Source of the DNA: Coriobacteriales bacterium | GTDB lineage: Bacteria > Actinomycetota > Coriobacteriia > Anaerosomatales > JACRBU01 | Assembly: GCA_016213085.1 (NCBI GenBank) | Contig: JACRBU010000157.1 | Span: 1,065-65,064 of the forward strand | Length of the DNA stretch: 64,000 bases | Direction of reading: 5' to 3' | Shown: positions 1 to 64,000 of the stretch, one piece after another | Layout of the letters: each line of letters opens with the position of its first letter | Position numbering within the stretch: position 1 is the first letter of the stretch | Translations under genes and position numbers: made by a program | The notes under the pieces: model-generated | Seen by the model: the letters and a program-made list of their open reading frames with translations, nothing else | The model's database searches: none | What the model was told of the DNA's origin: nothing

Positions 1-603
1 AGTGACGGGACGGTCCCGCTCGGTCTCTTCACCTGGTATCGCGTACTCATTCTCGGAGTGCTTGTCGTGCTCGCGGGGGTGACCCTGCTCTTCCTCCGAG
101 GCCCGGCCGTCTGGCAGAAGCGCTACTACCCGTTGAATCACGAGGCCGCGATCGCGGACTCATCGCAGCGGCACGGAGTGAACCCCTACCTTGTCGCGGC
201 GGTCATCAACGCGGAGTCCGGATTCGTGGTCGGTCAGCGATCGCCCGCCGGCGCCGTCGGTCTGATGCAGGTCCTGCCGTCCACCGCCGATGAGCTCGCC
301 GAACGCGGGGTGGTGGACGCCTCTCGCTTCCCTCCGGACAAGTTGTCAGACCCGTCTGTCAACATCGAGTACGGAACCGCGTACCTTCGGCATCTCATTC
401 GTCGGTACCACGAGGTAGAGACGGCGCTCGCTGCGTACAACGCGGGACTGAGGCATGCCGATGAATGGGCAGAAGAAGGCGGAGACATCCGTGACGCGAT
501 CGAGTTCCCGGAGACGCGCCACTACGTCCTGCGCGTCGCCCGCGGACGCGATCGCTACGAAGCCCTGTATCCCAACGCATTCGAGGGCGTGACGAAGGAT
601 TGA
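1..603 (+). CDS. Membrane-anchored lytic transglycosylase (SLT domain); 5' end probably lies outside the window
   Basis: The frame of ORF 58..603 stays open back to position 1. The translation has the SLT region AESGF...GLMQV...AYNAG. A hydrophobic anchor ([21 protein letters not shown]) begins before the GTG at 58, so the true start is probably upstream. Confidence 0.75.
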
Positions 604-2711
604 GCACTGAGAGAAGACTCGCATTGCCGCAGACCAGAGGGGAGTCCCGGGTCCTGCGGGTAGTCTCGCCGTTCGAGCCTGCGGGTGATCAGCCCAGGGC
701 GATCGGCGAGCTGGCCCAAGGGGTCGAGGACGGGCTTCGCCACCAAGTGCTGCTGGGGGTCACCGGCTCCGGCAAGACGTTCACCATGGCCAAGACGATC
801 GAGGCCATCAACCGGCCTACTCTCATCATGGCGCCGAACAAGACGCTGGCGGCTCAGCTCGCCTCCGAGATCCGCGAGTTCATGCCGAACAACGCCGTGG
901 TGTACTTCGTGTCCTACTACGACTACTACCAGCCAGAAGCTTACGTGCCGACGACCGATACGTTCATCGAGAAGGACGCCTCCATCAACGAGGAGGTCGA
1001 GAAGCTCCGCCATGCGGCTACCGCGGCGCTGCTCTCCCGAAGGGACGTCGTGGTCGTAGCAAGCGTCTCGTGCATCTACGGCATCGGATCGCCCGAGGAC
1101 TATGCCGGAATGGCGGTGTTCCTCGAAGTCGGGGGGTCGCAAGACCGCGACGAACTCATCCACGACCTCATCGACATCCAGTACGAGCGCAACGACTACG
1201 AAGTCCAGCGCGGCGCGTTCCGCGTGCGCGGTGACGTCCTCGACGTCTTCCCGCCCTACGCGGACCACCCGGTGCGCGTCGAGCTCTTCGGCGACGAGAT
1301 CGAGTCCATCGCCGAAGTCGACCAGCTCACGGGCGAGATCATGACTGCGTTCCAGTCGATTCCGATCTGGCCGGCCACGCACTACGTGACCGCACCCGAG
1401 AAGCTCCATGTTGCGGTGAACACCATCCGAGACGAGCTCGGTCAGCGACTCAATGAGTTGAAGGCCGAGGGGAAGCTCCTTGAGGCCCAGCGGCTCGAGA
1501 TGCGCACGAACTACGATCTCGAGATGCTCGAAACGCTCGGGTTCTGCTCCGGCATCGAGAACTACTCGCGTCACCTCGATGGTCGCAAGGCGGGAGAACC
1601 GGCAAACACCCTGATCGACTACTTCCCCGACGACTTCCTGTGCATCATCGACGAGAGCCACGTGACGGTCCCTCAGATCCGAGGCATGTACGAGGGGGAC
1701 CGCTCTCGGAAGCTGACCCTCGTCGATCACGGCTTCCGGCTTCCTTCCGCCCTCGACAACCGCCCGCTGCGCTTCGACGAGTTCGACGCGCGCGTCCCGC
1801 AGTTCGTCTACGTCTCCGCGACTCCCGGCGACTACGAGCTCGGGGTCGCGAACAGGACGGTCGAGCAGATCATTCGCCCGACGGGGCTTGTGGACCCGGA
1901 GATCGTCGTCAGGCCGGTGAAGGGCCAGGTCGACGATCTCGTTCACGAGATCAAGACGCGCGCGGAGCGCGACGAACGGACGCTCGTCACGACACTGACC
2001 AAGAAGATGTCCGAGGACCTGACGGACTACCTCACCGAGCAGGGGCTCAAGGTCGCCTACCTGCACAGCGACATCGGGACGCTCGAGCGCATCGAGATCC
2101 TGAGGGAGCTGCGTCTCGGCACCTACGACGCTCTCGTCGGCATCAATTTGCTTCGTGAGGGCCTGGATCTGCCCGAGGTCTCGCTGGTCGCGATCCTCGA
2201 TGCGGACAAGGAGGGCTTCCTTCGCAACCACCGCTCGCTCATCCAGACCATCGGCAGGGCCGCCCGCAACGTGTCTGGAGAGGTGGTTCTCTACGCGGAC
2301 AAGGTGACCGACTCGATGCGGACGGCGATGGACGAAACTAATCGCCGTCGAGCCAGGCAGATCGCATACAACGAGGAGCACGGTATCGAGCCGCAGACGA
2401 TCCGCAAGGCCATCGCGGACATCGTGCAGTACGTCCGGGAAGGGGACACGGACCTGACCACTGCCGCTCAGGCGGCAAGCGAACTCGCCGAGCTTCCGCG
2501 CGATGAGGTCATGCGGCTGATCTCCACGCTGGAAGAGGACATGAACGCAGCTTCCGAGTCGCTGGATTTCGAAACCGCCGCCCGTCTGAGGGACCAGGTC
2601 GTCCGGTTGCGGACCGAGGTCGAGTCCACGAGCGAAGACGACGTCCTCAAGCGCCTGAAAGCCGGGGCTCGACGCGGCTCGAAGTTCGGAGGGGGTCGCA
2701 AGCGCAGGTAG
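600..2711 (+). CDS. uvrB: Excinuclease ABC subunit B
   Basis: 703-aa ORF with Walker A GVTGSGKT, a DESH box (IIDESHVT), helicase C-terminal motifs and a C-terminal UVR domain ([16 protein letters not shown]). The TTG start overlaps the upstream stop. Confidence 0.97.
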
Positions 2712-2764
2712 CTCCTTGCGACTCGACCAGCCCTGCGCACTTCGTGTGACGGCTCGTGTGGTAG

Positions 2765-2790
2765 TATGAACATATGAGCAAACGTTCATA
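2765..2790. promoter_or_regulatory. Inverted repeat TATGAAC-N12-GTTCATA, a candidate ArsR/SmtB-type operator overlapping the regulator start codon
   Basis: Seen directly: TATGAAC at 2765-2771 and GTTCATA at 2784-2790. The TGAAC...GTTCA cores resemble published SmtB/CadC/CzrA operators. A TAGTAT -10-like hexamer lies at 2762-2767. Confidence 0.45.
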
Positions 2791-3160
2791 TACAGCTTTC
2801 GCCGAGGGCGAGTGCACTGCCACCGTGGTTGATGCGGCGGCAGTGACCGATGCTCGTTCTGGGATGGCAGACGAAGCAACCACCACGAAAGCGACCGACA
2901 TCTTCTCCGCACTCGCGGACCCGACCCGGCTCCGCATGCTGATGGCTCTCAGCCGATGTGAGCTCTGCGTCTGCGATCTGGCGTCGGTGTGCGGGATCTC
3001 CCAGTCCGGCGTCAGCCACCAGCTGCGGCTGCTTCGCGATCGAGGGTTGGTCGCGTTTCGGCGCGACGGCCAGCGCGCTGTATACCGTCTTGCGGACGAC
3101 CACGTGCGCACGCTGATCGCAGAGGGGCTGGAGCATGCCTCCGAGGAGCGTGTCTCGTGA
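2774..3160 (+). CDS. ArsR/SmtB-family metalloregulator, CadC-like (alpha3 CVC site plus an N-terminal Cys)
   Basis: 128 aa. Contains the winged-HTH sequence FSALADPTRLRMLMAL...ELCVCDLASVCGISQSGVSHQLRLLRDRGLV...RDGQRAVYRL. There is no SD before the ATG, which sits about 7 nt after the TAGTAT, so the mRNA may be leaderless. The stop overlaps the ATPase GTG (GTGA). Confidence 0.9.
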   Translation: MSKRSYTAFAEGECTATVVDAAAVTDARSGMADEATTTKATDIFSALADPTRLRMLMALSRCELCVCDLASVCGISQSGVSHQLRLLRDRGLVAFRRDGQRAVYRLADDHVRTLIAEGLEHASEERVS

Positions 3161-5529
3161 CGGAACGAGCTTCTGCCACGTTCACGCTGCAGGGGCCGAG
3201 GTCGGATCGCGCGCGCTGCATGGCGTGTGCGGAGCGCGTGTGCGAATCGCTCCAGCAGGTCCCCGGGGTCGGGAAGGTCGAATGCAATCCGTCCGCGGGC
3301 GCGGTGGTGGTTGAGTACGACGCCGAGCGGGTCAGCGAGGCCGATCTCATCGCCGAAGTCGAACACTTCGAGATGACGCTCGCTGAGAGCGTCGGGCACG
3401 CGTCGTGGCGCATATCGGGACTCGATTGACCGGACTGTGCTCGCACCGTGAGTGCGACCGTCGAGCGCGTCGGGGGCGTTAAGCACGCGGACCTGAACTT
3501 CGCGAGCGGGACGCTACTGATCGAGTACGACCTCGCCGCAGACCCACGCGCGGCCGTCGTGAAGGCGGTCGAGTCCACCGGTCACGGACTCGTGCCGCTC
3601 GACCAGCCTGCGGAATCGGAGGATATCCCGGCTCGCTCATTCCTCGACCGCTACCGAGCCGAGATCGCCGCGATCGGTGGCGTTTTGTTCGCGGCACTCG
3701 GCGCCGCGCTCGAGCTCGCTGACGCGCCATCGCGTCTCAGTATCCTCGCGTTCGCCATCTCGATCCTCTTCGGCGGGCTACTCGTGTGGCGGCGCGCGCT
3801 GGTGTCGCTGCGCGCCCGTCGGCTGGACATGAACGTGCTCATGTCGGTCGCCGTCTTCGGCGCGGCTGCCATCGGCGAGTGGGGAGAAGCGGCGACCGTC
3901 TTCTTCCTGTTCTCGCTCGGCGGCCTGCTCGAGGCCCGGTCGCTCGAACGGACCCGACGCTCCATCCGCGACCTCATGGACCTGACGCCACCCACGGCCA
4001 GAATCGTTCGGGGTGGTCAGACCATCGAGGTTCAGCTCGACGAGGTCACCATCGGCGAAACCGTGATCGTACGCCCCGGCGAGCGCGTCCCCCTCGATGC
4101 AGTGGTCTCCGAAGGAAGCTCCGCGCTCGACGAGGCACCCATCACCGGGGAGTCCGTTCCAGTCGACAAGCAGGTCGGCGACGCGCTCTTCGCCGGCTCG
4201 CTCAACACGACCGGGCTACTGCGGGCAGTGGTCTCCTCAACGGCCGCTGACTCGACGCTGGCACGGATCGTCTTCATGGTCGAGGAGGCTCAGGCGTCCC
4301 GGGCGCCCTCGCAGCGTCTTGTCGACCGATTCAGCGCCTACTACACGCCGATCGTCGTCGTGCTCGCGGCACTGATCGCCGTCATCCCACCGCTTGTCGG
4401 CATCGCATTCGGTCTCCCGACCGGCGGGTTCGTCGAATGGGTCCAGCGCGCGCTCGTCATGCTCGTTGTCGCGTGTCCGTGCGCCCTGGTTATCTCGACA
4501 CCGGTGTCCATCGTCTCCGCGATCACCCGCGCGAGCCGCGATGGAGTGCTCGTGAAAGGCGGCACCTTCCTGGAGACCGCGGCACGCGTGCGGGCGGTGG
4601 CGTTCGACAAGACGGGGACGCTCACGGTGGGCAAGCCCCGCGTCGCCCAGGTGCTCGCTCTCGACGGAACGACGCCGGAAGCCCTGCTCGGGATCGCGGC
4701 CGTCCTCGAGGCGCACTCGGTTCATCCGATCGCACGGGCAGTGGTAACGGCAGCTGGCGATTCCGTACCGTCCGGTTCCGTCCAGGACTTCACCGACGTT
4801 CCTGGTCACGGGGTCAGAGGCGTCTACGGCGGGACATCGTGGATGCTCGGCAGCCCGGCCGTCGCCGAGGGCGAGGGGTTCCTCACGCCCGAGGCCGCGA
4901 AGGCTGTCGCCTCCCAGGAAGAGAGCGGTAGGACCGCACTCGTGCTTGTGGGCGACGCGGAGGCCCGCGCCGTCATCGGCGTCGCCGATATGATCCGGGA
5001 CGAGGCCCCCGCCGCCGTTGGCAAGCTCGGCCGCCTCGGCGTGGAGCACACCATCATGCTCACGGGTGACAACGAGCGGACCGCCGAAGCGGTCGCGTCG
5101 GCGGTCGGCGTCAACAGCTTCCTAGCGAGGCTCCTTCCCGCAGGCAAGACCGACGCGATCCGCGTGCTCAAGGAGCGGTACGGGGCGGTCGCCATGGTCG
5201 GCGACGGAGTCAATGACGCGCCTGCGCTCGCCGCGTCCGACATCGGGATCGCCATGGGCGCCGCGGGCAGCGATACCGCCCTCGAGACCGCCGATGTGGC
5301 GCTGATGCGTGACGACCTTACGGCGCTGCCCGGGTTCATCGCACTCGGTGGCCGAACGGTGAACATCATCTGGCAGAACGTGATCTTCTCGATAGCGGTG
5401 AAGTTCGTCGTGCTCGCGCTTGCCGTGGTCGGCGTCGCGACGCTCTGGATGGCCGTGTTCGCCGACACAGGGGTCTCCCTGTTGGTCATACTGAACGGGA
5501 TGCGTTTGCTGCGCCGAAAGAACACCTAG
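3157..5529 (+). CDS. P1B-2-type (Zn/Cd/Pb, CadA/ZntA-like) heavy-metal ATPase with two N-terminal HMA domains. One in-frame TGA at 3427-3429 occupies the first Cys position of the second CxxC motif (candidate Sec codon, pseudogene or sequence error).
   Basis: Track ORFs 2989..3429 and 3448..5529 are in the same frame, separated only by the TGA. Reading through gives HMA1 (CMAC) followed by ...WRISGLD-[TGA]-PDCARTVSATVERVGGVKHADLNFASGTLLIEYD, a complete second HMA fold. The core motifs are CPC (VVACPCALV), DKTGTLT, HP (SVHPIA), GDGVNDAPAL and a last-TM ADTG. The GTG at 3157 overlaps the regulator stop. Confidence 0.85.
3441..3457 (+). other. RNA hairpin TCGCAC-CGTGA-GTGCGA starting 11 nt after the in-frame TGA; candidate bacterial SECIS upper stem-loop
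   Basis: Six perfect base pairs (3441-3446 with 3452-3457) and a 5-nt loop, CGUGA, that contains GU. The position and loop content resemble the minimal E. coli fdhF SECIS. The function is untested. Confidence 0.35.
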
Positions 5530-5555
5530 CGGTCTACCCGAGGGGGAGAGGGCCC

Positions 5556-5921
5556 GTGGCCGATATTCCGAAGCCTGGTTCGGATTCGTTCGTCAGGTTC
5601 CTGGCCGCGTGGGCGCTTGTCCACGAGACGGCCGACGAGGGGTGGAAAGGCGCCATCGAGCGAGGTCGCGAGCAGGCTCCTGGCGAGATGGACGCGGGGC
5701 CCGAGGCGTTCGTCGACGGCCTCTCGGCGATGGTCGCGGCCGAGAAGGAGCGCATGAAGTCCGAACTGTCGACCGGCCCCGGAGACATCGCGCCGGGTTC
5801 AGCGGGCGATCTCGGCGGCAAGCTCGACGAGCTGCGTTTCGAAGTGGCCGAGGTGCGCGGCAAGCTCGAATCCATGCAAGCTGCGCTCGACGCTCTGGCC
5901 AAGCGCGACTCCACGAGCTGA
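5556..5921 (+). CDS. Hypothetical acidic coiled-coil protein
   Basis: 121-aa ORF with a heptad-like C-terminus (LDELRFEVAEVRGKLESMQAALDALAKR). I recognise no domain. It sits directly upstream of the ABC1 kinase gene. Confidence 0.45.
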   Translation: MADIPKPGSDSFVRFLAAWALVHETADEGWKGAIERGREQAPGEMDAGPEAFVDGLSAMVAAEKERMKSELSTGPGDIAPGSAGDLGGKLDELRFEVAEVRGKLESMQAALDALAKRDSTS

Positions 5922-5926
5922 CGCGC

Positions 5927-7279
5927 GTGTCACGATCGCGTCACATCGCTGCCACGCTCGCGCGCGCCGGGTGGCGGGGCACGACCGATGCGCGCCTCGG
6001 CCTCGTCGGGGCCTCCGCGTCACGGGCGGCTTTCGCGCGGCGCACACGTGAGGCGTTCGAGGAACTCGGCCCGGCGTTCATCAAGCTCGGCCAGCTGCTG
6101 TCCGTCCGTCCCGACGTGGTGCCGCCGGAGTGGGTCTTCGAGATGGAATCGCTGAGGGACTCCGTGCCTTCAGCGCCACCGGAGGCGATCCGTGCCGTCA
6201 TCGCCGAGGACTTCGGCGCGACCGTCGAGGAGCTCTTCGAGTCCTGGGACGACGCGCCGATCGCGAGTGCCTCGATCGCCCAGGTGCATCGTGCGATCCT
6301 CAGGCGTCGATATCGTCCCGTTGTCGGCGAGGAGCTTGCTGCGGGAGCCGAGCTCGCCGTGAAGGTCGTGCGGCCCGGCGTGGAACGCGGGATCGCGGCG
6401 GACATCGAGGTCGCGAGGAGCTCCGTCACTCGCCTTCCGCGGCTGCCGGGTATGGCTCGGATCGACATGCCGGCGCTGCTCGCGGAGTTCACCTCGACGC
6501 TTCGCTCTGAATGCGACATGCGCAACGAAGCCGCCGTCGCCGACCGCTTTGCGTTCGACTTCCGCGACGACGAACTGATCGTGGTCCCACGTGTCGTCTG
6601 GCCGCTCACGTCGCGTCGCGTCCTGACGATGGAGTTCATCGAGGGATGGCCTCTGAGCGAGATCTCCGATGCGCAGCGCGCGGGGGTCGACGGCTACGCC
6701 CTTGCACTGCACGGCGCGACGACCTTCATGCGGCAGGTGCTCGTAGCCGGACGCTTCCATGCAGATCTCCACCCCGCGAACCTGCTCGTGACTCCCGAGG
6801 GCCGGATCGCCTATCTCGACTTCGGCATCATCGGCACGACGACGCCAGCGCAACGCGACGCCATCGCGCAGATCTTGGTCGCCACCGTCTACGGTGACGC
6901 GGACCGAGCCCTGACCTACTCCGCCGAGCTCGGACTCGTCGTAGGACCGGATCGCCGTGGGCGCGTGCGCGAGCGAGTCGCCGCCCTCATGAGGGACACG
7001 CTTGCCGTCGAACCCCGAGACATCCGCGGGTTCGCCATCGGGTTCCTCGGCATCATGGCCGACGAGAAGGTCGACATCCCGGTCGGGTACGGCCTGCTGA
7101 TCAAGGCGCTCGTCACGGTGGAAGGTGTGGCCCGCGCGCTCTATCCCGAGATCGACATCACGGTCGCGGCCAAGCCGTTCGTCACCGAGTTCGTCGCGGC
7201 GCGGATGCTCAGTCCACAGCGCATGTACGAGAAGCTGCCGGCCGCGATGAACGCCGCGTTGCGAGAGCTCACCCGCTAG
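5927..7279 (+). CDS. ABC1/UbiB-family atypical kinase
   Basis: Motifs FIKLGQLLSVRPD, ASIAQVHRA, VKVVRPG, HADLHPANLLV and DFG. Track ORF 5609..7279 is over-extended and overlaps the previous gene. The GTG at 5927 is the first start after that gene's stop, but the exact start is uncertain. Confidence 0.85.
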   Translation: MSRSRHIAATLARAGWRGTTDARLGLVGASASRAAFARRTREAFEELGPAFIKLGQLLSVRPDVVPPEWVFEMESLRDSVPSAPPEAIRAVIAEDFGATVEELFESWDDAPIASASIAQVHRAILRRRYRPVVGEELAAGAELAVKVVRPGVERGIAADIEVARSSVTRLPRLPGMARIDMPALLAEFTSTLRSECDMRNEAAVADRFAFDFRDDELIVVPRVVWPLTSRRVLTMEFIEGWPLSEISDAQRAGVDGYALALHGATTFMRQVLVAGRFHADLHPANLLVTPEGRIAYLDFGIIGTTTPAQRDAIAQILVATVYGDADRALTYSAELGLVVGPDRRGRVRERVAALMRDTLAVEPRDIRGFAIGFLGIMADEKVDIPVGYGLLIKALVTVEGVARALYPEIDITVAAKPFVTEFVAARMLSPQRMYEKLPAAMNAALRELTR

Positions 7280-8112
7280 GCGTCGGAGGGCCCGGGTCCC
7301 GTTTCGCCGATCTCGGCGGTCTCGGGGTTCAGGGACCCTGAGCGGTAGCCGTCCAAGTCAAGCGAGACCCAGCGAAAACCCGCGCCCCGGGTCAGCTCGC
7401 TGATCGACTCGCGCAACTGAACCGCGCGCTCGACATCTTCGGCGGGCAGCTCGATGCGTGCCACATCGCCGTGCGCACGGATGCGCACCTGCCCGAACCC
7501 CAGCGCGCTCACGCGCTCCTCAGCCTGTCGCACGCGAGCGATAGCGTCATCAGTGATCGGCGTGCCGAAGGGGATGCGCGAAGCGAGGCACGCCATCGAC
7601 GGTTTGTCCCAGTTCGGAAGAGCGAGCAGACGGGCGGCCCGACGGACGTCCGCCTTCGTCATCCGGCATTCCTGCAGGGGAGAGCGCACGCCGGATTCCC
7701 GGGCGGCCCTGTGCCCCGGTCGATGGTCGTCGAGGTCGTCGAAGTTGGCGCCGTCCAGGATGACGTCGAGGTCCTGCGTGTCCGCGAGCCTGCGGAGCTG
7801 CGTGAACAGCTCGCTCTTGCAGTGGTAGCAGCGGTCGGGAGGGTTCGACGCCAGCCGAGCATCGGCGAGCTCGCGCGTCTCGATCTCCTCGTAGCGAAGC
7901 CCCAGTTCGCTCGCGAGGGCGCGGGCTGCCTGCGTCTCCCCGGCGGGCGAGAGGTCGGAGATCGCGTGAACCGCGAGTGCCCTGTCTCCGAGCACCGCAC
8001 GGCTCGCCACCGCGAGAAGCGTGGAATCGACGCCGCCGGAGAAGGCGACGACGACGCCGCGAAGGGGGGAGAGCGTCTCGAGCAGCTCGGCGTACTTCTC
8101 AGTGATATGCAC
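7276..8112 (-). CDS. PP-loop ATP pyrophosphatase, LarE-like sulfur transferase family
   Basis: Contains SGGVDS (VAFSGGVDSTLL) and the conserved Cys region PSMACLASRIPFG. The start was reset to the GTG at 8112, preceded by GAGGA. The track ORF runs to 8352 and is an upstream extension. Confidence 0.8.
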   Translation of the reverse strand: MHITEKYAELLETLSPLRGVVVAFSGGVDSTLLAVASRAVLGDRALAVHAISDLSPAGETQAARALASELGLRYEEIETRELADARLASNPPDRCYHCKSELFTQLRRLADTQDLDVILDGANFDDLDDHRPGHRAARESGVRSPLQECRMTKADVRRAARLLALPNWDKPSMACLASRIPFGTPITDDAIARVRQAEERVSALGFGQVRIRAHGDVARIELPAEDVERAVQLRESISELTRGAGFRWVSLDLDGYRSGSLNPETAEIGETGPGPSDA

Positions 8113-8258
8113 TGATTCCTCGCGAACGTTTGGAGAAACGACGGAAGCAGAGTATATCGTTGAAGTACTGTTCTCGTTTTCCGTCGCGGGAAAGAGAACA
8201 CCTAGGACGCACTGACCGGCACGCGTGACGTCGCACACTGGGAGCGGAAGGACCATCA

Positions 8259-10256
8259 ATGGCTGACAACCCGGAGACGAGCAGCGGTTTCGAGCACCTC
8301 TCTGCCGAAGAGAGCATGATCGCTCCGCCCGCTGGGTTCGCCGAGGCTGCACGGATCAAGTCCCTCGATCGGTATCGGCAAGACTACGAACGCTCGGTGG
8401 GCGATTCCGCCGACTTCTGGCTCGAGCAGGCGCGCGAGAACCTCGAATGGATCGAGCCGCCGAGCGTGGGGCTGCAGGGCGGGTTCGACAAGCTCGACTT
8501 CACGTGGTTCGCCGACGGGAAGCTCAACGTCTCGATCAACTGCCTCGACCGGCATCTGTCCACGTGGCGCCGGAACAAGGCCGCCCTCATCTGGGAGGGC
8601 GATGACGGGTCGAGCCGTACGTTCACCTACCAGCAGCTTCACTACGAGGTCTGCCGGTTCGCGAACGTGCTGCGCAAGAAGGGCATTCGCAAGGGCGACC
8701 GAGTCGCCGTCTACCTGCCGATGATCCCCGAGCTTCCTATCACCATGCTCGCGTGCGCGCGGGTCGGCGCGATCCACTCGGTCGTCTTCGGCGGCTTCTC
8801 GGCGAGCGCGCTGCGGGGACGCATCCAGGACAGCGGGGCCAAGCTCCTCGTCACGGCAGACGAGGGCATTCGCGGTGGCCGCAAGGTGCCGCTGAAGGTG
8901 GCGGCGGACGAGGCGCTCTTCGAGTGCCCGAGCATCGACGCGGTCGTGGTCGTCAAGCGCGGTAAGGGCGACGTGGACATGGAGCCCGGTCGCGACACGT
9001 GGTGGCACCAGGAGATGACGGCGCCGGAGACTCGGGGGTCGGAGGCTTTCGAGCCGATGAACGCCGAGAACCCGCTTTTCATCCTGTACACGTCGGGTTC
9101 GACGGGCAAGCCCAAGGGCGTCGTCCACACCACGGGCGGCTACCTCACCTACACCAACCGGACGTTCGTCGACGTCTTCGACTACCACGACGATGATGTC
9201 TTCTGGTGTACGGCCGACATCGGGTGGATCACCGGTCACAGCTACATCGTGTACGGGCCTCTGTCCGCTGGAGCGACCACGCTCATGTTCGAGGGCGTGC
9301 CGACCTATCCCGACCCTGGGCGTTTCTGGCAGATCGTCGAGAAGTACCGGGTGTCGATCTTCTACACCGCACCCACGGCGATCCGGGCGCTCATGCGTCA
9401 CGGCGAGGGCTGGCCTCAGCGCTACGACCTCAGCAGCCTGAGGCTGCTCGGCACCGTCGGCGAGCCGATCAACCCGGATGTCGGGTTGTGGTACCGACGG
9501 ACCATCGGCGCCGACACGGCCCCGGTCGTCGACACGTACTGGCAGACCGAAACCGGCGGCATCGTCATCACGCCGCTACCCGGGGCGATCCCCACGAAGC
9601 CCGGCTCTGCGACACTCCCGTACTTCGGCATCGAAGCGAGCGTCCTTCGTGAGGACGGCTCCCAAGTCGAGATCAACGAGGGCGGTTACCTGTGCATCGA
9701 CAAGCCGTGGCCGGCGATGTTGCGCGGCGTTTGGGGCGATTCGTCCGACAAGGCGCGACTGCGCGAGGTCTACTTCGAGCGCTTCCCGGGACGCTACTTC
9801 ACCGGTGACGGTGCGCGCATCGACGACGACAACTACTACTGGCTGCTCGGTCGTGTGGACGACGTCATCAACGTGAGCGGCCACCGTCTCGGCACGGCCG
9901 AGATCGAGAGCGTACTCGTCTCCCACGAGGCCGTGAGCGAGGCCGCCGTCGTCGGTTTCCCGCACCCGGTGAAGGGCGAGGGCATCCTTGCGTACGTGGT
10001 TCTCCGCGACGGGCACTATCCGAGCGACGAGCTCGGCAAGATCCTCAAAGGCCACGTTCGCAAGAGCATCGGACCGATCGCCGCCCCCGACGTCGTCCAG
10101 TTCACGCCGGATCTCCCGAAGACCCGCTCGGGGAAGATCATGCGACGCATCCTGCGCAAGGTCGCCGCAGGAGTCACGAACATGGAAGAGTTCGGGGATC
10201 TGTCGACCCTGGCCGACCCGAGCGTGGTCAAGCAGCTGATGTCGTTCGACAAGTAG
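8259..10256 (+). CDS. acs: Acetyl-CoA synthetase (AMP-forming)
   Basis: 665 aa with the AMP-binding signature [19 protein letters not shown] and a C-terminal [11 protein letters not shown] motif. Confidence 0.95.
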
Positions 10257-10287
10257 GCGCCGCAGGCGGGGCCCGGCGAACAGCCAG

Positions 10288-10800
10288 CTAGAGGACCGCT
10301 GTCGCGCTCACCGTCGCCGTGAACGTGTACGTGCCTGCGCTCGAGTAGCTGGACGGCATGTCGAGCTGGGTGTCGCAGGTCACCGTCGTCCCCGGAAGCA
10401 GCGACGTCATCAGGACGTTGGAAGACCCCGAGACCCACACGGAGCCTCCGGACGTCTTCACGAACTTCCAGCTGTACTGGTTCGCCCCGGGGGAGTCCGA
10501 CTCCACGGCCGTCCACGACCCGCCGCCGCCCTGCCTCGTCGCCGCTCCGCCCTGGATGAGGATGCGGCAGGGCAGGAGCCCGGTGCTCTGCACGACCGTC
10601 TGCTCACTGCCGGTCGGCGGGACGTTCGTCGTCCCGTGACCTTGCGATCCGTAATCGAGCGATTCGCCCGAGTTCACATTGACGCCATAGAGCAGATCGC
10701 CGGCTGCGGGGCTCGGGCGCTGGAACATCGGCAGCAGACCGGCGACGAACAGAGCGAACGCTACCGCGAAAGACAAGGTGGCAAGGTGGCGCCTTGTCAT
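10288..10800 (-). CDS. Small secreted beta-rich protein, paralog of 12127..12636 (last gene of a four-gene envelope operon)
   Basis: Signal/anchor sequence LATLSFAVAFALFVAGLL. Shared blocks with the paralog include VNV.SG.SLDYGS, TNV.PTG..QTV, GGGG.SWT, Y.W.FV, LDMP.SY and F.ATV.ATA. The ATGA start overlaps the previous gene's stop. Confidence 0.6.
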   Translation of the reverse strand: MTRRHLATLSFAVAFALFVAGLLPMFQRPSPAAGDLLYGVNVNSGESLDYGSQGHGTTNVPPTGSEQTVVQSTGLLPCRILIQGGAATRQGGGGSWTAVESDSPGANQYSWKFVKTSGGSVWVSGSSNVLMTSLLPGTTVTCDTQLDMPSSYSSAGTYTFTATVSATAVL

Positions 10801-11444
10801 CGGCTCGCTCTCTCACTCGAGTTCGCATCCGTGAGCGGCGCGATGTCAGCCTCGCGGACATCGGTGACGAAGCCCTCCTCGACGGCGAACCACATGTATC
10901 GCCGCGAGAGCTCGGAGTCCGCTTCGAGGCGGTCGGCGACTTCGGCGAGCGTGACGCTCGTCCATCCGCTCGGGGTGCGCATTCGCACGGGAGTGCCCTT
11001 GGCCGCATAGAGCGTGTCGGTCCTGCCGTGGTGACCGAGAACGTAGACCCCTTCTTCGGTCGTGTCGCCATTGGACGCAGCCACGGACGCAGCGGTCTTG
11101 CCGGTCAGCAGCTGACCGGGGAAGAAGTGCACGATCAGCACGCCGTCGTCCTCCTCGATTCGACTGAAGCGCCCGAGGTATCGCGAGCTGTCCTCGGCGG
11201 CGGGCGAAGCGACGGTCGCCGTCGCGCCTGTCGAAGGCGCGCCTCCGCTTCGCGCGAGTTCCGCCTCCACCTGGGCGAGGCGAGTGTTGGCCGCTGAGAC
11301 TTGGCGCTGCACGTACGCGATGACGCCCGCGCACAGCGCAAGTACGATCACGACAAGCACGACGGGCCGGGCATCGAAGACGAAGGGCTCCCGCTCCTCG
11401 GGCTGCGCGATGCGTTCGGAATGTATGTCCGAGTGATGTATCAC
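10797..11444 (-). CDS. N-terminally membrane-anchored hypothetical protein (TM, short coiled coil, about 130-aa extracytoplasmic domain)
   Basis: 215 aa with TM PVVLVVIVLALCAGVIAYV followed by SAANTRLAQVEAELARS. I recognise no domain. GTGA/ATGA overlaps couple it to both neighbours. Confidence 0.5.
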   Translation of the reverse strand: MIHHSDIHSERIAQPEEREPFVFDARPVVLVVIVLALCAGVIAYVQRQVSAANTRLAQVEAELARSGGAPSTGATATVASPAAEDSSRYLGRFSRIEEDDGVLIVHFFPGQLLTGKTAASVAASNGDTTEEGVYVLGHHGRTDTLYAAKGTPVRMRTPSGWTSVTLAEVADRLEADSELSRRYMWFAVEEGFVTDVREADIAPLTDANSSERASR

Positions 11445-12079
11445 GTGAGATCACCCTGGGGCGAGGGTCCGGAGTCCTCGCGCCGGCGGTTCGGCAGGAG
11501 TCCCAGTCCGATGGCAGCGAAGATGCCTGCCAGAGCAAGCAGGCCCGCGTACGACCACGGCGCGTATCGCGCGAAGAACCCGACGACCAGCCCCCATCCG
11601 ATGACGAGCGGATTGCCTCGAGCGACGCTCACGGTCAGCCGGGGACCGGCGGCGACGTTGAGGAGCGCGCCGCTCGACGAGGGTACCTGCCGGTCGGATG
11701 TTCCGAGAAGCAGCGCCCCGTAGTCGCCGGCGACAGCCGAAGCCGGCACGTCGACACGCGTGTCGAATGTCATGCTGGAATGGGGAGGGATCGTTGCGCT
11801 GGCGGGGGAGAACGTGAACCAGGACGCCTCAGGGGTCCGCACGCCCTCGACGGGTGCGACACGCATGACGTAGGTGGCTGCCACGTCTCCCGTATTGAAG
11901 ATCGTGATGGTCGGGAGTTGCTTGCTGCTCCCTGGAGTGAGCGGCTCCTCGATCGTGATCCTTCCGGTGTCGGTTCCCGCACCGATGCTCGCCGCCGACG
12001 CCATGGTCGGTGCCACCAGTGCGCAAACCATCGCGACGGTCAGTATCGATCGCATCCGGGTCCGCCTCACCGTTGCCAT
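11441..12079 (-). CDS. Secreted single beta-sandwich-like protein with a C-terminal TM anchor
   Basis: The start was reset to the ATG at 12079 (MATVRRTRMRSILTVAMVCALVAPTMASA signal peptide). The pattern LPTITIFNTGDVAATYVMRV...FTFSPASATIPPHSSMTFDTRVDVP...GDYGALLLG resembles CARDB/NEW3/DUF916-type or PapD-like sandwiches. C-terminal hydrophobic helices are followed by RRRED. Confidence 0.55.
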   Translation of the reverse strand: MATVRRTRMRSILTVAMVCALVAPTMASAASIGAGTDTGRITIEEPLTPGSSKQLPTITIFNTGDVAATYVMRVAPVEGVRTPEASWFTFSPASATIPPHSSMTFDTRVDVPASAVAGDYGALLLGTSDRQVPSSSGALLNVAAGPRLTVSVARGNPLVIGWGLVVGFFARYAPWSYAGLLALAGIFAAIGLGLLPNRRREDSGPSPQGDLT

Positions 12080-12126
12080 CCCTTCGCCGCTGGCACGTCG
12101 CCGGTGCAGTGACACGCGTTGCGCGC

Positions 12127-12636
12127 CTACGGTGCCGTCGCAGCAACCGTGGCCGAGAACGTGAACACCGCAGGGGTGGTGTAGCTTGTCGGCATGTCGA
12201 GGTAGGTGTCGTAGGTCTTCGTTCCCGCTGGCGCCAAGCTCGCGACGAGCGTACTCGCGCTGGAGATCACCGCTACGTCGGTCACGCCCTCCACGAAGCG
12301 CCACCGGTACTCGTTGGCTGCGGGTGCGAGGGCGACGGGCGTCCAGCTCGTGCCGCCGCCTCCGGGTGTGGCGTCGCCGCCGGTGATCGTGATCTTCTCG
12401 TCAGCGTTGCCGGTGTTCGAGATGACGGTCTGCGTGAGTCCGGTCGGCTGCACGTTGGTCGCGCCGGCGGCGCGACTGCCGTAGTCCAGGGACGCGCCTG
12501 AGTCGACGTTGACCGCGTAGGTCGGTGTCGCCGTCACGGTGCCTGTGATGGTGGTGCCCGCCGTGGCGATCGCTGGCAGGGTGACGACGAGTGCGACGGA
12601 CACGCATACCGCGGCCCATCCAAGTCGCCGCTTCAT
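12127..12636 (-). CDS. Small secreted beta-rich protein, paralog of 10288..10800 (first gene of the envelope operon)
   Basis: Signal peptide MKRRLGWAAVCVSVALVVTLPAIATAG and a strong SD (GGGAGGAGG) upstream. By eye it is roughly 45% identical to the 10288 paralog over the mature region. Confidence 0.6.
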   Translation of the reverse strand: MKRRLGWAAVCVSVALVVTLPAIATAGTTITGTVTATPTYAVNVDSGASLDYGSRAAGATNVQPTGLTQTVISNTGNADEKITITGGDATPGGGGTSWTPVALAPAANEYRWRFVEGVTDVAVISSASTLVASLAPAGTKTYDTYLDMPTSYTTPAVFTFSATVAATAP

Positions 12637-12884
12637 CGCCGCTACCTCCTCCCGGCCCTCTGGGGGCCGACATGACGCTTGGAGGCGCGAGGAACTGGCC
12701 CGGCAGTCGGCGCTGCGCCGTTCCCCTCGGTGAACGCTGGCCGCGCGGCGGCTCCCTCGAGCCCCGCACGTCTGGTTATTCCCTCTGTTCTATCGGCAGG
12801 GTTCTCATCGGGGATTAGCGATGAGGTGATGGGCGAGCAAACGTGACGCTGCACACGGCCCCTACGGGAACGACACCCGCCAGC

Positions 12885-15507
<2,623 letters not shown>

Positions 15508-16725
15508 CTACAGAGAGTAGCCAACTTCAGCGTGCTCGGTGACGTCAAGACCCTGAACTTCGACATCCTTGGCCACACGCAGGCCAAAGACCTTCTCGAT
15601 CGCTTTCAGCATTACCCAAGTCAGCCCGAATGAATAGGTGACAACCACAGCGGTGCCGATCAGCTGGGGGACGATGAGCGCGGTGCTTCCCTCGATGAGT
15701 CCCGATACACCGCCGATTCCGTTGACCGCGAGCACGGCGATAGCGAGCGTTCCAAAGACGCCGCCGGCGCCATGCACGCCAACCACGTCGAGGGAGTCGT
15801 CGTAGCCGAGCCGGTCCTTCAGGAGCACCGCCCAGTAGCAGAGGGCCCCGGCGCACATCCCGATCACGAGCGCGCCGAGCGGCGAGACGAAGCCCGAGGC
15901 AGGGGTGACGGTCGCGAGTCCCGCAACCGCTCCGGTCGCGGCTCCGAGCGTCGTGGCGCGTCCCGTGTGGAAGCGCTCGGCGAGAAGCCACGTGAGCATG
16001 CCGGCCGCTGCGGCGACCTGCGTCGCGATGAACGCGGCGATCGCCTGGTCGTTGGCTGCAAGTGCAGAGCCGGCGTTGAAGCCGAACCAGCCGAACCACA
16101 GGATGCCGGTACCGAGCAGCGTCATAGTGAGGTTGTGAGGTGCGATGTCGGGGTTACCGTAGTCGATCCGCTTGCCGAGGACGATCGCCGCGGCCAATGC
16201 GGCAGCGGCGCTCGACGCGTGGACGACCAGGCCGCCGGCAAAGTCCTTGACGCCGAGCTGAGCGAGCCAGCCGCCGCCCCAGATCCAGTGCGCGACAGGC
16301 GCATACACGAGCAGCACCCAAAGCACGGAGAGGATCGCCCACGAGCGGAACCTCATCCGCTCGGCGAAGGCGCCGGTCATGAGCGCTGGCGTGATGATCG
16401 CGAACATGCACTGGTAGATCGCGAACGCGCCCATCGGCAAGGTGCCCGTCCTCCCGCCGAGGACCCCGGCGAACCCGACGTGGTCGAGGCCGCCGATGAA
16501 GCTGCCCAGCGGGCCCGTGGCTGGCCCGAAGGCAAGCGTGTAGCCGATGAGCAACCACACGACCGTGATGGTCCCGATCGCGAACACGGACTGCATCATC
16601 ATGGAAAGGACATTCTTCGTCCTGACCATCCCGCCGTAGAACAGCGCAAGTCCGGGCGTCATGAAGAGCACGAGTGCGGCCGACACCAGCACGAATGCGG
16701 TGTCGCCGGCGTTGACTCCAGCCAC
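15508..16725 (-). CDS. amt: Ammonium transporter (copy 1)
   Basis: 405 aa, polytopic, with Amt signatures (FMTPGLALFYGGMVR, DFAGG.VVH, WFGWFGFNAGS). GTG start preceded by AAGGGGAGG. Confidence 0.95.
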   Translation of the reverse strand: MAGVNAGDTAFVLVSAALVLFMTPGLALFYGGMVRTKNVLSMMMQSVFAIGTITVVWLLIGYTLAFGPATGPLGSFIGGLDHVGFAGVLGGRTGTLPMGAFAIYQCMFAIITPALMTGAFAERMRFRSWAILSVLWVLLVYAPVAHWIWGGGWLAQLGVKDFAGGLVVHASSAAAALAAAIVLGKRIDYGNPDIAPHNLTMTLLGTGILWFGWFGFNAGSALAANDQAIAAFIATQVAAAAGMLTWLLAERFHTGRATTLGAATGAVAGLATVTPASGFVSPLGALVIGMCAGALCYWAVLLKDRLGYDDSLDVVGVHGAGGVFGTLAIAVLAVNGIGGVSGLIEGSTALIVPQLIGTAVVVTYSFGLTWVMLKAIEKVFGLRVAKDVEVQGLDVTEHAEVGYSL

Positions 16726-16799
16726 GGGGCCTCCCCTTTGTCAGACCGCGAGTCGCGAGTCGCGGCTACCGTCAGCTGCCTGCACGGTATGAGGGGCGT

Positions 16800-16815
16800 G
16801 TTTCCGTGATGTTTC
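16800..16815 (-). promoter_or_regulatory. Direct repeat GAAACA-N5-GAAACA on the gene strand, 75-90 nt upstream of amt copy 1; candidate OmpR-family (GlnR-like) box
   Basis: The plus strand reads GTTTCcgtgatGTTTC. The same arrangement occurs upstream of amt copy 2 (18657..18672). Confidence 0.35.
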
Positions 16816-16903
16816 GACGGGATTTCGCCGAGGTATCGCAAACGGGCCCCATCGCGGCGGTCGACCGCAGTGGGGCCCGTTTCTTCCTGCCGGAAGGAGC
16901 CGG

Positions 16904-17344
<441 letters not shown>

Positions 17345-18571
17345 TTACTCGAAGATGTAGCCCTCTTCCGCGTGCTCGCTGATGTCGAGACCGCGTGACT
17401 CGACCTCATCGCTCACGCGCAGGCCCATGACCATGTCGATGACCTTCAGGAAGATGATGCTCAGCACGAAGGAGAACGCCCACGCGGCGACGATGCCGAC
17501 GAGCTGGAGCACGATCTGGCTCGGGTTGCCGTAGAGAAGACCGTTGCGACCGGCCTCGTTGATGGTCGTGGTGGCGAACACGCCGGTCAGAAGCGCACCG
17601 AGGGTTCCGCCGACTCCGTGGATGCCCACCACGTCGAGGGCATCGTCGAAGCCGAACTTGCCCTTGATGAAGAGGCCGAAGTAGCAGGCGACGCCGACGA
17701 CGAGGCCGATGACGATCGCGGCCCAGGGCTCGACGTATCCGGCGGCCGGCGTGACTCCGACGAGGCCGGCGACAGCGCCGGAGGCGGCACCGAGAACGGT
17801 CGGCTTGCCGGCGTGCATGGTCTCGACGAGGGTCCAAGCCAAGAGCGCGGCGGCGGCCAGATGCGTGTTCATGAACGCCGAACCGGCGAGACCGTTCGCG
17901 GCAAGCGCCGAACCAGCGTTGAAGCCGAACCAGCCGAACCACAGGATGCCCGCGCCGAGCACCGTCATCGGCAGGTTGTGAGGGTGGATCTGGTCGGTGC
18001 CGAGGTCGCGACGCTTGCCGAGCATGATGGCAGCAGCGAGGGCGGCGGCAGCCGATGAGATGTGGACGACGGTCCCGCCGGCGAAGTCGAGCGCGCCGAG
18101 CCTGAACAGCCAGCCGTTCGTCTGCCATACCCAGTGGGCGAGCGGCGAGTAGACGAAGATCGCCCAGAGCGTCGCGAAGATGACATACGCACGAAACTTC
18201 ATGCGCTCGGCGATCGCGCCCGTGATGAGGGCGACCGTGATGATCGCGAACATCCCCTGGTACATGGCGAAGACGCTCAGCGGGATCGTCCCGAAGAGCT
18301 CGCCGTTGACGTTCATGAGCCCGGTCATGCTGAAGTCGCCGATGAACGCCGACAGCGATCCGGTGCCCTCGCCGAACGCGAGCGTGAATCCGACCAGCGC
18401 CCAGATGACCGACACCAGGCCCATGGCGAAGAAGCTGTGCATCGTGGTGGAGAGCACATTCTTCTTGCGGACCATGCCGCTATAGAACGCGGCAAGACCC
18501 GGCGTCATGAACAGCACCAGGGCCGCCGATGCGAGCATCCAGGCGGTGTCGCCTGTGTTCAGCTCAGGCAT
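17345..18571 (-). CDS. amt: Ammonium transporter (copy 2)
   Basis: The start was reset to the ATG at 18571 (MPELNTGDTAWMLASAALVLFMTPGLAAFYSGMVR), preceded by GAAGGAGGA. The track ORF runs to 19042 and is a false extension. Confidence 0.93.
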   Translation of the reverse strand: MPELNTGDTAWMLASAALVLFMTPGLAAFYSGMVRKKNVLSTTMHSFFAMGLVSVIWALVGFTLAFGEGTGSLSAFIGDFSMTGLMNVNGELFGTIPLSVFAMYQGMFAIITVALITGAIAERMKFRAYVIFATLWAIFVYSPLAHWVWQTNGWLFRLGALDFAGGTVVHISSAAAALAAAIMLGKRRDLGTDQIHPHNLPMTVLGAGILWFGWFGFNAGSALAANGLAGSAFMNTHLAAAALLAWTLVETMHAGKPTVLGAASGAVAGLVGVTPAAGYVEPWAAIVIGLVVGVACYFGLFIKGKFGFDDALDVVGIHGVGGTLGALLTGVFATTTINEAGRNGLLYGNPSQIVLQLVGIVAAWAFSFVLSIIFLKVIDMVMGLRVSDEVESRGLDISEHAEEGYIFE

Positions 18572-18656
18572 CCTCGTCCTCCTTCTCGTGCAAGTAGCCG
18601 GGGCGGTTTCAGAGCGCCCGACTGCCGACAGGTTGGGGGCAGCGTACGGACCCCTT

Positions 18657-18672
18657 GTTTCGCATGTGTTTC
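18657..18672 (-). promoter_or_regulatory. Direct repeat GAAACA-N5-GAAACA on the gene strand, 86-101 nt upstream of amt copy 2
   Basis: The plus strand reads GTTTCgcatgtGTTTC. More GAAAC/GAAAACC repeats lie at 18692-18727 in the same divergent region. Confidence 0.35.
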
Positions 18673-18857
18673 GGTGTGGTGTCGCGCCCGTGAAACCTGA
18701 AACAGCGGCGAAAACCTGCGGAAAACCCCGCCTGGCGGTCGGGGGCGGCGTCGTCCGCTGACGATGTGGAACGGTTGACGTGGGCAGCGCGCGGGAACCG
18801 TTGAGGCAAGAGTGAGATGATTCGAGTCGTACGGTATCGACGCGAGAGGGGACGGGG

Positions 18858-19364
18858 ATGAAGCGCTTCGGACTAGTGATCGCGGCACTGCTCTGCATCG
18901 CCATGGCGGCCGGACTGGTCGGCTGCCAGCAGATCGCGGAACAAGCCGCCGAGTCAGCCGCCGAGAAGGCGACCGGAACGAAGATCGACAAGGAAGGCGA
19001 CTCCATCACGATCGAGGGCAAGGAAGGGGAGAAGGCCACCATCGGGCAGGGTGAGCTCCCCGCCGACTTCCCGACAGATGCTCCGGTCTACCCGGGGGCC
19101 AAGGTCGTCGCCAGCTACGAGCAGGGGACCGGCGCGGCCAAGTCCTACGTCGTGACGTTCGAGACAGCCGACCCGGCCAGCAAGGTCAACGACTGGTACG
19201 TGACCGAGATCGAGGCTAAGGGTTGGACGATCGACACGAAGGCGAACCAGGGCGAGAACTACATCCTGAACGCAACCAAGGGCACCCAGCGTCTGGCCCT
19301 CACCATCGCCGCCGATCAGGGGCAGGCGAAGACGCTCATCAACGAGACCGTGACGCCGGAGTAG
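18858..19364 (+). CDS. Hypothetical lipoprotein
   Basis: Signal peptide with lipobox (LLCIAMAAGLVGC). 168 aa, with no domain I recognise. Confidence 0.6.
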   Translation: MKRFGLVIAALLCIAMAAGLVGCQQIAEQAAESAAEKATGTKIDKEGDSITIEGKEGEKATIGQGELPADFPTDAPVYPGAKVVASYEQGTGAAKSYVVTFETADPASKVNDWYVTEIEAKGWTIDTKANQGENYILNATKGTQRLALTIAADQGQAKTLINETVTPE

Positions 19365-19390
19365 GCGTAGGCGTTCGCATGGTTCGCGCC

Positions 19391-19416
19391 GCGGGCCGCC
19401 CGATCGGGCGGCCCGC
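19391..19416 (+). terminator. Perfect 11-bp GC hairpin downstream of the lipoprotein gene
   Basis: GCGGGCCGCCC-GATC-GGGCGGCCCGC. No clear U-tract follows. Confidence 0.5.
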
Positions 19417-19464
19417 TCCATTCGTGGCGACGTTTGCTCGCGTGCGTGCGGCCGTGCTCAACAG

Positions 19465-19478
19465 CGAACGTGCGTTCG
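19465..19478. promoter_or_regulatory. LexA/SOS box CGAAC-N4-GTTCG upstream of uvrA
   Basis: CGAACGTGCGTTCG matches the Gram-positive/actinobacterial consensus (T)CGAAC-N4-GTTCG(A). A TACAAT -10 lies at 19494-19499 and uvrA starts at 19546. Confidence 0.6.
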
Positions 19479-19545
19479 AGTACCGATGCGGGGTACAATC
19501 GAACCTTGCCTGGAATCCCACTGTTTGAGTTAGGCAGGTTCGGCG

Positions 19546-22422
<2,877 letters not shown>

Positions 22423-22520
22423 GCATCGCGCGGCTGGGAGTAGGACGGGAGGCTGAGTCGCCTCGCAACGTCTTGACGCCAAAGCGATATGGTGTCATGG
22501 TCGAACAGGAGGTGGCGCTG

Positions 22521-22751
22521 ATGTCGGAGTTGCGCCGTTCGACGATCTACCTCGAGCCGGAGCTGCACCAAGCACTGCGGCTGAAGGCTGCTCAGACGGA
22601 CTGCTCGCTCTCGGAGTTGGTGAACGATGCTGTACGTCTGATGCTCGCGGAGGATGCCGAGGACTTGGCAGCATTCGAAGATCGGGCTGACGAGCCGCTC
22701 GTCGCCCTCGAGGACGCGGTCGCCTACCTGGAGCGAAATGGCGACCTATGA
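22521..22751 (+). CDS. Ribbon-helix-helix antitoxin (RelB/CopG-like)
   Basis: ATG at 22521 preceded by AGGAGG. The N-terminal RHH sequence is STIYLEPELHQALRLKAAQTDCSLSELVNDAV, followed by an acidic tail. It overlaps the toxin start by 14 nt. Confidence 0.7.
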   Translation: MSELRRSTIYLEPELHQALRLKAAQTDCSLSELVNDAVRLMLAEDAEDLAAFEDRADEPLVALEDAVAYLERNGDL

Positions 22752-23004
22752 GGTCGCCGTCAAGGCGTCTGTACTGAAGGACCTGAAGCGCCTCGCCCCC
22801 AGGGACCGCGAACGATGCCTCGCCGTCATTGGCGAGCTCGCCGGGCAGCCTCGCCCTCCAGGATGCGAGAAGCTGAGCGCCCAAGAGCATTACCGAGTGC
22901 GTGTGGGAGGCAACCGCATCGTGTACGAGATCCGCGACGCGCAGCTCGTCGTGTGGGTGGTCAAGGTCGGTAACCGGGGAGACGTCTACAGGCGGATGCG
23001 ATGA
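22738..23004 (+). CDS. RelE/ParE-family toxin
   Basis: 88 aa from the ATG at 22738. Contains the typical ...HYRVRVGGNRIVYEIRDAQLVVWVVKVGNRGDVY. Its TGA stop overlaps the uvrC ATG (ATGA). Confidence 0.75.
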   Translation: MATYEVAVKASVLKDLKRLAPRDRERCLAVIGELAGQPRPPGCEKLSAQEHYRVRVGGNRIVYEIRDAQLVVWVVKVGNRGDVYRRMR

Positions 23005-24911
23005 GTGAATCATCCGGGTACCCCACCATCGTCGAGCAGGTCGCGTCGGTACCGGATCGCCCGGGGGTCTACCTCTGGAAGGGCGCCGAGGGCCAGGTCC
23101 TCTACGTCGGCAAGGCGAAGTCGCTGCGCAAGCGAATGCGTCAGTACGTCATGGGCCAGGACGACCGCGAGAAGGTCCCGGTCATGATGGAGCAGGTCGC
23201 TTCCTTCGATTACGTCGTGACCGAGACAGAGGTCGACTCCCTCGTCCTCGAGAAGAACCTGATCAAGCAGTTCCGCCCCGACTTCAACGTCGACTACCGC
23301 GACGACAAGTCCTATCCGTTCATCGCGATCACGACCGGCGACCCGTATCCCGCTATCAAGTTCACGCGTGAGAAGCGCAAGCCTGGCACTCGGTACTTCG
23401 GGCCGTACACGAATGCGAACGCTGCCCGCGAAACCATCGACGTCGTCCGGCGCATCGTCCCGATCTGCACGGCGGCGTGCGTCGAGTGGAAGCGCGTGAA
23501 CGCCAAGGGCGGCGAGCCCACCGGCAAGGCGTGCTTCGACTACCACGTCGGCAAGGGCCCCGGCCCGTGCGTCGGAGCAATCACCCGCGAACAATACGCC
23601 GGGAGCGTGGCGAAGGTCTCGCGCTTCCTTTCCGGCAAACACGAGGAGATCGTCGGAGAGCTCGAGGAGCAGATGCGCGCCGCCGCCGCCGACCTCGACT
23701 TCGAGGCGGCCGCGCGATTCCGCAACCGCCTTGAGGCAGTCAGCGCCATTCGGCAGCGCCAGAAGGTCGTCTCGGCCCGCCCGCTCAACATGGACGTCAT
23801 CGGCTTCTTCCGCGAGGAGACGATCGCAGGCGTACACCTCTTCGTGGTTCGCGAGGGCCGCGTGCTCATCGGGAACGAATTCGTCCTGGACAAGGGTCTC
23901 GACGTGCCCATGGCCGAGCTGGTCGAGGGCTTCCTGCTCCGCTACTACGACGAGACCTCGAGCCTGCCGAAGGAGATCCTGCTCCGCGACCTGCCCGATG
24001 ACCCGGACACGGTCGGAGAATGGCTGAGCACGCTTCGCGGGTCGAAGGTGAAGCTTTCGGTGCCCCAGCGCGGCGAGAAGCGCGAGATGCTCGAGCTCGC
24101 CGAGCTCAACGCACGCCACACGCTCATGCGCTTCAAGGTCCGCACGCGCTATGACGAGGAGCGCATGAATGCCGCGCTCCTGCAACTCGAGAACGCGCTC
24201 GCGCTACCTGCGCCTCCGTTTCGGATCGAGGCGTTCGATATCTCGACGCTCCACGGAACGCACTCGGTCGGCTCGATGGTGGTGTTCACGAACGGGCGCG
24301 CGGAGCCCAAGGCGTACCGACGCTTCCGCGTGCGCGGGGAGACGGGCGAAGCCAATGACGTCGCGATGATGGCCGAGGTGCTTCGGCGGAGGTTCTCCGC
24401 GACGAGACAGGCGGACGCCCGCTTCGCGGCGAGCCGCCCGGACCTGCTCGTCGTCGACGGCGGGAAACCCCAGCTCAACGCGGCTCGCGCGGTTCTCGCC
24501 GAGCTGAGCGTCGATGACGTCCCGGTCGCGGGCCTCGCCAAACGCGAGGAGGAGCTCTGGGTCGAGTGGGCCGACGAGCCGGTCGTCCTTCCGGCGGGGT
24601 CGCCTTCGCTCTTCCTCATGAAGCGCGTGCGCGATGAAGCCCACCGGTTCGCGATCGAGTACCACCGCAAGCTCCGTGGCCGCGCGATGACCTCGAGCGC
24701 GCTCGACGAGGTGCCGGGCGTCGGCCCGAAGCGGCGCAAGGCGCTCGTGAAGGCGTTCGGGTCGATCAAGCGGATGCGCGGCGCGACCGTCGAGGATCTC
24801 GCCACGACTCCGGGCATCCCGCGCGACGTCGCCGAAGAGGTCTATGCGACCTTGCATGCCGGCGGCGGAGAGCAGGCTCGGGACGAGGGCGATTCGGCCG
24901 AAGGAACCTAG
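23001..24911 (+). CDS. uvrC: Excinuclease ABC subunit C
   Basis: 636 aa with an N-terminal GIY-YIG domain (PGVYLWK...VLYVGKAKSLRKR), a UVR domain (LDFEAAARFRNRLEA) and a C-terminal endonuclease/HhH region. Confidence 0.96.
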   Translation: MSESSGYPTIVEQVASVPDRPGVYLWKGAEGQVLYVGKAKSLRKRMRQYVMGQDDREKVPVMMEQVASFDYVVTETEVDSLVLEKNLIKQFRPDFNVDYRDDKSYPFIAITTGDPYPAIKFTREKRKPGTRYFGPYTNANAARETIDVVRRIVPICTAACVEWKRVNAKGGEPTGKACFDYHVGKGPGPCVGAITREQYAGSVAKVSRFLSGKHEEIVGELEEQMRAAAADLDFEAAARFRNRLEAVSAIRQRQKVVSARPLNMDVIGFFREETIAGVHLFVVREGRVLIGNEFVLDKGLDVPMAELVEGFLLRYYDETSSLPKEILLRDLPDDPDTVGEWLSTLRGSKVKLSVPQRGEKREMLELAELNARHTLMRFKVRTRYDEERMNAALLQLENALALPAPPFRIEAFDISTLHGTHSVGSMVVFTNGRAEPKAYRRFRVRGETGEANDVAMMAEVLRRRFSATRQADARFAASRPDLLVVDGGKPQLNAARAVLAELSVDDVPVAGLAKREEELWVEWADEPVVLPAGSPSLFLMKRVRDEAHRFAIEYHRKLRGRAMTSSALDEVPGVGPKRRKALVKAFGSIKRMRGATVEDLATTPGIPRDVAEEVYATLHAGGGEQARDEGDSAEGT

Positions 24912-24939
24912 CCTGCGCGGCTGACACCCGCGTCGCCAT

Positions 24940-27900
24940 GTGCCATTCTTCGCGCAGGGCAACGGAGGGGGACACCGGGTGGCACCTGGCGCCGAGGACC
25001 TGCAAAGACTGCAGAACATCGATTACTTCCTGGACCAGCTCGCCCGTGCCGTCGAGCGGGGCGACGTGCCGATGGAGAGCTACGAGGCGCTTGCCCCGTC
25101 GTATCTCGCGAAGCGTGAAGCGCTGGTGTCGCGGCTGTACTCGGGGCCGGCGATCGCTCAGGGTCCGTCCGCAGCGCCACTGGCCACAACGTCCACCGGG
25201 TCCGCAGACGCGCTGTGGGTGACGTCGTGGGCCGATACCGAGCGGACACGGCCGGGCGCGGTCAGGACGTCGCAGGCCCGACCAGCCGCCAAACCCATCC
25301 AGGTGCCATGGCCGACCGTCCTCACTGTTCTGGGAGCATTCCTCGTCGTCGTCGCTGCGGCGATCTTCGCGGTCGCGACGTGGAACCTCCTTGCCACGCC
25401 ACTGAAGCTGGCCGTGATGGTGGCGCTCACCATCGGTTTCTACGTCGCTGGCGATATCGCGCGCCGGAAGTACGACCTCCAGGTTGGAGGCGTTGCGCTT
25501 ACGGCGGTCGGTTCGGCCATGCTGCTGTTCGACGGCTGGATCGCGATCGACGGCTTCGATCTGAGCGGCCCGCTTCCTTGGGCGATTCTGCTTCTCGTGG
25601 TCTCGTCGGTGTATTGGCTGACCGAGATACGGCTCGCCGGCCGCTACTTCGGTGTTGCGGGCGCCGCGGCGCAGATCGGTTGGTGGTGGTTGCTCGGCGA
25701 GGGTCTCGGATGGCCGATGACCTGGAGGCTGGCGGCCATCGCGTGCGTGGCGCTCGCATGGCAGATCGCCGGCAGACGAGCGGCGAGATCCCCCTCGGTG
25801 GCCGAGTTCGGGGAGTCGCTCAGACTCGCCGCTCCGGTGGTCGCTGCCGGCGCCGCAGCCGGAGCGCTGGTCGCGCTCGCGTTCAACCCGAGCCTCGATA
25901 CCGCGAAGCTCGTGGCGGTTGCGGTGACGTCGCTAGCTGCGGGCACGGTGTGGCTTGACGTGAAAGTGCAGACCGTGGTCTCGCAGGCGCTTGGTTCGGC
26001 GATTCAAGTACCCGCGATCGTCGCCCTGGGTCTCGCACTGTCAGGAGACCCGACGTGGACGGAGATCGGAATCACCGCTGCGGTGGGTCTTGCGTGGCTC
26101 ACGCTCGCGGTCTACGCAGGCGGAGCGCCTTTTGCGACGCTTGGAGTGATTGCGCTCGACGGGGCGGTCCTGTTCGGAGTCGGAGAAGTCAGCGCGACTT
26201 CATCAGCCGAGGGGGCTCTCTCGGTTGTCGCTGCGACGGGTGCATTCTGGGTCTTCGCGGTGGTGTTGGCGAGGCGATGGGGCTCGTCGCGCGTTCCAGA
26301 GCGCGCGCGGTCATGGGTCCTCGGTCTCGAAGTAGGTGCGTGGCTCACGCTTGGAGGAGCGACCGCCGCGACGGTGGGACTTGGCCTATTCGACTACATG
26401 GTGGCGGGCGACATCCCCGACGCTGTCTTGCCTGGCGTCGTTTCGGTGGCGTGGGTCGCGAGCGCGTTGCTTCGCGGTGGGCTCACGCCGGGGATCGTGG
26501 CGAGCGCCTCTCTCTTGTACGCGACGTGGATAGCCGCTGAGAACGTGGAGGCCCTGTCCGACTGGCGATACGCCTGCGTGGGTGCCGTGGCGGCCTTGTT
26601 GGTATTGACCGCAGACTACCTGGCGCGGGCGATCCGGACGGATGTCCGGGCGTTCGCCGCCGTCATCCGGATCCTCGTAGCGATCGTTGGAGTCACCGCA
26701 GCGGTCACGGCGTACGAGGGCGACCCCGTCATGAGGACGGATGCGGTCGTTGCGTGCGTCACGGTGGCTCTCGCCCTCCTCGCATCCGGTTGGTTCGGGA
26801 ACGCTGTCGAAGGCGTGGTCGCTGGGAGCTTCCTTGGGCTCGCTGCTATCGGGGTCTTCCGGTGGGGCACCTTCTCACCGGTGGACGGGTGGGGAGCGTG
26901 CGCGGTTGCCGGGGGTGCGCTCGTCATGTGCGTGGCGGGCACGGCGACGAAACGTGCTCAGCCACTTCTCGCGAGCGCGACCGCGGCCACCGCCTCTGTC
27001 ACCGCGACGCTGTTCGTCACGATGTCTGCCGTCGCGCTCTTCGACCACCCGGCTCGCGACGTGGCGCCCCTCGCGCTCGCATGGCTTGCGATCTCCGCGT
27101 GCTGGGTCGCTGCATCGATCGTTCTGCGACTGGAGGAGATCCTCGCTTTGGCGGGGCTCACGCTCTTCGCTGCCGGTCTCACCGCGGTGGCTGTCCTCGA
27201 ACTGCCCGCCGGGGTCACGCTCGCCGTCGCGGGAATCGTGGCCTTCGGACTGCTCGCCCCATCGTTCACGCGTACATACGGTGCCGAAGGCACGTCTTCC
27301 CGGTCCGGCGCCGCACTTGCCGCATCCGCGTTCGCCGGCCTCATCTCGGTCACCGTTCTTGCGTTCGCAAGCACACAGACGGACATGGGCGCCGAGTGGA
27401 TGCGCTTCGGCGACAACGGGCTGGCAGTGTCGCTCATCGTGCTCGGCGCCTGGACCCTTGCGTTCGCCAGGGCATGGAAGTCCAGACTCGCGTGGCGAGT
27501 CGGGCCCCTCGCATTCGTTCTTGCGCTCTGGGTGTGGCTTGGCGCCGCTGACGTCCGATCGTACGAAGCGTACGGCGTCCCGCTCGCCGCGTACTTGGCT
27601 GGCCTGTCCTGGGACATCGCGCGCAGAGGCGAGCCGGGAGAGGCCGTCCTCACCGACCTGGGGGCCGCTGCAGCGCTCCTGGTGCCGCCGATCTTGTCCG
27701 CGTGGACGGCGACCGATCCGAGCGTGGAGTGGCTTCACTCGGCGGTGGGTTTCATGCTCGGGCTCACGGCGATCGCAGGCGGTATCGCACTCCGCGTCCG
27801 CTCGTACTTCTTCGGCGGCGTGATCGCGGTTGCACTGATCGCGATGTGGCGTTCGTCCGGCTTTCTCACCCAGTGGTGGTGGATCGTCTTGGGCCTCGTC

Positions 27901-28002
27901 GGGTGCGGCATGCTCGTGATCGCACTCACGTGGGAACGCCAACGGCACGTTCTCGTGGAAGCGGGAGGGGCGCTGAAAGCCACGCTCTCCACATGGAGAT
28001 AG
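24940..28002 (+). CDS. Very large polytopic membrane protein of unknown function
   Basis: 1020 aa. A soluble N-terminal region of about 120 aa is followed by an almost continuous series of hydrophobic helices (more than 20 by eye), rich in Ala, Leu, Gly and Val. I recognise no catalytic motif. Confidence 0.7.
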   Translation: MPFFAQGNGGGHRVAPGAEDLQRLQNIDYFLDQLARAVERGDVPMESYEALAPSYLAKREALVSRLYSGPAIAQGPSAAPLATTSTGSADALWVTSWADTERTRPGAVRTSQARPAAKPIQVPWPTVLTVLGAFLVVVAAAIFAVATWNLLATPLKLAVMVALTIGFYVAGDIARRKYDLQVGGVALTAVGSAMLLFDGWIAIDGFDLSGPLPWAILLLVVSSVYWLTEIRLAGRYFGVAGAAAQIGWWWLLGEGLGWPMTWRLAAIACVALAWQIAGRRAARSPSVAEFGESLRLAAPVVAAGAAAGALVALAFNPSLDTAKLVAVAVTSLAAGTVWLDVKVQTVVSQALGSAIQVPAIVALGLALSGDPTWTEIGITAAVGLAWLTLAVYAGGAPFATLGVIALDGAVLFGVGEVSATSSAEGALSVVAATGAFWVFAVVLARRWGSSRVPERARSWVLGLEVGAWLTLGGATAATVGLGLFDYMVAGDIPDAVLPGVVSVAWVASALLRGGLTPGIVASASLLYATWIAAENVEALSDWRYACVGAVAALLVLTADYLARAIRTDVRAFAAVIRILVAIVGVTAAVTAYEGDPVMRTDAVVACVTVALALLASGWFGNAVEGVVAGSFLGLAAIGVFRWGTFSPVDGWGACAVAGGALVMCVAGTATKRAQPLLASATAATASVTATLFVTMSAVALFDHPARDVAPLALAWLAISACWVAASIVLRLEEILALAGLTLFAAGLTAVAVLELPAGVTLAVAGIVAFGLLAPSFTRTYGAEGTSSRSGAALAASAFAGLISVTVLAFASTQTDMGAEWMRFGDNGLAVSLIVLGAWTLAFARAWKSRLAWRVGPLAFVLALWVWLGAADVRSYEAYGVPLAAYLAGLSWDIARRGEPGEAVLTDLGAAAALLVPPILSAWTATDPSVEWLHSAVGFMLGLTAIAGGIALRVRSYFFGGVIAVALIAMWRSSGFLTQWWWIVLGLVGCGMLVIALTWERQRHVLVEAGGALKATLSTWR

Positions 28003-28032
28003 ACCCGGGCGTATCCATCCGCGCTATACTCC

Positions 28033-28060
28033 GTCCATGGCGGACTTCGCCGCCATGGAC
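28033..28060 (+). terminator. 11-bp hairpin about 30 nt after the membrane-protein stop
   Basis: GTCCATGGCGG-ACTTCG-CCGCCATGGAC. There is no U-tract. It could instead be a 5'-UTR structure of the rapZ operon, since a TATACT lies at 28025-28030. Confidence 0.4.
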
Positions 28061-28080
28061 CAGGCGATTGGAGCAGACCG

Positions 28081-28160
28081 CTGCGCGGCAGCTCAATCGC
28101 CTGCGCGGCAGCTTGGTCGCCCGCGCGGCTACCCGATCGCTAGCGCGGTGCTGCCCGATC
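28081..28160. repeat. Tandem array of 20-nt repeats (three clear copies and one degenerate) upstream of rapZ
   Basis: The copies are CTGCGCGGCAGCTCAATCGC, CTGCGCGGCAGCTTGGTCGC, CCGCGCGGCTACCCGATCGC and TAGCGCGGTGCTGCCCGATC. The period is exactly 20 nt, with a conserved GCGCGG core. Confidence 0.6.
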
Positions 28161-28197
28161 ACCAGTCTGACCGCTTCGTCGTCGCAGGAGGCGCCTG

Positions 28198-29121
28198 ATG
28201 CCCGAGCAATGCCCGCCCGACGTCGCTGAAGAGAACCTCCGAGTCGAGCCGGAGCTCGTGCTGATCACCGGCATGTCGGGGGCGGGGCGCTCCGAGGCGC
28301 TGCACACGTTCGAGGACCTCGGCTACTTCTGCATCGACAACCTCCCGCCGTCGTTCATGCCGCAGCTCGTCGAGCTCGCGAAGCTCCCAGGCAACCGTAT
28401 CCGCCGCATCTGCGTCGCTTCCGACGTGCGCTCCACGCGCCTGTTCAGCGAGCTGGGCGGCCAGTTGGCGCGCCTCGAGGACGAGGGGCTTCCCGCTCAC
28501 GTGATCGTCCTCGAGGCCGAAGAGGACACGCTTGTGAACCGCTTCAAGGCGACACGCCGGCGTCATCCGCTCTGCGACGAAGGGGGCTCGCTTCTCGACG
28601 AGATCAGGGCCGAGCGCGCGGCGCTCGGCGATATCCGCGAGCGGGCCGACGTCGTCATCGACACCTCCGACATGCGGCCGCAGGAACTTCGGCAGACTCT
28701 CAAGGACGTCTACTTCACCGAAGGGCTCGGGCAGACGCTCTCGATAACGGTCAGCTCCTTCGGCTTCAAGTACGGCGTGCCGACCGACGCCGACATCATG
28801 ATGGACGTGCGCTTCCTGCCGAACCCGTACTACATCTCCGACCTGCGCGATCTCAACGGTCTCGAGGCGCCGGTCATCCAGTTCGTGCTCGAGCGCCCCG
28901 AGACGATCTTGTTCCTCGAGAAGTGGCTGGGGCTGCTCGACGTGCTCATGCCCGGCTACATCATGGAGGGCAAGCACCACCTCTCGATCGCGGTCGGATG
29001 CACGGGCGGCATGCATCGATCGGTCACCCTCGCCGAGGAGACCGCGCGGTTCCTTCGCGACCATGGCTATCGTGTGGCCGTGAGCCATCGCGACATCGGT
29101 CGCGACTTGGTGGCGCGGTGA
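28198..29121 (+). CDS. rapZ: RNase adapter / nucleotide-binding protein RapZ (YvcJ)
   Basis: 307 aa with the P-loop ITGMSGAGRSEAL and a conserved C-terminus (GCTGGMHRSV). AGGAGG lies before the ATG. Confidence 0.93.
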   Translation: MPEQCPPDVAEENLRVEPELVLITGMSGAGRSEALHTFEDLGYFCIDNLPPSFMPQLVELAKLPGNRIRRICVASDVRSTRLFSELGGQLARLEDEGLPAHVIVLEAEEDTLVNRFKATRRRHPLCDEGGSLLDEIRAERAALGDIRERADVVIDTSDMRPQELRQTLKDVYFTEGLGQTLSITVSSFGFKYGVPTDADIMMDVRFLPNPYYISDLRDLNGLEAPVIQFVLERPETILFLEKWLGLLDVLMPGYIMEGKHHLSIAVGCTGGMHRSVTLAEETARFLRDHGYRVAVSHRDIGRDLVAR

Positions 29122-30070
29122 GCCGGGTCGGCGAGGGGCGTTCGGCGGTCGCCATCGGCGGAGGCACGGGCCTTCCGCTCGTCTTGCGCTGTCTGCTGTC
29201 GCTCGGGTTCTCCACGTCCGCGGTTGTGACGATGGCGGACGACGGCGGCTCCACCGGCGTACTTCGGCGTCAGCTCGGCATCCTGCCGCCCGGCGACATC
29301 CGCAACTGCCTCGTGAGCATGGCCGCCGACCCCGACAGCCTCGATGCGCAGTTGTTCCAGTACCGCTTCGCCGAGGGCGAAGGTCTGGCGGGCCACGCCC
29401 TCGGCAATCTCATCCTCGCGGCGCTCGCCGACCTGACCGGGTCGTTCCCGGCTGCGATCGAGCACGTCGCATCCGCGCTCGACGTGCAGGGGCGTGTTCT
29501 GCCGTCGACCCTTGCGGACGCCGTGCTTCACGCGACCGACCGCCGGGGCGAGCCGATCTCGGGGCAGGCCCGCATCGCGCAGAGCCCGGTACCGGTCGCG
29601 CGCGTGTGTCTCGAGCCGGAAGATGCGTCCGCGTACGAGCCTGCTCGCCAGGCCATCGAGGAAGCGGACGTCATCGTGATCGGTCCCGGCTCGCTCTACA
29701 CGAGCATCATCCCGAACTTCCTGGTAGAGGGGATCGCTGCTGCCGTGCGTGAGTCGAAAGCCCGACGCGTCTACGTCTGCAACGTCGCGAACATGCGCGG
29801 TGAGACCTCGGGGTTGAACGCGGCCGATCACGTCGAGGCGGTCACGCAGCACGGGCTCGCGGGCTCCATCGACGTGGCCCTCGTGAACGTGGAGCCAGGC
29901 GAATCGCGGCCCTCCGACGGAGTCGAGCGCGTGGTCGCAGACGCCAGCCAGCTCGAGCGCATCGTCGAACTCGGCGCGCGCCCGGTCGGCGTCCCGCTGG
30001 CCGACTCGAGCGACCCCGTCCGTCACGATCGCGCAGCGCTCTGCGAGGCCCTCGAGCAGGTGCTTGCCTG

Positions 30071-30071
<1 letters not shown>
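29118..30071 (+). CDS. yvcK: YvcK/CuvA-family (CofD-like) gluconeogenesis/cell-shape factor
   Basis: The start was reset to the GTG at 29118 (GTGA overlap with the rapZ stop). Motifs include AIGGGTGL and GPGSLYTSIIPN. Confidence 0.9.
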
Positions 30072-32118
<2,047 letters not shown>

Positions 32119-32194
32119 GGCGCATCGACGGTGACCGACGCGCGCCCGGGCACGACGCCCGGGCGCGTTCATGCCCGACGAGGAGGGGCCAGCC

Positions 32195-33382
32195 TTGTTC
32201 GCCAAGAAGACCGTCAAGGACGTTGACGTCCGCGGCAAACGCGTACTCGTGCGCGTGGACTTCAACGTGCCTCTCGCCGACGGAGCGGTGACCGACGACA
32301 CGCGCATCCGGGCTGCGCTACCCACGTTGCGCTACCTCGTCGACCACGGAGCGCACGTCATCATCATGAGCCACCTCGGAAGGCCGAAGGGTGAGCCCGA
32401 GGAGCGCTACTCGCTGCGGCCTGTTCGCCGCGTGCTTCAGCGCCTTCTCGGCCGAAACGTGGTGTTCGTCGACGACATCGTCGGACCCGACGCTCAGGAG
32501 GCCGTCGGCCGCATGGTCGACGGCGAAGTGCTCATGCTCGAGAACATCCGCTTCCACCCGGGCGAGAAGGCCAACGATCCCGAGTTCGCCAAGGCGCTCG
32601 CTTCGCTCTGTGACATCTACGTCAACGATGCATTCGGCGCCGCGCATCGCGCACACGCCTCGACCGCGGGCGTCGCCGAGTTCGTTCCTGCGGTCGCCGG
32701 CCTTCTGCTGTCGCGCGAGGTCGAGATCCTCACGGACATGCTCGCTGACCCGGAGCACCCGTTCGTCGCCATCCTCGGCGGATCGAAGGTCTCCGACAAG
32801 TTCGGCGTGATCGACCGGCTCATCGAGGTTGTCGACAGTCTGCTCATCGGCGGTGGGATGGCGTTCACGTTCCTCGTTGCGCAGGGCATCGAGGTGGGGG
32901 ACTCGATCGTCGAACAGGACTGGATCGAGCCCGCTCGCAAGATGCTGGAGAAGGCCGCTTCGCGCAACGTGCAGCTCGTCCTGCCGGTCGATTTCGTGAT
33001 CGCCGAGGCGATGGAGCCGGACGTCGACACCCGCATCGTCGGCCGGGAGGAGATTCCCGCCGGCATGAAGGGCCTCGACGTGGGCCCCACGACCGTACAG
33101 CTCTTCAGCGCCGAGATCGCGGCCGCGCGGACGATCTTCTGGAACGGCCCTATGGGCGTGTTCGAGATGAAGGCGTTCGAAGCGGGCACGCGAGAGGTGG
33201 CCGTCGCCGTCGCTCGCAACAACCGAGCTGTCTCCGTCGTCGGCGGGGGCGATTCCGTCGCGGCGCTCAAGAAGTTCGACCTCGAGGAGCGCGTCACGTT
33301 CGTCTCGACCGGTGGTGGCGCTTCGATGAAGCTGCTTGAAGGCACGCCGCTGCCCGGCGTCGAGGCGCTGCTCGACGCGTAA
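32195..33382 (+). CDS. pgk: Phosphoglycerate kinase
   Basis: TTG at 32195 preceded by GAGGAGG. Contains RVDFNVP and other PGK signatures. Confidence 0.95.
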   Translation: MFAKKTVKDVDVRGKRVLVRVDFNVPLADGAVTDDTRIRAALPTLRYLVDHGAHVIIMSHLGRPKGEPEERYSLRPVRRVLQRLLGRNVVFVDDIVGPDAQEAVGRMVDGEVLMLENIRFHPGEKANDPEFAKALASLCDIYVNDAFGAAHRAHASTAGVAEFVPAVAGLLLSREVEILTDMLADPEHPFVAILGGSKVSDKFGVIDRLIEVVDSLLIGGGMAFTFLVAQGIEVGDSIVEQDWIEPARKMLEKAASRNVQLVLPVDFVIAEAMEPDVDTRIVGREEIPAGMKGLDVGPTTVQLFSAEIAAARTIFWNGPMGVFEMKAFEAGTREVAVAVARNNRAVSVVGGGDSVAALKKFDLEERVTFVSTGGGASMKLLEGTPLPGVEALLDA

Positions 33383-33436
33383 CCGACCGCAACGCGTTCG
33401 TCGCCGCGCGACCATACGCAGGAGGAGAGGGAACCG

Positions 33437-34204
33437 ATGGACCGACGCCCGCTCGTCGCAGGCAACTGGAAGATGTACAAGACCTCCGGTGAGGCCGCCG
33501 TTCTCGTGCAGAAGCTCGAGGACTACGCGTCCGGCTGGAGGGACATCGACGTCGTGGTGTGCCCGCCGTTCGTCGATCTGAAGGCCGTCTCGACCGTTAT
33601 CGAGCTCGACGAGGTGCGAATCGCCCTCGGTGCGCAGAACGTGTACTGGGAAGAGGAGGGCGCGTTCACTGGCGAGGTGGCGCCCCGAATGCTCGTGGAG
33701 CTGGGCGTCACGTACTGCATCGTCGGCCATTCGGAACGTCGCGAGTACTTCGGCGAGACCGACGCGGGCGTGAACAAGAAGGTCCATGCGCTGCTAGCCC
33801 ATGACATCACGCCGATCATGTGCTGCGGCGAATCGCTCGAGACCCGCGAAGCGGGGGATACCGATGCCTTCGTGCGCGAACAGGTGCGCAAGGGCCTCGA
33901 CGGCATCACTGCTGAGCAAGCCGGGCGGATCGTCATCGCCTACGAGCCCATCTGGGCGATCGGCACCGGTCGCACGCCAACGCCCGAGATGGCGAATGAC
34001 GTCTGCCGCTCCATTCGAGCGACGGTCGGCGCCATGTTCGGCCAGCCCGCCGCCATCCAGACGCGCATCCTCTATGGCGGTTCGGTAAAGGCCGAGAACG
34101 CCCGGGTGTTCTTCGGCGAGCCCGACATCGACGGTGCGCTCGTCGGCGGCGCGTCACTTGACCCGGAGGGCTTCAGCCGGATCGCGGAAGCGGCCATTGG
34201 ATAG
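33437..34204 (+). CDS. tpiA: Triosephosphate isomerase
   Basis: 255 aa with AGNWKM, GHSERR and AYEPIWAIGTG. Confidence 0.95.
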   Translation: MDRRPLVAGNWKMYKTSGEAAVLVQKLEDYASGWRDIDVVVCPPFVDLKAVSTVIELDEVRIALGAQNVYWEEEGAFTGEVAPRMLVELGVTYCIVGHSERREYFGETDAGVNKKVHALLAHDITPIMCCGESLETREAGDTDAFVREQVRKGLDGITAEQAGRIVIAYEPIWAIGTGRTPTPEMANDVCRSIRATVGAMFGQPAAIQTRILYGGSVKAENARVFFGEPDIDGALVGGASLDPEGFSRIAEAAIG

Positions 34205-34205
34205 C

Positions 34206-35735
34206 ATGCGCAACCTGCCCGCAGCGCTCATCATCCTGGACGGCTTCGGCATGGCCGATGGCGGCACCGGCAACGCCATCGCACGCGCCAACACGCCGAA
34301 CCTCGACAGACTCTTCGCCGAGAACCCCATGACCCTGCTCGAAGCCTCCGGGCTTTCGGTCGGTCTTCCCGAAGGGCAGATGGGCAACAGCGAGGTCGGC
34401 CACTTGAACATCGGTGCGGGACGGGTCGTCTACCAGGAGCTCACGCGCATCAACATGGCTATCGAGGACGGCACCCTGTTCGAGAACCCGGTGCTGATCG
34501 AGGCGATGGACCGCGCGGCAGCGGCCGGCACGGCCGTGCACTTCATGGGCCTGCTCTCGGACGGTGGCGTTCACAGCCATGAGGACCACCTGTTCGCTCT
34601 GGTACGGATGGCGCAAGAGCGCGGTGCCTCGCGCGTCTTCGTGCACGCCATCCTCGACGGCCGTGACGTGCCTCCGACTTCGGGACTCGGGTACGTGGAG
34701 ACCCTCGAGGCACGGATGCGCGAGCTTGGCATCGGCGAGATCGCTACGGTCATGGGACGCTACTGGGCGATGGACCGCGACAACCGCTGGGACCGCGTGC
34801 AGCGGGCCTGGCGGGCGATGGTTCTCGGCGAAGGCGTCCCGGCGGAAGACGCGCCTTCGGCTGTCTCAGCGTCGTACGCCAACGACGTGACCGACGAGTT
34901 CGTCGAGCCCGCGATCGTCGAGCGGGAGGGTTCTCCCATCGCCCGGATGAGCGATGGAGACACCGTCGTATTCTTCAACTTCCGCCCCGATCGTGCGCGC
35001 GAGATCACGAGAGCGCTGGTCGACCCGACGTTCCTCGGCTTCGAGCGGCCGGCGTTCCCGTCACTGGAGTTCGTCTGCCTTACCGAATACGACCCGACCA
35101 TCCCGGCTCCGATCGCGTTCCCGAAGGACCTGCCGAACAACGTCCTCGCCGACGTGCTCGCCGCACACGGATTGCGTCAGCTGCATATCGCGGAGACCGA
35201 GAAGTATGCGCACGTCACCTTCTTCCTGAACGGCGGGGTGGAGACTCCCAAGCAAGGTGAGGAGCGGATTCTCGTTCCGAGCCCGAAGATCCCCACATAC
35301 GATGCCCAGCCGGAGATGAGCGCTCCGAAGGTGACCGAAGAGCTCGTGAACGCGATCGGCCGCGACGCAGCGGACGTCTACATCGTCAACTACGCGAACT
35401 GCGACATGGTCGGCCACACAGGCGATCTCGAGGCGGCGATAGCCGCGGTGGAGGCGGTCGACGCGGGCGTGGGTGCGGTGGTGGAGGCGATCACCGCCAA
35501 AGGGGGAGCGGTTCTCTTGACCGCCGATCACGGCAATGCGGAAGACATGGTCACCGACGAAGGATCGCCCGTGACGGCCCATACGCTCTCGGCAGTCCCG
35601 CTGGTAGTCACGGCCGACGGAGTGACGGCCCTGGCCGACGGCGGGATCCTGGCGGACGTGGCGCCGACACTCCTGGACGTCATCGGCATCGCCCCCCCGA
35701 GCGAATGGACGGGCAGGTCGCTGTTGATATACTAG
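34206..35735 (+). CDS. gpmI: 2,3-bisphosphoglycerate-independent phosphoglycerate mutase
   Basis: ATG at 34206, directly after the tpiA stop. Contains ILDGFG, GNSEVGHLNIGAGR, VNYANCDMVGHTG and TADHGNAE. Confidence 0.93.
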   Translation: MRNLPAALIILDGFGMADGGTGNAIARANTPNLDRLFAENPMTLLEASGLSVGLPEGQMGNSEVGHLNIGAGRVVYQELTRINMAIEDGTLFENPVLIEAMDRAAAAGTAVHFMGLLSDGGVHSHEDHLFALVRMAQERGASRVFVHAILDGRDVPPTSGLGYVETLEARMRELGIGEIATVMGRYWAMDRDNRWDRVQRAWRAMVLGEGVPAEDAPSAVSASYANDVTDEFVEPAIVEREGSPIARMSDGDTVVFFNFRPDRAREITRALVDPTFLGFERPAFPSLEFVCLTEYDPTIPAPIAFPKDLPNNVLADVLAAHGLRQLHIAETEKYAHVTFFLNGGVETPKQGEERILVPSPKIPTYDAQPEMSAPKVTEELVNAIGRDAADVYIVNYANCDMVGHTGDLEAAIAAVEAVDAGVGAVVEAITAKGGAVLLTADHGNAEDMVTDEGSPVTAHTLSAVPLVVTADGVTALADGGILADVAPTLLDVIGIAPPSEWTGRSLLIY

Positions 35736-35763
35736 GTCAGCGGCGGACTGAGCCGCCGCTGAC
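35736..35763 (+). terminator. Perfect 11-bp hairpin immediately after gpmI
   Basis: GTCAGCGGCGG-ACTGAG-CCGCCGCTGAC followed by TTGG. Confidence 0.6.
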
Positions 35764-35892
35764 TTGGCGAATCGAGCAGACGCTGCGCGCAGCTCATTCG
35801 CCAATCGGCGGAAGCCTATGCCAATCGGCACAGCCCGATCCGCCACGGCGTGTGTCTCTGCCGGCTTTGCACCAACGCTGACCTGAGGAGTT

Positions 35893-36144
35893 GTGCACGT
35901 GAACGCGTTCGTCATCCTGTTTGTCATCATCGAGATCATCTCCGCCGCCGGACTGGTGGTCTTCGTTCTCCTGCACTCCGGCCGCGGCGCCGGAGTTTCC
36001 GAGATGTTCGGCGGCGTCATGCCGGCGACCTCGAGCGGAACCGGCATCATCGAGAAGAACCTCGATCGCATCACGATCGCGCTTGCTGTGATCTTTGTCG
36101 TTTCCCTGCTGGTGCTCATGGTCATCTGGCCGTCGGGGATCTAG
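35893..36144 (+). CDS. secG: Preprotein translocase subunit SecG
   Basis: Small two-TM protein containing LLHSGRGAGVSEMFGG. The in-frame GTG at 35899 has better SD spacing and may be the true start. Confidence 0.85.
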   Translation: MHVNAFVILFVIIEIISAAGLVVFVLLHSGRGAGVSEMFGGVMPATSSGTGIIEKNLDRITIALAVIFVVSLLVLMVIWPSGI

Positions 36145-36246
36145 AGCACCGAGGGAAGCCGGTACGATTGCCTGAAGAGGGGGGAGCGGCGACCAGCTGC
36201 CGACTCGCACCCTTCGCCTTGAGTAGAAGGACGGAAGGAGGCGCTG

Positions 36247-37974
36247 GTGCACGCTAAGCCGCGCATCGTTCTCGCCACGCTGCTGGTGGTCGCGCTGATC
36301 ACGACTGCTCTGACCGGGTCCGGATGCGTTCGGACCGGCCAAGACGGGCAGCAGCCGCCTTCGAACGTGCCGCAGAAGGGCGGCACGATGACCTTCTCGA
36401 TCGGCAATCCGAACTACATCGACCCGTACAACGCATTCGAATCGGAAGGCATCCAGGTCGAGCAGGTCCTGTTCGACAGCCTGACCGCTTTCGATCCGCT
36501 CAATCCCGACAACGTGGTGCCTGCCGCTGCGGAGTCCTGGTCTTCGAATCCCGACGGCAGCGTCTGGACCTTCAAGCTTCGGCGCGATGCGCAGTTCTCG
36601 GATGGCACGACGGTGACCGCGAGCGACTTCATCTACGCGTGGAACCGGATCGCGAGTCCGGCGACCGTGAACACCTCGACCCGCAAGAGGGATCCGTCCC
36701 TGGTGTACTACCACCTCTCTCAGGTCGAGGGCTTCGCCGAGGTACAGAGCGGTGACGTCCCCGAGATGAAGGGCCTGAAGGCGATCGACGACTACACGCT
36801 CGAAGTGACGCTCTCGTCTCCGTTCGCGGACTTCGACTACGTGGTCGCCCACCCGGCGCTGGCACCGGTTCCCAAGAAGTACGTGCAGGGCGGCATTCCG
36901 TACAAGGGACGGAAGGTCCCCTTCGGCGACATGCCCATCGGTAACGGCCCCTTCAAGATGGCGGAACCGTGGGCTCCGAATCGCTTCATCAAGGTGGTTC
37001 GGAACGAACGGTACAAGAACGGCCCGGCTCCCTATCTCGACGGCGTGGACTTCCTCATCTTCAAGGACCTGGAGACTGCGTATCGGGAGTTCGAGGCGGG
37101 CAATCTGGACTTCACGCAGATCGGCGCAGGGAAGATCAAGGACGCTCAGACGAAGTACGGCACTTCTGACAACGGCTACACGGCCAATCCCGGCAAGCAG
37201 GTCGTGTTGGGTGCTTTGAACTCGACGGTCTTCCTCGTGTTCAACGTGCGCGACGAGTCGATGTCGAACCCCGATCTTCGCAGGGCCGTGTCGCTGGCGA
37301 TCAATCGTCAGGCAATCGCCGATGTCGCCTTCGAGGGGACGACTCAGCCTGCCGACAACATCGTGTCGCCGGGGATCGCGGGGTACACGCGCGGTCAGTG
37401 GGTCGACTCCAAGTACGACAAGGCCGGCGCCCAGGCCGCTCTCGTCGCGGCCGGATACCCGAACGGTCAGGGTCTTCCGACCATCAAGCTGTCGTTCAAC
37501 AACGACGGTGGGCACGAGCGCATGATGCAGCTCATCCAGGCCGATCTACAGGCCGTTGGCATCAAGGCGGAATTCGATTCGACCGACAGCGGCGCATACC
37601 TGGCGCAGCTGGACGCGAGGGACTTCGCCATCGGGCGCCTCGAGTGGCCCGTCGACTACCCGATCATGGACAACTTCCTGTACCCCCTGTTCAACAGCAA
37701 GTCGACGCAGAACAAGGGCGGCTATCGGAACCCCGACGTTGACGAAGCCCTCGATGACGCTCGGGCGATGACCGATCAACAGCAGCGTATTCGCTCCTAC
37801 CAGGAGATCAACAACACCATCCAGAGCGATAATCCGGCCGCCCCGCTGACCTTCGGCAGAATGCACTCGGTGGCCTCGTCACGGGTCAACAACTTCACGT
37901 ACAGCGCCCAAGGCCTCGGCGACTTCACACAGGTGTGGCTTACGGAGAGCAAAGAGGGTAGCGAGGAGCAGTAG
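36247..37974 (+). CDS. ABC transporter substrate-binding lipoprotein, family 5 (peptide/nickel, OppA/DppA-like)
   Basis: 575 aa with a lipobox (LTGSGC) and typical family-5 blocks (F.L.....FSDG.P.TA.DF..S). GGAAGGAGG lies before the GTG. Confidence 0.9.
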   Translation: MHAKPRIVLATLLVVALITTALTGSGCVRTGQDGQQPPSNVPQKGGTMTFSIGNPNYIDPYNAFESEGIQVEQVLFDSLTAFDPLNPDNVVPAAAESWSSNPDGSVWTFKLRRDAQFSDGTTVTASDFIYAWNRIASPATVNTSTRKRDPSLVYYHLSQVEGFAEVQSGDVPEMKGLKAIDDYTLEVTLSSPFADFDYVVAHPALAPVPKKYVQGGIPYKGRKVPFGDMPIGNGPFKMAEPWAPNRFIKVVRNERYKNGPAPYLDGVDFLIFKDLETAYREFEAGNLDFTQIGAGKIKDAQTKYGTSDNGYTANPGKQVVLGALNSTVFLVFNVRDESMSNPDLRRAVSLAINRQAIADVAFEGTTQPADNIVSPGIAGYTRGQWVDSKYDKAGAQAALVAAGYPNGQGLPTIKLSFNNDGGHERMMQLIQADLQAVGIKAEFDSTDSGAYLAQLDARDFAIGRLEWPVDYPIMDNFLYPLFNSKSTQNKGGYRNPDVDEALDDARAMTDQQQRIRSYQEINNTIQSDNPAAPLTFGRMHSVASSRVNNFTYSAQGLGDFTQVWLTESKEGSEEQ

Positions 37975-38058
37975 TCTCGGGTCGTGACTTCGGCGGTTCG
38001 CTGACGCCAGACGCGCTGAGGTCGCGGACCCCCTGCAAGTACACGGGAACGGCGCAAC

Positions 38059-39039
38059 ATGGTTGGCTACATCGGCCGAAGGCTCCTGCAATTCATCCCG
38101 GTACTTCTCGGGGTCACGCTGGTCCTGTTCTTCATCACGACGATCCTGCCGGGCGACCCGCTCACGCTGAGAACCGGTCAGCGCGGCATGTCCGCCGTGG
38201 TGCGCCTGCAGCTCGAGCGCGAGTATGGACTGGACAAGCCCTGGTACGAGCAGTACGCGAACTACCTCGGCGATCTCGCGCGCGGCGACCTCGGCACCTC
38301 GATCCGCACGGGAAAGCCGGTCGCGGGCATTCTCGCCCAGACGCTTCCGTACACGCTGCGCCTTGCGCTGGCCGCTCTCCTCGTCGAGATCTTCGTCGGG
38401 ATCGGCGCGGGCATCGTCGGGGCCGTCAGGCATCGCTCGTTCTGGGACGTGCTCGTGACGCTGTCGAGCTCTCTGATGGCCGCCGTGCCCATCTTCTGGC
38501 TTGGGTTGCTGTTGCAGTACTTCTTCGGGATATGGCTGAAAGAGTGGACCGGCGGCCGGTTCTACCTCCCCGTCTCGGGCGCGAGCGGACCGCAGTTCCC
38601 TGACATCGCCTACATCATCCTGCCAGCCATCACTATGGCCGCCGTTTCGACGGCTCTCGCCGCACGGATCACCAGGAACCAGCTGCTCGAAGTCGCGAAC
38701 GAAGACTACATCCGAACCGCCCGCGCCAAAGGCCTCTCTCCCAACCGCGTGCTGTGGAATCACTCGATGAGGAACTCACTGGTTCCCATCGTCACCTTCC
38801 TCGGGATCGACCTGAGCGCCATGCTCTCCGGGGCGGTGCTGACCGAGACCGTGTTCAACTGGCCCGGAATCGGTTTCACCGTCTACCAGGCCATTCAGGG
38901 GCGTGATTACCCGGTCATCTTCGGGGCCGTCATCGTGGTGTTGGCGCTCGTCATGGCGGTGAACCTCGCGGTCGACGTTTCGTATGCGTTCATCGACCCT
39001 CGCATGCGAATGGGATCGGATAGCGAGGGCCTACGGTGA
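38059..39039 (+). CDS. ABC peptide transporter permease (DppB/OppB-like)
   Basis: 326 aa with the N-terminal RRLLQFIPVLLGVT and the EAA-loop region DYIRTARAKGLS. Confidence 0.9.
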   Translation: MVGYIGRRLLQFIPVLLGVTLVLFFITTILPGDPLTLRTGQRGMSAVVRLQLEREYGLDKPWYEQYANYLGDLARGDLGTSIRTGKPVAGILAQTLPYTLRLALAALLVEIFVGIGAGIVGAVRHRSFWDVLVTLSSSLMAAVPIFWLGLLLQYFFGIWLKEWTGGRFYLPVSGASGPQFPDIAYIILPAITMAAVSTALAARITRNQLLEVANEDYIRTARAKGLSPNRVLWNHSMRNSLVPIVTFLGIDLSAMLSGAVLTETVFNWPGIGFTVYQAIQGRDYPVIFGAVIVVLALVMAVNLAVDVSYAFIDPRMRMGSDSEGLR

Positions 39040-39944
39040 GGCGCACTGACGACACGTCGCAGCGGCTCGCCATCCCGCATCCGTGGCTGAGTGCGTGGCG
39101 CCGTCTGCTCGCGAACAGGCCCTCGGTCGTCGCGCTCGTGTTCCTTGGCCTCCTGCTCGTTCTCGCGATCACCGCCGATATGTGGGCGCCGAGCATGCTC
39201 GGGGACCCGGACACGATCGACACGACTACCGTGGCAACGCAACGACTGCTTCCACCGTCGGCCACGCACCCTCTCGGGACAGACGACGTCGGCCTCGACG
39301 TGCTTGCCCGCCTCATCTACGGCGCTCGCGTTTCGCTGGCGGTCGGCATCCTGGCGGTCGCCGTCTCGCTCGCCGTCGGCATCGTCTTGGGTGGAGCGTC
39401 CGGCTACTTCGGCGGGTTCGCCGACGCCGCCATCATGCGACTCGCCGATGTCTTCCTCGCGCTGCCCTTCATGCTGCTGGCGATCCTTCTGCTCGCGGTG
39501 GTCCCGGATCACTCGCGCGGACTCGGCCCGATGGTCCTCACGATCGGTCTGCTCGGCTGGCCCCCGATCGCGAGGGTCTTCCGGTCGTCGGTGATGCAGG
39601 TCCGCGAGAGCGATTTCGTCCTGGCTTCAAGGTCCTTCGGCGCCGGGCCCGGCCGCATCATGTCCGAGCACATCGCTCCAAATGCCGTGGTCCCCGTGAT
39701 CTCGCTCGCGACGATGGCCGTCGGTGGCGCCATTCTTGCCGAATCGGCGCTGAGCTTCCTGGGACTGGGAGTCGCTTGGCCCACGCCCTCGTGGGGCCGG
39801 ATGATCGAGGAAGGATGGCCGTTCCTGTCCACGGCGCCCGGCCTCGTGCTCTGGCCTGGACTCGCGATCATGAGCACGGTCCTCGCGTTCATGGTGATCG
39901 GTGACGGCCTCCGCCAGGCCCTCGACATCAGGGCGGGTGAGTAG
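39036..39944 (+). CDS. ABC peptide transporter permease (DppC/OppC-like)
   Basis: 302 aa with HPLGTDDVGLDVLARLIYGAR and an EAA-loop region. Its start overlaps the previous stop. Confidence 0.9.
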   Translation: MRRTDDTSQRLAIPHPWLSAWRRLLANRPSVVALVFLGLLLVLAITADMWAPSMLGDPDTIDTTTVATQRLLPPSATHPLGTDDVGLDVLARLIYGARVSLAVGILAVAVSLAVGIVLGGASGYFGGFADAAIMRLADVFLALPFMLLAILLLAVVPDHSRGLGPMVLTIGLLGWPPIARVFRSSVMQVRESDFVLASRSFGAGPGRIMSEHIAPNAVVPVISLATMAVGGAILAESALSFLGLGVAWPTPSWGRMIEEGWPFLSTAPGLVLWPGLAIMSTVLAFMVIGDGLRQALDIRAGE

Positions 39945-39948
39945 CCCC

Positions 39949-40983
39949 GTGGCCGTGAGAGCGCCCATGCCAGTCGGCGCCGCCCCCGCACTCGAGATCG
40001 ACGGCCTTTCGGTGCGGATCGACACGAGACATGGTCCGGTGTTCCCCGTCGACGGCGTCTCATTCGAACTCCGTGCCGGCGAGACCCTGGCCATCGTGGG
40101 GGAGTCCGGCAGCGGCAAGACGATGACAGCCCTCGCCATCATGGGACTCCTGCCGAACCTTGCGTGCATCGACTCAGGAGAGGTCCGCTTCGCCGGCCGC
40201 TCGCTCGCGGAGCTGCCCGAAGCCGAACTGCGCGCTGTTCGTGGCGACAGCATCGCGATGATCCATCAGGACCCCGCGGCCGCGCTCGATCCCGTCATGC
40301 CTGTAGGCAACCAGATCGCGGAGGCCTTGACGGCGCATCGCCAGCTGCGGCGAGGCGAGGCGATGGGGCGCGCACGCGAGCTGCTCGAAGCTGTGGGCGT
40401 GGGTGATGCGTCGCGCCGCTCGCGGGAGTATCCGCACCAGTTCTCGGGCGGGATGAAGCAGCGCGCCGGCATCGCGATGGCTGTCGCGAACGACCCCGAC
40501 GTCTTGATCGCCGACGAGCCGACGACCGCGCTCGACGTCACGATCCAGGCCCAGATCCTCCAGCTGCTCAAGGACCTGCAGGGGCGCACGGGGATGTCCG
40601 TGCTCCTGATCACGCACGACCTGGCGGTCGTGGCCGACGTGGCGGACCGCGTGCTCGTCATGTATGCGGGACACGTCGTCGAGTGCGGGCCCGTGGATGG
40701 GGTGTTCCGCGACCCGCGGCACTACTACACCAAGGCGCTGCTGGGATCCGCGCTTCGCCATGACGATGCGGACTCAGACCTCGTCTCCATCGAGGGCCAG
40801 CCGCCGAGGCTCCTGCACCTGCCGAGCGGATGCCCGTTCCATCCGCGGTGCTCGTCGCGCCGAGAGCTGTGCGTCACGGAGACGCCAGTTCTGCGCCCGA
40901 TCGGCGACGGACGCGTCGTCGCGTGCCACTACGCGGCCGAGTGGGATCGCGATCGACCCGCGCCCGGAGGCGACGCGCGATGA
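39949..40983 (+). CDS. ABC peptide transporter ATPase (OppD/DppD-like)
   Basis: Walker A GESGSGKT, signature FSGGMKQR, Walker B LIADEPTTALD and a C-terminal oligopeptide Cys motif (CPFHPRC). The start lies among in-frame GTG/ATG codons at 39949-39967, after the permease stop. Confidence 0.9.
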   Translation: MAVRAPMPVGAAPALEIDGLSVRIDTRHGPVFPVDGVSFELRAGETLAIVGESGSGKTMTALAIMGLLPNLACIDSGEVRFAGRSLAELPEAELRAVRGDSIAMIHQDPAAALDPVMPVGNQIAEALTAHRQLRRGEAMGRARELLEAVGVGDASRRSREYPHQFSGGMKQRAGIAMAVANDPDVLIADEPTTALDVTIQAQILQLLKDLQGRTGMSVLLITHDLAVVADVADRVLVMYAGHVVECGPVDGVFRDPRHYYTKALLGSALRHDDADSDLVSIEGQPPRLLHLPSGCPFHPRCSSRRELCVTETPVLRPIGDGRVVACHYAAEWDRDRPAPGGDAR

Positions 40984-42017
40984 CCGAGCAGTCCACGAAC
41001 GCCGTCGCGTCGCACGCCGAGCTCCTTCGCGTCGAGGACCTCCGAGTGGTCTACCCGGGTCGGCGCTCCCTCTTCGGTGACGTCTCGCCGGCCTTGCCCG
41101 CGGTGGACTCCGTCTCCTTCAGCGCGAACGCGGGCGAGGTCCTTGGCATCGCGGGCGAATCCGGCTGCGGGAAGTCCACCCTCGGGCGAGCCGTCGCGAG
41201 GCTCGTTCCGGTCTCGAGTGGCCGCATCGTCTTCGACGGCGCCGACGCCCTCTCCCTGCAGGGCGCACGACTCGCCGAGTACCGGCGCAGCGTGCAGCTC
41301 GTCTTCCAGGACCCCTTGGCGTCGATGAACCCGAGGATTCCCGTTGCCAGGTCTATCGTCGAGCCGCTCGATATAGGCGGCGTCGCCGCGAACGGATCGC
41401 GAGAGAAGCGGGTCCGAGAGCTCCTCGCGCTGGTCGGTCTGACGGTGGCCGACGGCAACAGCTATCCGCACCAGCTCTCGGGAGGTGAGCTCCAGCGCGC
41501 TGGCATCGCTCGCGCACTGGCCCTCAGCCCGCGGCTGCTCATCGCCGACGAACCCGTGTCCGCTCTGGACGTCTCCATACAGGCCCAGGTCCTCGAACTC
41601 CTGCGCGAGCTTCGGCATCGGTTGGGGCTGTCGATGATCTTCATCACGCACGATCTCTCCGTGATGCGGCATGTCGCCGACCGGGTCGCCGTCATGTACC
41701 TCGGCGAGATCGTCGAGCTCGCGGACCGCATTGACGCGTTCGAGCGCCCGTGCCATCCGTATACGGAGGCGCTGATCTCCGCCATTCCCGTCCCCGATCC
41801 TCGGGTGCAGCGTTCACGCCGGCGGATCATCCTCGGTGGGGAGCCGCCGAGCCCGTCCGATCCACCTCCAGGATGCAGATTCCATCCAAGGTGCCCGATC
41901 GCGCAACCGCTTTGTCGAGAGCAGCGTCCCACGCTCCGCGATGTGGACGATGGGCACGTCGCGGCCTGCCATTTCGCTCGGCCGAACCCGATCACCGACC
42001 TCAGGCTGACGGGGTAG
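40980..42017 (+). CDS. ABC peptide transporter ATPase (OppF/DppF-like)
   Basis: The ATG at 40980 overlaps the previous stop (ATGA). Contains GESGCGKST, LSGGELQR, LIADEPVSALD and CRFHPRC. Confidence 0.9.
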   Translation: MTEQSTNAVASHAELLRVEDLRVVYPGRRSLFGDVSPALPAVDSVSFSANAGEVLGIAGESGCGKSTLGRAVARLVPVSSGRIVFDGADALSLQGARLAEYRRSVQLVFQDPLASMNPRIPVARSIVEPLDIGGVAANGSREKRVRELLALVGLTVADGNSYPHQLSGGELQRAGIARALALSPRLLIADEPVSALDVSIQAQVLELLRELRHRLGLSMIFITHDLSVMRHVADRVAVMYLGEIVELADRIDAFERPCHPYTEALISAIPVPDPRVQRSRRRIILGGEPPSPSDPPPGCRFHPRCPIAQPLCREQRPTLRDVDDGHVAACHFARPNPITDLRLTG

Positions 42018-42110
42018 CGGCCGGGCGAGAACGGTACTGCTCAGAGGGCTGGTATCGGGACAGGGAGGCTGCTATACTGCCGTTCGCTGTCCCTGTCTGA
42101 GGGGCGGTTC

Positions 42111-42197
42111 GTCGGAGTGGCGGAATGGCAGACGCGCTAGGTTGAGGGCCTAGTGTCCCCTAGGGACGTGTGGGTTCAACTCCCACCTCCGACACCA
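42111..42197 (+). tRNA. tRNA-Leu (anticodon GAG), with encoded CCA
   Basis: Acceptor stem GTCGGAG/CTCCGAC, anticodon stem-loop CTAGG-TTGAGGG-CCTAG, a long variable arm, and T-arm GTGGG-TTCAACT-CCCAC, then A-CCA. Confidence 0.9.
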
Positions 42198-42209
42198 TGA
42201 ATGACCAGC

Positions 42210-42241
42210 GGCTCTCCCTTCGAGGGGGAGCCGTTTTCGTT
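42210..42241 (+). terminator. Rho-independent terminator after tRNA-Leu
   Basis: A 9-bp stem GGCTCTCCC/GGGGGAGCC (one G-U pair), loop TTCGA, then GTTTTCGTT. Confidence 0.7.
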
Positions 42242-42292
42242 GGTAGGGCCCATACGGCGCTCGGCTACACTGGTGCTCGAGGAGGGATCCCA

Positions 42293-43009
42293 GTGATCGG
42301 ATTCGCCACCATCGAAGTCGGGCGAGGCGGATTGCCGTCGTGTCGACTCTGCGTTCCGAGCGTACCGATGGCGCCGCGCTCCTCGGCCGACGTCGTCGCC
42401 GACGTTCGCCGCGTCGCCGAGAGCTGGGCGGCCGGGCCCGGCCCCAACATCGCGCTGGTGGGCGGGGACGCGTTCGCGCACCCCGGACTCCCGTCGATCG
42501 TTTCGCAGAGTGTGGCCCTCGGTGTCGAGCGAGTCAGACTGCAGACCTCCGGTGCGCCACTCGCCGCTCACGGCAACGCTCTCGGTGCGTTGCGCGCGGG
42601 CGTACGCCACGTCGATGTCGTACTGCTCGCCGGTGATTCCGGCAACCACGATGCACTCTGCGGCACCGAGCAGGCCTTCACCGCGGCCGTGAACGGCATG
42701 GCGGGATGGCGCGAGGCTTCGGATGAGGACCGCCATCCGACGGTGCTCACCGGCACCGTCCCGGTATGCCGCCACACGCTTGTCCACGTACCTGCCGCGG
42801 TCGCCGCATTCGCGCGGGCGGGGGCGATCGCGGTCCACCTCGCGGTGAGCGCCCACGCAGCTGCGGACCCCGCGCTCTCGGAATGGATCGGGGCCGGCGC
42901 CGACACCGGCGTCGTCAACGGGATCTGGGTGAGCGTCGAGGGCGTCCGTCCGGGCACCGTCCCGTCCCTTCACGAGCGCAGCGTCTACGCGCTGCTGAAC
43001 TCAACGTGA
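42293..43009 (+). CDS. Radical-SAM-like protein lacking the CxxxCxxC cluster motif (degenerate rSAM fold)
   Basis: GTG at 42293 preceded by GGAGGG. Track ORF 42170 overlaps the tRNA and its terminator, so it is false. The expected motif position reads SCRLCVPS (CxxC only), but the downstream LVGGDAFAHPGLPSIV...VRLQTSG resembles an rSAM core. Confidence 0.5.
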   Translation: MIGFATIEVGRGGLPSCRLCVPSVPMAPRSSADVVADVRRVAESWAAGPGPNIALVGGDAFAHPGLPSIVSQSVALGVERVRLQTSGAPLAAHGNALGALRAGVRHVDVVLLAGDSGNHDALCGTEQAFTAAVNGMAGWREASDEDRHPTVLTGTVPVCRHTLVHVPAAVAAFARAGAIAVHLAVSAHAAADPALSEWIGAGADTGVVNGIWVSVEGVRPGTVPSLHERSVYALLNST

Positions 43010-44301
43010 GCACGGCTGCCCTCAAAGTCGCGCTCATCGGCGTGAACAGTCCCGGCTACCGGTCGCTCGCGCTCGGGTTCCTCCGGGCGCACGCCCAGGC
43101 CGACCCGCGTCTGTCCGACGTTGGATTCCAGACGCTCGACCTGGACACGGACGCCGACCCATGGTGGATCGCGTGGCGGGTGCTCGCGCTCGACCCTGAG
43201 GTAGTCGCCCTCTCCGTCACCTGCTGGAACGCGCGCATCGTCTACGAGGTCGCCCGAATCGTCCGTGCGGCCAAGCCCAACGCATCCATCCTCCTCGGAG
43301 GTCCCGAAGTCGGTCCCATCGCCGAAGACGTGCTGCGCGCGCATCCGAACGTCGACGCGGTAGTCCGGGGCGAGGGCGAGATCACGTTCGCCGACCTTCT
43401 CGTCGCGCTCAAGGACGGCGCGGAGCCGGCGGACGTGCCGGGTGTGACCGCCCGCCGCGACGGCGGAGTCGCCTCCGCGCCCGACCGCCCCCTGATAGAG
43501 GACCTCGACAACGTGCCATCTCCCTACCTCTCGGGAGTCCTCGAGCCGGTGGATGGCTCCACATACCTCGAAACCTACCGGGGGTGCCCCCACCGCTGCG
43601 CCTACTGCTTCGAAGGCAAGGGGTACGGACGACTCCGGCGATTCTCCGAGGCGCGTGTGGCCGCCGAGATCGACTTCGTGGCGACGTCTGAGGGGGTCAG
43701 GTCCTTCTCCTTCATCGACCCCGTGTTCAACCTCACGCCGAAGAGGCTGAAGTGGCTTGCCGAGCACCTCGAACCGTACGCGGCGAGCGGCATTCGTCTC
43801 CACACCGTCGAGGTGGACATCGAGTCCATCGACGAACGCTCCGCTTCGGAGCTCAAGCGGTGCGGGGTCGCGAGTGTCGAGACCGGTCCGCAGACGGTCG
43901 GAACGCGCGCGCTGCAGACCTGCCATCGCGACTTCGATCGGGCTGCCTTCGCCGCGGGGGTGGCCGCGTGCCGCAGCCAGGGAATCCGCGTCGAGACGGA
44001 CCTCATCATCGGCATGCCCGGTGACACCGCCGCCGATGTGCTGTCGGGAATCGACTTCACGATCTCGCTCGACCCCGGGACCGTGCAGCTCTCGACGCTG
44101 CACGTCCTGCCCGGGACCGAACTCTGGAACTCCGCCGCGGAGCTGGACCTGCGGTTCGATCCAGAGCCACCGCACGAGGTGATAGCGACTGGCGAGATGG
44201 ACTACCTTGAACTCCGCAGGCTCGAGGTCCTTGGCAACGCCATGGTCTCCGTCTACGCGGCCCGCGTACCGCACATCGGCACGGGAGGTGCCCTCGCATG
44301 A
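43006..44301 (+). CDS. B12-binding-domain radical SAM enzyme (class B)
   Basis: The GTG at 43006 overlaps the previous stop (GTGA). The N-terminal cobalamin-binding-like domain (VALSVTCWN...ILLGGPEV) is followed by YRGCPHRCAYCFEG (CxxxCxxC). Confidence 0.85.
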   Translation: MSTAALKVALIGVNSPGYRSLALGFLRAHAQADPRLSDVGFQTLDLDTDADPWWIAWRVLALDPEVVALSVTCWNARIVYEVARIVRAAKPNASILLGGPEVGPIAEDVLRAHPNVDAVVRGEGEITFADLLVALKDGAEPADVPGVTARRDGGVASAPDRPLIEDLDNVPSPYLSGVLEPVDGSTYLETYRGCPHRCAYCFEGKGYGRLRRFSEARVAAEIDFVATSEGVRSFSFIDPVFNLTPKRLKWLAEHLEPYAASGIRLHTVEVDIESIDERSASELKRCGVASVETGPQTVGTRALQTCHRDFDRAAFAAGVAACRSQGIRVETDLIIGMPGDTAADVLSGIDFTISLDPGTVQLSTLHVLPGTELWNSAAELDLRFDPEPPHEVIATGEMDYLELRRLEVLGNAMVSVYAARVPHIGTGGALA

Positions 44302-45455
44302 CGGTCTCACAGCGCGCGCAATCGATCAGGCCATTCGTGGTCATGGACATCGTGGCGCGGGCGAAGAAGCTCGAGTCCGAAGGACGCGATGTCGTGCGCC
44401 TCGAGATCGGCGACCCCGACTTCCCGACGCCCGAGGTCATCACCCGCGCCGCTGAGCGAGCGATGGAGCAGGGGAGCACGCACTACACCCAGTCCGCGGG
44501 CCTTCCTGACCTCAGGAACGCCGTCACGGGTCATTTCGCGTCCCACTACGACGTGGACGTCGACCCGGGCAACATCGTCGTCACGCAGGGCACGTCGCCG
44601 GCGATGCTGCTTCTCTTCGGCGCCCTGCTCGATCCCGGCGACGAGGTGATCATGCCGGACCCGTGCTATCCGGCGTACCCCAACTACGTCTCCTTCCTCG
44701 GAGGTGTTCCAAGACCGATCAGCGTTCGGGCCGAGGACGGCTTCAGGTATCGCGTCGAGGAGGTCCGCGCCGCCATCGGCCCGCGTACCAAGGCCGTGAT
44801 GATCAACTCGCCCGGCAATCCGACGGGGGCCGTACTCGGAGACGCCGACCTTCGGGAACTCGCCGAGCTGGCCGAGGAGACGGGGCTCTGGATCGCGAGC
44901 GACGAGATCTACCACGGTCTCGACTTCTGTGGCCCGGACAGGACCATCCTCCAGTACACCGACCGCGCCTTCGTGCTCAACGGCTTCTCCAAGACCTACG
45001 CGATGACAGGTTGGAGGCTCGGCTATCTCATCGCCCCGCCGGAGTTCGTGCGACCAGCCGAGAAGATCCAGCAGAACTTCTTCCTGGCTGCGAACGCGTT
45101 CGTCCAGCAGGCAGGCGTCGTGGCGCTCACGGAGGCGCAGGACGACGTCGCGATGATGCGCTCGCTCTACGACGAGCGGCGTCGCTACCTCGTGCCGGCC
45201 CTTCGCGAGACGGGCCTGCGGATCGACTCTGAGCCGCGGGGGGCGTTCTACGTCTTCGCGGACGCCTCCGCCTGGTCGAGGGACTCGCTGGAACTCGCGT
45301 ACCGCCTGCTCGACGAGGCAGGAGTCGCGTGCGCGCCGGGAGTCGACTTCGGCCCCGGTGGGGAGGGATTCCTGCGCTTCAGCTACGCCACTGACCTGCT
45401 GCGCCTCGAAGAGGGGGTCCACAGGCTCGCCGAATGGGCGCGCCGCAACGTCTGA
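44298..45455 (+). CDS. PLP-dependent aminotransferase, class I/II
   Basis: 385 aa with NPGNPTG and the Lys motif FSKTYAMTGWRLGY. ATGA overlap with the rSAM gene. Confidence 0.9.
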   Translation: MTVSQRAQSIRPFVVMDIVARAKKLESEGRDVVRLEIGDPDFPTPEVITRAAERAMEQGSTHYTQSAGLPDLRNAVTGHFASHYDVDVDPGNIVVTQGTSPAMLLLFGALLDPGDEVIMPDPCYPAYPNYVSFLGGVPRPISVRAEDGFRYRVEEVRAAIGPRTKAVMINSPGNPTGAVLGDADLRELAELAEETGLWIASDEIYHGLDFCGPDRTILQYTDRAFVLNGFSKTYAMTGWRLGYLIAPPEFVRPAEKIQQNFFLAANAFVQQAGVVALTEAQDDVAMMRSLYDERRRYLVPALRETGLRIDSEPRGAFYVFADASAWSRDSLELAYRLLDEAGVACAPGVDFGPGGEGFLRFSYATDLLRLEEGVHRLAEWARRNV

Positions 45456-45577
45456 CGCGTCGGGCTACGTCACTGCCCTCGGGCGCGGGCGCCGCCCGTC
45501 AGACTTCGGGGCCGCTGGTCGCGTTTAGGTTGTGAAAGGCCCGTTAACAGCCGATACTTACGCGTGGACCGCATCAT

Positions 45578-45593
45578 TGGCAGGCGGCATGCT
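45578..45593 (+). promoter_or_regulatory. Candidate sigma-54 promoter TGGCAG-N5-ATGCT upstream of the PHP gene
   Basis: The GG-N10-GC spacing is satisfied and the site lies 60 nt before the GTG at 45653. It is a weaker match than the two promoters at 53962 and 54402. Confidence 0.3.
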
Positions 45594-45652
45594 CTACGAG
45601 ACCCGGCGCCGCCACGTGGGCCCGCGCCCACGTTCTGGAAGGGGTCAGGCGA

Positions 45653-46372
45653 GTGACATCAGAGGTCTGGGGTAAGGCCGACCTTCACATCCACAGCGAT
45701 CGCAGCGACGGGCTCGCAGCTATTCCAGAGATCATGGAGTACGTGCAGCGCCAGACCGATCTCAGCGTCATCGCAATCACTGACCACAACACCATCGAGG
45801 GCGCGGTCGAGGCGCACGCGATGGCTTCCGACTACGACTTCGAGGTCATCATCGGGTCGGAGATCTCCTCGCAATCGGGCCACATCATCGGCCTGTACCT
45901 TGATGAGGACGTTCCGGCCGGACTCACCGCGCACGAGACGATCGCCCGCATCCAGGAACAGGACGGCATCGCGATCATCGCGCACCCGTTCTCCCAGAAG
46001 GGCGTCTTCGGCCCCTTCGGCACGAGGGCGCTGACTCACGCGGCAAGCGAGATGGCGTTCCACGCGTTCGAGGTGTACAACTCGCTTCCGTTCCTGATCT
46101 GGGCCAACCGGGTGGCCGCGAAGGTGTTCGCGCTCGGCCAGGGCGTCGCCGCGACGGGCGGGTCCGACGCGCACGTGCTCGAAGCGATCGGCAAGGGAGT
46201 TACGCGCTTCCGCGGCACAACCGCCGAGGACTGCCGCCGCTCCATCGACCGCCTCGAGACCCATGCCGAAGCCGGCAGCGGCGGTCTCTCGCTGGCGTGG
46301 CGCTACTTCAGGCGCTACCCGGAGATCCGTCGGATGCACACCCTCAACGCCGAGCGCTGCAAGGGTCGTTAG
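45653..46372 (+). CDS. PHP-domain metal-dependent phosphoesterase
   Basis: 239 aa with DLHIHSDRSDG, ITDHNT, IAHPF and GGSDAH motifs. Confidence 0.85.
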   Translation: MTSEVWGKADLHIHSDRSDGLAAIPEIMEYVQRQTDLSVIAITDHNTIEGAVEAHAMASDYDFEVIIGSEISSQSGHIIGLYLDEDVPAGLTAHETIARIQEQDGIAIIAHPFSQKGVFGPFGTRALTHAASEMAFHAFEVYNSLPFLIWANRVAAKVFALGQGVAATGGSDAHVLEAIGKGVTRFRGTTAEDCRRSIDRLETHAEAGSGGLSLAWRYFRRYPEIRRMHTLNAERCKGR

Positions 46373-46436
46373 GGCGCGCTGCGTTCCGCCCAAGACGGAC
46401 TCGGACGCTCACCGGGCATCCTTCATCCGACCCTGG

Positions 46437-47684
46437 CTACTGCGAAGCTCGCTCTGCGGGAGAGAGCGCCCTCTCCACTCTGTCACGCAGCGCGCTTATC
46501 GCGATCGGATCGTCGCGCCAGGCGGGGAGGACGATGACCGAGACCCAGTCGTCGACGCGGGCTTGTCGCACTGCCATCGGCAGGTCGAGGACGGTGCCGA
46601 TCGACTCGACGGAGTAGACGGCCGGGACCACGAGAATCCGTGAGCATCCGAGGGCGGCCAAGTGCCGAACGGCCGCGGTGACGTCAGGGTCTCGCCATTC
46701 CGACCAACCGATCTTGACGTGTTCAGTGGGGATCCCCTGCTCGACGAGGAGCATGCGAATCCGGCTCACGAACGCGGTCTCGTGCTCATCGAAGCGCGGG
46801 TTGCGCAACTCTCGAAGGTCGGGCTGTCCGTGCGCGACAAGGACGACTCCGGTGGTCTGGACATCGCTGGTAGCGGCCAGCGCGCGATTCGCGACCATCG
46901 TGGCGACCTCGTCAGAGCCCCACAGCGGTTCGGCAAGCGTCACGGTCACGCCGCTCGTGTCGAGGCGCATCGCATCCACCATTCGCAGCGCGGAGTCCAT
47001 CGAGAGGGAATCCGATACCGCGTAGGGAGCGATCACGATGGTGCCGAACCCGCGATCGACGAGTTGCCCGACGGCATCGGGAAGCGATCCCTCTCCCGCG
47101 CACGACGCGGCTTCGGCGTGCAGGGGGCGTCCGGCGTCACTGAACAGAGTCTCGAGCTGCTCGGCGACCTGCCTGAGCTGACGGTACGCGGGGCTTCGGC
47201 CACCGGCGGCACGATAGCGCGCCTTCTGGGCCGTGTAGAGGAAGGGCATGACGCCTATGCCGGCCTCCAGGAGTCCTTCGTCGGTGAGGGACGCGATCTC
47301 GCGAGCCGTGACGCTTGGGCTGTAGGATTCCGGCTCCGTGCATGTGAACAGCGCAACTGCGATTCGCTCGGGCCGGGGGCGATCGGCGAGCCTTCCCCGG
47401 TAGGGGCGTACGTCGGTCGCGAGCTTGTCCAAGAGCGCCGATGCGAGCGCGTAGCCACCGCCAAGGGCAGCCAAGCCGAGAACGAACGCGTAGAGGATGG
47501 CGTCCACGCGGGGATACACATCGTTGATGCGGGAGAAGGCCCAAGCAGAGAGCGCGAGCCCGGCGGCACCGCCGATCGCCACGATGAGTTCGGCTCCGCG
47601 CCGAACGACGAGGACTCCGACGAAGGCAGCGCCCGCGAGAAACGCACCGCCCACAAGAGCTATCCACAGACCGACAGGCACCAC
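46437..47684 (-). CDS. Ferrochelatase-like class II chelatase fused to an N-terminal domain of about four TM helices
   Basis: 415 aa. The first 100 aa or so are hydrophobic helices. The rest follows the ferrochelatase pattern (FLYTAQKARYRAAGGRSPAYRQLRQVAEQL; VVLVAHGQP; WRDPDV...LAALGCSRILVVPAVYSVESIGTVLDL). Confidence 0.6.
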   Translation of the reverse strand: MVPVGLWIALVGGAFLAGAAFVGVLVVRRGAELIVAIGGAAGLALSAWAFSRINDVYPRVDAILYAFVLGLAALGGGYALASALLDKLATDVRPYRGRLADRPRPERIAVALFTCTEPESYSPSVTAREIASLTDEGLLEAGIGVMPFLYTAQKARYRAAGGRSPAYRQLRQVAEQLETLFSDAGRPLHAEAASCAGEGSLPDAVGQLVDRGFGTIVIAPYAVSDSLSMDSALRMVDAMRLDTSGVTVTLAEPLWGSDEVATMVANRALAATSDVQTTGVVLVAHGQPDLRELRNPRFDEHETAFVSRIRMLLVEQGIPTEHVKIGWSEWRDPDVTAAVRHLAALGCSRILVVPAVYSVESIGTVLDLPMAVRQARVDDWVSVIVLPAWRDDPIAISALRDRVERALSPAERASQ

Positions 47685-47741
47685 ACACCTCCATTCGATG
47701 TTGCTTTCCCGCTACATACCTCCTAGAAGCACGTGACAGGA

Positions 47742-47757
47742 ATACCCCACCCGGTAT
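47742..47757. promoter_or_regulatory. ATACCCC-N2-CCGGTAT inverted repeat overlapping the trxA -10; candidate CsoR-family operator
   Basis: ATACCCCACCCGGTAT, with TATAAT at 47755-47760 and GTGACA (-35) at 47733-47738. The left half-site is identical to that of the 48569 operator. Confidence 0.4.
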
Positions 47758-47792
47758 AATGAACGAATAGGTCACGAGAGGAAGGCACGAGC

Positions 47793-48116
47793 ATGAGCAA
47801 AGCGATCGACGTTTCGACCTCGACGTGGGACGCCGAGGTGGGGTCGGCAGACACACCGGTCGTCGTTGATTTCTGGGCACCCTGGTGCGGACCCTGCCGG
47901 ATGGTCGCGCCCGAGCTCGACAAGCTCTCCGGTCGGGTGGGAGACAAGGTCAAGTTCGTGAAGGTGAACATCGACGAGAACCGCGATCTTGCGGTGCGCT
48001 TCGGCGTGATGAGTATCCCGACGATCGCGATGTTCGAGAAGGGAAGCCTCGTCAAGCAAGTGGTCGGGGCGCGAGGCGCCGATGCCCTCGCGAAGGAGTT
48101 CGGCCTGGAGGGGTAG
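47793..48116 (+). CDS. trxA: Thioredoxin
   Basis: 107 aa with WAPWCGPC. Confidence 0.95.
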   Translation: MSKAIDVSTSTWDAEVGSADTPVVVDFWAPWCGPCRMVAPELDKLSGRVGDKVKFVKVNIDENRDLAVRFGVMSIPTIAMFEKGSLVKQVVGARGADALAKEFGLEG

Positions 48117-48169
48117 GCGCGCCCGAACTCAGATGGCGTAGCGTGACAGGGTCGGCCGACCGATCACAC

Positions 48170-48196
48170 AACGCCCCGCGCCCGGCGCGGGGCGTT
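48170..48196. terminator. Bidirectional GC hairpin between trxA and the convergent csoR-family gene
   Basis: AACGCCCCGCGCC-C-GGCGCGGGGCGTT, with 12-13 nt arms and TT/AA flanks. Confidence 0.7.
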
Positions 48197-48220
48197 GCTT
48201 GTGCGAGTGAAGGAGGACCC

Positions 48221-48520
48221 CTACTTCACGCAGGACGAGTACTTGAGGAACACTCGGATCGCCTCGTCGATGACCTCGTCCCGGGTGGTGGCCTCTTCGT
48301 CGATGAGGCATCGCTTCATCGCGTGGCCGATCACATGGAGGCCGACTTGGTTGAGTGCGGACTTCGCGGCCATCACCTGCGTGAGTATCGCGTCGCACTC
48401 CTGCCCGGACTCGATCATCGACTGAAGGCCACGGATCTGACCCTCGAGGCGTCGGAGACGATTGATGATCTTGCGGCGCTCGGCGTCGTCGACGATGGGT
48501 GTGATGCTTTCGGGTGCCAT
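48221..48520 (-). CDS. CsoR/RcnR/CstR-family (DUF156) metal- or thiol-sensing repressor
   Basis: 99 aa with RKIINRLRRLEGQIRGLQSMIE...ECDAILTQVMAAKSALNQVGLHVIGHAMKRCL. Two Cys lie 29 residues apart. Confidence 0.88.
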   Translation of the reverse strand: MAPESITPIVDDAERRKIINRLRRLEGQIRGLQSMIESGQECDAILTQVMAAKSALNQVGLHVIGHAMKRCLIDEEATTRDEVIDEAIRVFLKYSSCVK

Positions 48521-48568
48521 GTGTTGCTCCTGAGCCCGTTGATGTAACGTGATACGGATAGCTTGATG

Positions 48569-48585
48569 ATACCCCCTAGGGGTAT
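48569..48585. promoter_or_regulatory. Perfect inverted repeat ATACCCC-CTA-GGGGTAT in the csoR/CDF divergent region (CsoR-type operator)
   Basis: Seen directly. The G/C-tract palindrome flanked by ATAC/GTAT matches the general form of published CsoR operators. Confidence 0.6.
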
Positions 48586-48587
48586 CA

Positions 48588-49553
48588 GTGACAAACTGGT
48601 GGTGCAGCTTGGGCTACACGCGTTCCATAGGTGAAGATGTCGCATCCGCGCGGATCTCACGGATCCGTCGCATTCTCGCGATCATCCTCGGCCTCAATCT
48701 GATGGTGGCGTTCGCCAAGCTCGGATGGGGCGTTGCCACGGGGTCGAGCGCCATGCAGGCCGACGGCTTCCACTCGCTTTTCGACGGGACGAGCAATGTC
48801 GTAGGGCTCATCGGCATGGGGCTCGCCGCACGCCCTGCCGACAAGGACCACCCCTACGGGCACAGCAAGTACGAGACGTACGCGTCCGCCGCCATCGGAG
48901 CCATGCTGGTCTTCGCCGCGTTCAGGATCGGATCCGAAGCGATCCAGAAGCTCAGCGGCGATGCGCCTCCCCCCACGGTGGACCGAATCTCGTTCGCGGT
49001 GATGTTCGTCACGCTCGCGGTGAACCTGGTCATCACCGTCTGGGAGCGCAGGATCGGCAAGAAACTGAAGAGCGAGATCCTCGTCGCCGATGCGAGCCAC
49101 ACGGCGTCCGATGCCTTCGTGAGCGTCGGAGTCATCATCTCCCTGGTGTTCGTCCAGCTCGGCTACCCAAAGGCCGACCCGATCGTGGCCCTGCTGGTTT
49201 CGGGCGCGATCATCTACACCGCCTGGGGCGTCTTCAAGCAAGCGGGGGAGACCCTGTCCGACCGGTACCGCATCGAGCCGTCAGCGATCTGCGACGCTGC
49301 TTCCGGAGTCGACGGCGTGCTGGGGTGTCACCACGTGAGAACGCGCGGTTCTGAGGCGGAGGTCTACGTCGACCTGCACATCCAGGTGGATCCCGGGCAG
49401 ACCGTGGCGGAGGGCCACGACATCGCCGAGCGAGCTGAGCGCGCGATCTGCGACGCCTTCCCCAACGTGGCCGACGTGATCGTGCACCTCGAGCCGATGG
49501 ATACATACCAGGCGGCCAAGACCGCCCGAGAAGCCGACGCGGGCCTGGCGTAG
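48588..49553 (+). CDS. Cation diffusion facilitator (CDF) metal efflux protein
   Basis: Motifs SSAMQADGFHSLFD and HTASDAFVS, six TM helices and a C-terminal cytoplasmic domain. The GTG at 48588 abuts the operator and has no SD, so the in-frame TTG at 48609 is a more plausible start. Confidence 0.88.
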   Translation: MTNWWCSLGYTRSIGEDVASARISRIRRILAIILGLNLMVAFAKLGWGVATGSSAMQADGFHSLFDGTSNVVGLIGMGLAARPADKDHPYGHSKYETYASAAIGAMLVFAAFRIGSEAIQKLSGDAPPPTVDRISFAVMFVTLAVNLVITVWERRIGKKLKSEILVADASHTASDAFVSVGVIISLVFVQLGYPKADPIVALLVSGAIIYTAWGVFKQAGETLSDRYRIEPSAICDAASGVDGVLGCHHVRTRGSEAEVYVDLHIQVDPGQTVAEGHDIAERAERAICDAFPNVADVIVHLEPMDTYQAAKTAREADAGLA

Positions 49554-49652
49554 CGCCCTCTCGGCGGCCTCGCTGGGACGCGTGAGCTGGCCGGTGGGTG
49601 GTATAATTCTTGCTGTGCAAGCCGTCCGCTTCGGGTGCGAGGAGGGGTCACA

Positions 49653-51050
49653 GTGGAACTGCAACAGCGCCCCGAACTGCGCCAGAAAGTCACGCTCTCT
49701 CCCCAGGTCTACCAGGGCCTGAGTATCCTGGCGATGCCCATCGCCGATCTGCAGCAGATGATCGAAGTCGAGATGCTCGAGAACCCTGTTCTCGAGGTCG
49801 ACGAAACCGAACTCGAGCCGGTCGAAGGCGAGGAAGCCCCGGAAGAGGCTGGCGAGGACGACCGCGAGTGGGACGAGTGGCTCGAGATGTACGAGGATCT
49901 CGAGCAGATCGAGACGACGGGTCCACGCGACCCGAACGCCGAGGAGCCCAACACCGAGGAGTTCGTCGGCGGCGTACAGACCTTCGATGACTACCTTCTC
50001 GGCCAGGTCGGCCTTCTCGATGTCGAGCCAGAAGTCCAGCGCGCCGCCGCTGCGATCATCGGCTCCCTCGACAGCGACGGCTTCTTCGTCGGCTCTCTCG
50101 ACGAGATCGCTCGGGTCGCCGGCGTGACGTCGGTCCAGGCTGCCGAGGGGCTCGAGGTCGTGCAGCAACTCGACCCGCCCGGCGTCGGCGCTCGCGACCT
50201 CGTCGAGGCCCTGTGCCTGCAGATGGAATCGCTCGGCCTCGACGAGCCGATGCTTCTGCGCATCGTCCGAGATCACCTCGACGACGTCGCCGCCAACCAC
50301 TACCGCAAGGTCGCGAGGGCGCTGCGCCTCGACGAGGGCGAGGTGCGACGCCTTGTGCAGGTGCTCAAGAGCCTCAACCCGCGGCCGGCCGGTGCGTTCT
50401 CCCCGGGTCCTTCCCCGGGCTACATCGTCCCTGACGTGACGGTCAGGCGCTTCGAAGGTGAGGACTGGCTTCTCATCCCGAACAACGAGTCGCTCCCAAC
50501 ACTGCGGGTGAGTCCCCGGTATCGGGCGATGCTGAAGAAGGGCGCCACGACCGACGACGAAACCAAGCGCTACCTGAAGGACAAGATCCGTTCGGCGGAG
50601 AGCTTCATCCGCAATGTCGATCGGCGCAAGGACACGGTCTCTCGCATCACGCAGATCATCCTCGAGGTGCAGCGTGACTTCTTCGAGGACGGGAAGGGCC
50701 CGCTGCGTCCGCTTCGTCTCGAGGACGTGGCCGTTGAGCTCGGCGTGCACCTGTCGACCGTTTCTCGCGGCGTGACCGGCAAGTACATGGCGACGCCCTA
50801 CGGCCTCTTCGAGCTGAAGCACTTCTTCAGCGGCGGGTACCGTACGGCGCAGGGCATGGACGTGGCGGCGACCAGCATCAAGCAGCGTCTGCGTGAACTC
50901 GTGAAGGAAGAGGATGCCGTCAAGCCGCTTTCGGACCAGAAGCTCGCAGAGCTGCTCTCCGAAGAGGGCGTGACAGTCGCCCGGCGCACCGTTGCGAAGT
51001 ACCGCGAGGAACTCGGCATTGAGCCCAGTTGGGCAAGGCGCCGCCGATGA
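49653..51050 (+). CDS. rpoN: RNA polymerase sigma-54 factor
   Basis: GTG at 49653 preceded by GGAGGGG. Gln/Leu-rich region I (LRQKVTLSPQVYQGLSIL), an acidic region II, a core-binding region, an HTH and the RpoN box ARRTVAKYREELGI. TGgTATAAT lies at 49599-49607. Confidence 0.92.
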   Translation: MELQQRPELRQKVTLSPQVYQGLSILAMPIADLQQMIEVEMLENPVLEVDETELEPVEGEEAPEEAGEDDREWDEWLEMYEDLEQIETTGPRDPNAEEPNTEEFVGGVQTFDDYLLGQVGLLDVEPEVQRAAAAIIGSLDSDGFFVGSLDEIARVAGVTSVQAAEGLEVVQQLDPPGVGARDLVEALCLQMESLGLDEPMLLRIVRDHLDDVAANHYRKVARALRLDEGEVRRLVQVLKSLNPRPAGAFSPGPSPGYIVPDVTVRRFEGEDWLLIPNNESLPTLRVSPRYRAMLKKGATTDDETKRYLKDKIRSAESFIRNVDRRKDTVSRITQIILEVQRDFFEDGKGPLRPLRLEDVAVELGVHLSTVSRGVTGKYMATPYGLFELKHFFSGGYRTAQGMDVAATSIKQRLRELVKEEDAVKPLSDQKLAELLSEEGVTVARRTVAKYREELGIEPSWARRRR

Positions 51051-52570
51051 GTCCCGATTCGGTCGAGCGAGCCCCTCGCGGCGAGCCTTCCGACGAGCGC
51101 AGAAGACGACGGGCTCGTGACGTTCGCTCGGTGACGATCATCGCGGTCCTGCTGCTCTCGGTGACGATGATCAACATCTTCACGAGCACGAGGGGCCAGG
51201 CAACGTGGCTGAGCGTCTTCTACCGGCAGCTCTACTACATTCCGATCGTGTATGCAGCATTCGTGTTCGGCAAGCGTGGTGGTCTCCTGGCGGCGCTCGC
51301 TGCGGCCATCCCGTTTGGGATCCACGCTCAGGTCTCGCTCGGCGGGCTTCTCAATCCCCCCTACGAGAACTCGATAGAGATCGCCATGTACTTCGCCGCC
51401 GGGCTGCTCTTCGGCATGCTCCGAGACATGGAGAACACCAAGGCGGCTGATTCGCGCGCGGTGTCACAGCAGCTCGAGGAGGCCTACAAGAAGCTCGAAG
51501 AGCGGGCGATCCAACTCATCAACATCCAGGACTACATGCAGTCGATACTGCGTTCTATCACGTCAGGCGTGTTGACGGTCGGACCGGACGGGTCGGTCGC
51601 GACGGCGAATCCCGCCGCCGAGCGGATGCTCGCGATGTCCGAATACGAGATGGTCCCCAAACCCATCGGCACGCTCTTCCGTGAGGATGGCGGCATCGCG
51701 ACCGACGTGTCGAAGGTCCTTGCCGGACGCCTCCCGTTGACACTGCGGGAGATAACGCTCGTGACGAGCTCGGGCAAGGAGGTGCACGCGCAGGTCTCTG
51801 TGTCTCGCATGCGCGCCGTTGGCGGGAAGATCCTCGGGGCGGTCGTGACCCTTGAGGACGTCTCCGACATCCGCGCACTCACAGACCAGCTCATCCGCGC
51901 GGACCGCTTGGCAGCCATGGGCGAACTGACCGCGGGTGTCGCCCACGAAGTGCGCAACCCCCTGGGGGTTATCAGGGCCTCGGTCCAGCTGCTTGAGGAC
52001 GCCGAATACAATAGCGAGCGGATCCACGAGGCGGCCGAGGTCATCAAGCAGGAGATAGATCGTCTCGACCGCGTCATCAAGGCGCTGCTGGACTTCGGCA
52101 GGCCGAGCAAGCCTACGCTCGTACGCACGAACGTCGAAGAGGTGCTGCAGGACGTCGAGTTGTTCACGAACCGATTCGCGAAGCAGTCCGACGTGCGCAT
52201 CATCGAGGAGTTCGCCGGCAACCTTCCGGACGTGGTCGCCGACCCCGATCAGATGAAGCAAGTGTTCCTCAACCTCGTCACCAACGCCGTCCAGGCGATG
52301 GAGGACACCGGGGGAGGGGAGATCATGCTTCGCACCCGGTCCAACGGTGACTTCGTGACGGTCGAGGTTGCCGACAACGGCCCGGGGATTCTACAGGCTG
52401 ACGTCGGGAAGGTCTTCGATCCGTTCTTCACGAAGCGAGCGGAAGGCACGGGGCTCGGCCTGACGATCGTCCATCGAATCATCGATGAGCACGACGGGCA
52501 TATCGAACTGGACAGCTCACCGCAGGGGACTACGTTCACGGTCTCTCTGCCGGTTGCGCTCGAAGACTAG
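51047..52570 (+). CDS. Membrane sensor histidine kinase (multi-TM N-domain, PAS, HisKA, HATPase)
   Basis: The ATG at 51047 overlaps the rpoN stop (ATGA). H-box AHEVRNPLG, with DNGPGI and GTGLGL boxes. Confidence 0.9.
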   Translation: MSPDSVERAPRGEPSDERRRRRARDVRSVTIIAVLLLSVTMINIFTSTRGQATWLSVFYRQLYYIPIVYAAFVFGKRGGLLAALAAAIPFGIHAQVSLGGLLNPPYENSIEIAMYFAAGLLFGMLRDMENTKAADSRAVSQQLEEAYKKLEERAIQLINIQDYMQSILRSITSGVLTVGPDGSVATANPAAERMLAMSEYEMVPKPIGTLFREDGGIATDVSKVLAGRLPLTLREITLVTSSGKEVHAQVSVSRMRAVGGKILGAVVTLEDVSDIRALTDQLIRADRLAAMGELTAGVAHEVRNPLGVIRASVQLLEDAEYNSERIHEAAEVIKQEIDRLDRVIKALLDFGRPSKPTLVRTNVEEVLQDVELFTNRFAKQSDVRIIEEFAGNLPDVVADPDQMKQVFLNLVTNAVQAMEDTGGGEIMLRTRSNGDFVTVEVADNGPGILQADVGKVFDPFFTKRAEGTGLGLTIVHRIIDEHDGHIELDSSPQGTTFTVSLPVALED

Positions 52571-52581
52571 GGGAGGTACGG

Positions 52582-53931
52582 ATGTCGAAGCGCGTCCTTA
52601 TCGTGGACGACGAGAAGAACATGCGGTGGGTGCTGGGCCAGGCGCTCTCGGGCGAGGGTTTCGAGGTCGTCGACGCGGCGGACGGCAAAGGCGCCCTCGC
52701 CTCCGTCTCCGACCAGGCGCCCGACATCATGATCCTCGATCACCGCATGCCCGAACCGGACGGGATGGAGGTCCTGCGCCGGGTGCGCGGGAAGGGCCAG
52801 ACGTTCCCGATCATCATGCTCACGGCTCACGGCAACGTCGCCCAAGCGGTCGAGGCGATGAAGGCTGGCGCGAACGAGTACCTCACGAAGCCATTCGACC
52901 TGGAGGAACTCAAGCTCGCGATCGACAAGGCCCTCCAGTACTCCGATCTGGCCAACGAGGTCGAGAGACTTCGCCAGGAGCTCGACCGGGAGTACGACGT
53001 CGAGGGCATCGTCGCGTCGGACCAGCGGATGATCGAGGTCATCGAGACCGTTCGGAAGGTGGCGCCCACGAACGCCACGGCGATCATCTACGGTGAGTCC
53101 GGCACGGGCAAGGAGCTGATCGCCCGCGCTCTGCACAACCTCTCGGACCGGGCCAACAAGCCGTTCGTGTCCGTGAGCGCTGGAGCGCTGCCCGACACCC
53201 TTCTCGAGAGCGAGCTCTTCGGCTTCGAAAAGGGCGCGTTCACCGGCGCGGTGACCGCCAAACCGGGTCGCTTCGAGATGGCCAACGGCGGCACGCTGTT
53301 CCTTGACGAGATCGGCGACATCTCTACGGCCACGCAAGTGAAGCTCCTTCGAGTCCTGCAGGAGCGGACGTTCGAGCGCCTCGGCGGCACTCGCACGATC
53401 GACATCGACGTCCGGGTGGTAGCAGCCACGAATCAGGACCTCCAACAGCTCATCGCCGATGGCGGTTTCCGCGAGGACCTCTACTACCGTCTCAACGTCG
53501 TGCCGATCACGCTGCCGCCTCTCAGGCAGCGTTCAGGTGACATCCCGCTCCTCGTCGCTCACTTTCTCGAGAAGTACAACGCCGGGAGCATGCGGATCAC
53601 CCCCGAGGCCATGGAAGCGCTCGTGACCTACCAGTGGCCGGGGAATATCCGCGAACTCGAGAACAGCATCGAGCGGATCGTGATCTTGACCCACCACGAC
53701 GAGATCGGATTGGATGACCTCCCCGCCGAGGTACGAGCGGGCATGTCACCCACCCAGCGGATGCCCTCCGGATTCCAGCTTCCCGAGGATGGAGTGGATC
53801 TCGAGGAGGTTGAGCTGGACCTGGTGCGTCAGGCCCTCGACAGGACCGGCGGTAGCGCCCCGAAGGCGGCCAAGCTACTGGGGCTGACGGCGAAGACTCT
53901 GGAGGCGCGTATGGCGCGTCTCGGGCTCTAG
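52582..53931 (+). CDS. Sigma-54-dependent response regulator (NtrC family: REC, AAA+, Fis-type HTH)
   Basis: REC domain (ILIVDDE...ILDHRMP), Walker A GESGTGKE, the GAFTGA loop (EKGAFTGAV) and a C-terminal HTH (AAKLLGLTAKTLEARM). Confidence 0.93.
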   Translation: MSKRVLIVDDEKNMRWVLGQALSGEGFEVVDAADGKGALASVSDQAPDIMILDHRMPEPDGMEVLRRVRGKGQTFPIIMLTAHGNVAQAVEAMKAGANEYLTKPFDLEELKLAIDKALQYSDLANEVERLRQELDREYDVEGIVASDQRMIEVIETVRKVAPTNATAIIYGESGTGKELIARALHNLSDRANKPFVSVSAGALPDTLLESELFGFEKGAFTGAVTAKPGRFEMANGGTLFLDEIGDISTATQVKLLRVLQERTFERLGGTRTIDIDVRVVAATNQDLQQLIADGGFREDLYYRLNVVPITLPPLRQRSGDIPLLVAHFLEKYNAGSMRITPEAMEALVTYQWPGNIRELENSIERIVILTHHDEIGLDDLPAEVRAGMSPTQRMPSGFQLPEDGVDLEEVELDLVRQALDRTGGSAPKAAKLLGLTAKTLEARMARLGL

Positions 53932-53961
53932 TCCCGCTCTCTTCCTGATGGCGGGAACCTC

Positions 53962-53977
53962 TGGCACATGGATTGCA
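53962..53977 (+). promoter_or_regulatory. Sigma-54 promoter TGGCAC-ATGGA-TTGCA (consensus -24/-12)
   Basis: Exact match to TGGCAC-N5-TTGCA, 30 nt after the EBP stop and 42 nt before the GTG at 54019. GGAG lies 8 nt before the start. Confidence 0.75.
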
Positions 53978-54018
53978 CTCTTCAGCGCCCGTAGGACGCT
54001 AACGAACGGAGTCGCCGC

Positions 54019-54354
54019 GTGGCCAGAAAGCCGCTGCTCAGAATCGCTGCAGCAGCCCTTGGCGGGCTTGCTGTCGCCACGGTGCTCCTCGCTATCACCC
54101 TCGTCGTCAACGCGGGCGGCGGTTTCTCGGGAACGACCGCTGCCACGCCGCTTGGCTGGACGATCCCGCTCATCGCGGGGGTTCTCGTCGGCGGCCTCGC
54201 GTGGCTGCTTCTCTCGGACCGACCGGCGCGCGGTGGGAGGGAGAACCCTCCCACGTCGATCGCGTGCGCATCATGCGGCAAGGCCTGCCTCGACTCGTGG
54301 CGCCTGTGCCCCTTCTGCGGCACGCTGCTCCGACAGTCCAGCGGCGACCAGTAG
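54019..54354 (+). CDS. Small two-TM membrane protein with a C-terminal zinc-ribbon (CxxC...CxxC)
   Basis: 111 aa with two hydrophobic helices followed by CASCGKACLDSWRLCPFCG. Confidence 0.6.
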   Translation: MARKPLLRIAAAALGGLAVATVLLAITLVVNAGGGFSGTTAATPLGWTIPLIAGVLVGGLAWLLLSDRPARGGRENPPTSIACASCGKACLDSWRLCPFCGTLLRQSSGDQ

Positions 54355-54401
54355 GGCCAGCCGAGATCTTCTCATTCATCGCGCTGAATCAGGCGCACCT
54401 C

Positions 54402-54417
54402 TGGCACGTACTTCGCA
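54402..54417 (+). promoter_or_regulatory. Second sigma-54 promoter TGGCAC-GTACT-TCGCA
   Basis: GG-N10-GC is preserved, with one mismatch in the -12 element. It shares the extended CCTCTGGCAC with the first promoter. It lies 62 nt before the GTG at 54479, which is preceded by GAGGA. Confidence 0.6.
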
Positions 54418-54478
54418 GAAACCGACGTGTACGCGGTCGCGTCCGTGCGCCCGCTGGTGCTCGGAACTTGAGGACTGA

Positions 54479-54925
54479 GTGAACGTCACGAAGGACAGCA
54501 GCACTGAATCGGCCTATCGCGAGGGACTCGGCTATGGCGGGCAGTCCGTCGCGGTAGCGGTCGCTTCCGCGCTCCTGCTGTTCACCGTGGTCGGCCTCGT
54601 CGCGTCGCGGACGTCCGTCCGCCTCGGTTCCGCCTCGTGGGGGACGTCGCGCGGAGTCGCCATCGGTGTGCCGGCCTCGCAGGCACGGGCCCTCGAGCCT
54701 GTCGTTCAGACGATCGATGCCCCTCAACTCAACGGCGACAGTCTCAACGGCAGCTTCATGCTCACGGTCCCCGCACGCCGAGAGGTGCTCGTCGACATCG
54801 GTGTACCGGTGTCGTGTCCCGGCGGCGGGAAGTCCACCGCGATTCTCATCCCAGCTCTCGAGCCCGGTCATCACGTCCTCAACGTCGGCCTTCACGAGAT
54901 TGTTGTCACCGCGGTGGAGGAGTAG
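54479..54925 (+). CDS. Hypothetical N-terminally anchored extracytoplasmic protein
   Basis: 148 aa with a TM helix (VAVAVASALLLFTVVGLVA) followed by a beta-rich domain. No domain I recognise. Confidence 0.45.
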   Translation: MNVTKDSSTESAYREGLGYGGQSVAVAVASALLLFTVVGLVASRTSVRLGSASWGTSRGVAIGVPASQARALEPVVQTIDAPQLNGDSLNGSFMLTVPARREVLVDIGVPVSCPGGGKSTAILIPALEPGHHVLNVGLHEIVVTAVEE

Positions 54926-54932
54926 CCCGAAA

Positions 54933-54948
54933 ATACCGTATGGGGTAT
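54933..54948. promoter_or_regulatory. ATACC-N4-GGGGTAT inverted repeat overlapping a TATACT -10 upstream of ccdA; candidate CsoR-family operator
   Basis: ATACCGTATGGGGTAT, with TATACT at 54946-54951. A second partial site, GATACCCCCT at 54964-54973, is identical to the left arm of the 48569 operator. Confidence 0.35.
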
Positions 54949-54988
54949 ACTGAGACCGCCCTGGATACCCCCTCGGAATGCGAGTGAC

Positions 54989-55717
54989 ATGACCAGCTCC
55001 GTGAGTCTTGGTGCCGCGTTCGTCGCAGGACTGCTGTCGTTCCTCTCTCCATGCGTGCTCCCGCTGATTCCCGCGTACCTGTCGTTCATGACGGGCTTGA
55101 CCACAGCCGAACTGGCCGGCAACGAGCGCCCGACCGCGAAGATCCTGACCGCTGCGGTGCTCTTCGTCGCCGGTTTCTCGATCGTGTTCGTTGGTCTGGG
55201 CGCCTCGGCATCGGTCCTCGGGGGCTTCCTGGATGCCTACAGGGACCTGATCACGAGAGTGTTCGGGGTGCTGGTGATCGCGTGCGGCGTCCTGATGCTC
55301 GGGGTGATCAGGGTTCCGTGGCTCTACGGTGAGATGCGGCCCGACATGAATCGTGCGAGTTCGTTCGGCACGTGGGCGGCTCTGGTCATGGGCATGGCGT
55401 TCGCCGCCGGTTGGACGCCGTGCGTGGGACCGATCCTCGGCGTGATCCTGGGGCTCGCCGGTTCGTACGGCAGCGCGTCTGCGGGAGCGCTGCTCCTGCT
55501 GGCGTATTCGCTTGGACTGGGGATCCCGTTCATCGCGGTGGCTGCGCTGTTCGGCAGCGCGAGGCCGCTCCTGCGCTGGCTCGGACGGCACAGCCTGGTG
55601 ATCAATCGGGTCGCCGGCTCGGTCCTCATCGCAGTCGGGCTGCTGCTTGTGACGGGCCAGTTCGGGTTCGTCGCGAGCTGGCTGTCCAGCGTGCTGCCAA
55701 AGACCTCGCTCGGTTAG
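54989..55717 (+). CDS. ccdA: Cytochrome c biogenesis / thiol-disulfide electron transporter CcdA (DsbD family)
   Basis: 242 aa with LSFLSPCVLPLIPAYLSF and a second conserved Cys (GWTPCVGPILG). Confidence 0.9.
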   Translation: MTSSVSLGAAFVAGLLSFLSPCVLPLIPAYLSFMTGLTTAELAGNERPTAKILTAAVLFVAGFSIVFVGLGASASVLGGFLDAYRDLITRVFGVLVIACGVLMLGVIRVPWLYGEMRPDMNRASSFGTWAALVMGMAFAAGWTPCVGPILGVILGLAGSYGSASAGALLLLAYSLGLGIPFIAVAALFGSARPLLRWLGRHSLVINRVAGSVLIAVGLLLVTGQFGFVASWLSSVLPKTSLG

Positions 55718-55804
55718 CTGACTGCCCTAGGCTACCTGCTCTATCATGTACGAGGGGGGACGGCCGAGGCGGCCGCGCCATAGCGACTAGATCCGAGGGC
55801 CCGA

Positions 55805-58800
55805 ATGAGCCAGGAGCGGCGTCGTGGTCGCACGATAGCGACCGACATCGTCCAGGTGACGCTTGTGGTCGGCATCGTGATAGCCGTTGCCGCCGCGATC
55901 GTCGGGGTTACCGGCGCATCTAGGCTGGCCAGCGCGGAAGTGGTGTCGCAGCAGCGCGCGGGCATGCATCGCGTTGAAGACACCGCCGAGGTGCAGATCG
56001 CCGCGGCGGGTGTGATCGTCGAGCAAACCGCGGGCGCCGTGGGCGCCGCGAAGGACGTGAGCAGCGCCGCACAGCTCACCAAGTCGCTTGCAGGCTCCGA
56101 CGGAGCTCTCGAGTCTCTCACCCTCCTGGACGCGAACGGCAGGCCCCTGGGGTCCCGGGCCTCGTCGAACACCGAGAGGATTCCCCGCTCGATACTCGAG
56201 AGTTTCGCGCGTGCGTCTGCAAGTATCGTCGTTCAGGACACAGGCACGGACGGGACGCCGAATGTCTGGATCGCGCGCACGTCGATCATACGGTCCGGAG
56301 ACCCGGTCCTCGTGCTCGGCAAGGTCGACACTTCCTTCCTGACGAGCCTTGTCAGGGAGGCGGCTGCCGAGCAGCCCGGAAGCGCAGTACTGGTGATCGG
56401 ACCCGGCGGGCACATCGAGGCTGCCGCCGGTCCCGAACTCGATCTCGGCCGGGCGAAATGGACGCGCAGCGGTCGTGACGGCGTCGTGACCGCCAGGGCG
56501 ACGAACGGAACCCCGATGTCGGGGCTGTACACCCCCATCCACGGCATACCTGGGCTGAACTGGCGTGTCGCGCTCGTCCAGCCCCGCTCCGCGGTGGTTT
56601 CCGCGACCTTCCAGGCGGTCGGGCCCTCGATCGGCGTGCTCATACTCGGCGGACTCGTCGCACTCGCGATCGCCTGGGTCATCTCCGCGCAGCTCTCCGA
56701 CCCGCTGCGCTCGCTCGAGGAAGCCGCGTATCGTGCCGCCGAGGGGTCGTACGTGAAGCCGCTCAAGGCGGATCGCGACGACGAGGTCGGTCGGCTGGCC
56801 GATGCCTTCAACGCGGTCGCGATGAGACTCAACGCGCTACACGATCTCTCGCAGCTGCTGGCGAGCAGCACCCACCTCGATCAGGTGCTCGACGGCATCC
56901 TATCGGCGATGGAACACATCATCGGACCGGGTATCACGGCGATCTACCTGCTGGATGACTCGCGAGACCTTCTGAAGCCCGTGAGGGCCCACGGCGCGCA
57001 GCTTGACGTGCTGCCCTGCATGCCGGCGAGGGGAGAGGGATGGATCATCGAAGCGCTTTCGGCCATCGAGCCGCGGGTCGTGACGGGGCTTCCTGGCAGG
57101 CTTCGTGAGATTCTCCCGGGGCTCGCGCCCGAGCAGGCCCGCGAAGCGATCGCCATCCCGCTCGTGAGCGGCTACGAGGCGATCGGCGTGATCGTATACG
57201 TCTCCGAGTCGGAACGCGGGTTCACCGAAGCCGAGACCGAGATGCTGCGCACGTTCGCCGCCCAGGCCGCCGTGGCCGTCAACAACTCGAGGATGTTCGC
57301 GGAGGAGGGTGAGTCCCGGGAGATCGCGGAGACCCTCCAGGCCGTGGCCGAGGACCTGGTGGGCGCTGGCAACCTCGGCGAGGCGCTCGAGTCGGTCGTC
57401 GTGCGATTGCGCGATCTCTTCGGGGCGCGTGAGGTCCAGATCGCCTTCGTGGACCGGGCGTCCCTCGGGATGCCACCTTCGTTCGATCCGGCGCGCGAGG
57501 ATGCGCTCGTCACGATGGCGATCCGGACGCTGGCGCTCGGCGAGGCCGACTCGCCGACGACCATCCCGAAGGGTGTCGACGCCGAAGCCGATGCGCTCCT
57601 CGACCGCCATGGCGCATCGGAGCTGTTGGTCGTTCCGACGGGCATGTCCAGCGGACACGGCGCCGTGCTTGTGGTCGTGCCCGGTCCCGGGGGCGTGAGG
57701 CCGAGGGACATCGAGCTCGCGGACGCGGTGTCGGACGAGATCGCTCTCGCACTCGACAACGCCTACTTCTACGAGCGCGCGATCACGCGCGCCTCGAACC
57801 TCGAGACGATCTTCAGGATCAGCCAGGCGCTGAGCTCCTCGCTGCAGTTCAACATCGTGCTCAACCGCGTGCTCGACGTGGTCCAGAAGATCTTCTCTGC
57901 GGACGCGGTGTGGTTGCTCACGTACGATCGCCCGCGGCGCGTGCTTCGCACGGAGATGGCCCGCGGCACCGTGTCCTCGGAGATCCTCGATCTGTCCCTT
58001 CGGCCGGGTGAGGACGTCTTCGGATTCGTCTACGAGAGCGGCGAACCAGGCACGTTCCGTTCGATCGCACCGGACAGCGCCGGCGTACAGAGGATCGCGT
58101 ACTCCCTCGGGCTGAGGGCGATGCTGGCCGTCCCGCTTCTCGCTCGAGGTCGCTCTATCGGAGTGCTGGCGATCCTGTCGTCCGAGCAGAACGCGTTCTC
58201 CGACGAGGATCTCAGCGTGCTTCAGACCTTCGCGGCCCAAGCGTCGCTGGCGATCGACACCGCACGCCTCTACAGCCACGAGCACGAAGTCGCGACGATC
58301 CTCCAGCGCAGCATCACCCCCGAGGCGCTTCCGGAACTCGCCGAAGTGGAGACGGGCTCGGTCTACGTGCCGGTGGGGCCGGACAGCGAGATCGGCGGCG
58401 ACTACTACGACATGATGCGCGCCCCGGACGGGTCGATCGTCTTCGCCATCGGCGACGTGGTCGGCAAGGGCATCATCGCCGCCACCAAGACATCGATGAT
58501 CAAGTACTCGGTGCGGGCGCTTGTCGCTGCGGGGCTCGGTCCCGCGTTGGTCCTGCGAGAAGTCAACCGCATGGTCGCCGAGTCCGGAGACGCGGGCGAC
58601 ATCGTCACGCTGTGGCTCGGCCAATACGATTCGACCACCCGTCGGCTGAGATGGGCGAGTGGAGGACATCCCCCGGGGCTGAGCCTGCGGGCGCAGGGTG
58701 GAATCGAGCCGCTCGTGGCCACCGGGCCTCTCTTGGGAGTCATGCCCGATGTCGACTACGATGAGGAGTCTGTGTCTGTCGACCCCGGGGACACGGTCCT

Positions 58801-59071
58801 CCTCTACACCGACGGTGTCACCGAGGCCCGCGCTGGCTCGAAGTTCTTCGGGGAGGAGCAGGTACGCCGTACGCTCGAGGCGGGCGGGACGTGCGAGGAT
58901 ATCGTTCAACGTTTGATGGCTGCTGTCCGATTGTTTGCAGAAGGAGACCTGCGCGACGACGTTGCCATCGTGGCTGTACGTTTCACCGGTCGGGTCTCGA
59001 ATACAGCCGAAATCGGGACGGTGGACTCGACCGTACGAGGGGAATCTTCAGAAGCATGGCCTTCGACATAG
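55805..59071 (+). CDS. Membrane-bound sensor phosphatase: extracytoplasmic domain, HAMP, multiple GAF domains, PP2C/SpoIIE
   Basis: 1088 aa with two TM helices flanking a region of about 250 aa. HAMP (DEVGRLADAFNAVAMRL), GAF-like repeats, and a C-terminal SpoIIE domain (GGDYYD, GDVVGKG, YTDGVTEA). Confidence 0.88.
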   Translation: MSQERRRGRTIATDIVQVTLVVGIVIAVAAAIVGVTGASRLASAEVVSQQRAGMHRVEDTAEVQIAAAGVIVEQTAGAVGAAKDVSSAAQLTKSLAGSDGALESLTLLDANGRPLGSRASSNTERIPRSILESFARASASIVVQDTGTDGTPNVWIARTSIIRSGDPVLVLGKVDTSFLTSLVREAAAEQPGSAVLVIGPGGHIEAAAGPELDLGRAKWTRSGRDGVVTARATNGTPMSGLYTPIHGIPGLNWRVALVQPRSAVVSATFQAVGPSIGVLILGGLVALAIAWVISAQLSDPLRSLEEAAYRAAEGSYVKPLKADRDDEVGRLADAFNAVAMRLNALHDLSQLLASSTHLDQVLDGILSAMEHIIGPGITAIYLLDDSRDLLKPVRAHGAQLDVLPCMPARGEGWIIEALSAIEPRVVTGLPGRLREILPGLAPEQAREAIAIPLVSGYEAIGVIVYVSESERGFTEAETEMLRTFAAQAAVAVNNSRMFAEEGESREIAETLQAVAEDLVGAGNLGEALESVVVRLRDLFGAREVQIAFVDRASLGMPPSFDPAREDALVTMAIRTLALGEADSPTTIPKGVDAEADALLDRHGASELLVVPTGMSSGHGAVLVVVPGPGGVRPRDIELADAVSDEIALALDNAYFYERAITRASNLETIFRISQALSSSLQFNIVLNRVLDVVQKIFSADAVWLLTYDRPRRVLRTEMARGTVSSEILDLSLRPGEDVFGFVYESGEPGTFRSIAPDSAGVQRIAYSLGLRAMLAVPLLARGRSIGVLAILSSEQNAFSDEDLSVLQTFAAQASLAIDTARLYSHEHEVATILQRSITPEALPELAEVETGSVYVPVGPDSEIGGDYYDMMRAPDGSIVFAIGDVVGKGIIAATKTSMIKYSVRALVAAGLGPALVLREVNRMVAESGDAGDIVTLWLGQYDSTTRRLRWASGGHPPGLSLRAQGGIEPLVATGPLLGVMPDVDYDEESVSVDPGDTVLLYTDGVTEARAGSKFFGEEQVRRTLEAGGTCEDIVQRLMAAVRLFAEGDLRDDVAIVAVRFTGRVSNTAEIGTVDSTVRGESSEAWPST

Positions 59072-59844
59072 ACTTCGAAATCGGCTCGGACACGTGCGTG
59101 GCTCGGCTTGCGGGTGATATCGACATCGCGGTCGTGCCGGCGTTGCGGGCAGACATGGACGCTGCCCTCGAGGCGGGCTGCCGAAGCGTCGTGCTGGACT
59201 TGAGCGATGTCGCCTACGCCGACAGCTCGGCTCTTGGGCTTCTGGTCTGGCTCGATCATCGCCTCAGGCCGGTCGGCGGCCGGCTCGTGCGGGCCGGAGC
59301 CAACGATGACGTCGCCCGCATCCTCGAGCTCTCAGGGCTTGTCCAGGTAGCCGCATCGGTTCAGATGAGTTCGTCTGTGGCCTCGGCGCTCGAAGGGCTG
59401 CAACTTCCCGAGCTCGCGCATGAACCGCTCTGGAGCAAGAGCATCGACATGGTCGCCGCGGTCGAGAACCTCGGATCGGTGCGCGAGGAGGTCGTCGCGA
59501 TCCTCGGCTCCCTCGGCTTTGCCGACTCGGCGCTCTTCGACATCAAGGTCGCGCTCGGAGAGGCGCTGGCGAACGCTGTCCGCCATGGGGCCCCTGCCGA
59601 TGGCTCCGGCGAGGTCCGTGTCGAAGTCGTCGCGTATGACGACCGGATCGTGCTCGAGGTCATGGACAACGGGATCGGCTTCAACGGGCAGCACGCCGGC
59701 AGTGACGACGTCTATGCACCCTCGGGGCGCGGCATCATGTTCATGCGCGCGTTGATGGATCGGGTCGAGTTCGACCACTCGCCGCTCGGCGGCACCAAGG
59801 TGCGGCTCGTCAAGCACCGTCCTGTCGCCGGCGCGCCTCGCTGA
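59056..59844 (+). CDS. Fusion of a STAS anti-sigma-antagonist domain and an RsbW-like HATPase anti-sigma kinase domain
   Basis: The ATG at 59056 overlaps the phosphatase gene by 16 nt. The STAS domain (VLDLSDVAYADSSALGLLV) is followed by the kinase domain (ALGEALANAVRHG...DNGIGF...GRGIMFMRALMD). Confidence 0.8.
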   Translation: MAFDIDFEIGSDTCVARLAGDIDIAVVPALRADMDAALEAGCRSVVLDLSDVAYADSSALGLLVWLDHRLRPVGGRLVRAGANDDVARILELSGLVQVAASVQMSSSVASALEGLQLPELAHEPLWSKSIDMVAAVENLGSVREEVVAILGSLGFADSALFDIKVALGEALANAVRHGAPADGSGEVRVEVVAYDDRIVLEVMDNGIGFNGQHAGSDDVYAPSGRGIMFMRALMDRVEFDHSPLGGTKVRLVKHRPVAGAPR

Positions 59845-59848
59845 GGCG

Positions 59849-60961
59849 ATGGCGAAACGTCCCACAAAGATACTGCTCTTCTCGGCTTCTTTCGGCGGTG
59901 GGCACAAAGCGGCCGCCGAAGCGTTGCTTCGCTACTTCGAGGAGCGCCATGGGGGCGACGTCGAGGTGCGCATCGTCGACTTCTTCCGCGAGTTCCTGCC
60001 GTCCGTCAACGTTCTCGGCCGGTTCGCATACGACCAGTCGGTGACCTTCTTCCCGACGCTCTACGGGAACTTCTTCGAGCTTTCCAATCGCCTGCCCACC
60101 AACCCTGTCGTACACGAGTTGAAGACCACGGGATACTTCAAGGCCTCACGCTACATCGACGAGTTCGAGCCTGACGCGATCGTGTCGACGTTTCCGGTCG
60201 CCGGAGGCGTGGTCGCGGACATGAAGGAGGACCGTCCCGTCGTCGCCGCGACCGTCATCACCGACTTCGGGGTCCACCGGGCATGGCTGCACCCTTCGAC
60301 CGACCTCTACTTCGTGCCATCGAAGGAGGTCCGGGAGGACCTCGTGGTCCGTGGCGTTCCGTGGAATCGTGTCGTCGTGTCGGGAATCCCGGTCGCAGAG
60401 AAGTTCTCGGCGACCCAGGACAAGGCGGCCGCGCGTCGGGATCTCGGCCTGGCCGACCGCTTCACGGTGATCGTGACGAGCGCTGCCGGCAGCGTGAGCG
60501 ACCTGCGCGAGATCGTCGGCCAACTGGGCAACAGCGGTGTCCAGGTGCTCGCAGTGACCGGACGGAACACCCGCATGTTCCGTCGGCTCGAGCCTCTCTG
60601 TGAGGTGCTGAATCTCGTGCGCGTGTTCGCGTATCGCGATGACATGGATACAATCATGCATGCGTCCGACCTGCTCGTCGGAAAGGCCGGTGGCCTGACA
60701 GTGTCGGAAGCGCTGGCCGTGGGGATGCCGCTTATCATCTACAACCCCGTGCCTGGTCAGGAAATGTACAACGTGGACTTTCTCGTCAACTACGGGGCGG
60801 GGATGTGGGCCCGCGACGCCGAAGACGTTGTCGAGAAGGTGCGCTTCCTGGCAACGCACCCCACGAGATTGAGCCAGATGGCCGAGAACGCCGCGACGCT
60901 CGGGCGTCCGAAAGCGGTACAGACGATCGCCGAGCGTGTGCTCGCAGCTGTCGAGCGTTGA
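59849..60961 (+). CDS. MGDG-synthase/UgtP-family (GT28) diacylglycerol glycosyltransferase
   Basis: 370 aa with the N-terminal ILLFSASFGGGHKAAAEAL and a C-terminal GKAGGLTVSEALAVGMPLI. Confidence 0.85.
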   Translation: MAKRPTKILLFSASFGGGHKAAAEALLRYFEERHGGDVEVRIVDFFREFLPSVNVLGRFAYDQSVTFFPTLYGNFFELSNRLPTNPVVHELKTTGYFKASRYIDEFEPDAIVSTFPVAGGVVADMKEDRPVVAATVITDFGVHRAWLHPSTDLYFVPSKEVREDLVVRGVPWNRVVVSGIPVAEKFSATQDKAAARRDLGLADRFTVIVTSAAGSVSDLREIVGQLGNSGVQVLAVTGRNTRMFRRLEPLCEVLNLVRVFAYRDDMDTIMHASDLLVGKAGGLTVSEALAVGMPLIIYNPVPGQEMYNVDFLVNYGAGMWARDAEDVVEKVRFLATHPTRLSQMAENAATLGRPKAVQTIAERVLAAVER

Positions 60962-60971
60962 GGGGGACACG

Positions 60972-61541
60972 ATGGACTTCTGGGACGTAGTCAGGAGCAG
61001 GCACGCGGTCAGGGACTTCACGAGCGATCCCATACCGCGCGAGGTGCTCGAACGGATCGTCGAGGCTGCCGAGCTCGCTCCTTCGGCGATGAACTCTCAA
61101 CCGTGGCGCTTCTATGTGGCCACGGGGGAGACGCGTCTCAAATTGGGCCGCGCCATCGCGCAGACGACCGTCCACCTGAGCGAGTACATGGACGCTCTCG
61201 GACCCGAGCGCTACGAGCAGGCCGTCAAGTGGTATTCGTCGCTGGGCGACGCTCCGGCTGTCGTCGTGGTGGCGATGCCAAGGGCTGAAGACGAATTCAC
61301 GCTGCTCAACGAGCAGCTTTCAGTGGGTGCCGCGATCGAGAATCTGATGCTCGCGGCGACGGCCGAGGGGTTGGGCTCGTGCAACGTCACCTTCTCGTTC
61401 TGGGTCAGAGACGACCTTGCGGACGCGGTCGGAGCGGCGGAGAACGAGGACGTGGTCTCCATCATCGCGCTCGGGTATCCAGGTGAAGTCCCTCCCGTGG
61501 CGCCCCCGCACGACATGACCCGCGTCACCTATCTCGACTGA
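60972..61541 (+). CDS. Nitroreductase-family protein
   Basis: ATG at 60972 preceded by GAGGGGGA. Contains RHAVRDFTSDPIP and APSAMNSQPWRF. Confidence 0.85.
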   Translation: MDFWDVVRSRHAVRDFTSDPIPREVLERIVEAAELAPSAMNSQPWRFYVATGETRLKLGRAIAQTTVHLSEYMDALGPERYEQAVKWYSSLGDAPAVVVVAMPRAEDEFTLLNEQLSVGAAIENLMLAATAEGLGSCNVTFSFWVRDDLADAVGAAENEDVVSIIALGYPGEVPPVAPPHDMTRVTYLD

Positions 61542-61549
61542 TCACCCGA

Positions 61550-62263
61550 ATGATCAGGGCCGTCTTCTTCGACGTTGGCAACACCCTGCTCTACCCGTAT
61601 CCTTCCGTTTCCGAAGTCGTGCGTCAGGTTCTCGAGACAGAGGGGCACGTCCACGATCTCGACGCGATAGACGCATGGATGCCGCTGGTCGACGAGTACT
61701 ACGAGGAGCGCTACCGCGAGGACGACACGTTTTGGACGGACGAGGGCGCGACTCACGAGGTCTGGGTCGGGATGTACGCCCTGCTGTGCCGCAAGCTTGG
61801 CGTGGAGGAGGACGCGGAGCGCCTCGCGCACGCGGTCTACGAGGAGTTCGGGGATGCCTCCCGGTGGCGCGCGTACGAGGATGTTGGGCGGACCTTCGGG
61901 ATGCTCAGAGAATGCGGTGTGAAGATCGGCCTGATCTCGAATTGGGACTCCAGGCTGCGCGGGATCATCGAACGACTCGGTCTCGGTGAGTATGTCGACA
62001 CGATCGTCAGCTCGGCGGACGTCGGGCTGCACAAGCCCGACCCTCGGATCTTCGAACTCGCTCTCGGGCACGTGGGGGTGAGCGCGCGAGATGCGGCGCA
62101 CGTCGGTGACCACGAGTATGCCGACGTCCTCGGTGCGACCGGGGTCGGAATGACACCCGTGCTCATCGACCGTCACGGCGGGCCGGAACCATCGCCGCAT
62201 CTCGCCGAGCGCTTCGTGCGGTCCCTCGACGAGCTTGGCGAGGTCCTGCAGCTTCCCTGCTGA
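61550..62263 (+). CDS. HAD-superfamily hydrolase (subfamily IA-like)
   Basis: Motif I variant FFDVGNTLL, SNWD, and motif IV GDHEYADVLGA. Confidence 0.85.
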   Translation: MIRAVFFDVGNTLLYPYPSVSEVVRQVLETEGHVHDLDAIDAWMPLVDEYYEERYREDDTFWTDEGATHEVWVGMYALLCRKLGVEEDAERLAHAVYEEFGDASRWRAYEDVGRTFGMLRECGVKIGLISNWDSRLRGIIERLGLGEYVDTIVSSADVGLHKPDPRIFELALGHVGVSARDAAHVGDHEYADVLGATGVGMTPVLIDRHGGPEPSPHLAERFVRSLDELGEVLQLPC

Positions 62264-62332
62264 TCGACGCGTCTACTGCTCGACGCGGTAACGTATGCTC
62301 TCAGGAGTCTGAGCGTTTGCGAAGGAGAATCG

Positions 62333-63817
62333 ATGGCCCTCAAGGACCTGCGTGAGTACCTGTCGCTCATCGAGAAGCACGGCCAGCTGAAACGGGTCAG
62401 CGCCGCCGTTGACCCGAAGCTCGAGATCGGCGAGATCGCGGATCGGGTGAGCAAGGTCTACGGCCCCGGACTCCTCTTCGAGAACCCTGTCGACCGCATC
62501 TCAGGGTCTTCGTACGACATGCCGGTTGCGATCAACCTGATGGGCAGCTACGACCGCATGGCGTGGGGGCTGGGTGTCAATGCCGACACCGGCACCTGGC
62601 GCGACTTGGACGTCAAAGCGAAGCAGCTGATGGAGATGCTGCCGCTAGACATGCCTGCGTCGATGAAGGACAAGCTCGGCGTGCTGATGGGATTGAAGGA
62701 CCTCGCCGGCGCCGGCGCAAAGGAGGTCAAGCGCGCGCCCGTGCATGAGGTGGTGCTGCGCGGCGACGACGTCGATCTGGGGAGACTCCCGGTCCTCACG
62801 ACGTGGCCCGACGACGGCGGGCCGTTCATAACGCTCCCGCTTGTCGTGACGAACAACCCGAAAGGCAAGCTCAATCTCGGCATGTACAGGCTGCAGATCT
62901 TCGACCGGAATACGACGGGGCTGCACATCCATCAGCACCACGACGGAGCGAAGAACCTCCGTGCGTGGAAGGAAGCCGGCCACTCGCACGCGCCGATCTC
63001 GGTGGCGCTCGGTGGCGATCCGACGACGATCTTCTCGGCGACCGCTCCCGTGCCGCCGATGATCGACGAGTACCTCTTCAGCGGCATCTTGCGCGGCGAG
63101 CCTGTCGAAGTCGTGAAGTGCGTGACGAACGACCTGCTGGTGCCCGCGCACGCGGAGATCGTGCTCGAGGGCTGGTGCGACCTCGAGGAGACGAGGTGGG
63201 AGGGGCCCTTCGGCGATCACACCGGCTACTACTCGCTCGCCGACTACTTCCCGGTGTTCCACGTCGAAGCCATCACCATGCGCCGCGACGCGATCTATCC
63301 CGCGACGATCGTCGGTCGCCCGCCGATGGAGGACTGCTACATGGCCAAGGCCACGGAGCGGATCTTCCTGCCGGCGATCCGCGCGCTCATGCCCGAGGTC
63401 ATCGACTACGATCTTCCGCTCGAGGGCGTCTTCCACAACTGCGCGATCTTCCAGATCAAGAAGGAGTTCGCCGGGCACGCGTTCCGCGTGATGAACTTCG
63501 CCTGGTCGATGGGGCAGATGATGTTCACGAAGTACGTCATCGTCGTCGACGAGGACGTGGATTGCCACAACTACTCCGAGGTCGCGTGGCGCTGCTTCAA
63601 CAACGTCGATCCAAACCGAGACGTCCTCATCAGCAAGGGCCCGCTCGATAAGCTCGATCACTCGAGCAACTTCGAGAGCTTCGGCTACAAGATGGGGATC
63701 GATGCCACGCGTCCGTTCCCCAACGAGGGACATGAGCGCGAGTGGCCCGAGGCGCTCGAGATGAGCGCGGAGGTCAAGAAGCGCATCGACGAGATGTGGG
63801 GCGAGCTCGGCCTGTGA
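62333..63817 (+). CDS. UbiD-family (prenylated-FMN) decarboxylase, probably the menaquinone-pathway decarboxylase
   Basis: 494 aa with typical UbiD blocks (NLMGS, GMYRLQ, GDHTGYY). It is followed by a UbiA-family gene with a GTGA overlap. Confidence 0.92.
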   Translation: MALKDLREYLSLIEKHGQLKRVSAAVDPKLEIGEIADRVSKVYGPGLLFENPVDRISGSSYDMPVAINLMGSYDRMAWGLGVNADTGTWRDLDVKAKQLMEMLPLDMPASMKDKLGVLMGLKDLAGAGAKEVKRAPVHEVVLRGDDVDLGRLPVLTTWPDDGGPFITLPLVVTNNPKGKLNLGMYRLQIFDRNTTGLHIHQHHDGAKNLRAWKEAGHSHAPISVALGGDPTTIFSATAPVPPMIDEYLFSGILRGEPVEVVKCVTNDLLVPAHAEIVLEGWCDLEETRWEGPFGDHTGYYSLADYFPVFHVEAITMRRDAIYPATIVGRPPMEDCYMAKATERIFLPAIRALMPEVIDYDLPLEGVFHNCAIFQIKKEFAGHAFRVMNFAWSMGQMMFTKYVIVVDEDVDCHNYSEVAWRCFNNVDPNRDVLISKGPLDKLDHSSNFESFGYKMGIDATRPFPNEGHEREWPEALEMSAEVKKRIDEMWGELGL

Positions 63818-64000
63818 GCGAGGCGCCCTCCGACACGCCGAAGGACCCGCCGCCGGCCGCGCGCAAGCCAGGCATCGGCGGCACGATCCAGATGTTCGCG
63901 GAGCTCGTGAAGTTCGAGCACTCGATCTTCGCGCTGCCCTACGCCTACATCGGCGCGCTCTACGGGGCGGCGGTTGTGGCCTTCCCGGTACCGCTCATCT
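63814..64000 (+). CDS. UbiA-family polyprenyltransferase (MqnP/UbiA-like), 3'-truncated by the window end
   Basis: My own translation from the GTG at 63814 gives MSEAPSDTPKDPPPAARKPGIGGTIQMFAELVKFEHSIFALPYAYIGALYGAAVVAFPVPLI. The frame is open to the window end. LVKFEHSIFALP is typical of this family's N-terminus. Confidence 0.75.
   Translation, partial: MSEAPSDTPKDPPPAARKPGIGGTIQMFAELVKFEHSIFALPYAYIGALYGAAVVAFPVPLI

Follow-up and report, generated by a model that had tools for sequence, protein, structure and literature searches.

Heavy-metal P1B ATPases in which a UxxC motif occurs (TIGR01525) are a listed family of predicted selenoproteins (PMC5029168; PMC9312934; PMC13188914). A selenoprotein of this ATPase type was reported in 25 organisms (PMC5029168), and the ATPase family is also among selenoproteins predicted in silico (PMC9312934). 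The nearest predicted systems are those of Zhang and Gladyshev 2007 (PMC1976440) and 2008 (PMC2398784) and of Peng et al. 2016 (PMC5029168); selenoproteins of the MerP/MerT type have been listed as well (PMC2398784). The initial annotation of the locus described here held that a metal pump with selenocysteine (Sec) in its metal-binding domain would be an unusual selenoprotein, an expectation that does not survive this earlier record. Like the rest of the family, the ATPase described here is a selenoprotein by prediction only. In the class Coriobacteriia, the Sec-decoding trait has been recorded in Eggerthella, Slackia, and Cryptobacterium (supplement to PMC5029168) and in most Eggerthellaceae (PMC13462651), and searching the literature for Sec in Anaerosomatales/OPB41 turned up no reports.

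The window analyzed here is a 64-kb stretch of DNA from a Coriobacteriales metagenome-assembled genome; the regulator and pump genes, the UGA codon, and the hairpin discussed below all lie on its forward strand. Positions 3157-5529 very probably form one gene, encoding a 790-residue Zn/Cd/Pb (P1B-2) efflux ATPase in which the UGA at codon 91 would be read as Sec rather than as a stop. The same codon most likely specifies Sec in the metal-binding loop of at least 55 related genes. The case is decided by comparison with these relatives and not by the hairpin downstream of the UGA alone.

Reading frame, pump domains, and regulator

The open reading frames at 2989..3429 and 3448..5529 share one frame, and reading from the GTG at 3157 through to 5529 gives 790 codons in which the TGA at 3427-3429 (context ...HASWRISGLD*PDCARTVSATVERVGG...) is the sole stop. 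A GAGGAG sequence lies 8 nt 5′ of GTG 3157, and this start agrees with the M(S/T)(D/E)R..ATF N-termini of relatives. The GenBank CDS MBI5232160.1 (3448..5529, 693 aa, 100% identity in the protein search) is a truncated call; it begins at GTG 3448, inside the loop of the predicted SECIS hairpin.

Pfam domains were searched with Cys substituted for the stop at codon 91. PF00403 (HMA) was matched in two stretches at residues 85-143 (3409..3585; E = 5.8e-22), along with E1-E2_ATPase and Hydrolase. This second N-terminal domain carries the metal-binding loop, predicted to read U-P-D-C, and opposite the codon 91 stop ZntA (PDB 4umv) has the first Cys of its GMDCAAC motif. A first metal-binding-like domain at 3229..3360 (residues 25-68) resembles HMA_2 (PF19991, 34.5 bits, cut-off 30) and has the motif CMACAERVC, that is, CxxCxxxxC; it is kept in most TGA-type relatives and missing from some. 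The assignment as a heavy-metal P1B ATPase (TIGR01525/COG2217) comes from a TIGR01525 score of 582.6 bits against a cut-off of 346.25. The Cd family profile TIGR01512 scores 497.8 bits, above its cut-off of 313.5, while the Cu family profile TIGR01511 stays below its own (372.7 bits, cut-off 397), and the top PDB matches are ZntA of E. coli/Shigella sonnei (4umv, E = 7e-122) and CadA (7qbz, E = 1e-110). The P1B-2 subgroup is recognized by a CPC in the ion path together with a conserved Lys and a DxG in the last two helices. All three are present, as ACPCALVISTP, SIAVKF (ALGLKG in ZntA), and FADTG (LADTG in ZntA), so that profiles, structures, and transmembrane signature support placement of the pump in the P1B-2 (Zn/Cd/Pb) subgroup. 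The initial annotation had proposed the single frame parted only by the TGA, the UGA at the first Cys of an HMA CxxC, and the P1B-2 pump type, and these proposals agree with the analyses above.

Immediately upstream, at 2774..3160, lies a gene for a 128-aa metalloregulator, whose TGA stop overlaps the GTG 3157 start of the pump as GTGA. HTH_5 (E = 1e-15; 57.7 bits, cut-off 22), NF033788 (99.7 bits, cut-off 55), and a metal-sensing Cys motif in a helix (...RCELCVCDL..., with ELCVCDL as its core) place it in the ArsR/SmtB family. No specific regulator equivalog, such as CmtR, reached its cut-off, and "CadC-like", the term first applied to this protein, is therefore a description and not an assignment; the family membership it implied holds. 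Operators of the 12-2-12 type are known for ArsR/SmtB regulators. An imperfect inverted repeat of this form, TATGAACATATG-AG-CAAACGTTCATA, lies across the regulator ATG at 2765..2790, with 12-nt arms that are 83% complementary and 2 nt apart, and is probably the operator.

The UGA codon and its hairpin among relatives

Sec and Cys alternate at codon 91 in related pumps. TGA is found at this codon in 6 of the 10 closest loci of the genome collection and TGT or TGC in the other four, and distant homologs have Cys at this position in all cases. Metagenomes were scanned for the motif in a codon-neutral manner, and together with the genome-collection loci this gave 82 distinct relatives with GLD[U/C]PDCAR, 55 with TGA and 27 with TGC or TGT; no other type of sense codon was seen at this position. 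The TGA-bearing sequences come from independent assemblies and have roughly 53-69% protein identity. Their frame is open and conserved on both sides of the TGA, on the 5′ side as ...HAAYRVTGLD and often as the whole first domain, and on the 3′ side over about 700 codons; in some TGA loci a Met lies just 13-20 codons 5′ of the TGA. One 2.5-Mb chromosome holds a syntenic ortholog (L157) with an identical TGA and hairpin, in the gene order uvrB-arsR-[89 aa]-[693 aa]-ABC1-acs. About half of the best 120 protein matches are gene calls of 675-720 aa that lack the HMA domain, truncated like the CDS in the window. In a neighbor-joining tree without support values the TGA forms fall mostly in one clade, and part of the conservation is thus due to shared descent.

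The hairpin at 3441..3457 consists of the arms UCGCAC (3441-3446) and GUGCGA (3452-3457) around the loop CGUGA (3447-3451). It is the perfect 6-bp stem, 11 nt past the UGA and with GU in the loop, that had been noticed at first inspection; the loop begins at 17 nt. Taken by itself it is weak evidence, because 3427-3480 folds with an energy that shuffled sequences match (z = 0.14). The minimum-energy fold of this segment uses a competing helix instead of the hairpin; that helix was rejected as a candidate element, since it is 60% paired in relatives, not above shuffles, and is not conserved. The hairpin has an ensemble probability of about 5% in naked RNA, which rises to about one half (~0.5) once the first 13-14 nt from the start of the UGA are occluded. 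Some hairpin fitting a loose bacterial SECIS model follows 11.6% of the UGA trinucleotides in the window; if the stem must have 6 bp or more and the loop must lie exactly 17 nt downstream, the share is 0.6%, so that within the window sequence alone the hairpin exceeds chance only moderately. Rfam gave no SECIS match on 3300-3600 at E up to 10, and on the whole window at the gathering score it returned only a tRNA-Leu, with no SECIS and no tRNA-Sec.

Across relatives, the association of the hairpin with TGA is far beyond chance. A stem of 5 bp or more whose loop opens exactly 17 nt past the codon is present in 55/55 TGA forms and in 2/27 Cys forms (Fisher p = 4.6e-19), which is a positive outcome of the comparison that the initial annotation had proposed, namely of orthologs with TGA and a conserved hairpin against those with TGC or TGT. 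The two Cys forms with a hairpin at the same position are L002 and L010, and it is therefore not strictly exclusive to TGA forms. The stem occurs in two registers with different 3′ arms, CGCAC/GUGCG with a 5-nt loop and CGGAC/GUCCG with a 9-nt loop, in which an Arg codon swaps between CGC and CGG to match the stem partner; in two odd variants (L135 and L005) a stem is still formed at the same place. Pair 19-27 changes from AU to GC via a synonymous AGU-to-AGC change, and the basal pair varies among UA, CG, AU, and GU. In the stem alignment 95.8% of cells are paired and 2/6 pairs show changes on both sides, with a covariation score of 0.207 compared to 0.090 in shuffles, none of which (0/500) scored as high. 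In TGA forms there is almost no variation at third codon positions within the hairpin (0.13 bit), in contrast to neighboring third positions and to the same positions in Cys forms, which vary by 1.3-1.7 bit. Cys forms with the same peptide, TVDKSV, use other codons, and their stem is broken. A SECIS that neither single-sequence thermodynamics nor Rfam reveals can in this way be established from Sec and Cys orthologs together with constraint at synonymous sites.

Alternative readings of the UGA

The UGA could be a true stop that yields two products, a 90-aa N-terminal metal-binding peptide and a pump without a functional N-terminal domain that starts downstream, e.g., at GTG 3448, with the hairpin serving translational coupling, re-initiation, or some other role. 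Metal transport is retained by P1B pumps that have no N-terminal metal-binding domains, the two-ORF layout is precisely what gene callers annotate, and every TGA form has the GUG in its hairpin loop. Sec machinery was also not found nearby: selA, selB, selD, and tRNA-Sec are absent from the 64-kb window and from the examined loci of relatives, ARAGORN detected no tRNA-Sec in the window and 157 sequences (1.1 Mb), and Pfam searches of 20 mid-sized and large ORFs of the window identified housekeeping genes only (acs, uvrC, whiA, gap, pgk, amt, and others). Against this reading, a stop after strand beta-1 and ahead of the metal-binding loop would cut the HMA fold and leave a broken domain in both products. 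Several relatives, furthermore, would have an upstream ORF of no more than 13-20 codons, the HMA remnant downstream is conserved at the protein level, and GTG 3448 is not preceded by a Shine-Dalgarno-like purine run. Alternation with Cys and never with another sense codon is the signature of Sec, and a true stop is accordingly considered very improbable.

Read-through without Sec appears highly improbable as well. Here a near-cognate tRNA-Trp or tRNA-Cys would decode a leaky UGA-C, which is a weak termination context, or UGA would be reassigned to Trp, as reported in some Eggerthellaceae, and hence within Coriobacteriia, for lineages of 31-40% G+C (PMC13462651). The window has 66% G+C, and TGA ends 17/47 of its gene calls as an ordinary stop, from which it follows that the UGA code is not reassigned; the reassignment to Trp was rejected on this ground. 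Besides the site at 3427, which the initial, stricter threshold of the in-frame TGA scan had missed, no further coding-like in-frame TGA was found in the window, where the other hits were gene-boundary or antisense artifacts, and 287 kb of TGA-type loci contained no other UxxC or CxxU candidates. The codon is also aligned with Cys and not with Trp, and an element of SECIS geometry is conserved only where the TGA is present, whereas simple leakiness needs none.

The initial annotation named a recent nonsense mutation and a base-call error as alternatives. Either of these, or more broadly a pseudogene lesion or a fault of sequencing or assembly at a TGC or TGT codon, would take a single substitution in a metagenome-assembled genome whose GenBank pipeline took the TGA as a stop, and can be dismissed with near certainty since the TGA recurs at the same codon in 55 distinct sequences of the divergence given above and in the syntenic ortholog, with intact frame on both sides and a position-specific hairpin that goes with it.

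Proposed mechanism and comparison with known systems

The evidence on TGA and hairpin in relatives, together with the unreassigned code, leads to the reading of a selenoprotein P1B-2 ATPase under an ArsR/SmtB regulator. In the mechanism proposed for it, the 17-nt stem-loop at 3441-3457 would stand at the mRNA entrance of a ribosome paused at the UGA, and would there recruit the Sec-specific elongation factor SelB with Sec-tRNA(Sec), so that Sec is inserted; the genome would then be expected to encode selA, selB, selC, and selD. The product would carry a selenolate/thiolate pair (U-P-D-C) in place of the usual Cys pair in the loop of its second N-terminal HMA domain, which may capture or sense a soft divalent metal and modulate the pump. 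Synthesis of the pump would be coupled translationally, through the GTGA overlap, to that of the ArsR/SmtB repressor, which probably binds the repeat at 2765-2790.

In this subsurface and sediment clade of Coriobacteriia most pumps appear to have Sec at the sensing site, and reversion to Cys seems to have happened repeatedly. U-P-D-C could change the metal or metalloid to which the pump responds, Hg(II) being one example and Cd(II), at very low free concentration in sulfidic water, another. The UGA and SECIS could also tie pump output to selenium: with selenium at hand the full-length, regulated pump would be made, and in its absence translation would terminate or give an N-truncated product. 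That Sec does more in this pump than act as a stronger Cys, by a shifted metal response and/or a selenium-dependent output, is a speculative proposal that we consider rather unlikely. In the databases, MBI5232160.1 and roughly half of its nearest relatives there are entered as pumps of ~690 aa that start inside the SECIS loop; the actual products would be ~100 residues longer (710-790 aa) and contain the predicted Sec. The clade offers a convenient test system for Sec as a metal ligand in the regulatory domain of a transporter, and for what it may gain over Cys, since natural Sec/Cys pairs are numerous in it, its SECIS occurs in two registers, and it has cultured relatives within the order Anaerosomatales.

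The bacterial SECIS model, as quoted in PMC13188914, specifies a loop of 3-9 nt, a stem of 4-16 bp, a spacing of 16-37 nt, a G in the first two loop positions, and an energy of at most -7.5 kcal/mol. The window hairpin resembles this bSECISearch consensus in its 5-nt loop, 6-bp stem, and UGA-to-loop distance of 17 nt, and it has a G at loop position 2, followed by U. Its energy is borderline, as the bare hairpin (-7.3 kcal/mol) just misses the limit and the form with a GAC/GUC lower stem (-7.8 kcal/mol) passes it. Compared to known bacterial SECIS elements the stem is short, in the window copy marginal thermodynamically, and without an Rfam match. In E. coli, the minimal SECIS of fdhF was reportedly delimited by Liu and colleagues in 1998 as a 17-nt upper stem-loop 11 nt from the UGA. 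The initial annotation had matched the window hairpin to this element, and on the reported dimensions the geometry bears this out in the 17-nt stem-loop, the 11-nt spacer, and the GU in the apical loop. The bulged U of fdhF has no counterpart, however; the stem is a perfect 6-bp helix, also in relatives, and the sequences are unrelated. The hairpin would work like a SECIS but is not a copy of the fdhF type.

At the protein level, the pump shares with ZntA and CadA the CPC, the Lys (AVK), the Asp (ADTG), and an N-terminal GxDCxxC-type HMA domain in which the Asp is retained (GLD-U). It differs from both in the UGA, predicted to specify Sec, at a position where they have Cys, and in its additional HMA_2-like first domain with the CxxCxxxxC motif. 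Sec in the metal-binding loop of an HMA-like fold, as predicted here, is also the arrangement of MerP/MerT selenoproteins and of NF041115, "UxxU metal-binding (seleno)protein". The latter profile matches residues 83-142 weakly (44.7 bits, below its cut-off of 95), and in contrast to NF041115 the domain in the window is fused to a pump and its motif is UxxC, not UxxU. The closest likeness is to the predicted P1B ATPase selenoproteins, in the TIGR01525 score above cut-off, Sec for the first Cys of an N-terminal CxxC, the existence of Cys homologs, and a SECIS-like hairpin just downstream. What sets the window copy apart from that family is its origin in a high-G+C Coriobacteriales genome, its place in a large and mostly Sec-bearing clade, the motif GLD-U-PDCAR, and the two SECIS registers.

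Reading frame and genomic setting of the pump gene

The pump gene forms a single frame of 790 codons, from GTG 3157 to TAG 5527-5529, with the TGA at 3427-3429 as its sole internal stop. Its start has GAGGAG ahead and overlaps, as GTGA, the stop of a regulator gene (2774-3160, + strand) assigned to the ArsR/SmtB family by family and domain matches. When Cys is placed at the TGA codon, Pfam assigns the translated pump a canonical HMA domain (residues 85-143) together with E1-E2 ATPase and HAD domains. The curated cut-offs are exceeded for TIGR01525 (heavy-metal P-type ATPase) and TIGR01512 (Cd family) but not for the Cu-family profile, and the pump's best solved-structure relatives are ZntA (4umv) and CadA (7qbz). 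The TGA aligns with the first Cys of GMDCAAC in ZntA, in agreement with the initial annotation, which had placed the UGA at the first Cys of an HMA CxxC motif and whose description of the in-frame TGA and the hairpin 11 nt downstream proved accurate in every detail when the sequence was re-read. The first pump domain (3157-3360) carries a CxxCxxxxC motif (RCMACAERVC) and is barely above the Pfam HMA_2 cut-off.

An AT-rich imperfect 12-2-12 inverted repeat at 2765-2790, TATGAACATATG-AG-CAAACGTTCATA, spans the ATG of the ArsR-family gene and looks like a putative ArsR/SmtB-type operator. Within the ATPase coding region, a stem with a T-run behind it (3665-3682) resembles a terminator but is probably a chance match; 0.8 were expected in shuffles. 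The operon sits within a conserved chromosomal neighbourhood (window 600-24911; 6033-21178 in L157, the syntenic ortholog on a 2.5-Mb chromosome), so no obvious mobile element carries the locus. The order in L157 is uvrB, arsR-ATPase, ABC1 kinase, acetyl-CoA synthetase, GlnD, P-II and ammonium transporter, with which the window genes scanned (ABC1, acs, two ammonium transporters) agree. A CofD/YvcK-like gene, whiA, gap, pgk and iPGM at 28923-35735, with uvrC upstream at 23001-24911, look like a typical actinobacterial housekeeping cluster unrelated to the selenocysteine (Sec) finding.

The UGA codon and its hairpin in relatives

The genome collection's ten closest loci carry TGA at the same codon (GLD*PDCAR) in six cases and TGT or TGC in the other four; the more distant homologs (Brevibacillus and others) all have Cys. 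A metagenome scan with a pattern accepting TGA, TGC or TGT at this codon (GGNCTNGAYTGHCCNGAYTGYGCNCG), pooled with the genome-collection loci, yielded 82 distinct sequences, of which 55 carry TGA and 27 a Cys codon. The TGA forms have about 700 codons of open frame 3′ of the TGA and encode a conserved beta-1 strand (HAAYRVTGLD) 5′ of it. Ahead of that strand lies either the whole first domain, kept in most TGA forms, or, in several loci that lack it, a Met that precedes the UGA by just 13-20 codons. The same TGA is present in L157, where the gene order equals that of the window (uvrB, arsR, 89-aa “HMA” ORF, 693-aa ATPase, ABC1 kinase, acs). As read from these alignments, the alternation of TGA and Cys is the classical signature of Sec/Cys pairs. 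In a neighbor-joining tree of pump cores, built without support values, the TGA forms group into a single large clade; some Cys forms lie outside it and others are nested inside.

In the window, the hairpin UCGCAC-CGUGA-GUGCGA lies at 3441-3457 (+ strand). It fits the published bacterial SECIS consensus (quoted in PMC13188914), in energy only when the lower stem is counted: the apical loop is 5 nt (consensus 3-9 nt), the upper stem 6 bp (4-16 bp), and the UGA-to-loop distance 17 nt (16-37 nt); the G required in the first two loop positions is at position 2, followed by U; and the energy is -7.3 kcal/mol alone or -7.8 with a GAC/GUC lower stem (-7.5 or lower). Shuffled versions of the 54-nt stretch fold equally well (z = 0.14), and the stretch's own minimum-energy fold is another, longer helix, which was not conserved in relatives. 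The hairpin has an ensemble probability of about 5% in naked RNA, rising to about 0.5 once the first 13-14 nt from the U of UGA are occluded, as they would be by a ribosome paused there. Some loosely SECIS-fitting hairpin follows 11.6% of all UGA trinucleotides in the window (66% G+C); for a stem of 6 bp or more and a loop placed exactly 17 nt downstream the share falls to 0.6%. Rfam gave zero matches in the region. Within the window sequence alone the hairpin is thus only moderately beyond chance, and it is the comparison with relatives that carries the case.

The ortholog comparison that the initial annotation had proposed associates the hairpin with the TGA: a hairpin with 5 bp or more, its 5′ arm ending exactly 17 nt after the codon, was found in 55/55 TGA forms vs. 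2/27 Cys forms (Fisher p = 4.6e-19). In the window's stem type, CGCAC is paired with GUGCG and encloses a 5-nt loop; 43 sequences have the commoner type, CGGAC paired with GUCCG around a 9-nt loop, in which the 5′ arm keeps its place and the 3′ arm is shifted downstream by 4 nt. The Arg codon in the stem is CGC or CGG, matching its pairing partner, and the loop always starts with CGUG. In window-type hairpins 95.8% of cells are paired, and their covariation score exceeds all 500 shuffles. Their pair 19-27 changes from A-U to G-C, a Thr-to-Ala change being compensated by a synonymous AGU-to-AGC, and the basal pair is U-A (window), C-G, A-U or G-U. Third-codon positions within the hairpin are nearly invariant in TGA forms (0.13 bit), whereas those just outside it, and the same positions in Cys forms, vary freely (1.3-1.7 bit); in Cys forms with nearly the same peptide (TVDKSV), the codons disrupt the stem.

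The stems of two TGA forms are atypical, though located at the usual distance from the UGA: in L135 (minus strand, codon at 907) the stem is 8 bp with a 4-nt loop, GCGCGGUC-GGUC-GGCCGCGC, and in L005 (3019-3060) it is 7 bp with a 3-nt loop. Two Cys-codon relatives, L002 and L010 (both 3031-3075), retain a hairpin at the SECIS position. That of L002 is of the window type, and this locus, nested in the Sec clade of the tree without support values, fits a recent Sec-to-Cys replacement.

Decoding of the UGA

Taken together, the Sec/Cys pairs and the TGA-linked hairpin support the proposal that the UGA at 3427-3429 specifies Sec in a heavy-metal pump, and we consider this reading very probable. Leaky read-through of the UGA without Sec is improbable; it would fail to explain a SECIS-shaped element conserved only beside TGA. 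Two genuine ORFs with a restart at GTG 3448 were also considered, a reading we judge unlikely: each product would carry only half an HMA fold, the upstream ORF would be just 13-20 codons in some relatives, and the GTG has no ribosome-binding site ahead. Reassignment of UGA to Trp, reported for some Eggerthellaceae with genomes of 31-40% G+C lacking RF2 (PMC13462651), was rejected: TGA terminates 17 of the 47 window gene calls, the codon aligns with Cys, and the window has no other coding-like in-frame TGA. The sequencing error or recent nonsense mutation raised initially is excluded by the pairing pattern in relatives, the open frame and L157.

For Sec insertion, neither tRNA-Sec nor selA, selB or selD was found in the 64-kb window or any fetched locus. 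The Sec trait occurs in other Coriobacteriia, including Eggerthella, Slackia and Cryptobacterium (supplement to PMC5029168), and in most Eggerthellaceae (PMC13462651); we infer that the window organism decodes Sec.

Place among predicted selenoproteins

A protein search retrieved the GenBank call for the window gene, MBI5232160.1, of 693 aa and starting at GTG 3448. About half of its best 120 homologs (60-69% identity) are similarly truncated gene calls of 675-720 aa without an HMA domain, covering about 87% of the query. The start chosen (3448-3450) is the invariant GUG of the SECIS loop, which gene callers also picked for dozens of relatives. The window gene, as judged from its sequence, is a new, mis-annotated member of an already predicted family of Sec ATPases. 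The analysis corrects this annotation and offers a natural Sec/Cys series with many members, in which the role of selenium in a metal-pump sensor domain could be tested.

Predicted Sec heavy-metal ATPases were described by Zhang and Gladyshev (2007; PMC1976440) and in the GOS survey (PMC2398784), were counted as 32 proteins in 25 organisms by Peng et al. (2016; PMC5029168), and appear in reviews of 2022 (PMC9312934), among in silico predicted selenoproteins, and 2026 (PMC13188914). Experimental demonstration of Sec was not found in the literature for any member. The novelty of the finding is modest: the initial annotation had anticipated an unusual selenoprotein, but the window gene shows every sequence-level feature of this predicted family, and it is therefore a new member rather than a new kind of selenoprotein.

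Follow-up and report, generated by a model that had tools for sequence, protein, structure and literature searches.

Gene organisation of the cluster

The window, the whole stretch of 64,000 nucleotides that was analysed, comes from an uncultured, gut-type, Gram-positive member of the Coriobacteriales (Actinomycetota), a monoderm host. The ORF listing places four genes, g1 to g4, on the minus strand between positions 10288 and 12636 (Table 1). The original prediction described them as co-directional and tightly coupled, which is borne out by the open reading frames and by the sequence of the junctions. Both 4-nt overlaps are real, since the stop/start junctions read GTGA (g2/g3) and ATGA (g3/g4). 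The 47-nt gap that had been given for g1 and g2 holds if g2 starts at the ATG at 12079; with the ATG at 12055, which is used in the NCBI model of g2 from the same MAG (P0003, 204 aa), the gap is 71 nt, and a GTG at 12070 is a further possible start. The GC content of the window is about 67%, and many long overlapping ORFs are present on both strands.

Directly upstream of the cluster and on the same strand lie amtB, glnK and glnD, and acs is convergent with the cluster. Neither a sigma-70-like promoter nor an intrinsic terminator was found within positions 10100-13000; the promoter of the operon is presumably located in the intergenic region between glnD and g1. The whole operon is found again with the same flanks (glnD, acs) in one relative (L001 plus L003), and the core of the cluster is found again in many distant loci. 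Because of this recurrence the cluster is more than a chance arrangement.

Table 1. Coordinates of the genes and features of the cluster.
Feature	Position	Strand	Description
g1	12127..12636	(-)	169 aa; predicted small secreted beta-sandwich protein
g2	11441..12079	(-)	212 aa; predicted membrane-tethered PapD-like/WxLIP_PGBD-like Ig protein
g3	10797..11444	(-)	215 aa; GTG start overlaps g2 stop; predicted bitopic membrane protein
g4	10288..10800	(-)	170 aa; g1 paralog; ATG overlaps g3 stop
Shine-Dalgarno-like GGGAGGAGG	12645..12653	(-)	8 nt 5' of g1 ATG; read from sequence
glnD-g1 intergenic region	12637..12884	(-)	248 nt

None of the four proteins scores above a Pfam or NCBIfam cut-off. Sequence searches of PDB chains with g1, g2 and g3 returned nothing meaningful, and PDB profile searches with the profiles A2, A5 and A7 gave ASH/CFAP74-type noise only, so that the description of the operon as uncharacterised is upheld. 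The same is true for the reported absence of a sortase signal, an usher and a signal peptidase: no sortase gene is present in the region 8000-15500, no LPXTG motif occurs at the C-termini of g1, g4 and g2, no usher is among the four operon genes, and the cluster contains no peptidase gene. TasA/camelysin (Peptidase_M73) and SipW-type families had no Pfam or NCBIfam match.

g1 and g4 are small beta-rich proteins

The first and the last gene, both coding for proteins of about 170 aa, had been proposed to be paralogous. Alignment of g1 with g4 yielded 53% identity over 131 aa (E 3e-39) and confirmed that the sequence blocks on which the proposal was built are shared; the two are paralogs. The high content of Thr, Ser, Gly and Ala was confirmed as well (51% in g1, 46% in g4), and the suggested all-beta structure is supported for g1 by an AF2 model (pLDDT 90.6). 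Signal peptides had been assigned to both proteins. The one of g1 is a canonical Sec signal peptide with a cleavage site between ATA and G at about residues 26/27; g4 starts with 21 hydrophobic residues, and its signal peptide is uncertain, because a clean AXA site is absent. The mature N-terminus of g1 carries a conserved strand (TTITGTVTATPT), which is missing from g4 and likewise from the g4 ortholog in the relative (P0006). g1 contains the motif GGGGTSW-T-P and ends with ...TVAATAP directly at the stop codon; the C-terminus of g4 reads ...SATAVL. g4 is a lineage-specific duplicate.

A word-index homology search with g1 retrieved only g1 itself and one 70% relative, and the family was revealed by an exhaustive profile search, which detected 141 cluster representatives in a set of 1.84 billion proteins. 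A GTDB scan using close g1 relatives gave no match (the GTDB pattern scan for g2 relied on a narrower g2 alignment). The g1 family is rare and undescribed; it is common in Patescibacteria, the tiny and parasitic bacteria of the CPR, and its range extends beyond the organism studied here. Nearly all small members have a mature N-terminal strand with alternating hydrophobic residues. The g1-type domain is also found C-terminally in large proteins with peptidase, lectin, propeller, LamG, LTD or RIP heads, where it forms the extreme C-terminus in 14 of the 15 cases seen, and in several of them (P0084, P0133, L002, L013) the N-terminal strand directly precedes the domain. No large protein of the family is encoded within the window, which contains two small forms only.

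The statement that a WxL motif is absent has to be refined: the family consensus has a single W-T-L motif, which reads W-T-P in g1 itself. PF13731 (WxL) matched neither g1 nor g4 nor any of 133 family members, even at E<=10. When the mature family sequences were compared with eight domains of the WxL or WxL-like type, drawn from Paenibacillus, Arthrobacter, Clavibacter, Cellulosimicrobium and Streptomyces plasmids, hhalign values did not exceed 1%. A 67% hhalign match to an Arthrobacter protein vanished once the signal peptides were removed, and homology between the g1 family and WxL was therefore rejected as unproven. Homology of the family to FimA and FimH of E. coli was also rejected, since hhalign gave nothing.

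With the g1 model, the best Foldseek matches were pilin-type Ig folds (E 0.013-0.2, TM 0.4-0.5), and nearly every match with a probability of at least 0.9 was a subunit of a donor-strand fibre. Among the 50 matches listed for g1, the WxL chain of the deposited complex of WxLIP with long WxL (9i25) was absent.

g2 resembles WxLIP and pilus chaperones

For the second gene a single Ig-like domain and a C-terminal TM anchor had been predicted, and both were recovered in the AF2 model (pLDDT 76; core above 86). The protein comprises a signal peptide (cleaved between ASA and AS), one beta-sandwich (residues 40-152) and, behind it, an amphipathic helix and a TM helix (176-193); the tail is basic, of the RRR type, and conserved among homologs. 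Hydrophobic segments were located at residues 12-30 and 177-195. Conserved sequences are the mature N-terminus IGAGTDTGRI and the loop GALLNVAAGPRL; residues 31-41 are the most conserved block outside the core and have a pLDDT of about 45.

Foldseek matched the g2 model to PapD-like/ASH domains and to Caf1M, EcpB and DraB with E values from 1.5e-5 to 8e-4. The individual values were 1.5e-5 for the PapD-like domain of HYDIN, 7.7e-5 for Caf1M, 1.1e-4 for the solved WxLIP of E. faecium (9i1y) and 1.8e-4 for the same protein bound to long WxL (9i25_C). Profile comparisons pointed in the same direction: hhalign with the g2 profile (A5) gave 96.3% over 117 columns to a Clavibacter DUF916 protein, which scores 35.0 bits on Pfam WxLIP_PGBD (PF06030; cut-off 27.3), and 96.1% to a DUF916 protein of Xylanimonas; the value for a Firmicute DUF916 protein (Paenibacillus) was only 9%. 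A sub-threshold match to PapD_N was seen in a single g2 homolog, P0147, which reaches 20.7 bits (cut-off 23) over profile positions 19-124 of 126. PF06030 itself matched neither g2 at E<=1 nor any of six homologs. PF11797 (DUF3324/WxLIP_HBD) did not match g2, in which the single sandwich runs directly into the helices. Homology to E. coli FimC was rejected (hhalign 0.1%). We also rejected the Xylanimonas DUF916 locus as a bridge; its neighbours encode choice-of-anchor M/anchored-repeat transporter proteins and none of the g1 family. Judged by profile comparison and modelling, g2 is a remote homolog of DUF916/WxLIP_PGBD with a PapD-like fold, and the resemblance to WxL/DUF916 or chaperone systems that had been suspected thus found support in the hhalign values of 96%, the Foldseek match to WxLIP at 1e-4 and the predicted fold.

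g3 is an accessory membrane protein

The N-terminal TM helix expected for the third gene product corresponds to a single hydrophobic 19-mer (residues 27-45). It is followed by a helical stretch, a linker rich in Ala, Thr and Ser and, at the C-terminus, a domain of some 125 aa with the motif F.PGQLLTG..A...A..G......YVLG. From the flanking sequence RERTKRK in the homolog of L003 we infer an N-in topology. Pfam, NCBIfam and PDB yielded nothing informative for g3, and homologs were found only in Coriobacteriia-type clusters (L003, L005, L006, L018, L023). g3 is a Coriobacteriia-type accessory.

The conserved unit consists of a g1-family protein and a g2-like tether

In all 12 loci with judgeable neighbours (the window, L001, L002, L004, L005, L006, L010, L011, L013, L015, L016 and L022) a gene with a g1 domain is located next to a g2 homolog or one gene away from it, and L023 is a thirteenth case of this neighbourhood. 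In five Patescibacteria-type loci the genes are arranged in the order large, small, g2-like, which equals the order of the minimal WxL cluster with large WxL, small WxL and WxLIP (PMC9772566, PMC10599100). Gene neighbourhood had been suggested as a check on the cluster, and the pairing of the small protein with g2 is constant across distant loci. The view of four genes as the conserved unit did not hold: this unit is a small or large g1-family protein together with a g2-like tether, g3 being an accessory and g4 a duplicate.

A candidate surface-display complex

The cluster probably, though by no means surely, encodes a divergent surface-display complex of the WxL/WxLIP type, the parts of which are joined by beta-strand augmentation. 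In favour of this reading are the constant neighbourhood, the gene order, the C-terminal position of the g1 domain, the predicted topology of g1 and g2, and the sequence and fold links of g2 to DUF916/WxLIP. Against it count the failure of the g1 family to match WxL by sequence, the missing WxL chain among the listed fold matches of g1, the single Ig domain and sub-threshold Pfam scores of g2, its low value with the Firmicute DUF916 protein, and the lack of a large family protein in the window. After export, g2 would remain fixed in the membrane through its C-terminal helix and present one PapD-like Ig domain. g1 and g4 would be secreted, and their C-terminally placed domain would be the docking partner of g2. 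The mode of docking is presumably beta-strand augmentation, in which parts of g2 whose fold is of low confidence when modelled alone could complete or extend the sheet of the g1-type domain. Two conserved segments are candidates, IG(A/V)G..G(K/R)I at the mature N-terminus and GA.VN.(A/G)AG.RL in a loop. For WxLIP, a loop is reported that is disordered in isolation and predicted to become ordered on binding of WxL (PMC10599100), and this loop parallels the poorly ordered conserved g2 block 31-41, a candidate interface. g4, lacking the N-terminal strand, may be an acceptor-only or membrane-proximal unit, and g3 would be a lineage-specific membrane-anchored accessory. In other organisms the same tether might hold large proteins that carry enzyme, lectin or toxin-like heads on the C-terminal domain. 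We infer that g1 and g2 interact physically in this mode, that the proteins are located at the cell surface and that they serve in adhesion or as a scaffold.

An usher-less, donor-strand-complemented fibre of monoderms is an alternative that we consider unlikely without thinking it far-fetched. Here g1 would be pilin-like and would polymerise, each subunit giving its N-terminal strand (TVTATVTP) to the one that follows, g4 (strandless) or the large lectin- or enzyme-headed proteins would be tip subunits like FimH and PapG, and g2 would act as a membrane-tethered PapD-like chaperone or as an anchor that caps or primes subunits. The Foldseek matches of g1 at or above 0.9 include the pilin domains of PapG and FimH as well as CsuA/B, CfaB, Caf1, PapA, the archaeal cannula protein CanA (9h8b) and the environmental fibril TLP-1b (9ikk) (PMC11494351; 10.1101/2024.12.30.630787); however, all fold matches of g1 are weak, with the E and TM values given above, and profile comparison gave nothing for FimA or FimH with the family or for FimC with g2. 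The matches of the g2 model to the chaperones Caf1M, EcpB and DraB (E 8e-5 to 8e-4) and the PapD_N score of P0147 (20.7 bits against 23) would suit a chaperone, but g2 has one Ig domain where the chaperones of chaperone-usher (CU) systems have two. The presence of the N-terminal strand in nearly all small members, and its absence from g4 and P0006, also speaks for this alternative. The same strand is also present inside the large proteins P0084, P0133, L002 and L013; since it lies there directly before the domain, it may be the domain's own A strand. The two-domain plan of tip adhesins is mirrored by the large proteins, whereas neither an usher nor a polymerase-like component is found in the cluster.

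Less probable still is the wider reading that the g1 family and g2 constitute an unrecognised usher-less chaperone-subunit fibre system of monoderms and Patescibacteria with the large proteins as tip effectors. In it, a PapD-like chaperone anchored in the membrane would be the site at which small subunits polymerise through donor-strand exchange, and the peptidase, lectin and RIP-toxin heads could possibly let CPR episymbionts contact host cells.

We regard it as improbable that the genes form a module for nutrient capture or another envelope function unrelated to display, in which the small Ig-like proteins bind substrate or cell wall alone, the linkage to amtB-glnK-glnD and acs is metabolic, and g2 and g3 are unrelated membrane proteins. 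One relative retains the position beside these genes, the first proposal for WxL clusters saw them as complexes for carbohydrate utilisation (PMC1534035), and actinobacterial DUF916 loci adjoin genes for GH43, LamG and Ricin proteins. Elsewhere, however, the flanks are wholly different (selB, chemotaxis genes, an integrase, CPR genes) and the pairing of the small protein with g2 is constant, which makes the nitrogen-gene neighbourhood incidental; in addition, the conserved core is without a transporter or enzyme. That the ORFs are spurious or decaying and functionless, as the high GC content (about 67%) and the long overlapping ORFs on both strands might suggest, is refuted by conserved homologs of all four proteins in other assemblies and by the confident fold of g1 (pLDDT 90.6), next to start/stop coupling and a strong Shine-Dalgarno sequence.

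WxL/WxLIP clusters are regarded as a speciality of Firmicutes with ties to adhesion and virulence, and how they work is only beginning to emerge. The same three-part logic, with a PapD-like tether in the membrane, small domain-only proteins and large cargo proteins that share a putative C-terminal docking domain, is shown here for Coriobacteriia and, more abundantly, for Patescibacteria; neither Pfam nor NCBIfam detects this domain or the minimal tether. The analysis defines two or three protein families that are new, namely the g1 domain, the g2 tether with its single domain, and g3, and it links WxLIP structurally to pilus chaperones. It also suggests a possible way for ultrasmall episymbionts to expose hydrolases, lectins and toxin-like domains at the cell surface. 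The operon itself offers something more modest, a compact model in which docking by strand augmentation can be tested against polymerisation.

Comparison with known systems

TasA, archaeal bundling pili and cannulae are likewise built from small secreted beta-sandwich subunits in monoderm envelopes, and CanA (9h8b) was matched. The present cluster differs from them in having no TasA/camelysin or SipW-type family and no signal peptidase gene, and they are without the membrane-tethered Ig partner that is conserved here.

With chaperone-usher pili the cluster shares the predicted PapD-like Ig fold of g2 and, according to weak Foldseek matches, a pilin-like Ig fold of g1. Further similarities are the plan of the large proteins, in which a head at the N-terminus is combined with a pilin-like domain at the C-terminus, and the alternating-hydrophobic N-terminal strand on most small subunits. 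Unlike in these pili, neither an usher nor an outer membrane is present, g2 is a single-domain protein predicted to be anchored in the membrane, the two-domain chaperone (PF00345 plus PF02753) is absent, and profiles show no similarity to Fim proteins.

[quoted passage not shown] The differences concern all components. The g1 domain has about 140 aa, does not match PF13731 and contains one W-T-(L/P) instead of two WxL motifs; g2 has a single Ig domain without DUF3324/HBD and 212 aa compared to 320-380 aa in WxLIP; g3 is N-terminally anchored, and an LPXTG partner is missing; the operon codes for two small proteins and no large one; and the genes are carried by Coriobacteriia and Patescibacteria, not by Bacilli. 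Both systems combine small, domain-only secreted proteins and large proteins that have the same C-terminal domain and variable heads with one Ig-fold protein carrying a signal peptide and a C-terminal TM helix, and the hosts are monoderm in either case. Each tether has conserved segments of poor order that are candidates for strand donation, and the binding mode predicted for WxLIP and WxL matches the strand augmentation proposed here for g2.

Organization of the operon

The four genes of the cluster (g1 to g4 in order of transcription) are arranged in tandem on the minus strand, in DNA with a GC content of about 0.62-0.69. The original prediction of four co-directional genes with two 4-nt overlaps was confirmed by the open reading frames and by the junctions, which read GTGA (g2/g3) and ATGA (g3/g4), showing that the overlaps are real. 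The 47-nt gap also predicted holds for the g2 ATG at 12079 and becomes 71 nt with the start chosen by NCBI (ATG at 12055); the signal peptide of g2 is retained with either start. A Shine-Dalgarno motif (GGGAGGAGG) is located 8 nt ahead of the g1 start, and neither a sigma-70-like promoter nor an intrinsic terminator was detected around the operon. The proteins HY876_08395 and HY876_08400 of a Coriobacteriales MAG at NCBI match the window exactly at the protein level, g1 and g2 being identical to NCBI MAG proteins. For g4, the database entry (P0005) and the window disagree at a single residue, position 55, where P0005 has Pro and the window His.

Immediately upstream, on the same strand, is a nitrogen-regulation block, whose second ammonium transporter gene encodes an N-terminal extension of ~165 aa. 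The order glnD-cluster-acs is retained in one relative (L001 and L003). The only Rfam/ARAGORN match in the 64-kb window is a tRNA gene.

Features of the window and of the loci compared
Feature	Sequence	Position	Strand	Description
g1	window	12127-12636	-	169 aa ORF
g2	window	11441-12079	-	212 aa ORF
g3	window	10797-11444	-	215 aa ORF, GTG start
g4	window	10288-10800	-	170 aa ORF
nitrogen-regulation block	window	12885-19042	-	upstream of cluster
glnD	window	12885-15161	-	upstream of cluster
PII/glnK	window	15142-15480	-	upstream of cluster
amtB	window	15508-16725	-	upstream of cluster
second ammonium transporter gene	window	17345-19042	-	upstream of cluster
acetyl-CoA synthetase gene	window			downstream of cluster, convergent
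tRNA-Leu(GAG)	window	42111-42197	+
large family protein	L016	1-2241		RIP match
gene after g2 homolog	L013	6642-7310
gene after g2 homolog	L015	4872-5486
gene after g2 homolog	L011	6553-7596
gene after g2 homolog	L016	3554-4666
flanking gene	L018	1431-1946	-
flanking gene	L023	135-1334	+
DUF916/WxLIP locus	L020	4149-4775		plasmid
DUF916/WxLIP locus	L025	4136-4780		plasmid
DUF916/WxLIP locus	L027	4341-4850		plasmid
DUF916/WxLIP locus	L026	2924-4855		plasmid

g2 is a membrane-tethered member of the PapD-like Ig superfamily

None of the four proteins reached the Pfam or NCBIfam cut-offs or had a sequence match in the PDB. The g2 protein consists of a signal peptide, one beta-sandwich, an amphipathic helix, a TM helix (residues 176-193) and a basic tail, and the AF2 model (pLDDT 76, Ig core above 86) agrees with the secreted, C-terminally anchored single Ig-like domain that had been predicted. 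A profile search returned eleven relatives and a DUF916-annotated protein of Xylanimonas ulmi (E 6e-5). Using hhalign, the g2 profile scored 96.1% against the Xylanimonas protein and 96.3% over 117 columns against a Clavibacter plasmid DUF916 protein, which itself passes Pfam WxLIP_PGBD (35.0 bits, cut-off 27.3). The score was only 9% against a Paenibacillus DUF916 protein and nil against FimC. One g2 homolog came near PapD_N without reaching the cut-off (20.7 bits, cut-off 23). Foldseek of the model yielded 58 PDB matches below E 1e-3, among them PapD-like/ASH/MSP domains (HYDIN, 1.5e-5), the pilus chaperones Caf1M (7.7e-5), EcpB and DraB, the E. faecium WxLIP (9i1y, 1.1e-4) and WxLIP bound to a long WxL protein (9i25, 1.8e-4). 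Because of these profile and fold matches, we assign g2 to the PapD-like Ig superfamily as a single-domain, membrane-tethered member; its closest sequence link is to DUF916/WxLIP_PGBD.

Among the most conserved blocks of 19 homologs, from Coriobacteriia-type to Patescibacteria, is the mature N-terminus IG(A/V)G..G(K/R)I, which is modelled with low confidence (pLDDT about 45). A conserved yet poorly placed block is the pattern expected of a segment that would become ordered upon partner binding.

g1 and g4 belong to a family outside Pfam

The proteins g1 and g4 are paralogs (53% identity over 131 aa, E 3e-39) and contain the common sequence blocks described in the original prediction. Of the signal peptides proposed for both, the one of g1 is a canonical Sec signal ending in ATA|G, followed by a strand-like segment (TTITGTVTATPT); g4 lacks this segment and starts with 21 hydrophobic residues and no clean AXA site. 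A word-index search with g1 found one relative only; when 1.84 billion cluster representatives were searched exhaustively with a profile (E<=1e-3), a family of 141 proteins emerged. Most are 160-180 aa long and start with a Sec signal and its AXA site, after which the mature protein begins with a short conserved stretch of the pattern TVxATVTP. Common to them are the blocks l.(Y/F)G and TN.GN, W-T-L after a Gly-rich turn, and MPTS, and the last strand lies no more than a few residues before the C-terminus. For the 133 members tested, no Pfam coverage was found even at E<=10.

Eight members are long, and in seven of these the family domain is located at the extreme C-terminus, preceded by C1 peptidase, legume-lectin-like, beta-propeller or LamG regions. 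One large protein (L016) has a Pfam match to ribosome-inactivating proteins (RIP; E 2.9e-7, 30.6 bits) before its C-terminal domain, which suggests that the system may display toxin-like cargo.

The conserved unit is a family domain beside g2

The relative from sample SRR18840174 (L001, L003) has the same operon and flanks. The Coriobacteriaceae MAG L005 and contigs L006, L018 and L023 encode small, g2-like and g3-like proteins, the latter two in either order, and in the metagenome contig L004 a small protein (33% identical) is paired with a g2 homolog. Large proteins with a C-terminal family domain (HMM E-values 1e-20, 6e-18, 4e-19) directly precede the g2 homolog in the metagenome contigs L002 and L022. 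Scanning GTDB with the g2 alignment revealed seven loci in Saccharibacteria, Levybacteria, Beckwithbacteria and other Patescibacteria-type MAGs, and the order large, small, g2 homolog was found in all five that have upstream DNA. Two of the seven (L011, L016) are titled 'uncultured Gammaproteobacteria'; with a GC content of 34-38% and the gene content of the Patescibacteria loci, they may be wrongly labelled or mis-binned. A family-domain gene stands beside the g2 homolog in every locus with judgeable neighbours. The uncharacterised envelope module originally proposed was upheld as observation and reading; its conserved unit had to be corrected.

Homologs of g3 were found, among the loci compared, only in Coriobacteriia-type ones. 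The N-terminal anchor predicted for g3 corresponds to a single hydrophobic segment (27-45). After it come a helical stretch, a linker of low complexity and, at the C-terminus, a domain of ~125 aa. Since the L003 homolog has a strongly basic N-flank, the predicted topology is N-in, C-out. The g3 protein would be a lineage-specific, membrane-anchored accessory.

In the Patescibacteria loci L010-L016 the g2 homolog is followed by a gene for a conserved secreted protein with the N-terminal motif SATIKISVCGN and a dockerin/EF-hand-like C-terminus, CDLNxDGxCxLxDFSxLMxY (EF-hand_1 25.5 bits, Dockerin_1 19.6 bits). In L012-L015 the next gene encodes a polytopic membrane protein (about 340 aa), and both proteins may belong to the CPR version as additional components. 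Flanking genes in L018 and L023 include those for a ThsB-like TIR protein and a Fic protein, and integrase and HTH transposase-like genes lie upstream in L006, hinting that the cluster sometimes resides in variable or mobile regions.

Surface display or fibre

The AF2 model of g1 on the family alignment (pLDDT 90.6) has ten strands. Foldseek gave no PDB match with an E-value under 1e-3; the top-ranking ones (E 0.013-0.2, probability above 0.9, TM 0.4-0.5) are almost all donor-strand-complemented fibre subunits. They comprise the PapG and FimH pilin domains, CsuA/B, CfaB, Caf1, PapA, the archaeal cannula protein 9h8b and the environmental fibril TLP-1b (9ikk). Donor-strand exchange is the reported mode of assembly of TLP-1b (PMC11494351), and the cannula fibre is likewise donor-strand complemented (10.1101/2024.12.30.630787).

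We give slightly better than even chances to surface display tethered by g2, in which its conserved, poorly ordered segments would augment a sheet of the g1-type domain, thereby anchoring g1 and g4 to the cell surface; in other organisms, the tether would also hold large cargo proteins. The main alternative is a chaperone-assisted donor-strand fibre, in which g1 would polymerise and strand-less tip units would be provided by g4 or the large proteins. It would fit the predominance of pilins among the g1 matches, the resemblance of the g2 fold to chaperones and the missing N-terminal strand of g4. Against it stand the weak fold scores, the presence of the 'donor' strand inside large proteins as well, and the lack of profile similarity to Fim proteins. 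We consider a fibre rather unlikely. Strand augmentation is common to both readings; they differ in the polymerisation of g1. A possible new fibre type would be considerably more interesting if true. The system extends to Patescibacteria.

Comparison with WxL/WxLIP clusters

WxL clusters of Firmicutes have three parts: a small WxL protein that, once mature, consists of just the domain, a large one, with the domain always C-terminal beneath variable adhesive heads, and WxLIP, composed of the Ig-like DUF916 and DUF3324 and a C-terminal TM helix (PMC9772566, PMC10599100). In an AlphaFold prediction, a WxLIP loop that is disordered alone becomes a strand completing the WxL sandwich (PMC10599100); a complex of WxLIP with a long WxL protein has since been deposited (9i25).

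Homology of the g1 family to WxL was set aside as unproven, the initial 67% hhalign match being due to the signal peptide. The test panel consisted of WxL and WxL-like domains assembled from plasmid loci; local alignments pair the same three blocks in the family and in WxL domains, which is suggestive only. On actinobacterial plasmids, DUF916/WxLIP genes lie beside genes for small 'hypothetical' proteins and GH43, LamG or Ricin proteins, and these neighbours carry divergent WxL domains. An Arthrobacter WxL-like protein scored 20.4 bits, below the cut-off of 25; Clavibacter and Cellulosimicrobium proteins were not detected by Pfam and are linked by phmmer to the C-terminus of Streptomyces Ricin/GH43 proteins. 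WxL clusters thus appear to be under-annotated in Actinomycetota.

The profile and fold matches of g2 and the neighbourhoods support the predicted WxL/DUF916-like or chaperone-assisted fibre reading. The partner domain, unlike that of WxL clusters, is no recognisable WxL domain, and an LPXTG partner is absent; unlike WxLIP, g2 has no second Ig domain. Since these three features fail, and with the three-part plan reproduced point by point and the ancestry of the tether in common, we classify the system as an unannotated, WxL/WxLIP-like variant of surface-display cluster outside the Pfam families.

Follow-up and report, generated by a model that had tools for sequence, protein, structure and literature searches.

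The stretch of DNA analysed here (the window, 64 kb, some 3% of a genome of roughly 2 Mb) carries rpoN, a membrane PAS histidine kinase gene and an NtrC-type activator gene in one tightly packed operon. We consider it probable that they form a functional, self-contained sigma-54 cassette, vertically inherited in a large environmental high-GC clade labelled Coriobacteriia (OPB41/Anaerosomatales-like). The literature agrees with the preliminary description of this DNA, which has sigma-54 as generally reported absent from the well-studied lineages of Actinomycetota, and reports it absent from the phylum (Francke 2011, PMC3162934), but this absence is not absolute: according to the supplement of a 2025 paper, Eggerthella guodeyinii, the only 1 of 15 KEGG Coriobacteriia with rpoN, has two full copies of the gene. 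The relevant features of the window are as follows.

34134-35735: gpmI, between tpiA and secG
35893-36144: secG, after gpmI
47793-48116, + strand: thioredoxin gene (Pfam), upstream, position conserved in related loci
48221-48520, - strand: CsoR-family metal repressor gene (Pfam), upstream, position conserved in related loci
48588-49553, + strand: CDF cation efflux protein gene (Pfam), upstream, position conserved in related loci
49599-49614, + strand: P1, TGGTATAATTCTTGCT, sigma-54-type -24/-12 element with GG-N10-GC spacing, 38 nt ahead of rpoN
49653-51050, + strand: rpoN, sigma-54, 465 aa (Pfam, TIGR02395, alignment, NCBI identity)
51047-52570, + strand: membrane-anchored PAS histidine kinase, 507 aa (PAS, HisKA and HATPase_c in Pfam)
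52582-53931, + strand: NtrC-family enhancer-binding response regulator, 449 aa (REC, AAA+ with GAFTGA, HTH_8)
53962-53977, + strand: P2, TGGCACATGGATTGCA, putative sigma-54 promoter of perfect consensus, 31 nt past the stop codon of the activator gene
54019-54354, + strand: sORF1, 111 aa, with two TM helices (predicted) and, at the C-terminus, a zinc ribbon (CxxC-x8-WRxCPxCG)
54402-54417, + strand: P3, TGGCACGTACTTCGCA, second putative promoter of sigma-54 type, with TCGC as its -12 element and one mismatch to consensus
54479-54925, + strand: sORF2, 148 aa, N-terminal TM helix and all-beta C-terminal domain, specific to this window
54989-55717, + strand: ccdA-like DsbD_TM thiol-disulfide transporter (Pfam DsbD_TM)

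The three regulatory genes are full length, intact and adjacent, in the order and on the strand previously claimed. For RpoN, this is borne out by its Pfam domains (AID, 3.8e-12; CBD, 4.5e-49; DBD, 2e-56), by 402.5 bits against the NCBIfam rpoN equivalog TIGR02395 (cutoff 277) and by its end-to-end alignment (residues 8-463) to the solved sigma-54 of E. coli/Klebsiella, in which region I, the HTH and the RpoN box (ARRTVAKYR) are all covered. The gene in fact begins at GTG 49653, behind AGGAGG, and its product is 100% identical to NCBI P0001, 'RNA polymerase factor sigma-54 [Coriobacteriales bacterium]', from a MAG. As described earlier, rpoN is coupled to the kinase gene, whose ATG at 51047 overlaps the rpoN TGA stop as ATGA. 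The kinase, with the H-box HEVRNPL in its translation, has four TM segments, joined by hardly any external loop sequence, and its PAS domain is cytoplasmic; an extracytoplasmic metal-sensing domain is not obvious in it, and its best NCBIfam match, AtoS, is below cutoff (345 vs 646). In the activator (Pfam REC, Sigma54_activat at 3.2e-70, AAA_lid_14 and HTH_8), the GAFTGA loop is intact as claimed, with GESGTGKE, GAFTGA and LFLDEIG all in the translation. Its best NCBIfam matches, AtoC, NtrC and ZraR, all fall below their equivalog cutoffs, and its closest solved structures are the Aquifex-type NtrC-family chains 1ny5 and 4l4u.

P2, P3 and their target genes lie just past the end coordinate of the preliminary description, which does not mention them. 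P2 is the sole zero-mismatch consensus match in the window. TGGCAY-N5-TTGCA stands directly behind the activator gene in 33 loci; in the matrix from these 33 species, TGGCA and TTGCA are invariant and the spacer is free. Among independent metagenome loci, all 77 that reach far enough upstream also have P2 ahead of the sORF1 homologue. At the P3 position, seven loci (L001, L003, L007, L036, L015, L085 and L092) have TGGCAY-N5-TCGCR, there preceding HMA and cupredoxin genes. The pattern TGGYAYN5TYGCW has three matches in the window against 0.19 expected (three or more in 0 of 100 shuffles), all of them intergenic, on the + strand and within the 4.8-kb cassette locus; in 783 kb of related DNA, searched on both strands, it occurs almost exclusively at the P1, P2 and P3 positions. 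From these sequence patterns we infer that P1-P3 are used as sigma-54 promoters and that P2 drives sORF1. No activator binding site emerged from a palindrome search, from k-mers common to the sequences upstream of P1 and P2, or from conservation at synonymous sites in the 3' part of the activator coding region.

The first gene behind P2, sORF1, encodes a small membrane zinc-ribbon protein and is retained after P2 in nearly all loci. C83, C86, C97, P98, C100 and G101 are invariant in its alignment, and its Pfam matches (Zn_Ribbon_1, DZR) are weak. Behind it, an HMA/CopZ-like gene is present in 34 loci from genomes and in nearly every metagenome locus, several loci have Cupredoxin_1 proteins, and L015, as the sole such case among the relatives, has a CopA-type ATPase (P1B-ATPase) behind P3. 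The HMA gene, which bears most of the metal argument made below, is missing from this window, where sORF2 stands in the place that relatives give to the CopZ-like HMA gene, alone or together with a cupredoxin gene. sORF2 has no Pfam or NCBIfam match, and none of the related loci has a homologue; hhalign gives a weak match to a cupredoxin set (probability 7%), and a low-confidence AlphaFold model (pLDDT 53) has a helix and then beta strands. Further downstream, ccdA holds the same place in most of the metagenome loci and in about 31 of those from genomes. It is possibly part of the sigma-54 transcription unit; the 63-nt gap ahead of it contains a -10-like hexamer, TATACT. The metal theme also runs through the flanks, with csoR, CDF and trx upstream and ccdA downstream.

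The operon had previously been assigned an extended -10 sigma-70 promoter, TGgTATAAT. The string (TGGTATAAT, 49599-49607) is indeed present, as the first nine bases of P1, but the conserved feature at this place is TGGTA...TTGC with GG-N10-GC spacing, not the -10. TGGTAY-N5-TTGCW occupies the matching place in 34 of the 37 loci with upstream sequence and is missing from L017, L018 and L024; in the matrix of these 34 sites, GGTA and TTGC are invariant and the spacer varies. Since TGgTATAAT thus makes up the front half of a -24/-12 element that is conserved, the operon is probably autoregulated by its own sigma-54 via P1, as judged from sequence conservation. A sigma-54 promoter in front of rpoN has precedents, as does negative autoregulation (PMC3538637). 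P1 could find a parallel in the positive feedback on rpoN in prxS-rpoN2 or, alternatively, in the repression by promoter occupancy of R. leguminosarum rpoN.

That sigma-70 alone drives the operon through this extended -10, with an unrelated TTGC and no self-regulation, strikes us as improbable. The string in this window is a textbook extended -10, P1 also reads as a good TGnTATAAT-like element in near relatives (TGGTATGAT, TATACT or TATATT), and starting the system logically needs a sigma-54-independent promoter. However, TTGC lies at the exact GG-N10-GC spacing in 34 of 34 sites, while the sixth base of the putative hexamer is T in just 24; distant relatives pair TGGTACG.. with a separate -35/-10, GTTAGG...CATAAT, that stops 6-7 nt short of P1; the outgroup locus L043 has TATACT and then TGGCACGTAGCGTGCT ahead of rpoN; and P2 in the same genomes reads TGGCAY-N5-TTGCA. 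Because P1 always has T after GG where the consensus has C, overlaps a -10, and is represented in another outgroup locus, L041, by TGGTAGAAT 20 nt before the start codon with no usable -12 element, a purely sigma-70 P1 is possible in some lineages; a sigma-70 function of TGgTATAAT in this window is likewise possible. It is a less remote, though still rather unlikely, prospect that RpoN is a general sigma factor with many activators and promoters elsewhere, its linkage to the two-component genes being incidental and the local genes one of many regulons. As the related loci all sample the same region and the window covers so little of the genome, further activators and promoters may exist elsewhere, and among bacteria with sigma-54 the majority have several activators (Francke 2011, PMC3162934). 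Against this, the overlapping rpoN-kinase-activator linkage is kept in every clade member and in an outgroup with the same target gene, no second activator occurs within 10 kb on either side in the 36 loci examined, and the nitrogen genes amt-glnK-glnD in the window have no preceding -24/-12 site.

Two further alternatives to a vertically inherited cassette concern its origin. We regard it as very improbable that the lineage belongs to high-GC Bacillota or another phylum in which rpoN is routine, which would make the module taxonomically ordinary. Eight of the 38 species-representative genomes in which the whole locus is syntenic are titled 'uncultured Eubacteriales bacterium'; the fit of UvrA, UvrB and Pgk to Geobacillus/Thermotoga structures equals or slightly exceeds that to Mycobacterium structures; gpmI follows tpiA, as in Firmicutes; and WhiB was not found in the sampled DNA. 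Yet these eight titles all stem from one assembly series, whereas 29 genomes, from many independent submitters, are titled Coriobacteriia, Anaerosomatales, Actinomycetota or Actinomycetes (one is an Anaerosomatales MAG). Loci of both kinds are fully syntenic, with ~80% RpoN identity to this window, and therefore represent one lineage. Phylum placement is based on submitters' labels and gene order, and the labels, like that of the identical NCBI protein, back the actinobacterial origin proposed earlier. The gene order claimed with it holds in part: the window reads uvrA...uvrC-(1020-aa membrane protein)-rapZ-yvcK-whiA-gap-pgk-tpiA, with gpmI intervening before secG, and amt/glnK/glnD is present as amt-glnK-amt-glnK-glnD. 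Both amt-glnK-glnD and whiA followed directly by gap-pgk-tpiA are actinobacterial arrangements. GC content and habitat fit cultured Anaerosomatales, an order within Coriobacteriia with 66.6-67.7% GC. Lateral acquisition of the complete cassette (sigma factor, kinase, activator and target) by the clade ancestor, in place of an ancestral actinobacterial relic, is a sizeable possibility, if not the one we favour. Such a self-sufficient cassette is easily moved, and rpoN is missing from the overwhelming majority of cultured Actinomycetota. The nearest non-clade RpoNs (L041 and L043, 43% identity) lie on unclassified high-GC contigs, where the rpoN-kinase(-activator) genes overlap as in the clade; the LigA of one of these contigs best matches Dehalococcoidia/Chloroflexota entries (<=55% identity). 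In L041, moreover, an sORF1 homologue and a Cupredoxin_1 protein come after TGGCACACTTCTTGCT, so that the cassette, shared with this outgroup together with its target, appears ancient. On the other hand, no RpoN donor closer than 43% was found among 1.84 billion representative proteins, the locus matches its surroundings in composition (GC 0.64-0.65 vs 0.64-0.69), and the flanks showed no mobile-element genes. Inheritance inside the clade is vertical, as supported by invariant gene order around the cassette and by RpoN divergence that tracks that of the neighbours (Spearman 0.68-0.90).

For the vertically inherited cassette, we propose the following mechanism. Basal transcription would come from a sigma-70-type -10, overlapping P1 as TGgTATAAT here and lying in the separate -35/-10 just upstream in distant relatives, or else from read-through out of the CDF gene. 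The kinase may sense a membrane, redox or metal-linked cue and phosphorylate the receiver domain of the activator, which would hexamerise and, through its GAFTGA loops and ATP hydrolysis, open the sigma-54 closed complex at P2 and the weaker P3. The output here would be the zinc-ribbon protein and sORF2, possibly also ccdA; in relatives, it would include the CopZ-like chaperone, cupredoxin-like membrane proteins and, once, the CopA ATPase. P1 would let sigma-54 regulate its own operon, by positive feedback or by promoter occupancy. Given these downstream targets in relatives, gene content suggests a metal (copper-type) or thiol envelope stress response as the most likely physiological role. 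Widespread uncultured Coriobacteriia would thus carry an intact sigma-54 operon in a phylum that surveys describe as being without sigma-54.

The interval 49599–53931 comprises three tightly packed genes, all in the same direction, which we refer to as the cassette. Together with the elements and small genes around them, they are laid out as follows; all coordinates are window positions unless another locus is named.

49599–49614, coding strand: P1, σ54-type −24/−12 element before rpoN
49653–51050, plus strand: rpoN
51047–52570, plus strand: PAS histidine kinase
52582–53931, plus strand: NtrC-type activator
53962–53977, coding strand: P2, −24/−12 element after the activator gene
54019–54354: sORF1, first gene behind P2
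54402–54417, coding strand: P3, −24/−12 element
54479–54925: sORF2, the gene behind P3
54989–55717: ccdA-like gene

The rpoN product has 465 residues and starts from a GTG preceded by AGGAGG. It contains the three σ54 Pfam domains above cutoff (AID, PF00309, 3.8e-12; CBD, PF04963, 4.5e-49; DBD, PF04552, 2e-56), scores 402.5 bits against the NCBIfam rpoN equivalog TIGR02395 (cutoff 277) and aligns over residues 8–463 with the σ54 of the solved E. coli and Klebsiella holoenzymes. The defining parts of the family are all present, that is, region I, the core-binding domain and a DNA-binding domain with helix-turn-helix (HTH) and RpoN box, the translation reading HLSTVSR and, for the box, ARRTVAKYR. 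Truncation of rpoN, a possibility raised in the preliminary description, is contradicted by the span of this alignment, the three domains and the equivalog score. The kinase start codon overlaps the rpoN stop as ATGA, and its product combines a four-helix membrane anchor with PAS, HisKA (PF00512, 3.7e-15) and HATPase_c (PF02518, 2.8e-27) domains; HEVRNPL (H-box), DNGPG and GTGLGL mark it as a HisKA-class kinase, and its domain content includes neither a periplasmic sensor domain nor an obvious extracytoplasmic metal sensor. Eleven bases past the kinase stop and behind GGGGAGG begins a 449-aa response regulator with REC (PF00072), Sigma54_activat (PF00158, 3.2e-70), AAA-lid (PF25601) and HTH_8 (PF02954) domains. 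Its translation carries GESGTGKE, an intact GAFTGA, LFLDEIG and ILDHRMPEPDG, and it has the hallmarks of NtrC-class enhancer-binding proteins: an AAA+ domain with Walker A/B and GAFTGA, a receiver with a phospho-acceptor Asp, and a Fis-type HTH. The gene content claimed earlier, a full-length rpoN with its RpoN box, coupled through ATGA to a PAS kinase and followed by an activator with intact GAFTGA loop, is thereby borne out.

By their sequences, the three proteins are ordinary members of the RpoN, HisKA kinase and NtrC-class activator families, and the latter two have well-characterized relatives of the same domain order. The best family matches are E. coli AtoS (345 bits) and AtoC (492 bits), and the best structural matches of the activator are Aquifex aeolicus NtrC1 and NtrC4 (1ny5 and 4l4u, E about 1e-102). 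All scores nevertheless fall under the respective NCBIfam equivalog cutoffs, for the activator (AtoC, cutoff 714; NtrC, 443 against 559; ZraR, 400 against 760) as for the kinase (AtoS, cutoff 646; ZraS, 201 against 479; NtrB, NF008293, 173.3 against 240). Orthology to AtoSC, ZraSR or NtrBC is therefore ruled out, and no acetoacetate genes lie near the cassette.

The cassette is accompanied by its cognate type of promoter. In a strict search of the 64-kb window for TGGCAC-N5-TTGCW, the sole perfect match is P2 (TGGCACATGGATTGCA), 31 nt past the activator stop codon. P3 (TGGCACGTACTTCGCA) deviates from this pattern by one mismatch, and P1 (TGGTATAATTCTTGCT) keeps the GG-N10-GC spacing. With the relaxed pattern TGGYAYN5TYGCW, exactly three sites are found in the window, namely P1, P2 and P3, against 0.19 expected, and none of 100 shuffled sequences reaches three; each of them lies between genes, on the coding strand and within the cassette locus.

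These elements recur in the relatives. P2 reads TGGCAY-N5-TTGCA in 33 related genome loci, 7–53 nt after the activator gene, with T,G,G,C,A and T,T,G,C,A invariant and a free spacer; in one exception (L032) it is displaced by an insertion, and in another (L030) it is missing together with its first target. In an independent sample of 80 metagenome contigs, recovered via the downstream protein, a P2-type promoter is present in all 77 that have enough upstream sequence. P1 is found in 34 of 37 loci as TGGTAY-N5-TTGCW, 24–60 nt before the rpoN start, and is missing in three; its invariant bases are G,G,T,A and T,T,G,C, with T always where P2 has C. When both strands of 783 kb of related DNA are searched with the relaxed pattern, nearly all sites coincide with the P1, P2 and P3 positions. 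The perfect P2, the enrichment and the conservation across loci indicate that these are cognate GG-N10-GC promoters under selection in the same genome, and the locus combines intact parts, operon packing and selected −24/−12 elements before and after the operon.

The front of P1 is the ‘TGgTATAAT’ previously read as an extended −10 σ70 promoter. Across the relatives, only 24 of 34 sites have T as the sixth base of this putative −10 hexamer, and distant relatives have TGGTACG.. plus a separate −35/−10 (GTTAGG...CATAAT) that ends 6–7 nt upstream. For these reasons, the conserved feature before rpoN is best described as a predicted −24/−12 element, which adjoins or overlaps a σ70-type −10. As an account of what is conserved, the σ70 reading is thus superseded; it may still describe a basal promoter that overlaps P1 in the window. 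By eye, a GC-rich hairpin seems to be conserved between P1 and the ribosome-binding site; its stability does not exceed that of shuffled sequence (mean z = −0.08, 34 leaders), and it was discarded. A σ70-like promoter is also seen in the divergent csoR/CDF intergenic region (TTGTCA-17-TATCAT, 10/12 matches, 48566–48594, minus strand, facing csoR).

We found no consistent motif for activator binding upstream of P1 and P2, neither by counting palindromic half-sites nor among k-mers common to both upstream regions, and synonymous-site conservation over the last 150 activator codons in 56 distinct sequences revealed no constraint. The palindrome GAGGTCGAGCTCGACCTC, which encodes EVELDL, is accounted for by amino-acid conservation. 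That no activator binding site was found is the weakest link of the model proposed below.

The remaining features of the window noted here are the following:

3448–5529: P-type ATPase of 693 aa near the window start, no detectable HMA domain
12885–19042, minus strand: two tandem amt-glnK pairs, then glnD
22654–23004: ParE-toxin-like ORF between uvrA and uvrC, with a small overlapping upstream ORF at 22473–22751
42111–42197: tRNA-Leu(GAG), the single tRNA gene of the window

Neither the strict nor the relaxed pattern finds a −24/−12 site before the amt-glnK-glnD genes, and these nitrogen genes are therefore probably not σ54-dependent here. The upstream amt (17345–19042) has an N-terminal extension of ~160 aa. 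The ORF pair at 22473–23004 may represent a type II toxin-antitoxin system.

What the cassette might control is suggested by the genes around it. sORF1 encodes a 111-aa protein with two predicted transmembrane (TM) helices and a predicted cytoplasmic zinc ribbon (CxxC...CPxCG); it is kept in almost every related locus, with all four cysteines invariant. The next gene, in 34 genome loci and nearly all metagenome loci, encodes a 74-aa HMA/CopZ-like protein with GMHCxSC, and in a subset of loci a second promoter, P3 (with a TCGC −12), precedes this HMA gene and a Cupredoxin_1 membrane protein. In the related locus L015, a 5-kb insertion after sORF1 (14736–19625) comprises a membrane protein of 430 aa whose C-terminal domain is cupredoxin-like, followed by P3, the HMA and cupredoxin genes, and a CopA-type P1B ATPase of 877 aa with two GMTCASC motifs, CPC and DKTGT; L057, L089 and L092 seemingly have similar expansions. 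The target genes are followed by ccdA in nearly all loci, and before the operon lie genes for a thioredoxin, a CsoR-family repressor and a CDF exporter. This recurring content points to a role in envelope metal (copper-type) and thiol-redox homeostasis.

The window itself is atypical in that it has no HMA gene (54355–54988; compare L005, 14753–14974), which is present in almost all of the ~110 related loci; L054 likewise has none. The HMA position behind P3 is occupied by sORF2, which is unique to the window and encodes a 148-aa protein with a TM helix and a beta-rich domain. It has no family match in Pfam or NCBIfam, an hhalign comparison with cupredoxin proteins yields a probability of 7%, and its single-sequence AlphaFold model (pLDDT 53) is too poor for a fold search. 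Most relatives have a gene for an EamA-family transporter of ~322 aa between the CDF gene and rpoN (L001, 8944–9912; L020, 8918–9898); it is absent from the window (49553–49653), and P1 therefore lies just 45 nt past the CDF stop codon. Further downstream (55805–59844), at a position conserved in relatives, is a partner-switching module of a 1088-aa HAMP-GAF-GAF-PP2C (SpoIIE) phosphatase and a 317-aa fusion of STAS and an RsbW-like kinase.

The RpoN of the window is 100% identical to an NCBI protein (P0001) titled ‘Coriobacteriales bacterium’ from a metagenome-assembled genome (MAG), and of the genomes scanned, one for each GTDB species, 38 encode RpoN at 67–82% identity to it. Their titles name Coriobacteriia, Coriobacteriaceae or Anaerosomatales in 16 cases and Actinomycetota, Actinobacteria or Actinomycetes in 13; eight more, all from one assembly series, are labelled ‘uncultured Eubacteriales’, and one is unlabelled. 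Because the same 20-kb synteny extends across the differently labelled genomes, we regard them as one lineage, and the majority of independent labels points to Coriobacteriia, the class that includes the order Anaerosomatales. The GC content of the window (~66%) is similar to that of cultured Anaerosomatales, which have 2-Mb genomes with 66.6–67.7% GC according to the paper on the first cultured OPB41/Anaerosomatales strains.

Individual proteins are less informative: for UvrA, UvrB and Pgk, the best PDB matches from Geobacillus and from Mycobacterium have similar scores (UvrA: Geobacillus, 1343 bits; M. tuberculosis, 1300 bits) and do not discriminate between Firmicutes and Actinobacteria. 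The 64-kb window contains no rRNA or ribosomal protein genes, and no WhiB-like gene is found in it or in the related loci. A 1020-aa membrane protein between uvrC and rapZ (24940–28002) has as its sole family match the SCO7613 C-terminal domain (NF047321, 53 bits, cutoff 45), a Streptomyces-named family that mildly supports an actinobacterial affiliation. The gene order on which the preliminary description had based its actinobacterial reading is present except at one point: secG does not directly follow tpiA, as gpmI lies between them. The resulting layout, gap-pgk-tpiA-gpmI-secG (34134–36144), appears as a blend of firmicute and actinobacterial cluster layouts. The taxonomic claim itself is supported, with the identical protein titled Coriobacteriales and 29 of the 38 syntenic genomes assigned to Actinomycetota subgroups; judged by public labels and gene order, placement in Actinomycetota is well supported.

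Within this clade, the cassette is inherited vertically. The synteny from radical-SAM/aminotransferase genes through rpoN to the PP2C phosphatase is identical in 38 of 38 genomes, the identity of RpoN to that of the window correlates with the identities of its neighbours (r = 0.68 for the aminotransferase, 0.75 for CDF, 0.67 for the PP2C phosphatase and 0.90 for the STAS-kinase fusion), and the GC content is flat across the locus. These observations, on which the argument for vertical inheritance rests, also rule out a recent horizontal transfer.

For the deeper origin, we searched a library of 1.84 billion 50%-identity representatives. The RpoN of the clade collapses to one full-length representative, and the next matches have 43% identity or less, with scores dropping from 727 to 382 bits. 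Two of these are encoded on unclassified metagenome contigs (GC 63–71%), which serve as outgroups:

L041, 1750–2764 and 7602–11073: RpoN at 43% identity; rpoN-kinase-activator operon
L043, 1012–4016: RpoN at 43% identity; rpoN-kinase-activator operon

Both again have overlapping rpoN-kinase(-activator) operons. In L041, a σ54 promoter, TGGCACACTTCTTGCT, lies 6 kb upstream, with genes for an sORF1 homologue and a Cupredoxin_1 protein behind it; in L043, TATACT and then TGGCACGTAGCGTGCT lie ahead of rpoN. The shared operons, together with the promoter and sORF1 homologue of L041, argue that the four-part cassette is old. Other RpoN matches at ~40% identity are found in classical lptB-rpoN-hpf contexts or stand alone. 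The clade may have retained the cassette from an ancestor or acquired it in an ancient cassette transfer. Cluster look-ups of RpoN lead to hardly any named taxa, namely a Bacillota MAG and an Acetobacteraceae MAG besides unclassified ‘bacterium’ entries, and LigA, encoded next to the outgroup rpoN in L043, has at most 55% identity to any match, with mixed names (Chloroflexota, Acidobacteria, Firmicutes) of which Chloroflexota is the most frequent.

The components of the cassette are classical, and its proteins are auto-annotated as σ54 in public records; it extends known biology and is not a new principle. The closest system in logic is ZraSR-zraP of E. coli, a σ54-dependent two-component system for metal and envelope stress with a self-activated operon. 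Both systems have a histidine kinase and an NtrC-type activator (REC, AAA+ with GAFTGA, Fis-type HTH), a kinase/activator operon that is itself behind a σ54 promoter, an adjacent small envelope-related target and a metal setting, and the top NCBIfam and PDB matches include ZraR and ZraS. By contrast, scores here are far under the equivalog cutoffs, the kinase does not have a periplasmic sensor domain, a TM zinc-ribbon protein takes the place of ZraP as target, and rpoN lies within the operon. Likewise, one σ54, one two-component activator and a small regulon characterize Borrelia (Hk2-Rrp2-RpoN) and Chlamydia (CtcB-CtcC-σ54). To our knowledge, the genes of these systems are not in one operon, and their hosts, unlike ours, are diderms with reduced genomes. 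A single σ54 activator is noted for each by Francke et al. (2011; PMC3162934).

Precedents for an rpoN behind its own type of promoter and for dedicated σ54 modules may be seen in Proteobacteria. In the prxS-rpoN2 operon of Rhizobium etli and Mesorhizobium loti, rpoN is behind a −24/−12 promoter, so that σ54 controls its own (paralogue's) synthesis, and a weak independent promoter starts the loop; for R. leguminosarum rpoN, negative autoregulation is known (PMC3538637). As in these cases, our rpoN is preceded by a −24/−12 element, but the prxS-rpoN2 hosts have a second housekeeping rpoN and encode the activator NifA elsewhere. In Cereibacter sphaeroides, an alphaproteobacterium, RpoN3-AprX-xrpA combines a σ54 paralogue with one cognate activator and a small dedicated target set (PMC11999139), RpoN3 being one of four RpoN paralogues. 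Compared with all these systems, three differences stand out: σ factor, sensor and activator are united in one operon, next to which lies the target; a membrane protein with a zinc ribbon is the first target; and the host belongs to a phylum reported to be without the system.

From these parts and precedents, a working model can be drawn. Basal expression would come from the σ70-type −10 or from read-through out of the CDF gene. The kinase would phosphorylate the activator in response to a membrane, redox or metal cue, and the activator would then open the σ54 closed complex at P2 and P3, leading to transcription of sORF1 and the genes downstream. P1 would couple σ54 to its own synthesis, either by activation, as in the NifA-dependent prxS-rpoN2 operon, or by occupancy-based repression of the overlapping σ70 promoter, as in R. 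leguminosarum. A further reading is possible rather than probable: σ54 would not be a global factor here but the dedicated, autoregulated output of one two-component system, in a portable sigma/sensor/activator/target cassette that resembles ECF sigma modules and is conserved down to 43% RpoN identity; it would serve a copper/thiol envelope-stress regulon headed by an undescribed membrane zinc-ribbon protein, and would be the first functional σ54 system of Actinomycetota, with perfect consensus promoters at 66% GC.

The rarity that the preliminary description attached to such a system is supported by the literature. Actinobacteria and Cyanobacteria were stated to “lack the Sigma-54 system” (Francke et al., 2011; PMC3162934), and a 2025 survey described Actinomycetota as devoid of functional RpoN and proposed that high GC hampers promoter discrimination (PMC12316311). 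The supplement of that survey lists an exception not discussed in its text: one of 15 Coriobacteriia, and the only one listed with rpoN, Eggerthella guodeyinii HF-1101, has two AID-CBD-DBD rpoN genes (PMC12316311). Like the host of our cassette, it is labelled Coriobacteriia; unlike it, it is a gut isolate of the Eggerthellaceae. The paper on the first cultured OPB41/Anaerosomatales strains and its supplement do not mention σ54.

With σ factor, sensor, activator, self-promoter and target all within 5.5 kb, the cassette represents a minimal natural σ54 circuit, whose compactness makes it useful for finding out which genes belong to the regulon, how the feedback works and what the conserved small zinc-ribbon membrane protein does. 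Cultured Anaerosomatales may make it experimentally tractable, if the locus is present in them. More generally, a cosmopolitan clade of sediments, aquifers and wetlands, labelled Coriobacteriia and with 66% GC, keeps an intact σ54 system, which contradicts a recently published generalization together with its GC-content rationale: its textbook consensus promoters are essentially the sole such sequences in ~0.8 Mb of related DNA, which weakens the GC argument and shifts the known limits of σ54.

Follow-up and report, generated by a model that had tools for sequence, protein, structure and literature searches.

Predicted sigma-54 promoters beside a conserved rpoN-kinase-activator cluster in a Coriobacteriales bacterium, with a probable link to soft-metal and thiol-damage defence

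The 64,000-nucleotide stretch of DNA analysed here (the window) comes from an uncultured Coriobacteriia lineage of 64-69% GC and carries a complete rpoN gene beside a kinase gene, an activator gene and two or three conserved cognate promoters (predicted). Two of these, P1 and P2, look like real, evolutionarily conserved sigma-54 promoters, judged from their motifs and their retention in relatives. They are probably functional and form the output stage of a compact rpoN-kinase-activator circuit, which together with a CsoR/CstR-family repressor arm most likely serves copper or soft-metal and thiol-damage defence. The gene order is rpoN, PAS histidine kinase, receiver-AAA+-HTH_8 activator, ZnR (111 amino acids), p148 (148 amino acids) and ccdA, and 3' of ccdA lie genes for a HAMP-GAF-SpoIIE phosphatase, a STAS-HATPase protein and an MGDG synthase. 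The initial annotation of this DNA had listed ccdA, the phosphatase and the glycolipid (MGDG) synthase correctly and omitted the STAS-HATPase gene. Surveys describe the Actinomycetota as effectively lacking sigma-54 (PMC12316311, PMC3162934), and one of the two suggests that high GC makes sigma-54 promoters hard to recognise. The locus is a clear counter-example to this reported lack and a very compact natural sigma-54 circuit with wiring that is legible from sequence. Its features are as follows.

49599..49614, plus strand: P0, sigma-54-like element TGGTATAATTCTTGCT, some 39 nt 5' of the probable start codon of rpoN
49653..51050, plus strand: rpoN (sigma-54), with Pfam AID, CBD and DBD domains
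51029..52570, plus strand: sensor histidine kinase, with N-terminal DUF4118-like membrane domain, PAS, HisKA and HATPase
52582..53931, plus strand: NtrC-family enhancer-binding response regulator, with receiver, AAA+ domain with GAFTGA, and HTH_8
53962..53977, plus strand: P1, predicted sigma-54 promoter TGGCAC-ATGGA-TTGCA (motif and conservation)
54019..54354, plus strand: ZnR, 111 amino acids, encoded directly behind P1 in every locus
54402..54417, plus strand: P2, predicted sigma-54 promoter TGGCAC-GTACT-TCGCA (motif and conservation)
54479..54925, plus strand: p148, 148 amino acids, N-terminal transmembrane anchor and beta domain
54989..55717, plus strand: ccdA, DsbD_TM thiol-disulfide membrane transporter (domain match)

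P1 and P2, re-read from the window, have the coordinates, sequences and plus-strand orientation that the initial annotation gave them. The GG-N10-GC spacing is present in both, and within TGGCAC-N5-TTGCW P1 agrees at 11/11 specified bases, the exact -24/-12 consensus that had been claimed for it, and P2 is near-consensus at 10/11. Transcription is predicted to start at about 53988 and 54428, respectively. Allowing up to one mismatch to TGGCACN5TTGCA, the two sites are the sole matches on both strands of the 64 kb, with 0.38 expected. Simple consensus scoring of the whole window ranks P1 first, P2 second and the site upstream of rpoN third. The extension CCTCTGGCAC, previously described as shared by the two promoters, occurs in the 64-kb window at the P1 and P2 sites only (0.17 expected); its CCTC part is not kept in relatives.

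The comparison set comprises about 16 related loci from uncultured Coriobacteriia, with 256 kb of orthologous DNA in the motif count. The pattern TGGCA[CT]-N5-T[TC]GCA occurs 18 times in this DNA, and each of the 18 falls on the gene strand at the site of P1 or P2. P1 is found in 14/14 orthologous loci, 6-90 bp past the activator stop codon, and P2 in 9/16, at the same position and on the same strand each time and with a -12 element that always reads TCGC. The -24 and -12 columns are invariant, and the spacer and flanks vary across loci. Two additional loci have P0, P1 and P2 at equivalent positions, and the same synteny is seen in at least 10 MAGs from independent studies, including contigs of 0.6-2.7 Mb. 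This conservation is what decides in favour of real promoters, and the comparison strengthens the earlier reading of two sigma-54 promoters close behind the activator gene in a locally wired rpoN-kinase-activator circuit.

An upstream activating sequence (UAS) common to P0, P1 and P2 was not found by four approaches, comprising perfect and near-perfect inverted repeats upstream of the three sites, gapped dyad enrichment over 29 upstream regions, within-genome matching of the P1 and P2 upstream regions, and third-codon-position entropy along the activator gene as a measure of synonymous-site conservation. As the DNA 5' of P1 and P2 is coding, such a signal is masked there, and the words that recur in these searches are zinc-ribbon or HTH coding sequence only. 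Any UAS of P1 would have to lie within the activator coding sequence. These null searches favour the view that P1 and P2 match by chance or bind sigma-54 without function, with the small ORFs expressed by read-through from the rpoN operon, as does the finding that 5/100 shuffles of the window contain at least two matches to TGGCACN5TTGCA at up to one mismatch. In E. coli sigma-54 reportedly binds many inactive sites, which also counts towards this view. It is nonetheless very improbable, given that the 18/18 motif occurrences fall at two positions, that GG and GC are invariant although the flanks have fully diverged, and that both sites are intergenic, with ribosome-binding sites 30-60 nt downstream.

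The machinery is intact, with all sigma-54 domains, the RpoN box, the GAFTGA and Walker motifs and the receiver domain present. The mechanical ORF of rpoN starts at 49635, and the likely start is the GTG at 49653, which is preceded by GAGGAGG. The product (465 amino acids in NCBI) scores 402 bits against TIGR02395 (cut-off 277) and contains the RpoN box ARRTVAKYR; at least 120 rpoN clusters of 78-88% identity are among the matches listed from public metagenomes. Orthologues of the activator at 75-87% identity are confined to Coriobacteriia/Actinomycetota MAGs, and the next best matches reach at most 52%. A Psp system was considered and rejected, as the activator carries a receiver domain and a PspA-like gene is absent. 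The kinase begins with a compact membrane domain of several helices (weak DUF4118/MASE1 matches), followed by PAS. The kinase has neither a cysteine nor an extracytoplasmic domain, and so no periplasmic metal-sensing domain, which means that it is not an obvious metal sensor. In the proposed circuit a membrane or cytoplasmic stress signal would lead the kinase to phosphorylate the activator, and the AAA+ domain of the activator would then open sigma-54 holoenzyme complexes poised at P1 and P2. The sequences show the motifs and their conservation, the genes present and the intact catalytic and recognition motifs; that this activator acts on the promoters, which signal induces the circuit, which metal it answers to and what ZnR and p148 do are parts of the model that we infer.

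P0, lying upstream of rpoN, suggests that the circuit also regulates itself. The pattern TGGTAY-N5-TTGCW has P0 as its sole match in the window, and an equivalent lies upstream of rpoN in 12/13 loci. P0 doubles as an extended -10 (TGnTATAAT), and there is an appreciable chance, somewhat short of even, that rpoN, the kinase and the activator are transcribed by sigma-70 from this extended -10 (TGGTATAAT). P0 would then be independent of the activator, the overlapping sigma-54 site would be negative-autoregulatory if anything, and P1 and P2 would be the sole activated outputs. Negative autoregulation of rpoN via sigma-54 sites overlapping its promoter is known in Proteobacteria. The -24 half reads TGnTATAAT, TATACT or TATATT in the window and most relatives, the C-to-T change at the fourth position makes the -24 element weaker, and locus L011 has only GATAAT at the P0 position, with the TTGC element lost. 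Set against this, TTGCW stands at the exact sigma-54 spacing in the 12/13 loci, the P0 pattern is unique in the window where 0.01 matches are expected, and L005, L012 and L017 keep TTGCW though their would-be -10 reads TACGGC, TACGTA and TACGCT, respectively.

ZnR has a basic N terminus, two transmembrane helices, an outer loop that is short and conserved (TPLGWTIP) and, on the cytoplasmic side, a Cys4 zinc ribbon, CxxCG-x7-WRxCPxCG, in which the four cysteines are invariant across 13 aligned orthologues; the architecture initially described, two helices and a C-terminal zinc ribbon, is borne out. The conservation check proposed earlier for the two small ORFs has a positive outcome. ZnR and p148 are both conserved as proteins in relatives, their substitutions follow the order third > first > second codon position, and both ORFs are under purifying selection. 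The claim that each promoter drives one small protein stands in so far as a promoter precedes each gene, and is otherwise too neat. The search between the P1- and P2-driven genes gives no terminator, so P1, which would transcribe ZnR, probably continues downstream. P2 is absent in 7/16 loci; in three of these, L010, L012 and L014, the gap between ZnR and copZ is only 0-26 bp, so that ZnR-copZ must depend on P1 alone, as must ccdA in L014.

The gene copZ (GMHCxSC) follows ZnR in every relative covering the slot, and P2 lies upstream of it in all P2-bearing loci except the window. The CopZ-type HMA proteins encoded behind P2 carry a conserved MxCxxC, and an HMA gene with this motif occupies the slot in all relatives covering it. 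The window has no such gene; 124 bp of intergenic DNA separate ZnR from p148, and a tblastn search detects no copZ at the locus. From this comparison the ancestral target of P2 is copZ, a metallochaperone gene since lost from the window. P2 would act in relatives as a booster promoter of a metallochaperone slot, with copZ and an anchored cupredoxin, or a Cu-type CopA, and with copZ deleted it would now directly drive p148. Behind copZ the relatives encode a membrane-anchored Cupredoxin_1 protein or, in one genome, the Cu-type CopA. PF13473 cupredoxins occupy the p148 slot in L008, L087 and L090, and the CopA of L005 has the CPC, YN and MxxSS signatures of a P1B-1 Cu(I)-type ATPase; L005 also encodes a DsbD_2-Cupredoxin_1 fusion. 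As the window locus has neither copZ nor copA, the metal link rests on the relatives and on weak homology of p148. Local control of a CopA in the window was rejected. The window encodes a single P-type ATPase (about 3157-5529), which is linked to ArsR and bears a GLD-x-PDC motif; neither a sigma-54 nor a CsoR-type site lies near it, and it is not counted in the circuit. An in-frame TGA stands at 3427, within these coordinates.

The N-terminal transmembrane anchor of the 148-residue p148 is confirmed. The protein has invariant residues His-131, His-132 and His-139 in an invariant PGHH...H motif. Its best link is to the PF13473 cupredoxin of L008, which matches by BLASTP at E=5e-5 over 46 C-terminal residues and is the top non-member match of a p148 HMM (E=0.037 among 10,282 ORF fragments). 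Alignment with the PF13473 proteins of the same slot is colinear, with a 13-residue deletion in p148, and SCGMEM of the L008 cupredoxin corresponds to NVGLHE; the canonical cupredoxin Cys/Met(/His) ligands of the C-terminal loop are thus absent as Cys and Met. Pfam gives no PF13473 match even at E<=1 and only a chance match with an E-value of 0.16. There is no match in NCBIfam or, at E<=10, among PDB sequences, and hhalign against single cupredoxin sequences gives probabilities below 2%. Confidence in the AF2 model is low (pLDDT 59), and Foldseek places nothing in the PDB below E=0.2, cupredoxins dominating this non-significant list. A profile search of 1.84 billion representatives returns four true members and otherwise repetitive low-complexity proteins only, and a scan of the alignment against metagenomes gives no matches. 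From the slot, the alignment and the L008 matches, p148 probably descends, with much divergence, from the Cupredoxin_1 protein that is anchored in the membrane in the sister genomes, with the Cys/Met ligands replaced by three invariant histidines. The statement that it matches no recognised family holds for Pfam; the L008 BLASTP match, the HMM rank and the colinear alignment make it probably cupredoxin-like rather than an orphan fold. CupA of Streptococcus pneumoniae is a membrane-anchored cupredoxin copper chaperone. Like CupA and Cupredoxin_1 proteins, which are encoded beside copper chaperone or exporter genes, p148 has an N-terminal anchor followed by a small beta-sandwich domain; unlike them it has no Pfam match, no Cys/Met ligands, the deletion and the PGHH...H motif.

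The second arm consists of the repressor and three predicted operators.

47742..47757, plus strand: predicted CsoR-type operator ATACCCCACCCGGTAT, inside the thioredoxin promoter GTGACA-16-TATAAT
47793-48116: trx (thioredoxin)
48221..48520, minus strand: CsoR/CstR-family repressor (PF02583, E=2e-24)
48569..48585, no strand assigned: predicted CsoR-type operator ATACCCCCTAGGGGTAT, between csoR and the CDF transporter gene
48588-49553: CDF transporter gene
54933..54951, plus strand: predicted CsoR-type operator ATACCGTATGGGGTAT, overlapping the TATACT -10 before ccdA

The operators have the form ATACCCC-N3/4-GGGGTAT and overlap -10 elements. They match the published CsoR sites, which are GC-rich TAC...GTA pseudo-palindromes, and both the PF02583 match and the overlap with -10 elements agree with the family description (PMC10318464). 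The combination of a PF02583 fold and such operators over target promoters is that of a CsoR. The palindrome and -10 also precede ccdA in L001-L004, L008, L009, L012, L013 and L090. A further palindrome at 19481, upstream of uvrA, was judged a chance match. The position of ccdA after the two small genes, as initially annotated, is correct, and the gene has its own CsoR-type operator and promoter. The repressor would gate trx, the CDF exporter gene and ccdA, interleaved with the sigma-54 circuit. Both of its cysteines are invariant, and the canonical His position, four before the second Cys, is Ala (Ser in most orthologues), with His or Tyr one residue earlier. Unlike canonical CsoR, it therefore has the fingerprint C-A-C and not the C-H-C Cu(I) ligand set, and its targets are trx, the CDF exporter gene and ccdA, not copZA. 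In alignment with known structures the canonical position is His in 4M1P and 4ADZ and Ala in 7MQ3, and the repressor resembles CstR, which senses persulfide.

These residues bear on a different assignment of the output, in which the promoters are real and serve thiol, persulfide or envelope-redox stress defence, not copper. The kinase would use its PAS domain to detect disturbance of the membrane or of the redox state, with ZnR and p148 as accessory envelope or redox proteins and the CopZ of relatives as a general buffer of thiophilic ions or redox. Evidence for it comes from the repressor, whose two invariant cysteines and Ala in place of the canonical His are shared with the CstR structures 7MQ1 and 7MQ3, from the CsoR-type operators at thioredoxin and ccdA, from a kinase without Cys or a His-rich metal site and from a p148 without cupredoxin Cys/Met ligands. 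The genes driven by sigma-54 point the other way, as they encode copZ-type HMA proteins (MxCxxC), PF13473 cupredoxins and the L005 P1B-1 Cu(I)-type ATPase, and the locus contains no sulfurtransferase, persulfide dioxygenase or SQR gene. Purely thiol or redox defence is thus rather unlikely, and soft-metal homeostasis together with thiol repair is preferred. The output initially proposed, envelope or thiol-redox stress, is compatible with the data, which point more specifically to soft-metal (copper) homeostasis and thiol repair. ZnR and p148 are lineage-restricted membrane families and candidate metal/thiol-stress defence parts in subsurface anaerobes.

Control of metal resistance by sigma-54 two-component systems is already known, and the closest precedents are E. 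coli ZraPSR and M. xanthus CorSR, in which, as here, an NtrC-type response regulator (receiver, AAA+, HTH_8) is paired with a histidine kinase. ZraPSR (HydHG) is sigma-54-dependent and autoregulated, responds to metal/envelope stress and has one small envelope accessory protein as its main output, and the present locus resembles it as a sigma-54 two-component system with small envelope protein output. The two differ in that the sensing domain of ZraS is periplasmic and that ZraP, which has no relationship to ZnR or p148, is a soluble chaperone of the periplasm; zraP is also divergently transcribed, whereas the genes here are in tandem. The activator scores 400 bits against the ZraR model (cut-off 760) and the kinase 202 against ZraS (cut-off 479), below equivalog level; the best models, AtoC and AtoS, are likewise below their cut-offs. 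CorSR depends on sigma-54, and its genes lie within the cluster that the system regulates, the curA copper-resistance operon, which includes genes for a Cupredoxin_1 (PF13473) protein and a CopA ATPase and has several sigma-54 promoters in its interior (PMC3707914). The likeness lies in this placement of an NtrC-type two-component system, in the internal promoters and in the cargo. Unlike the membrane-embedded kinase with PAS found here, CorS has a periplasmic sensor and HAMP. In Myxococcus rpoN lies outside the cluster, ZnR, copZ and ccdA are not listed in the operon, and the host is a diderm proteobacterium with many activators.

Rhodobacter/Cereibacter is said to exemplify an RpoN paralogue with a cognate activator, and its sigma-54 paralogues are encoded beside their own activators and targets. 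The rpoN described here is similarly dedicated to a local regulon, physically and probably functionally. The Rhodobacter/Cereibacter paralogues are extra to a general sigma-54, whereas this rpoN is perhaps the sole copy, in a phylum from which sigma-54 has been reported absent. A more speculative and on balance unlikely extension is that sigma-54 here is a single-purpose, ECF-like stress factor with a regulon of P0, P1 and P2 only, one co-transcribed kinase and activator and self-amplification through P0, ZnR being a membrane-tethered Cys4 co-sensor or feedback element for a kinase without a sensor domain of its own. If true, sigma-54 would here form a minimal system, complete in itself, within a phylum believed to have none. 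An Rfam scan of the window returns one tRNA only.

The activator gene, which encodes an NtrC-type enhancer-binding protein, is followed by two near-consensus sigma-54 elements, P1 and P2, each placed ahead of a small open reading frame.

53931: end of the activator gene
53962-53977: P1, TGGCAC-ATGGA-TTGCA
54019: GTG start of ZnR (111 codons, two-helix membrane protein with a Cys4 zinc ribbon), preceded by a GGAG ribosome-binding site
54402-54417: P2, TGGCAC-GTACT-TCGCA
54479: GTG start of p148 (148 codons, TM-anchored protein), preceded by a GAGGA site

Re-reading the region returned the placement and sequences of both elements and the two downstream reading frames as the initial annotation gave them, and their near-consensus status is upheld by two scans of the window. 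The pattern TGGCACN5TTGCA with at most one mismatch matches only P1 and P2 in 64 kb on both strands (0.38 expected), and a sigma-54 site scan by simple consensus scoring, with GG and GC obligatory, ranks P1 first, P2 second and a site just upstream of rpoN third. The proposal that each promoter drives one small protein stands in part: ZnR comes first after P1 and p148 after P2, but prediction finds no intrinsic terminator on the plus strand between 47.6 and 56 kb, so transcription from P1 probably extends through P2. A search for an enhancer common to the promoters found none, and this is the chief gap in the promoter case. A perfect hairpin with a 9-bp stem (GTGGGAGGG-AGAA-CCCTCCCAC, 54233-54254, plus strand) lies within the ZnR coding sequence and is not kept in relatives. 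The window also carries glnD and two ammonium transporter genes (12885-19042), classical sigma-54 targets in proteobacteria, with no credible sigma-54 promoter at these genes.

A "Coriobacteriales bacterium" MAG has hypothetical proteins identical to the window p148 (HY876_08590) and ZnR (HY876_08585). Both families are very small: a word-indexed search of 5.8 billion sequences yielded five proteins for the p148 family and six for ZnR, and scanning 1.84 billion representatives in full with an HMM gave four true p148 members. A genome scan with the activator located nine orthologous loci (75-80% identity), all in MAGs that different groups have labelled Coriobacteriia, Actinomycetota or Actinobacteria; in other phyla identity falls abruptly, to at most 52%. 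Exact-protein look-ups added further loci, among them contigs of 2.5 and 2.67 Mb. The clade rpoN is common in metagenomes, with at least 120 clusters at 78-88% identity among the matches listed. Gene order is constant throughout the relatives: PHP-ferrochelatase(-)-trx-(DUF302)-csoR-like(-)-CDF-(EamA)-rpoN, then kinase-activator-ZnR-copZ-variable slot-ccdA and finally SpoIIE phosphatase-STAS/HATPase-MGDG synthase. One related contig (L004) has a chimeric start at 1-170, where a second copy of the sequence coding for the p148 N terminus is joined to the ZnR gene tail, probably an assembly artefact.

P1 is present as TGGCA[CT]-N5-TTGCA in 14 of the 14 loci covering the position, 6-90 bp downstream of the activator stop codon, and ZnR is without exception the first gene after it. 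P2 occurs in 9 of 16 loci, as TGGCA[CT]-N5-TCGC[AG] or, in the related locus L005, as CGGCAC...TCGCT. With both strands counted, all 18 occurrences of TGGCA[CT]N5T[TC]GCA in 256 kb of clade DNA are P1 or P2, and columns within both elements are 90-100% identical with the spacer and flanks at background. Among the loci lacking P2, three have a ZnR-copZ gap of 0-26 bp and therefore an operon under P1; four others have a gap of about 90-116 bp that contains no sigma-54 motif.

Pfam and NCBIfam profiles confirm the neighbouring genes initially named as rpoN, a kinase, an enhancer-binding protein, ccdA, a phosphatase and a glycolipid synthase. RpoN contains domains AID, CBD and DBD (Pfam), scores 402 bits against TIGR02395 (NCBIfam cut-off 277) and carries the RpoN box ARRTVAKYR. 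The activator has a receiver-AAA+-HTH_8 architecture with GAFTGA and Walker motifs present, and the kinase is PAS-HisKA-HATPase; the kinase has neither a Cys nor an outer domain and may sense indirectly. The remaining assignments are ccdA (DsbD_TM), a HAMP-GAF-GAF-SpoIIE phosphatase, a STAS-HATPase_c_2 protein and an MGDG-type glycosyltransferase. Downstream of ccdA (55805-59844, plus strand) the HAMP-GAF-GAF-PP2C phosphatase and a STAS/anti-sigma-kinase fusion form a partner-switching module, strictly syntenic across the clade, which may be an extra signalling layer of the same island.

A third element precedes rpoN.

49599-49614, plus strand: P0, TGGTATAATTCTTGCT, fitting TGGTAY-N5-TTGCW

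P0 lies 46 bp downstream of the CDF stop codon and ~39 nt upstream of the likely rpoN start (GTG 49653, after GAGGAGG; NCBI product 465 aa), and its pattern occurs once in the window with 0.01 expected. Of 13 loci, 12 have an equivalent upstream of rpoN, and in most its first half doubles as an extended -10 (TGnTATAAT, TATACT or TATATT). At this position L011 has GATAAT only, and L005, L012 and L017 keep TTGCT with a poor -10. P0 could be an activator-dependent promoter giving positive autoregulation, or a sigma-54 site overlapping a sigma-70 promoter, and the arrangement suggests that the sigma factor operon regulates itself, positively or negatively.

ZnR has a basic N terminus and two TM helices; its short loop TPLGWTIP is conserved. 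The C-terminal motif is CxxCG-x7-(W)RxCPxCG, whose four Cys are invariant in 13 aligned orthologues although these share only 31-74% identity. Both small reading frames are conserved in relatives, with substitutions ranked third > first > second by codon position and many of them synonymous. In the 2.5 Mb genome OW818687.1 the ZnR gene (L090 14288-14771) is uncalled in the public annotation, so the family is under-annotated. Every relative that covers the position encodes, downstream of ZnR, copZ, whose 72-73-aa HMA product carries G(M/L)HCxSC. In L008, L087/L088 and L090 the slot between these genes and ccdA holds a PF13473 Cupredoxin_1 protein of 166-173 aa with a membrane anchor; in five contigs including the window the slot protein is p148, and in several loci the slot is empty. 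copZ is lost from the window, where the ZnR-p148 gap is 124 bp, and P2 therefore directly precedes p148. L005 encodes a DsbD_2 membrane domain fused to Cupredoxin_1 (10389-11693) directly downstream of ZnR and under P1, and also a CopA that carries three HMA domains together with the motifs CPC, YN and MxxSS, characteristic of Cu(I) pumps. Elsewhere ccdA adjoins p148 or the cupredoxin. The fusion and this adjacency suggest a functional link, although L087 has no ccdA, and the fusion hints at cooperation between the cupredoxin-like slot proteins and membrane proteins of the DsbD/CcdA type.

The initial view that neither small protein falls in a recognised family holds for p148 as far as direct matches go, since none was found in Pfam, NCBIfam or PDB sequences, but we conclude that p148 is rather likely a fast-evolving derivative of the slot cupredoxin. 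BLASTP aligns its last 46 residues with the L008 cupredoxin (E = 5e-5, 35% identity) up to both C termini (L008 ELPALEVGEYGFSCGMEMVFGTLIAE, p148 LIPALEPGHHVLNVGLHEIVVTAVEE), which is also the best non-member for the p148 HMM among 10,282 six-frame ORF fragments (E = 0.037), and an alignment of eight sequences is colinear with a single 13-residue deletion. The AF2 model has one TM helix (residues ~20-45) and an eight-strand β domain (pLDDT 59, 70-82 in the last strands). Foldseek returned a non-significant list of mostly cupredoxins and cytochrome oxidase subunit II, and hhalign probabilities against cupredoxins are all below 2%. His-131, His-132 and His-139 are invariant and the cupredoxin Cys/Met ligands are replaced. 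The charge distribution flanking the TM helix is compatible with either domain orientation.

A second regulatory layer is formed by a CsoR-like repressor and its palindromes.

48221-48520, minus strand: PF02583 repressor
47742-47757: palindrome at the promoter of trx, the thioredoxin gene
48569-48585: palindrome at the divergent region between csoR and the CDF exporter gene
54933-54951: palindrome at the ccdA promoter

The palindromes (ATACCCC-N3/4-GGGGTAT) overlap the -10 elements of all three promoters, recur at the same three positions in relatives and agree with published CsoR-family operators (PMC10318464). A second, degenerate operator copy (ATACCCCCTCGGAAT, 54963-54977, plus strand) sits past the ccdA -10 and ahead of the start codon. 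The CDF gene under CsoR control leads straight to P0 and rpoN in the window; L005, L007 and L011 have no CDF gene after csoR, and in L005 an operator lies directly between csoR and rpoN, arrangements by which derepression could feed basal expression of the sigma-54 module. The repressor keeps both Cys, and Ala replaces the canonical Cu(I)-ligand His, as in structures of the persulfide-sensing CstR, so its effector could be Cu(I) or a reactive sulfur or thiol species. The main rival to a copper output is one serving thiol, persulfide or envelope-redox stress. The copper assignment rests on what relatives encode (copZ, PF13473 proteins and a Cu-type CopA) and on the Myxococcus xanthus precedent, where a copper operon that includes a cupredoxin_1 protein and CopA, and has four internal sigma-54 promoters, is under sigma-54-dependent CorSR control (PMC3707914).

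In the best-supported model, stress would activate the kinase and through it the activator and sigma-54, firing P1, P2 and perhaps P0; this would raise ZnR and the metallochaperone/cupredoxin slot protein, and ccdA by read-through, acting together with the CsoR-like repressor. ZnR, a hairpin in the membrane whose Cys4 site is cytoplasmic, could speculatively serve as a co-sensor or a feedback component. ZraPSR and CorSR are established cases of sigma-54 two-component systems that control metal and envelope genes, and clade rpoN genes are already annotated in public MAG records. What is new is the host, in a phylum (Actinomycetota) that two surveys describe as without sigma-54 (PMC12316311, PMC3162934), the sharing of one operon by rpoN and its kinase and activator genes, immediately ahead of their targets, and two lineage-restricted membrane protein families, ZnR and p148. 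No paper was found tying sigma-54 to Coriobacteriia or OPB41.

Elsewhere in the window, an ArsR/SmtB-linked P1B-type ATPase (3157-5529, plus strand) has a single in-frame TGA at 3427-3429, exactly at the expected first Cys of the HMA motif G-L-D-[C]-P-D-C. The hairpin downstream of it has no folding advantage over shuffled sequence (z = -0.08), and the window contains no tRNA-Sec; the TGA could be selenocysteine (UxxC), a pseudogene mark or a sequencing error.
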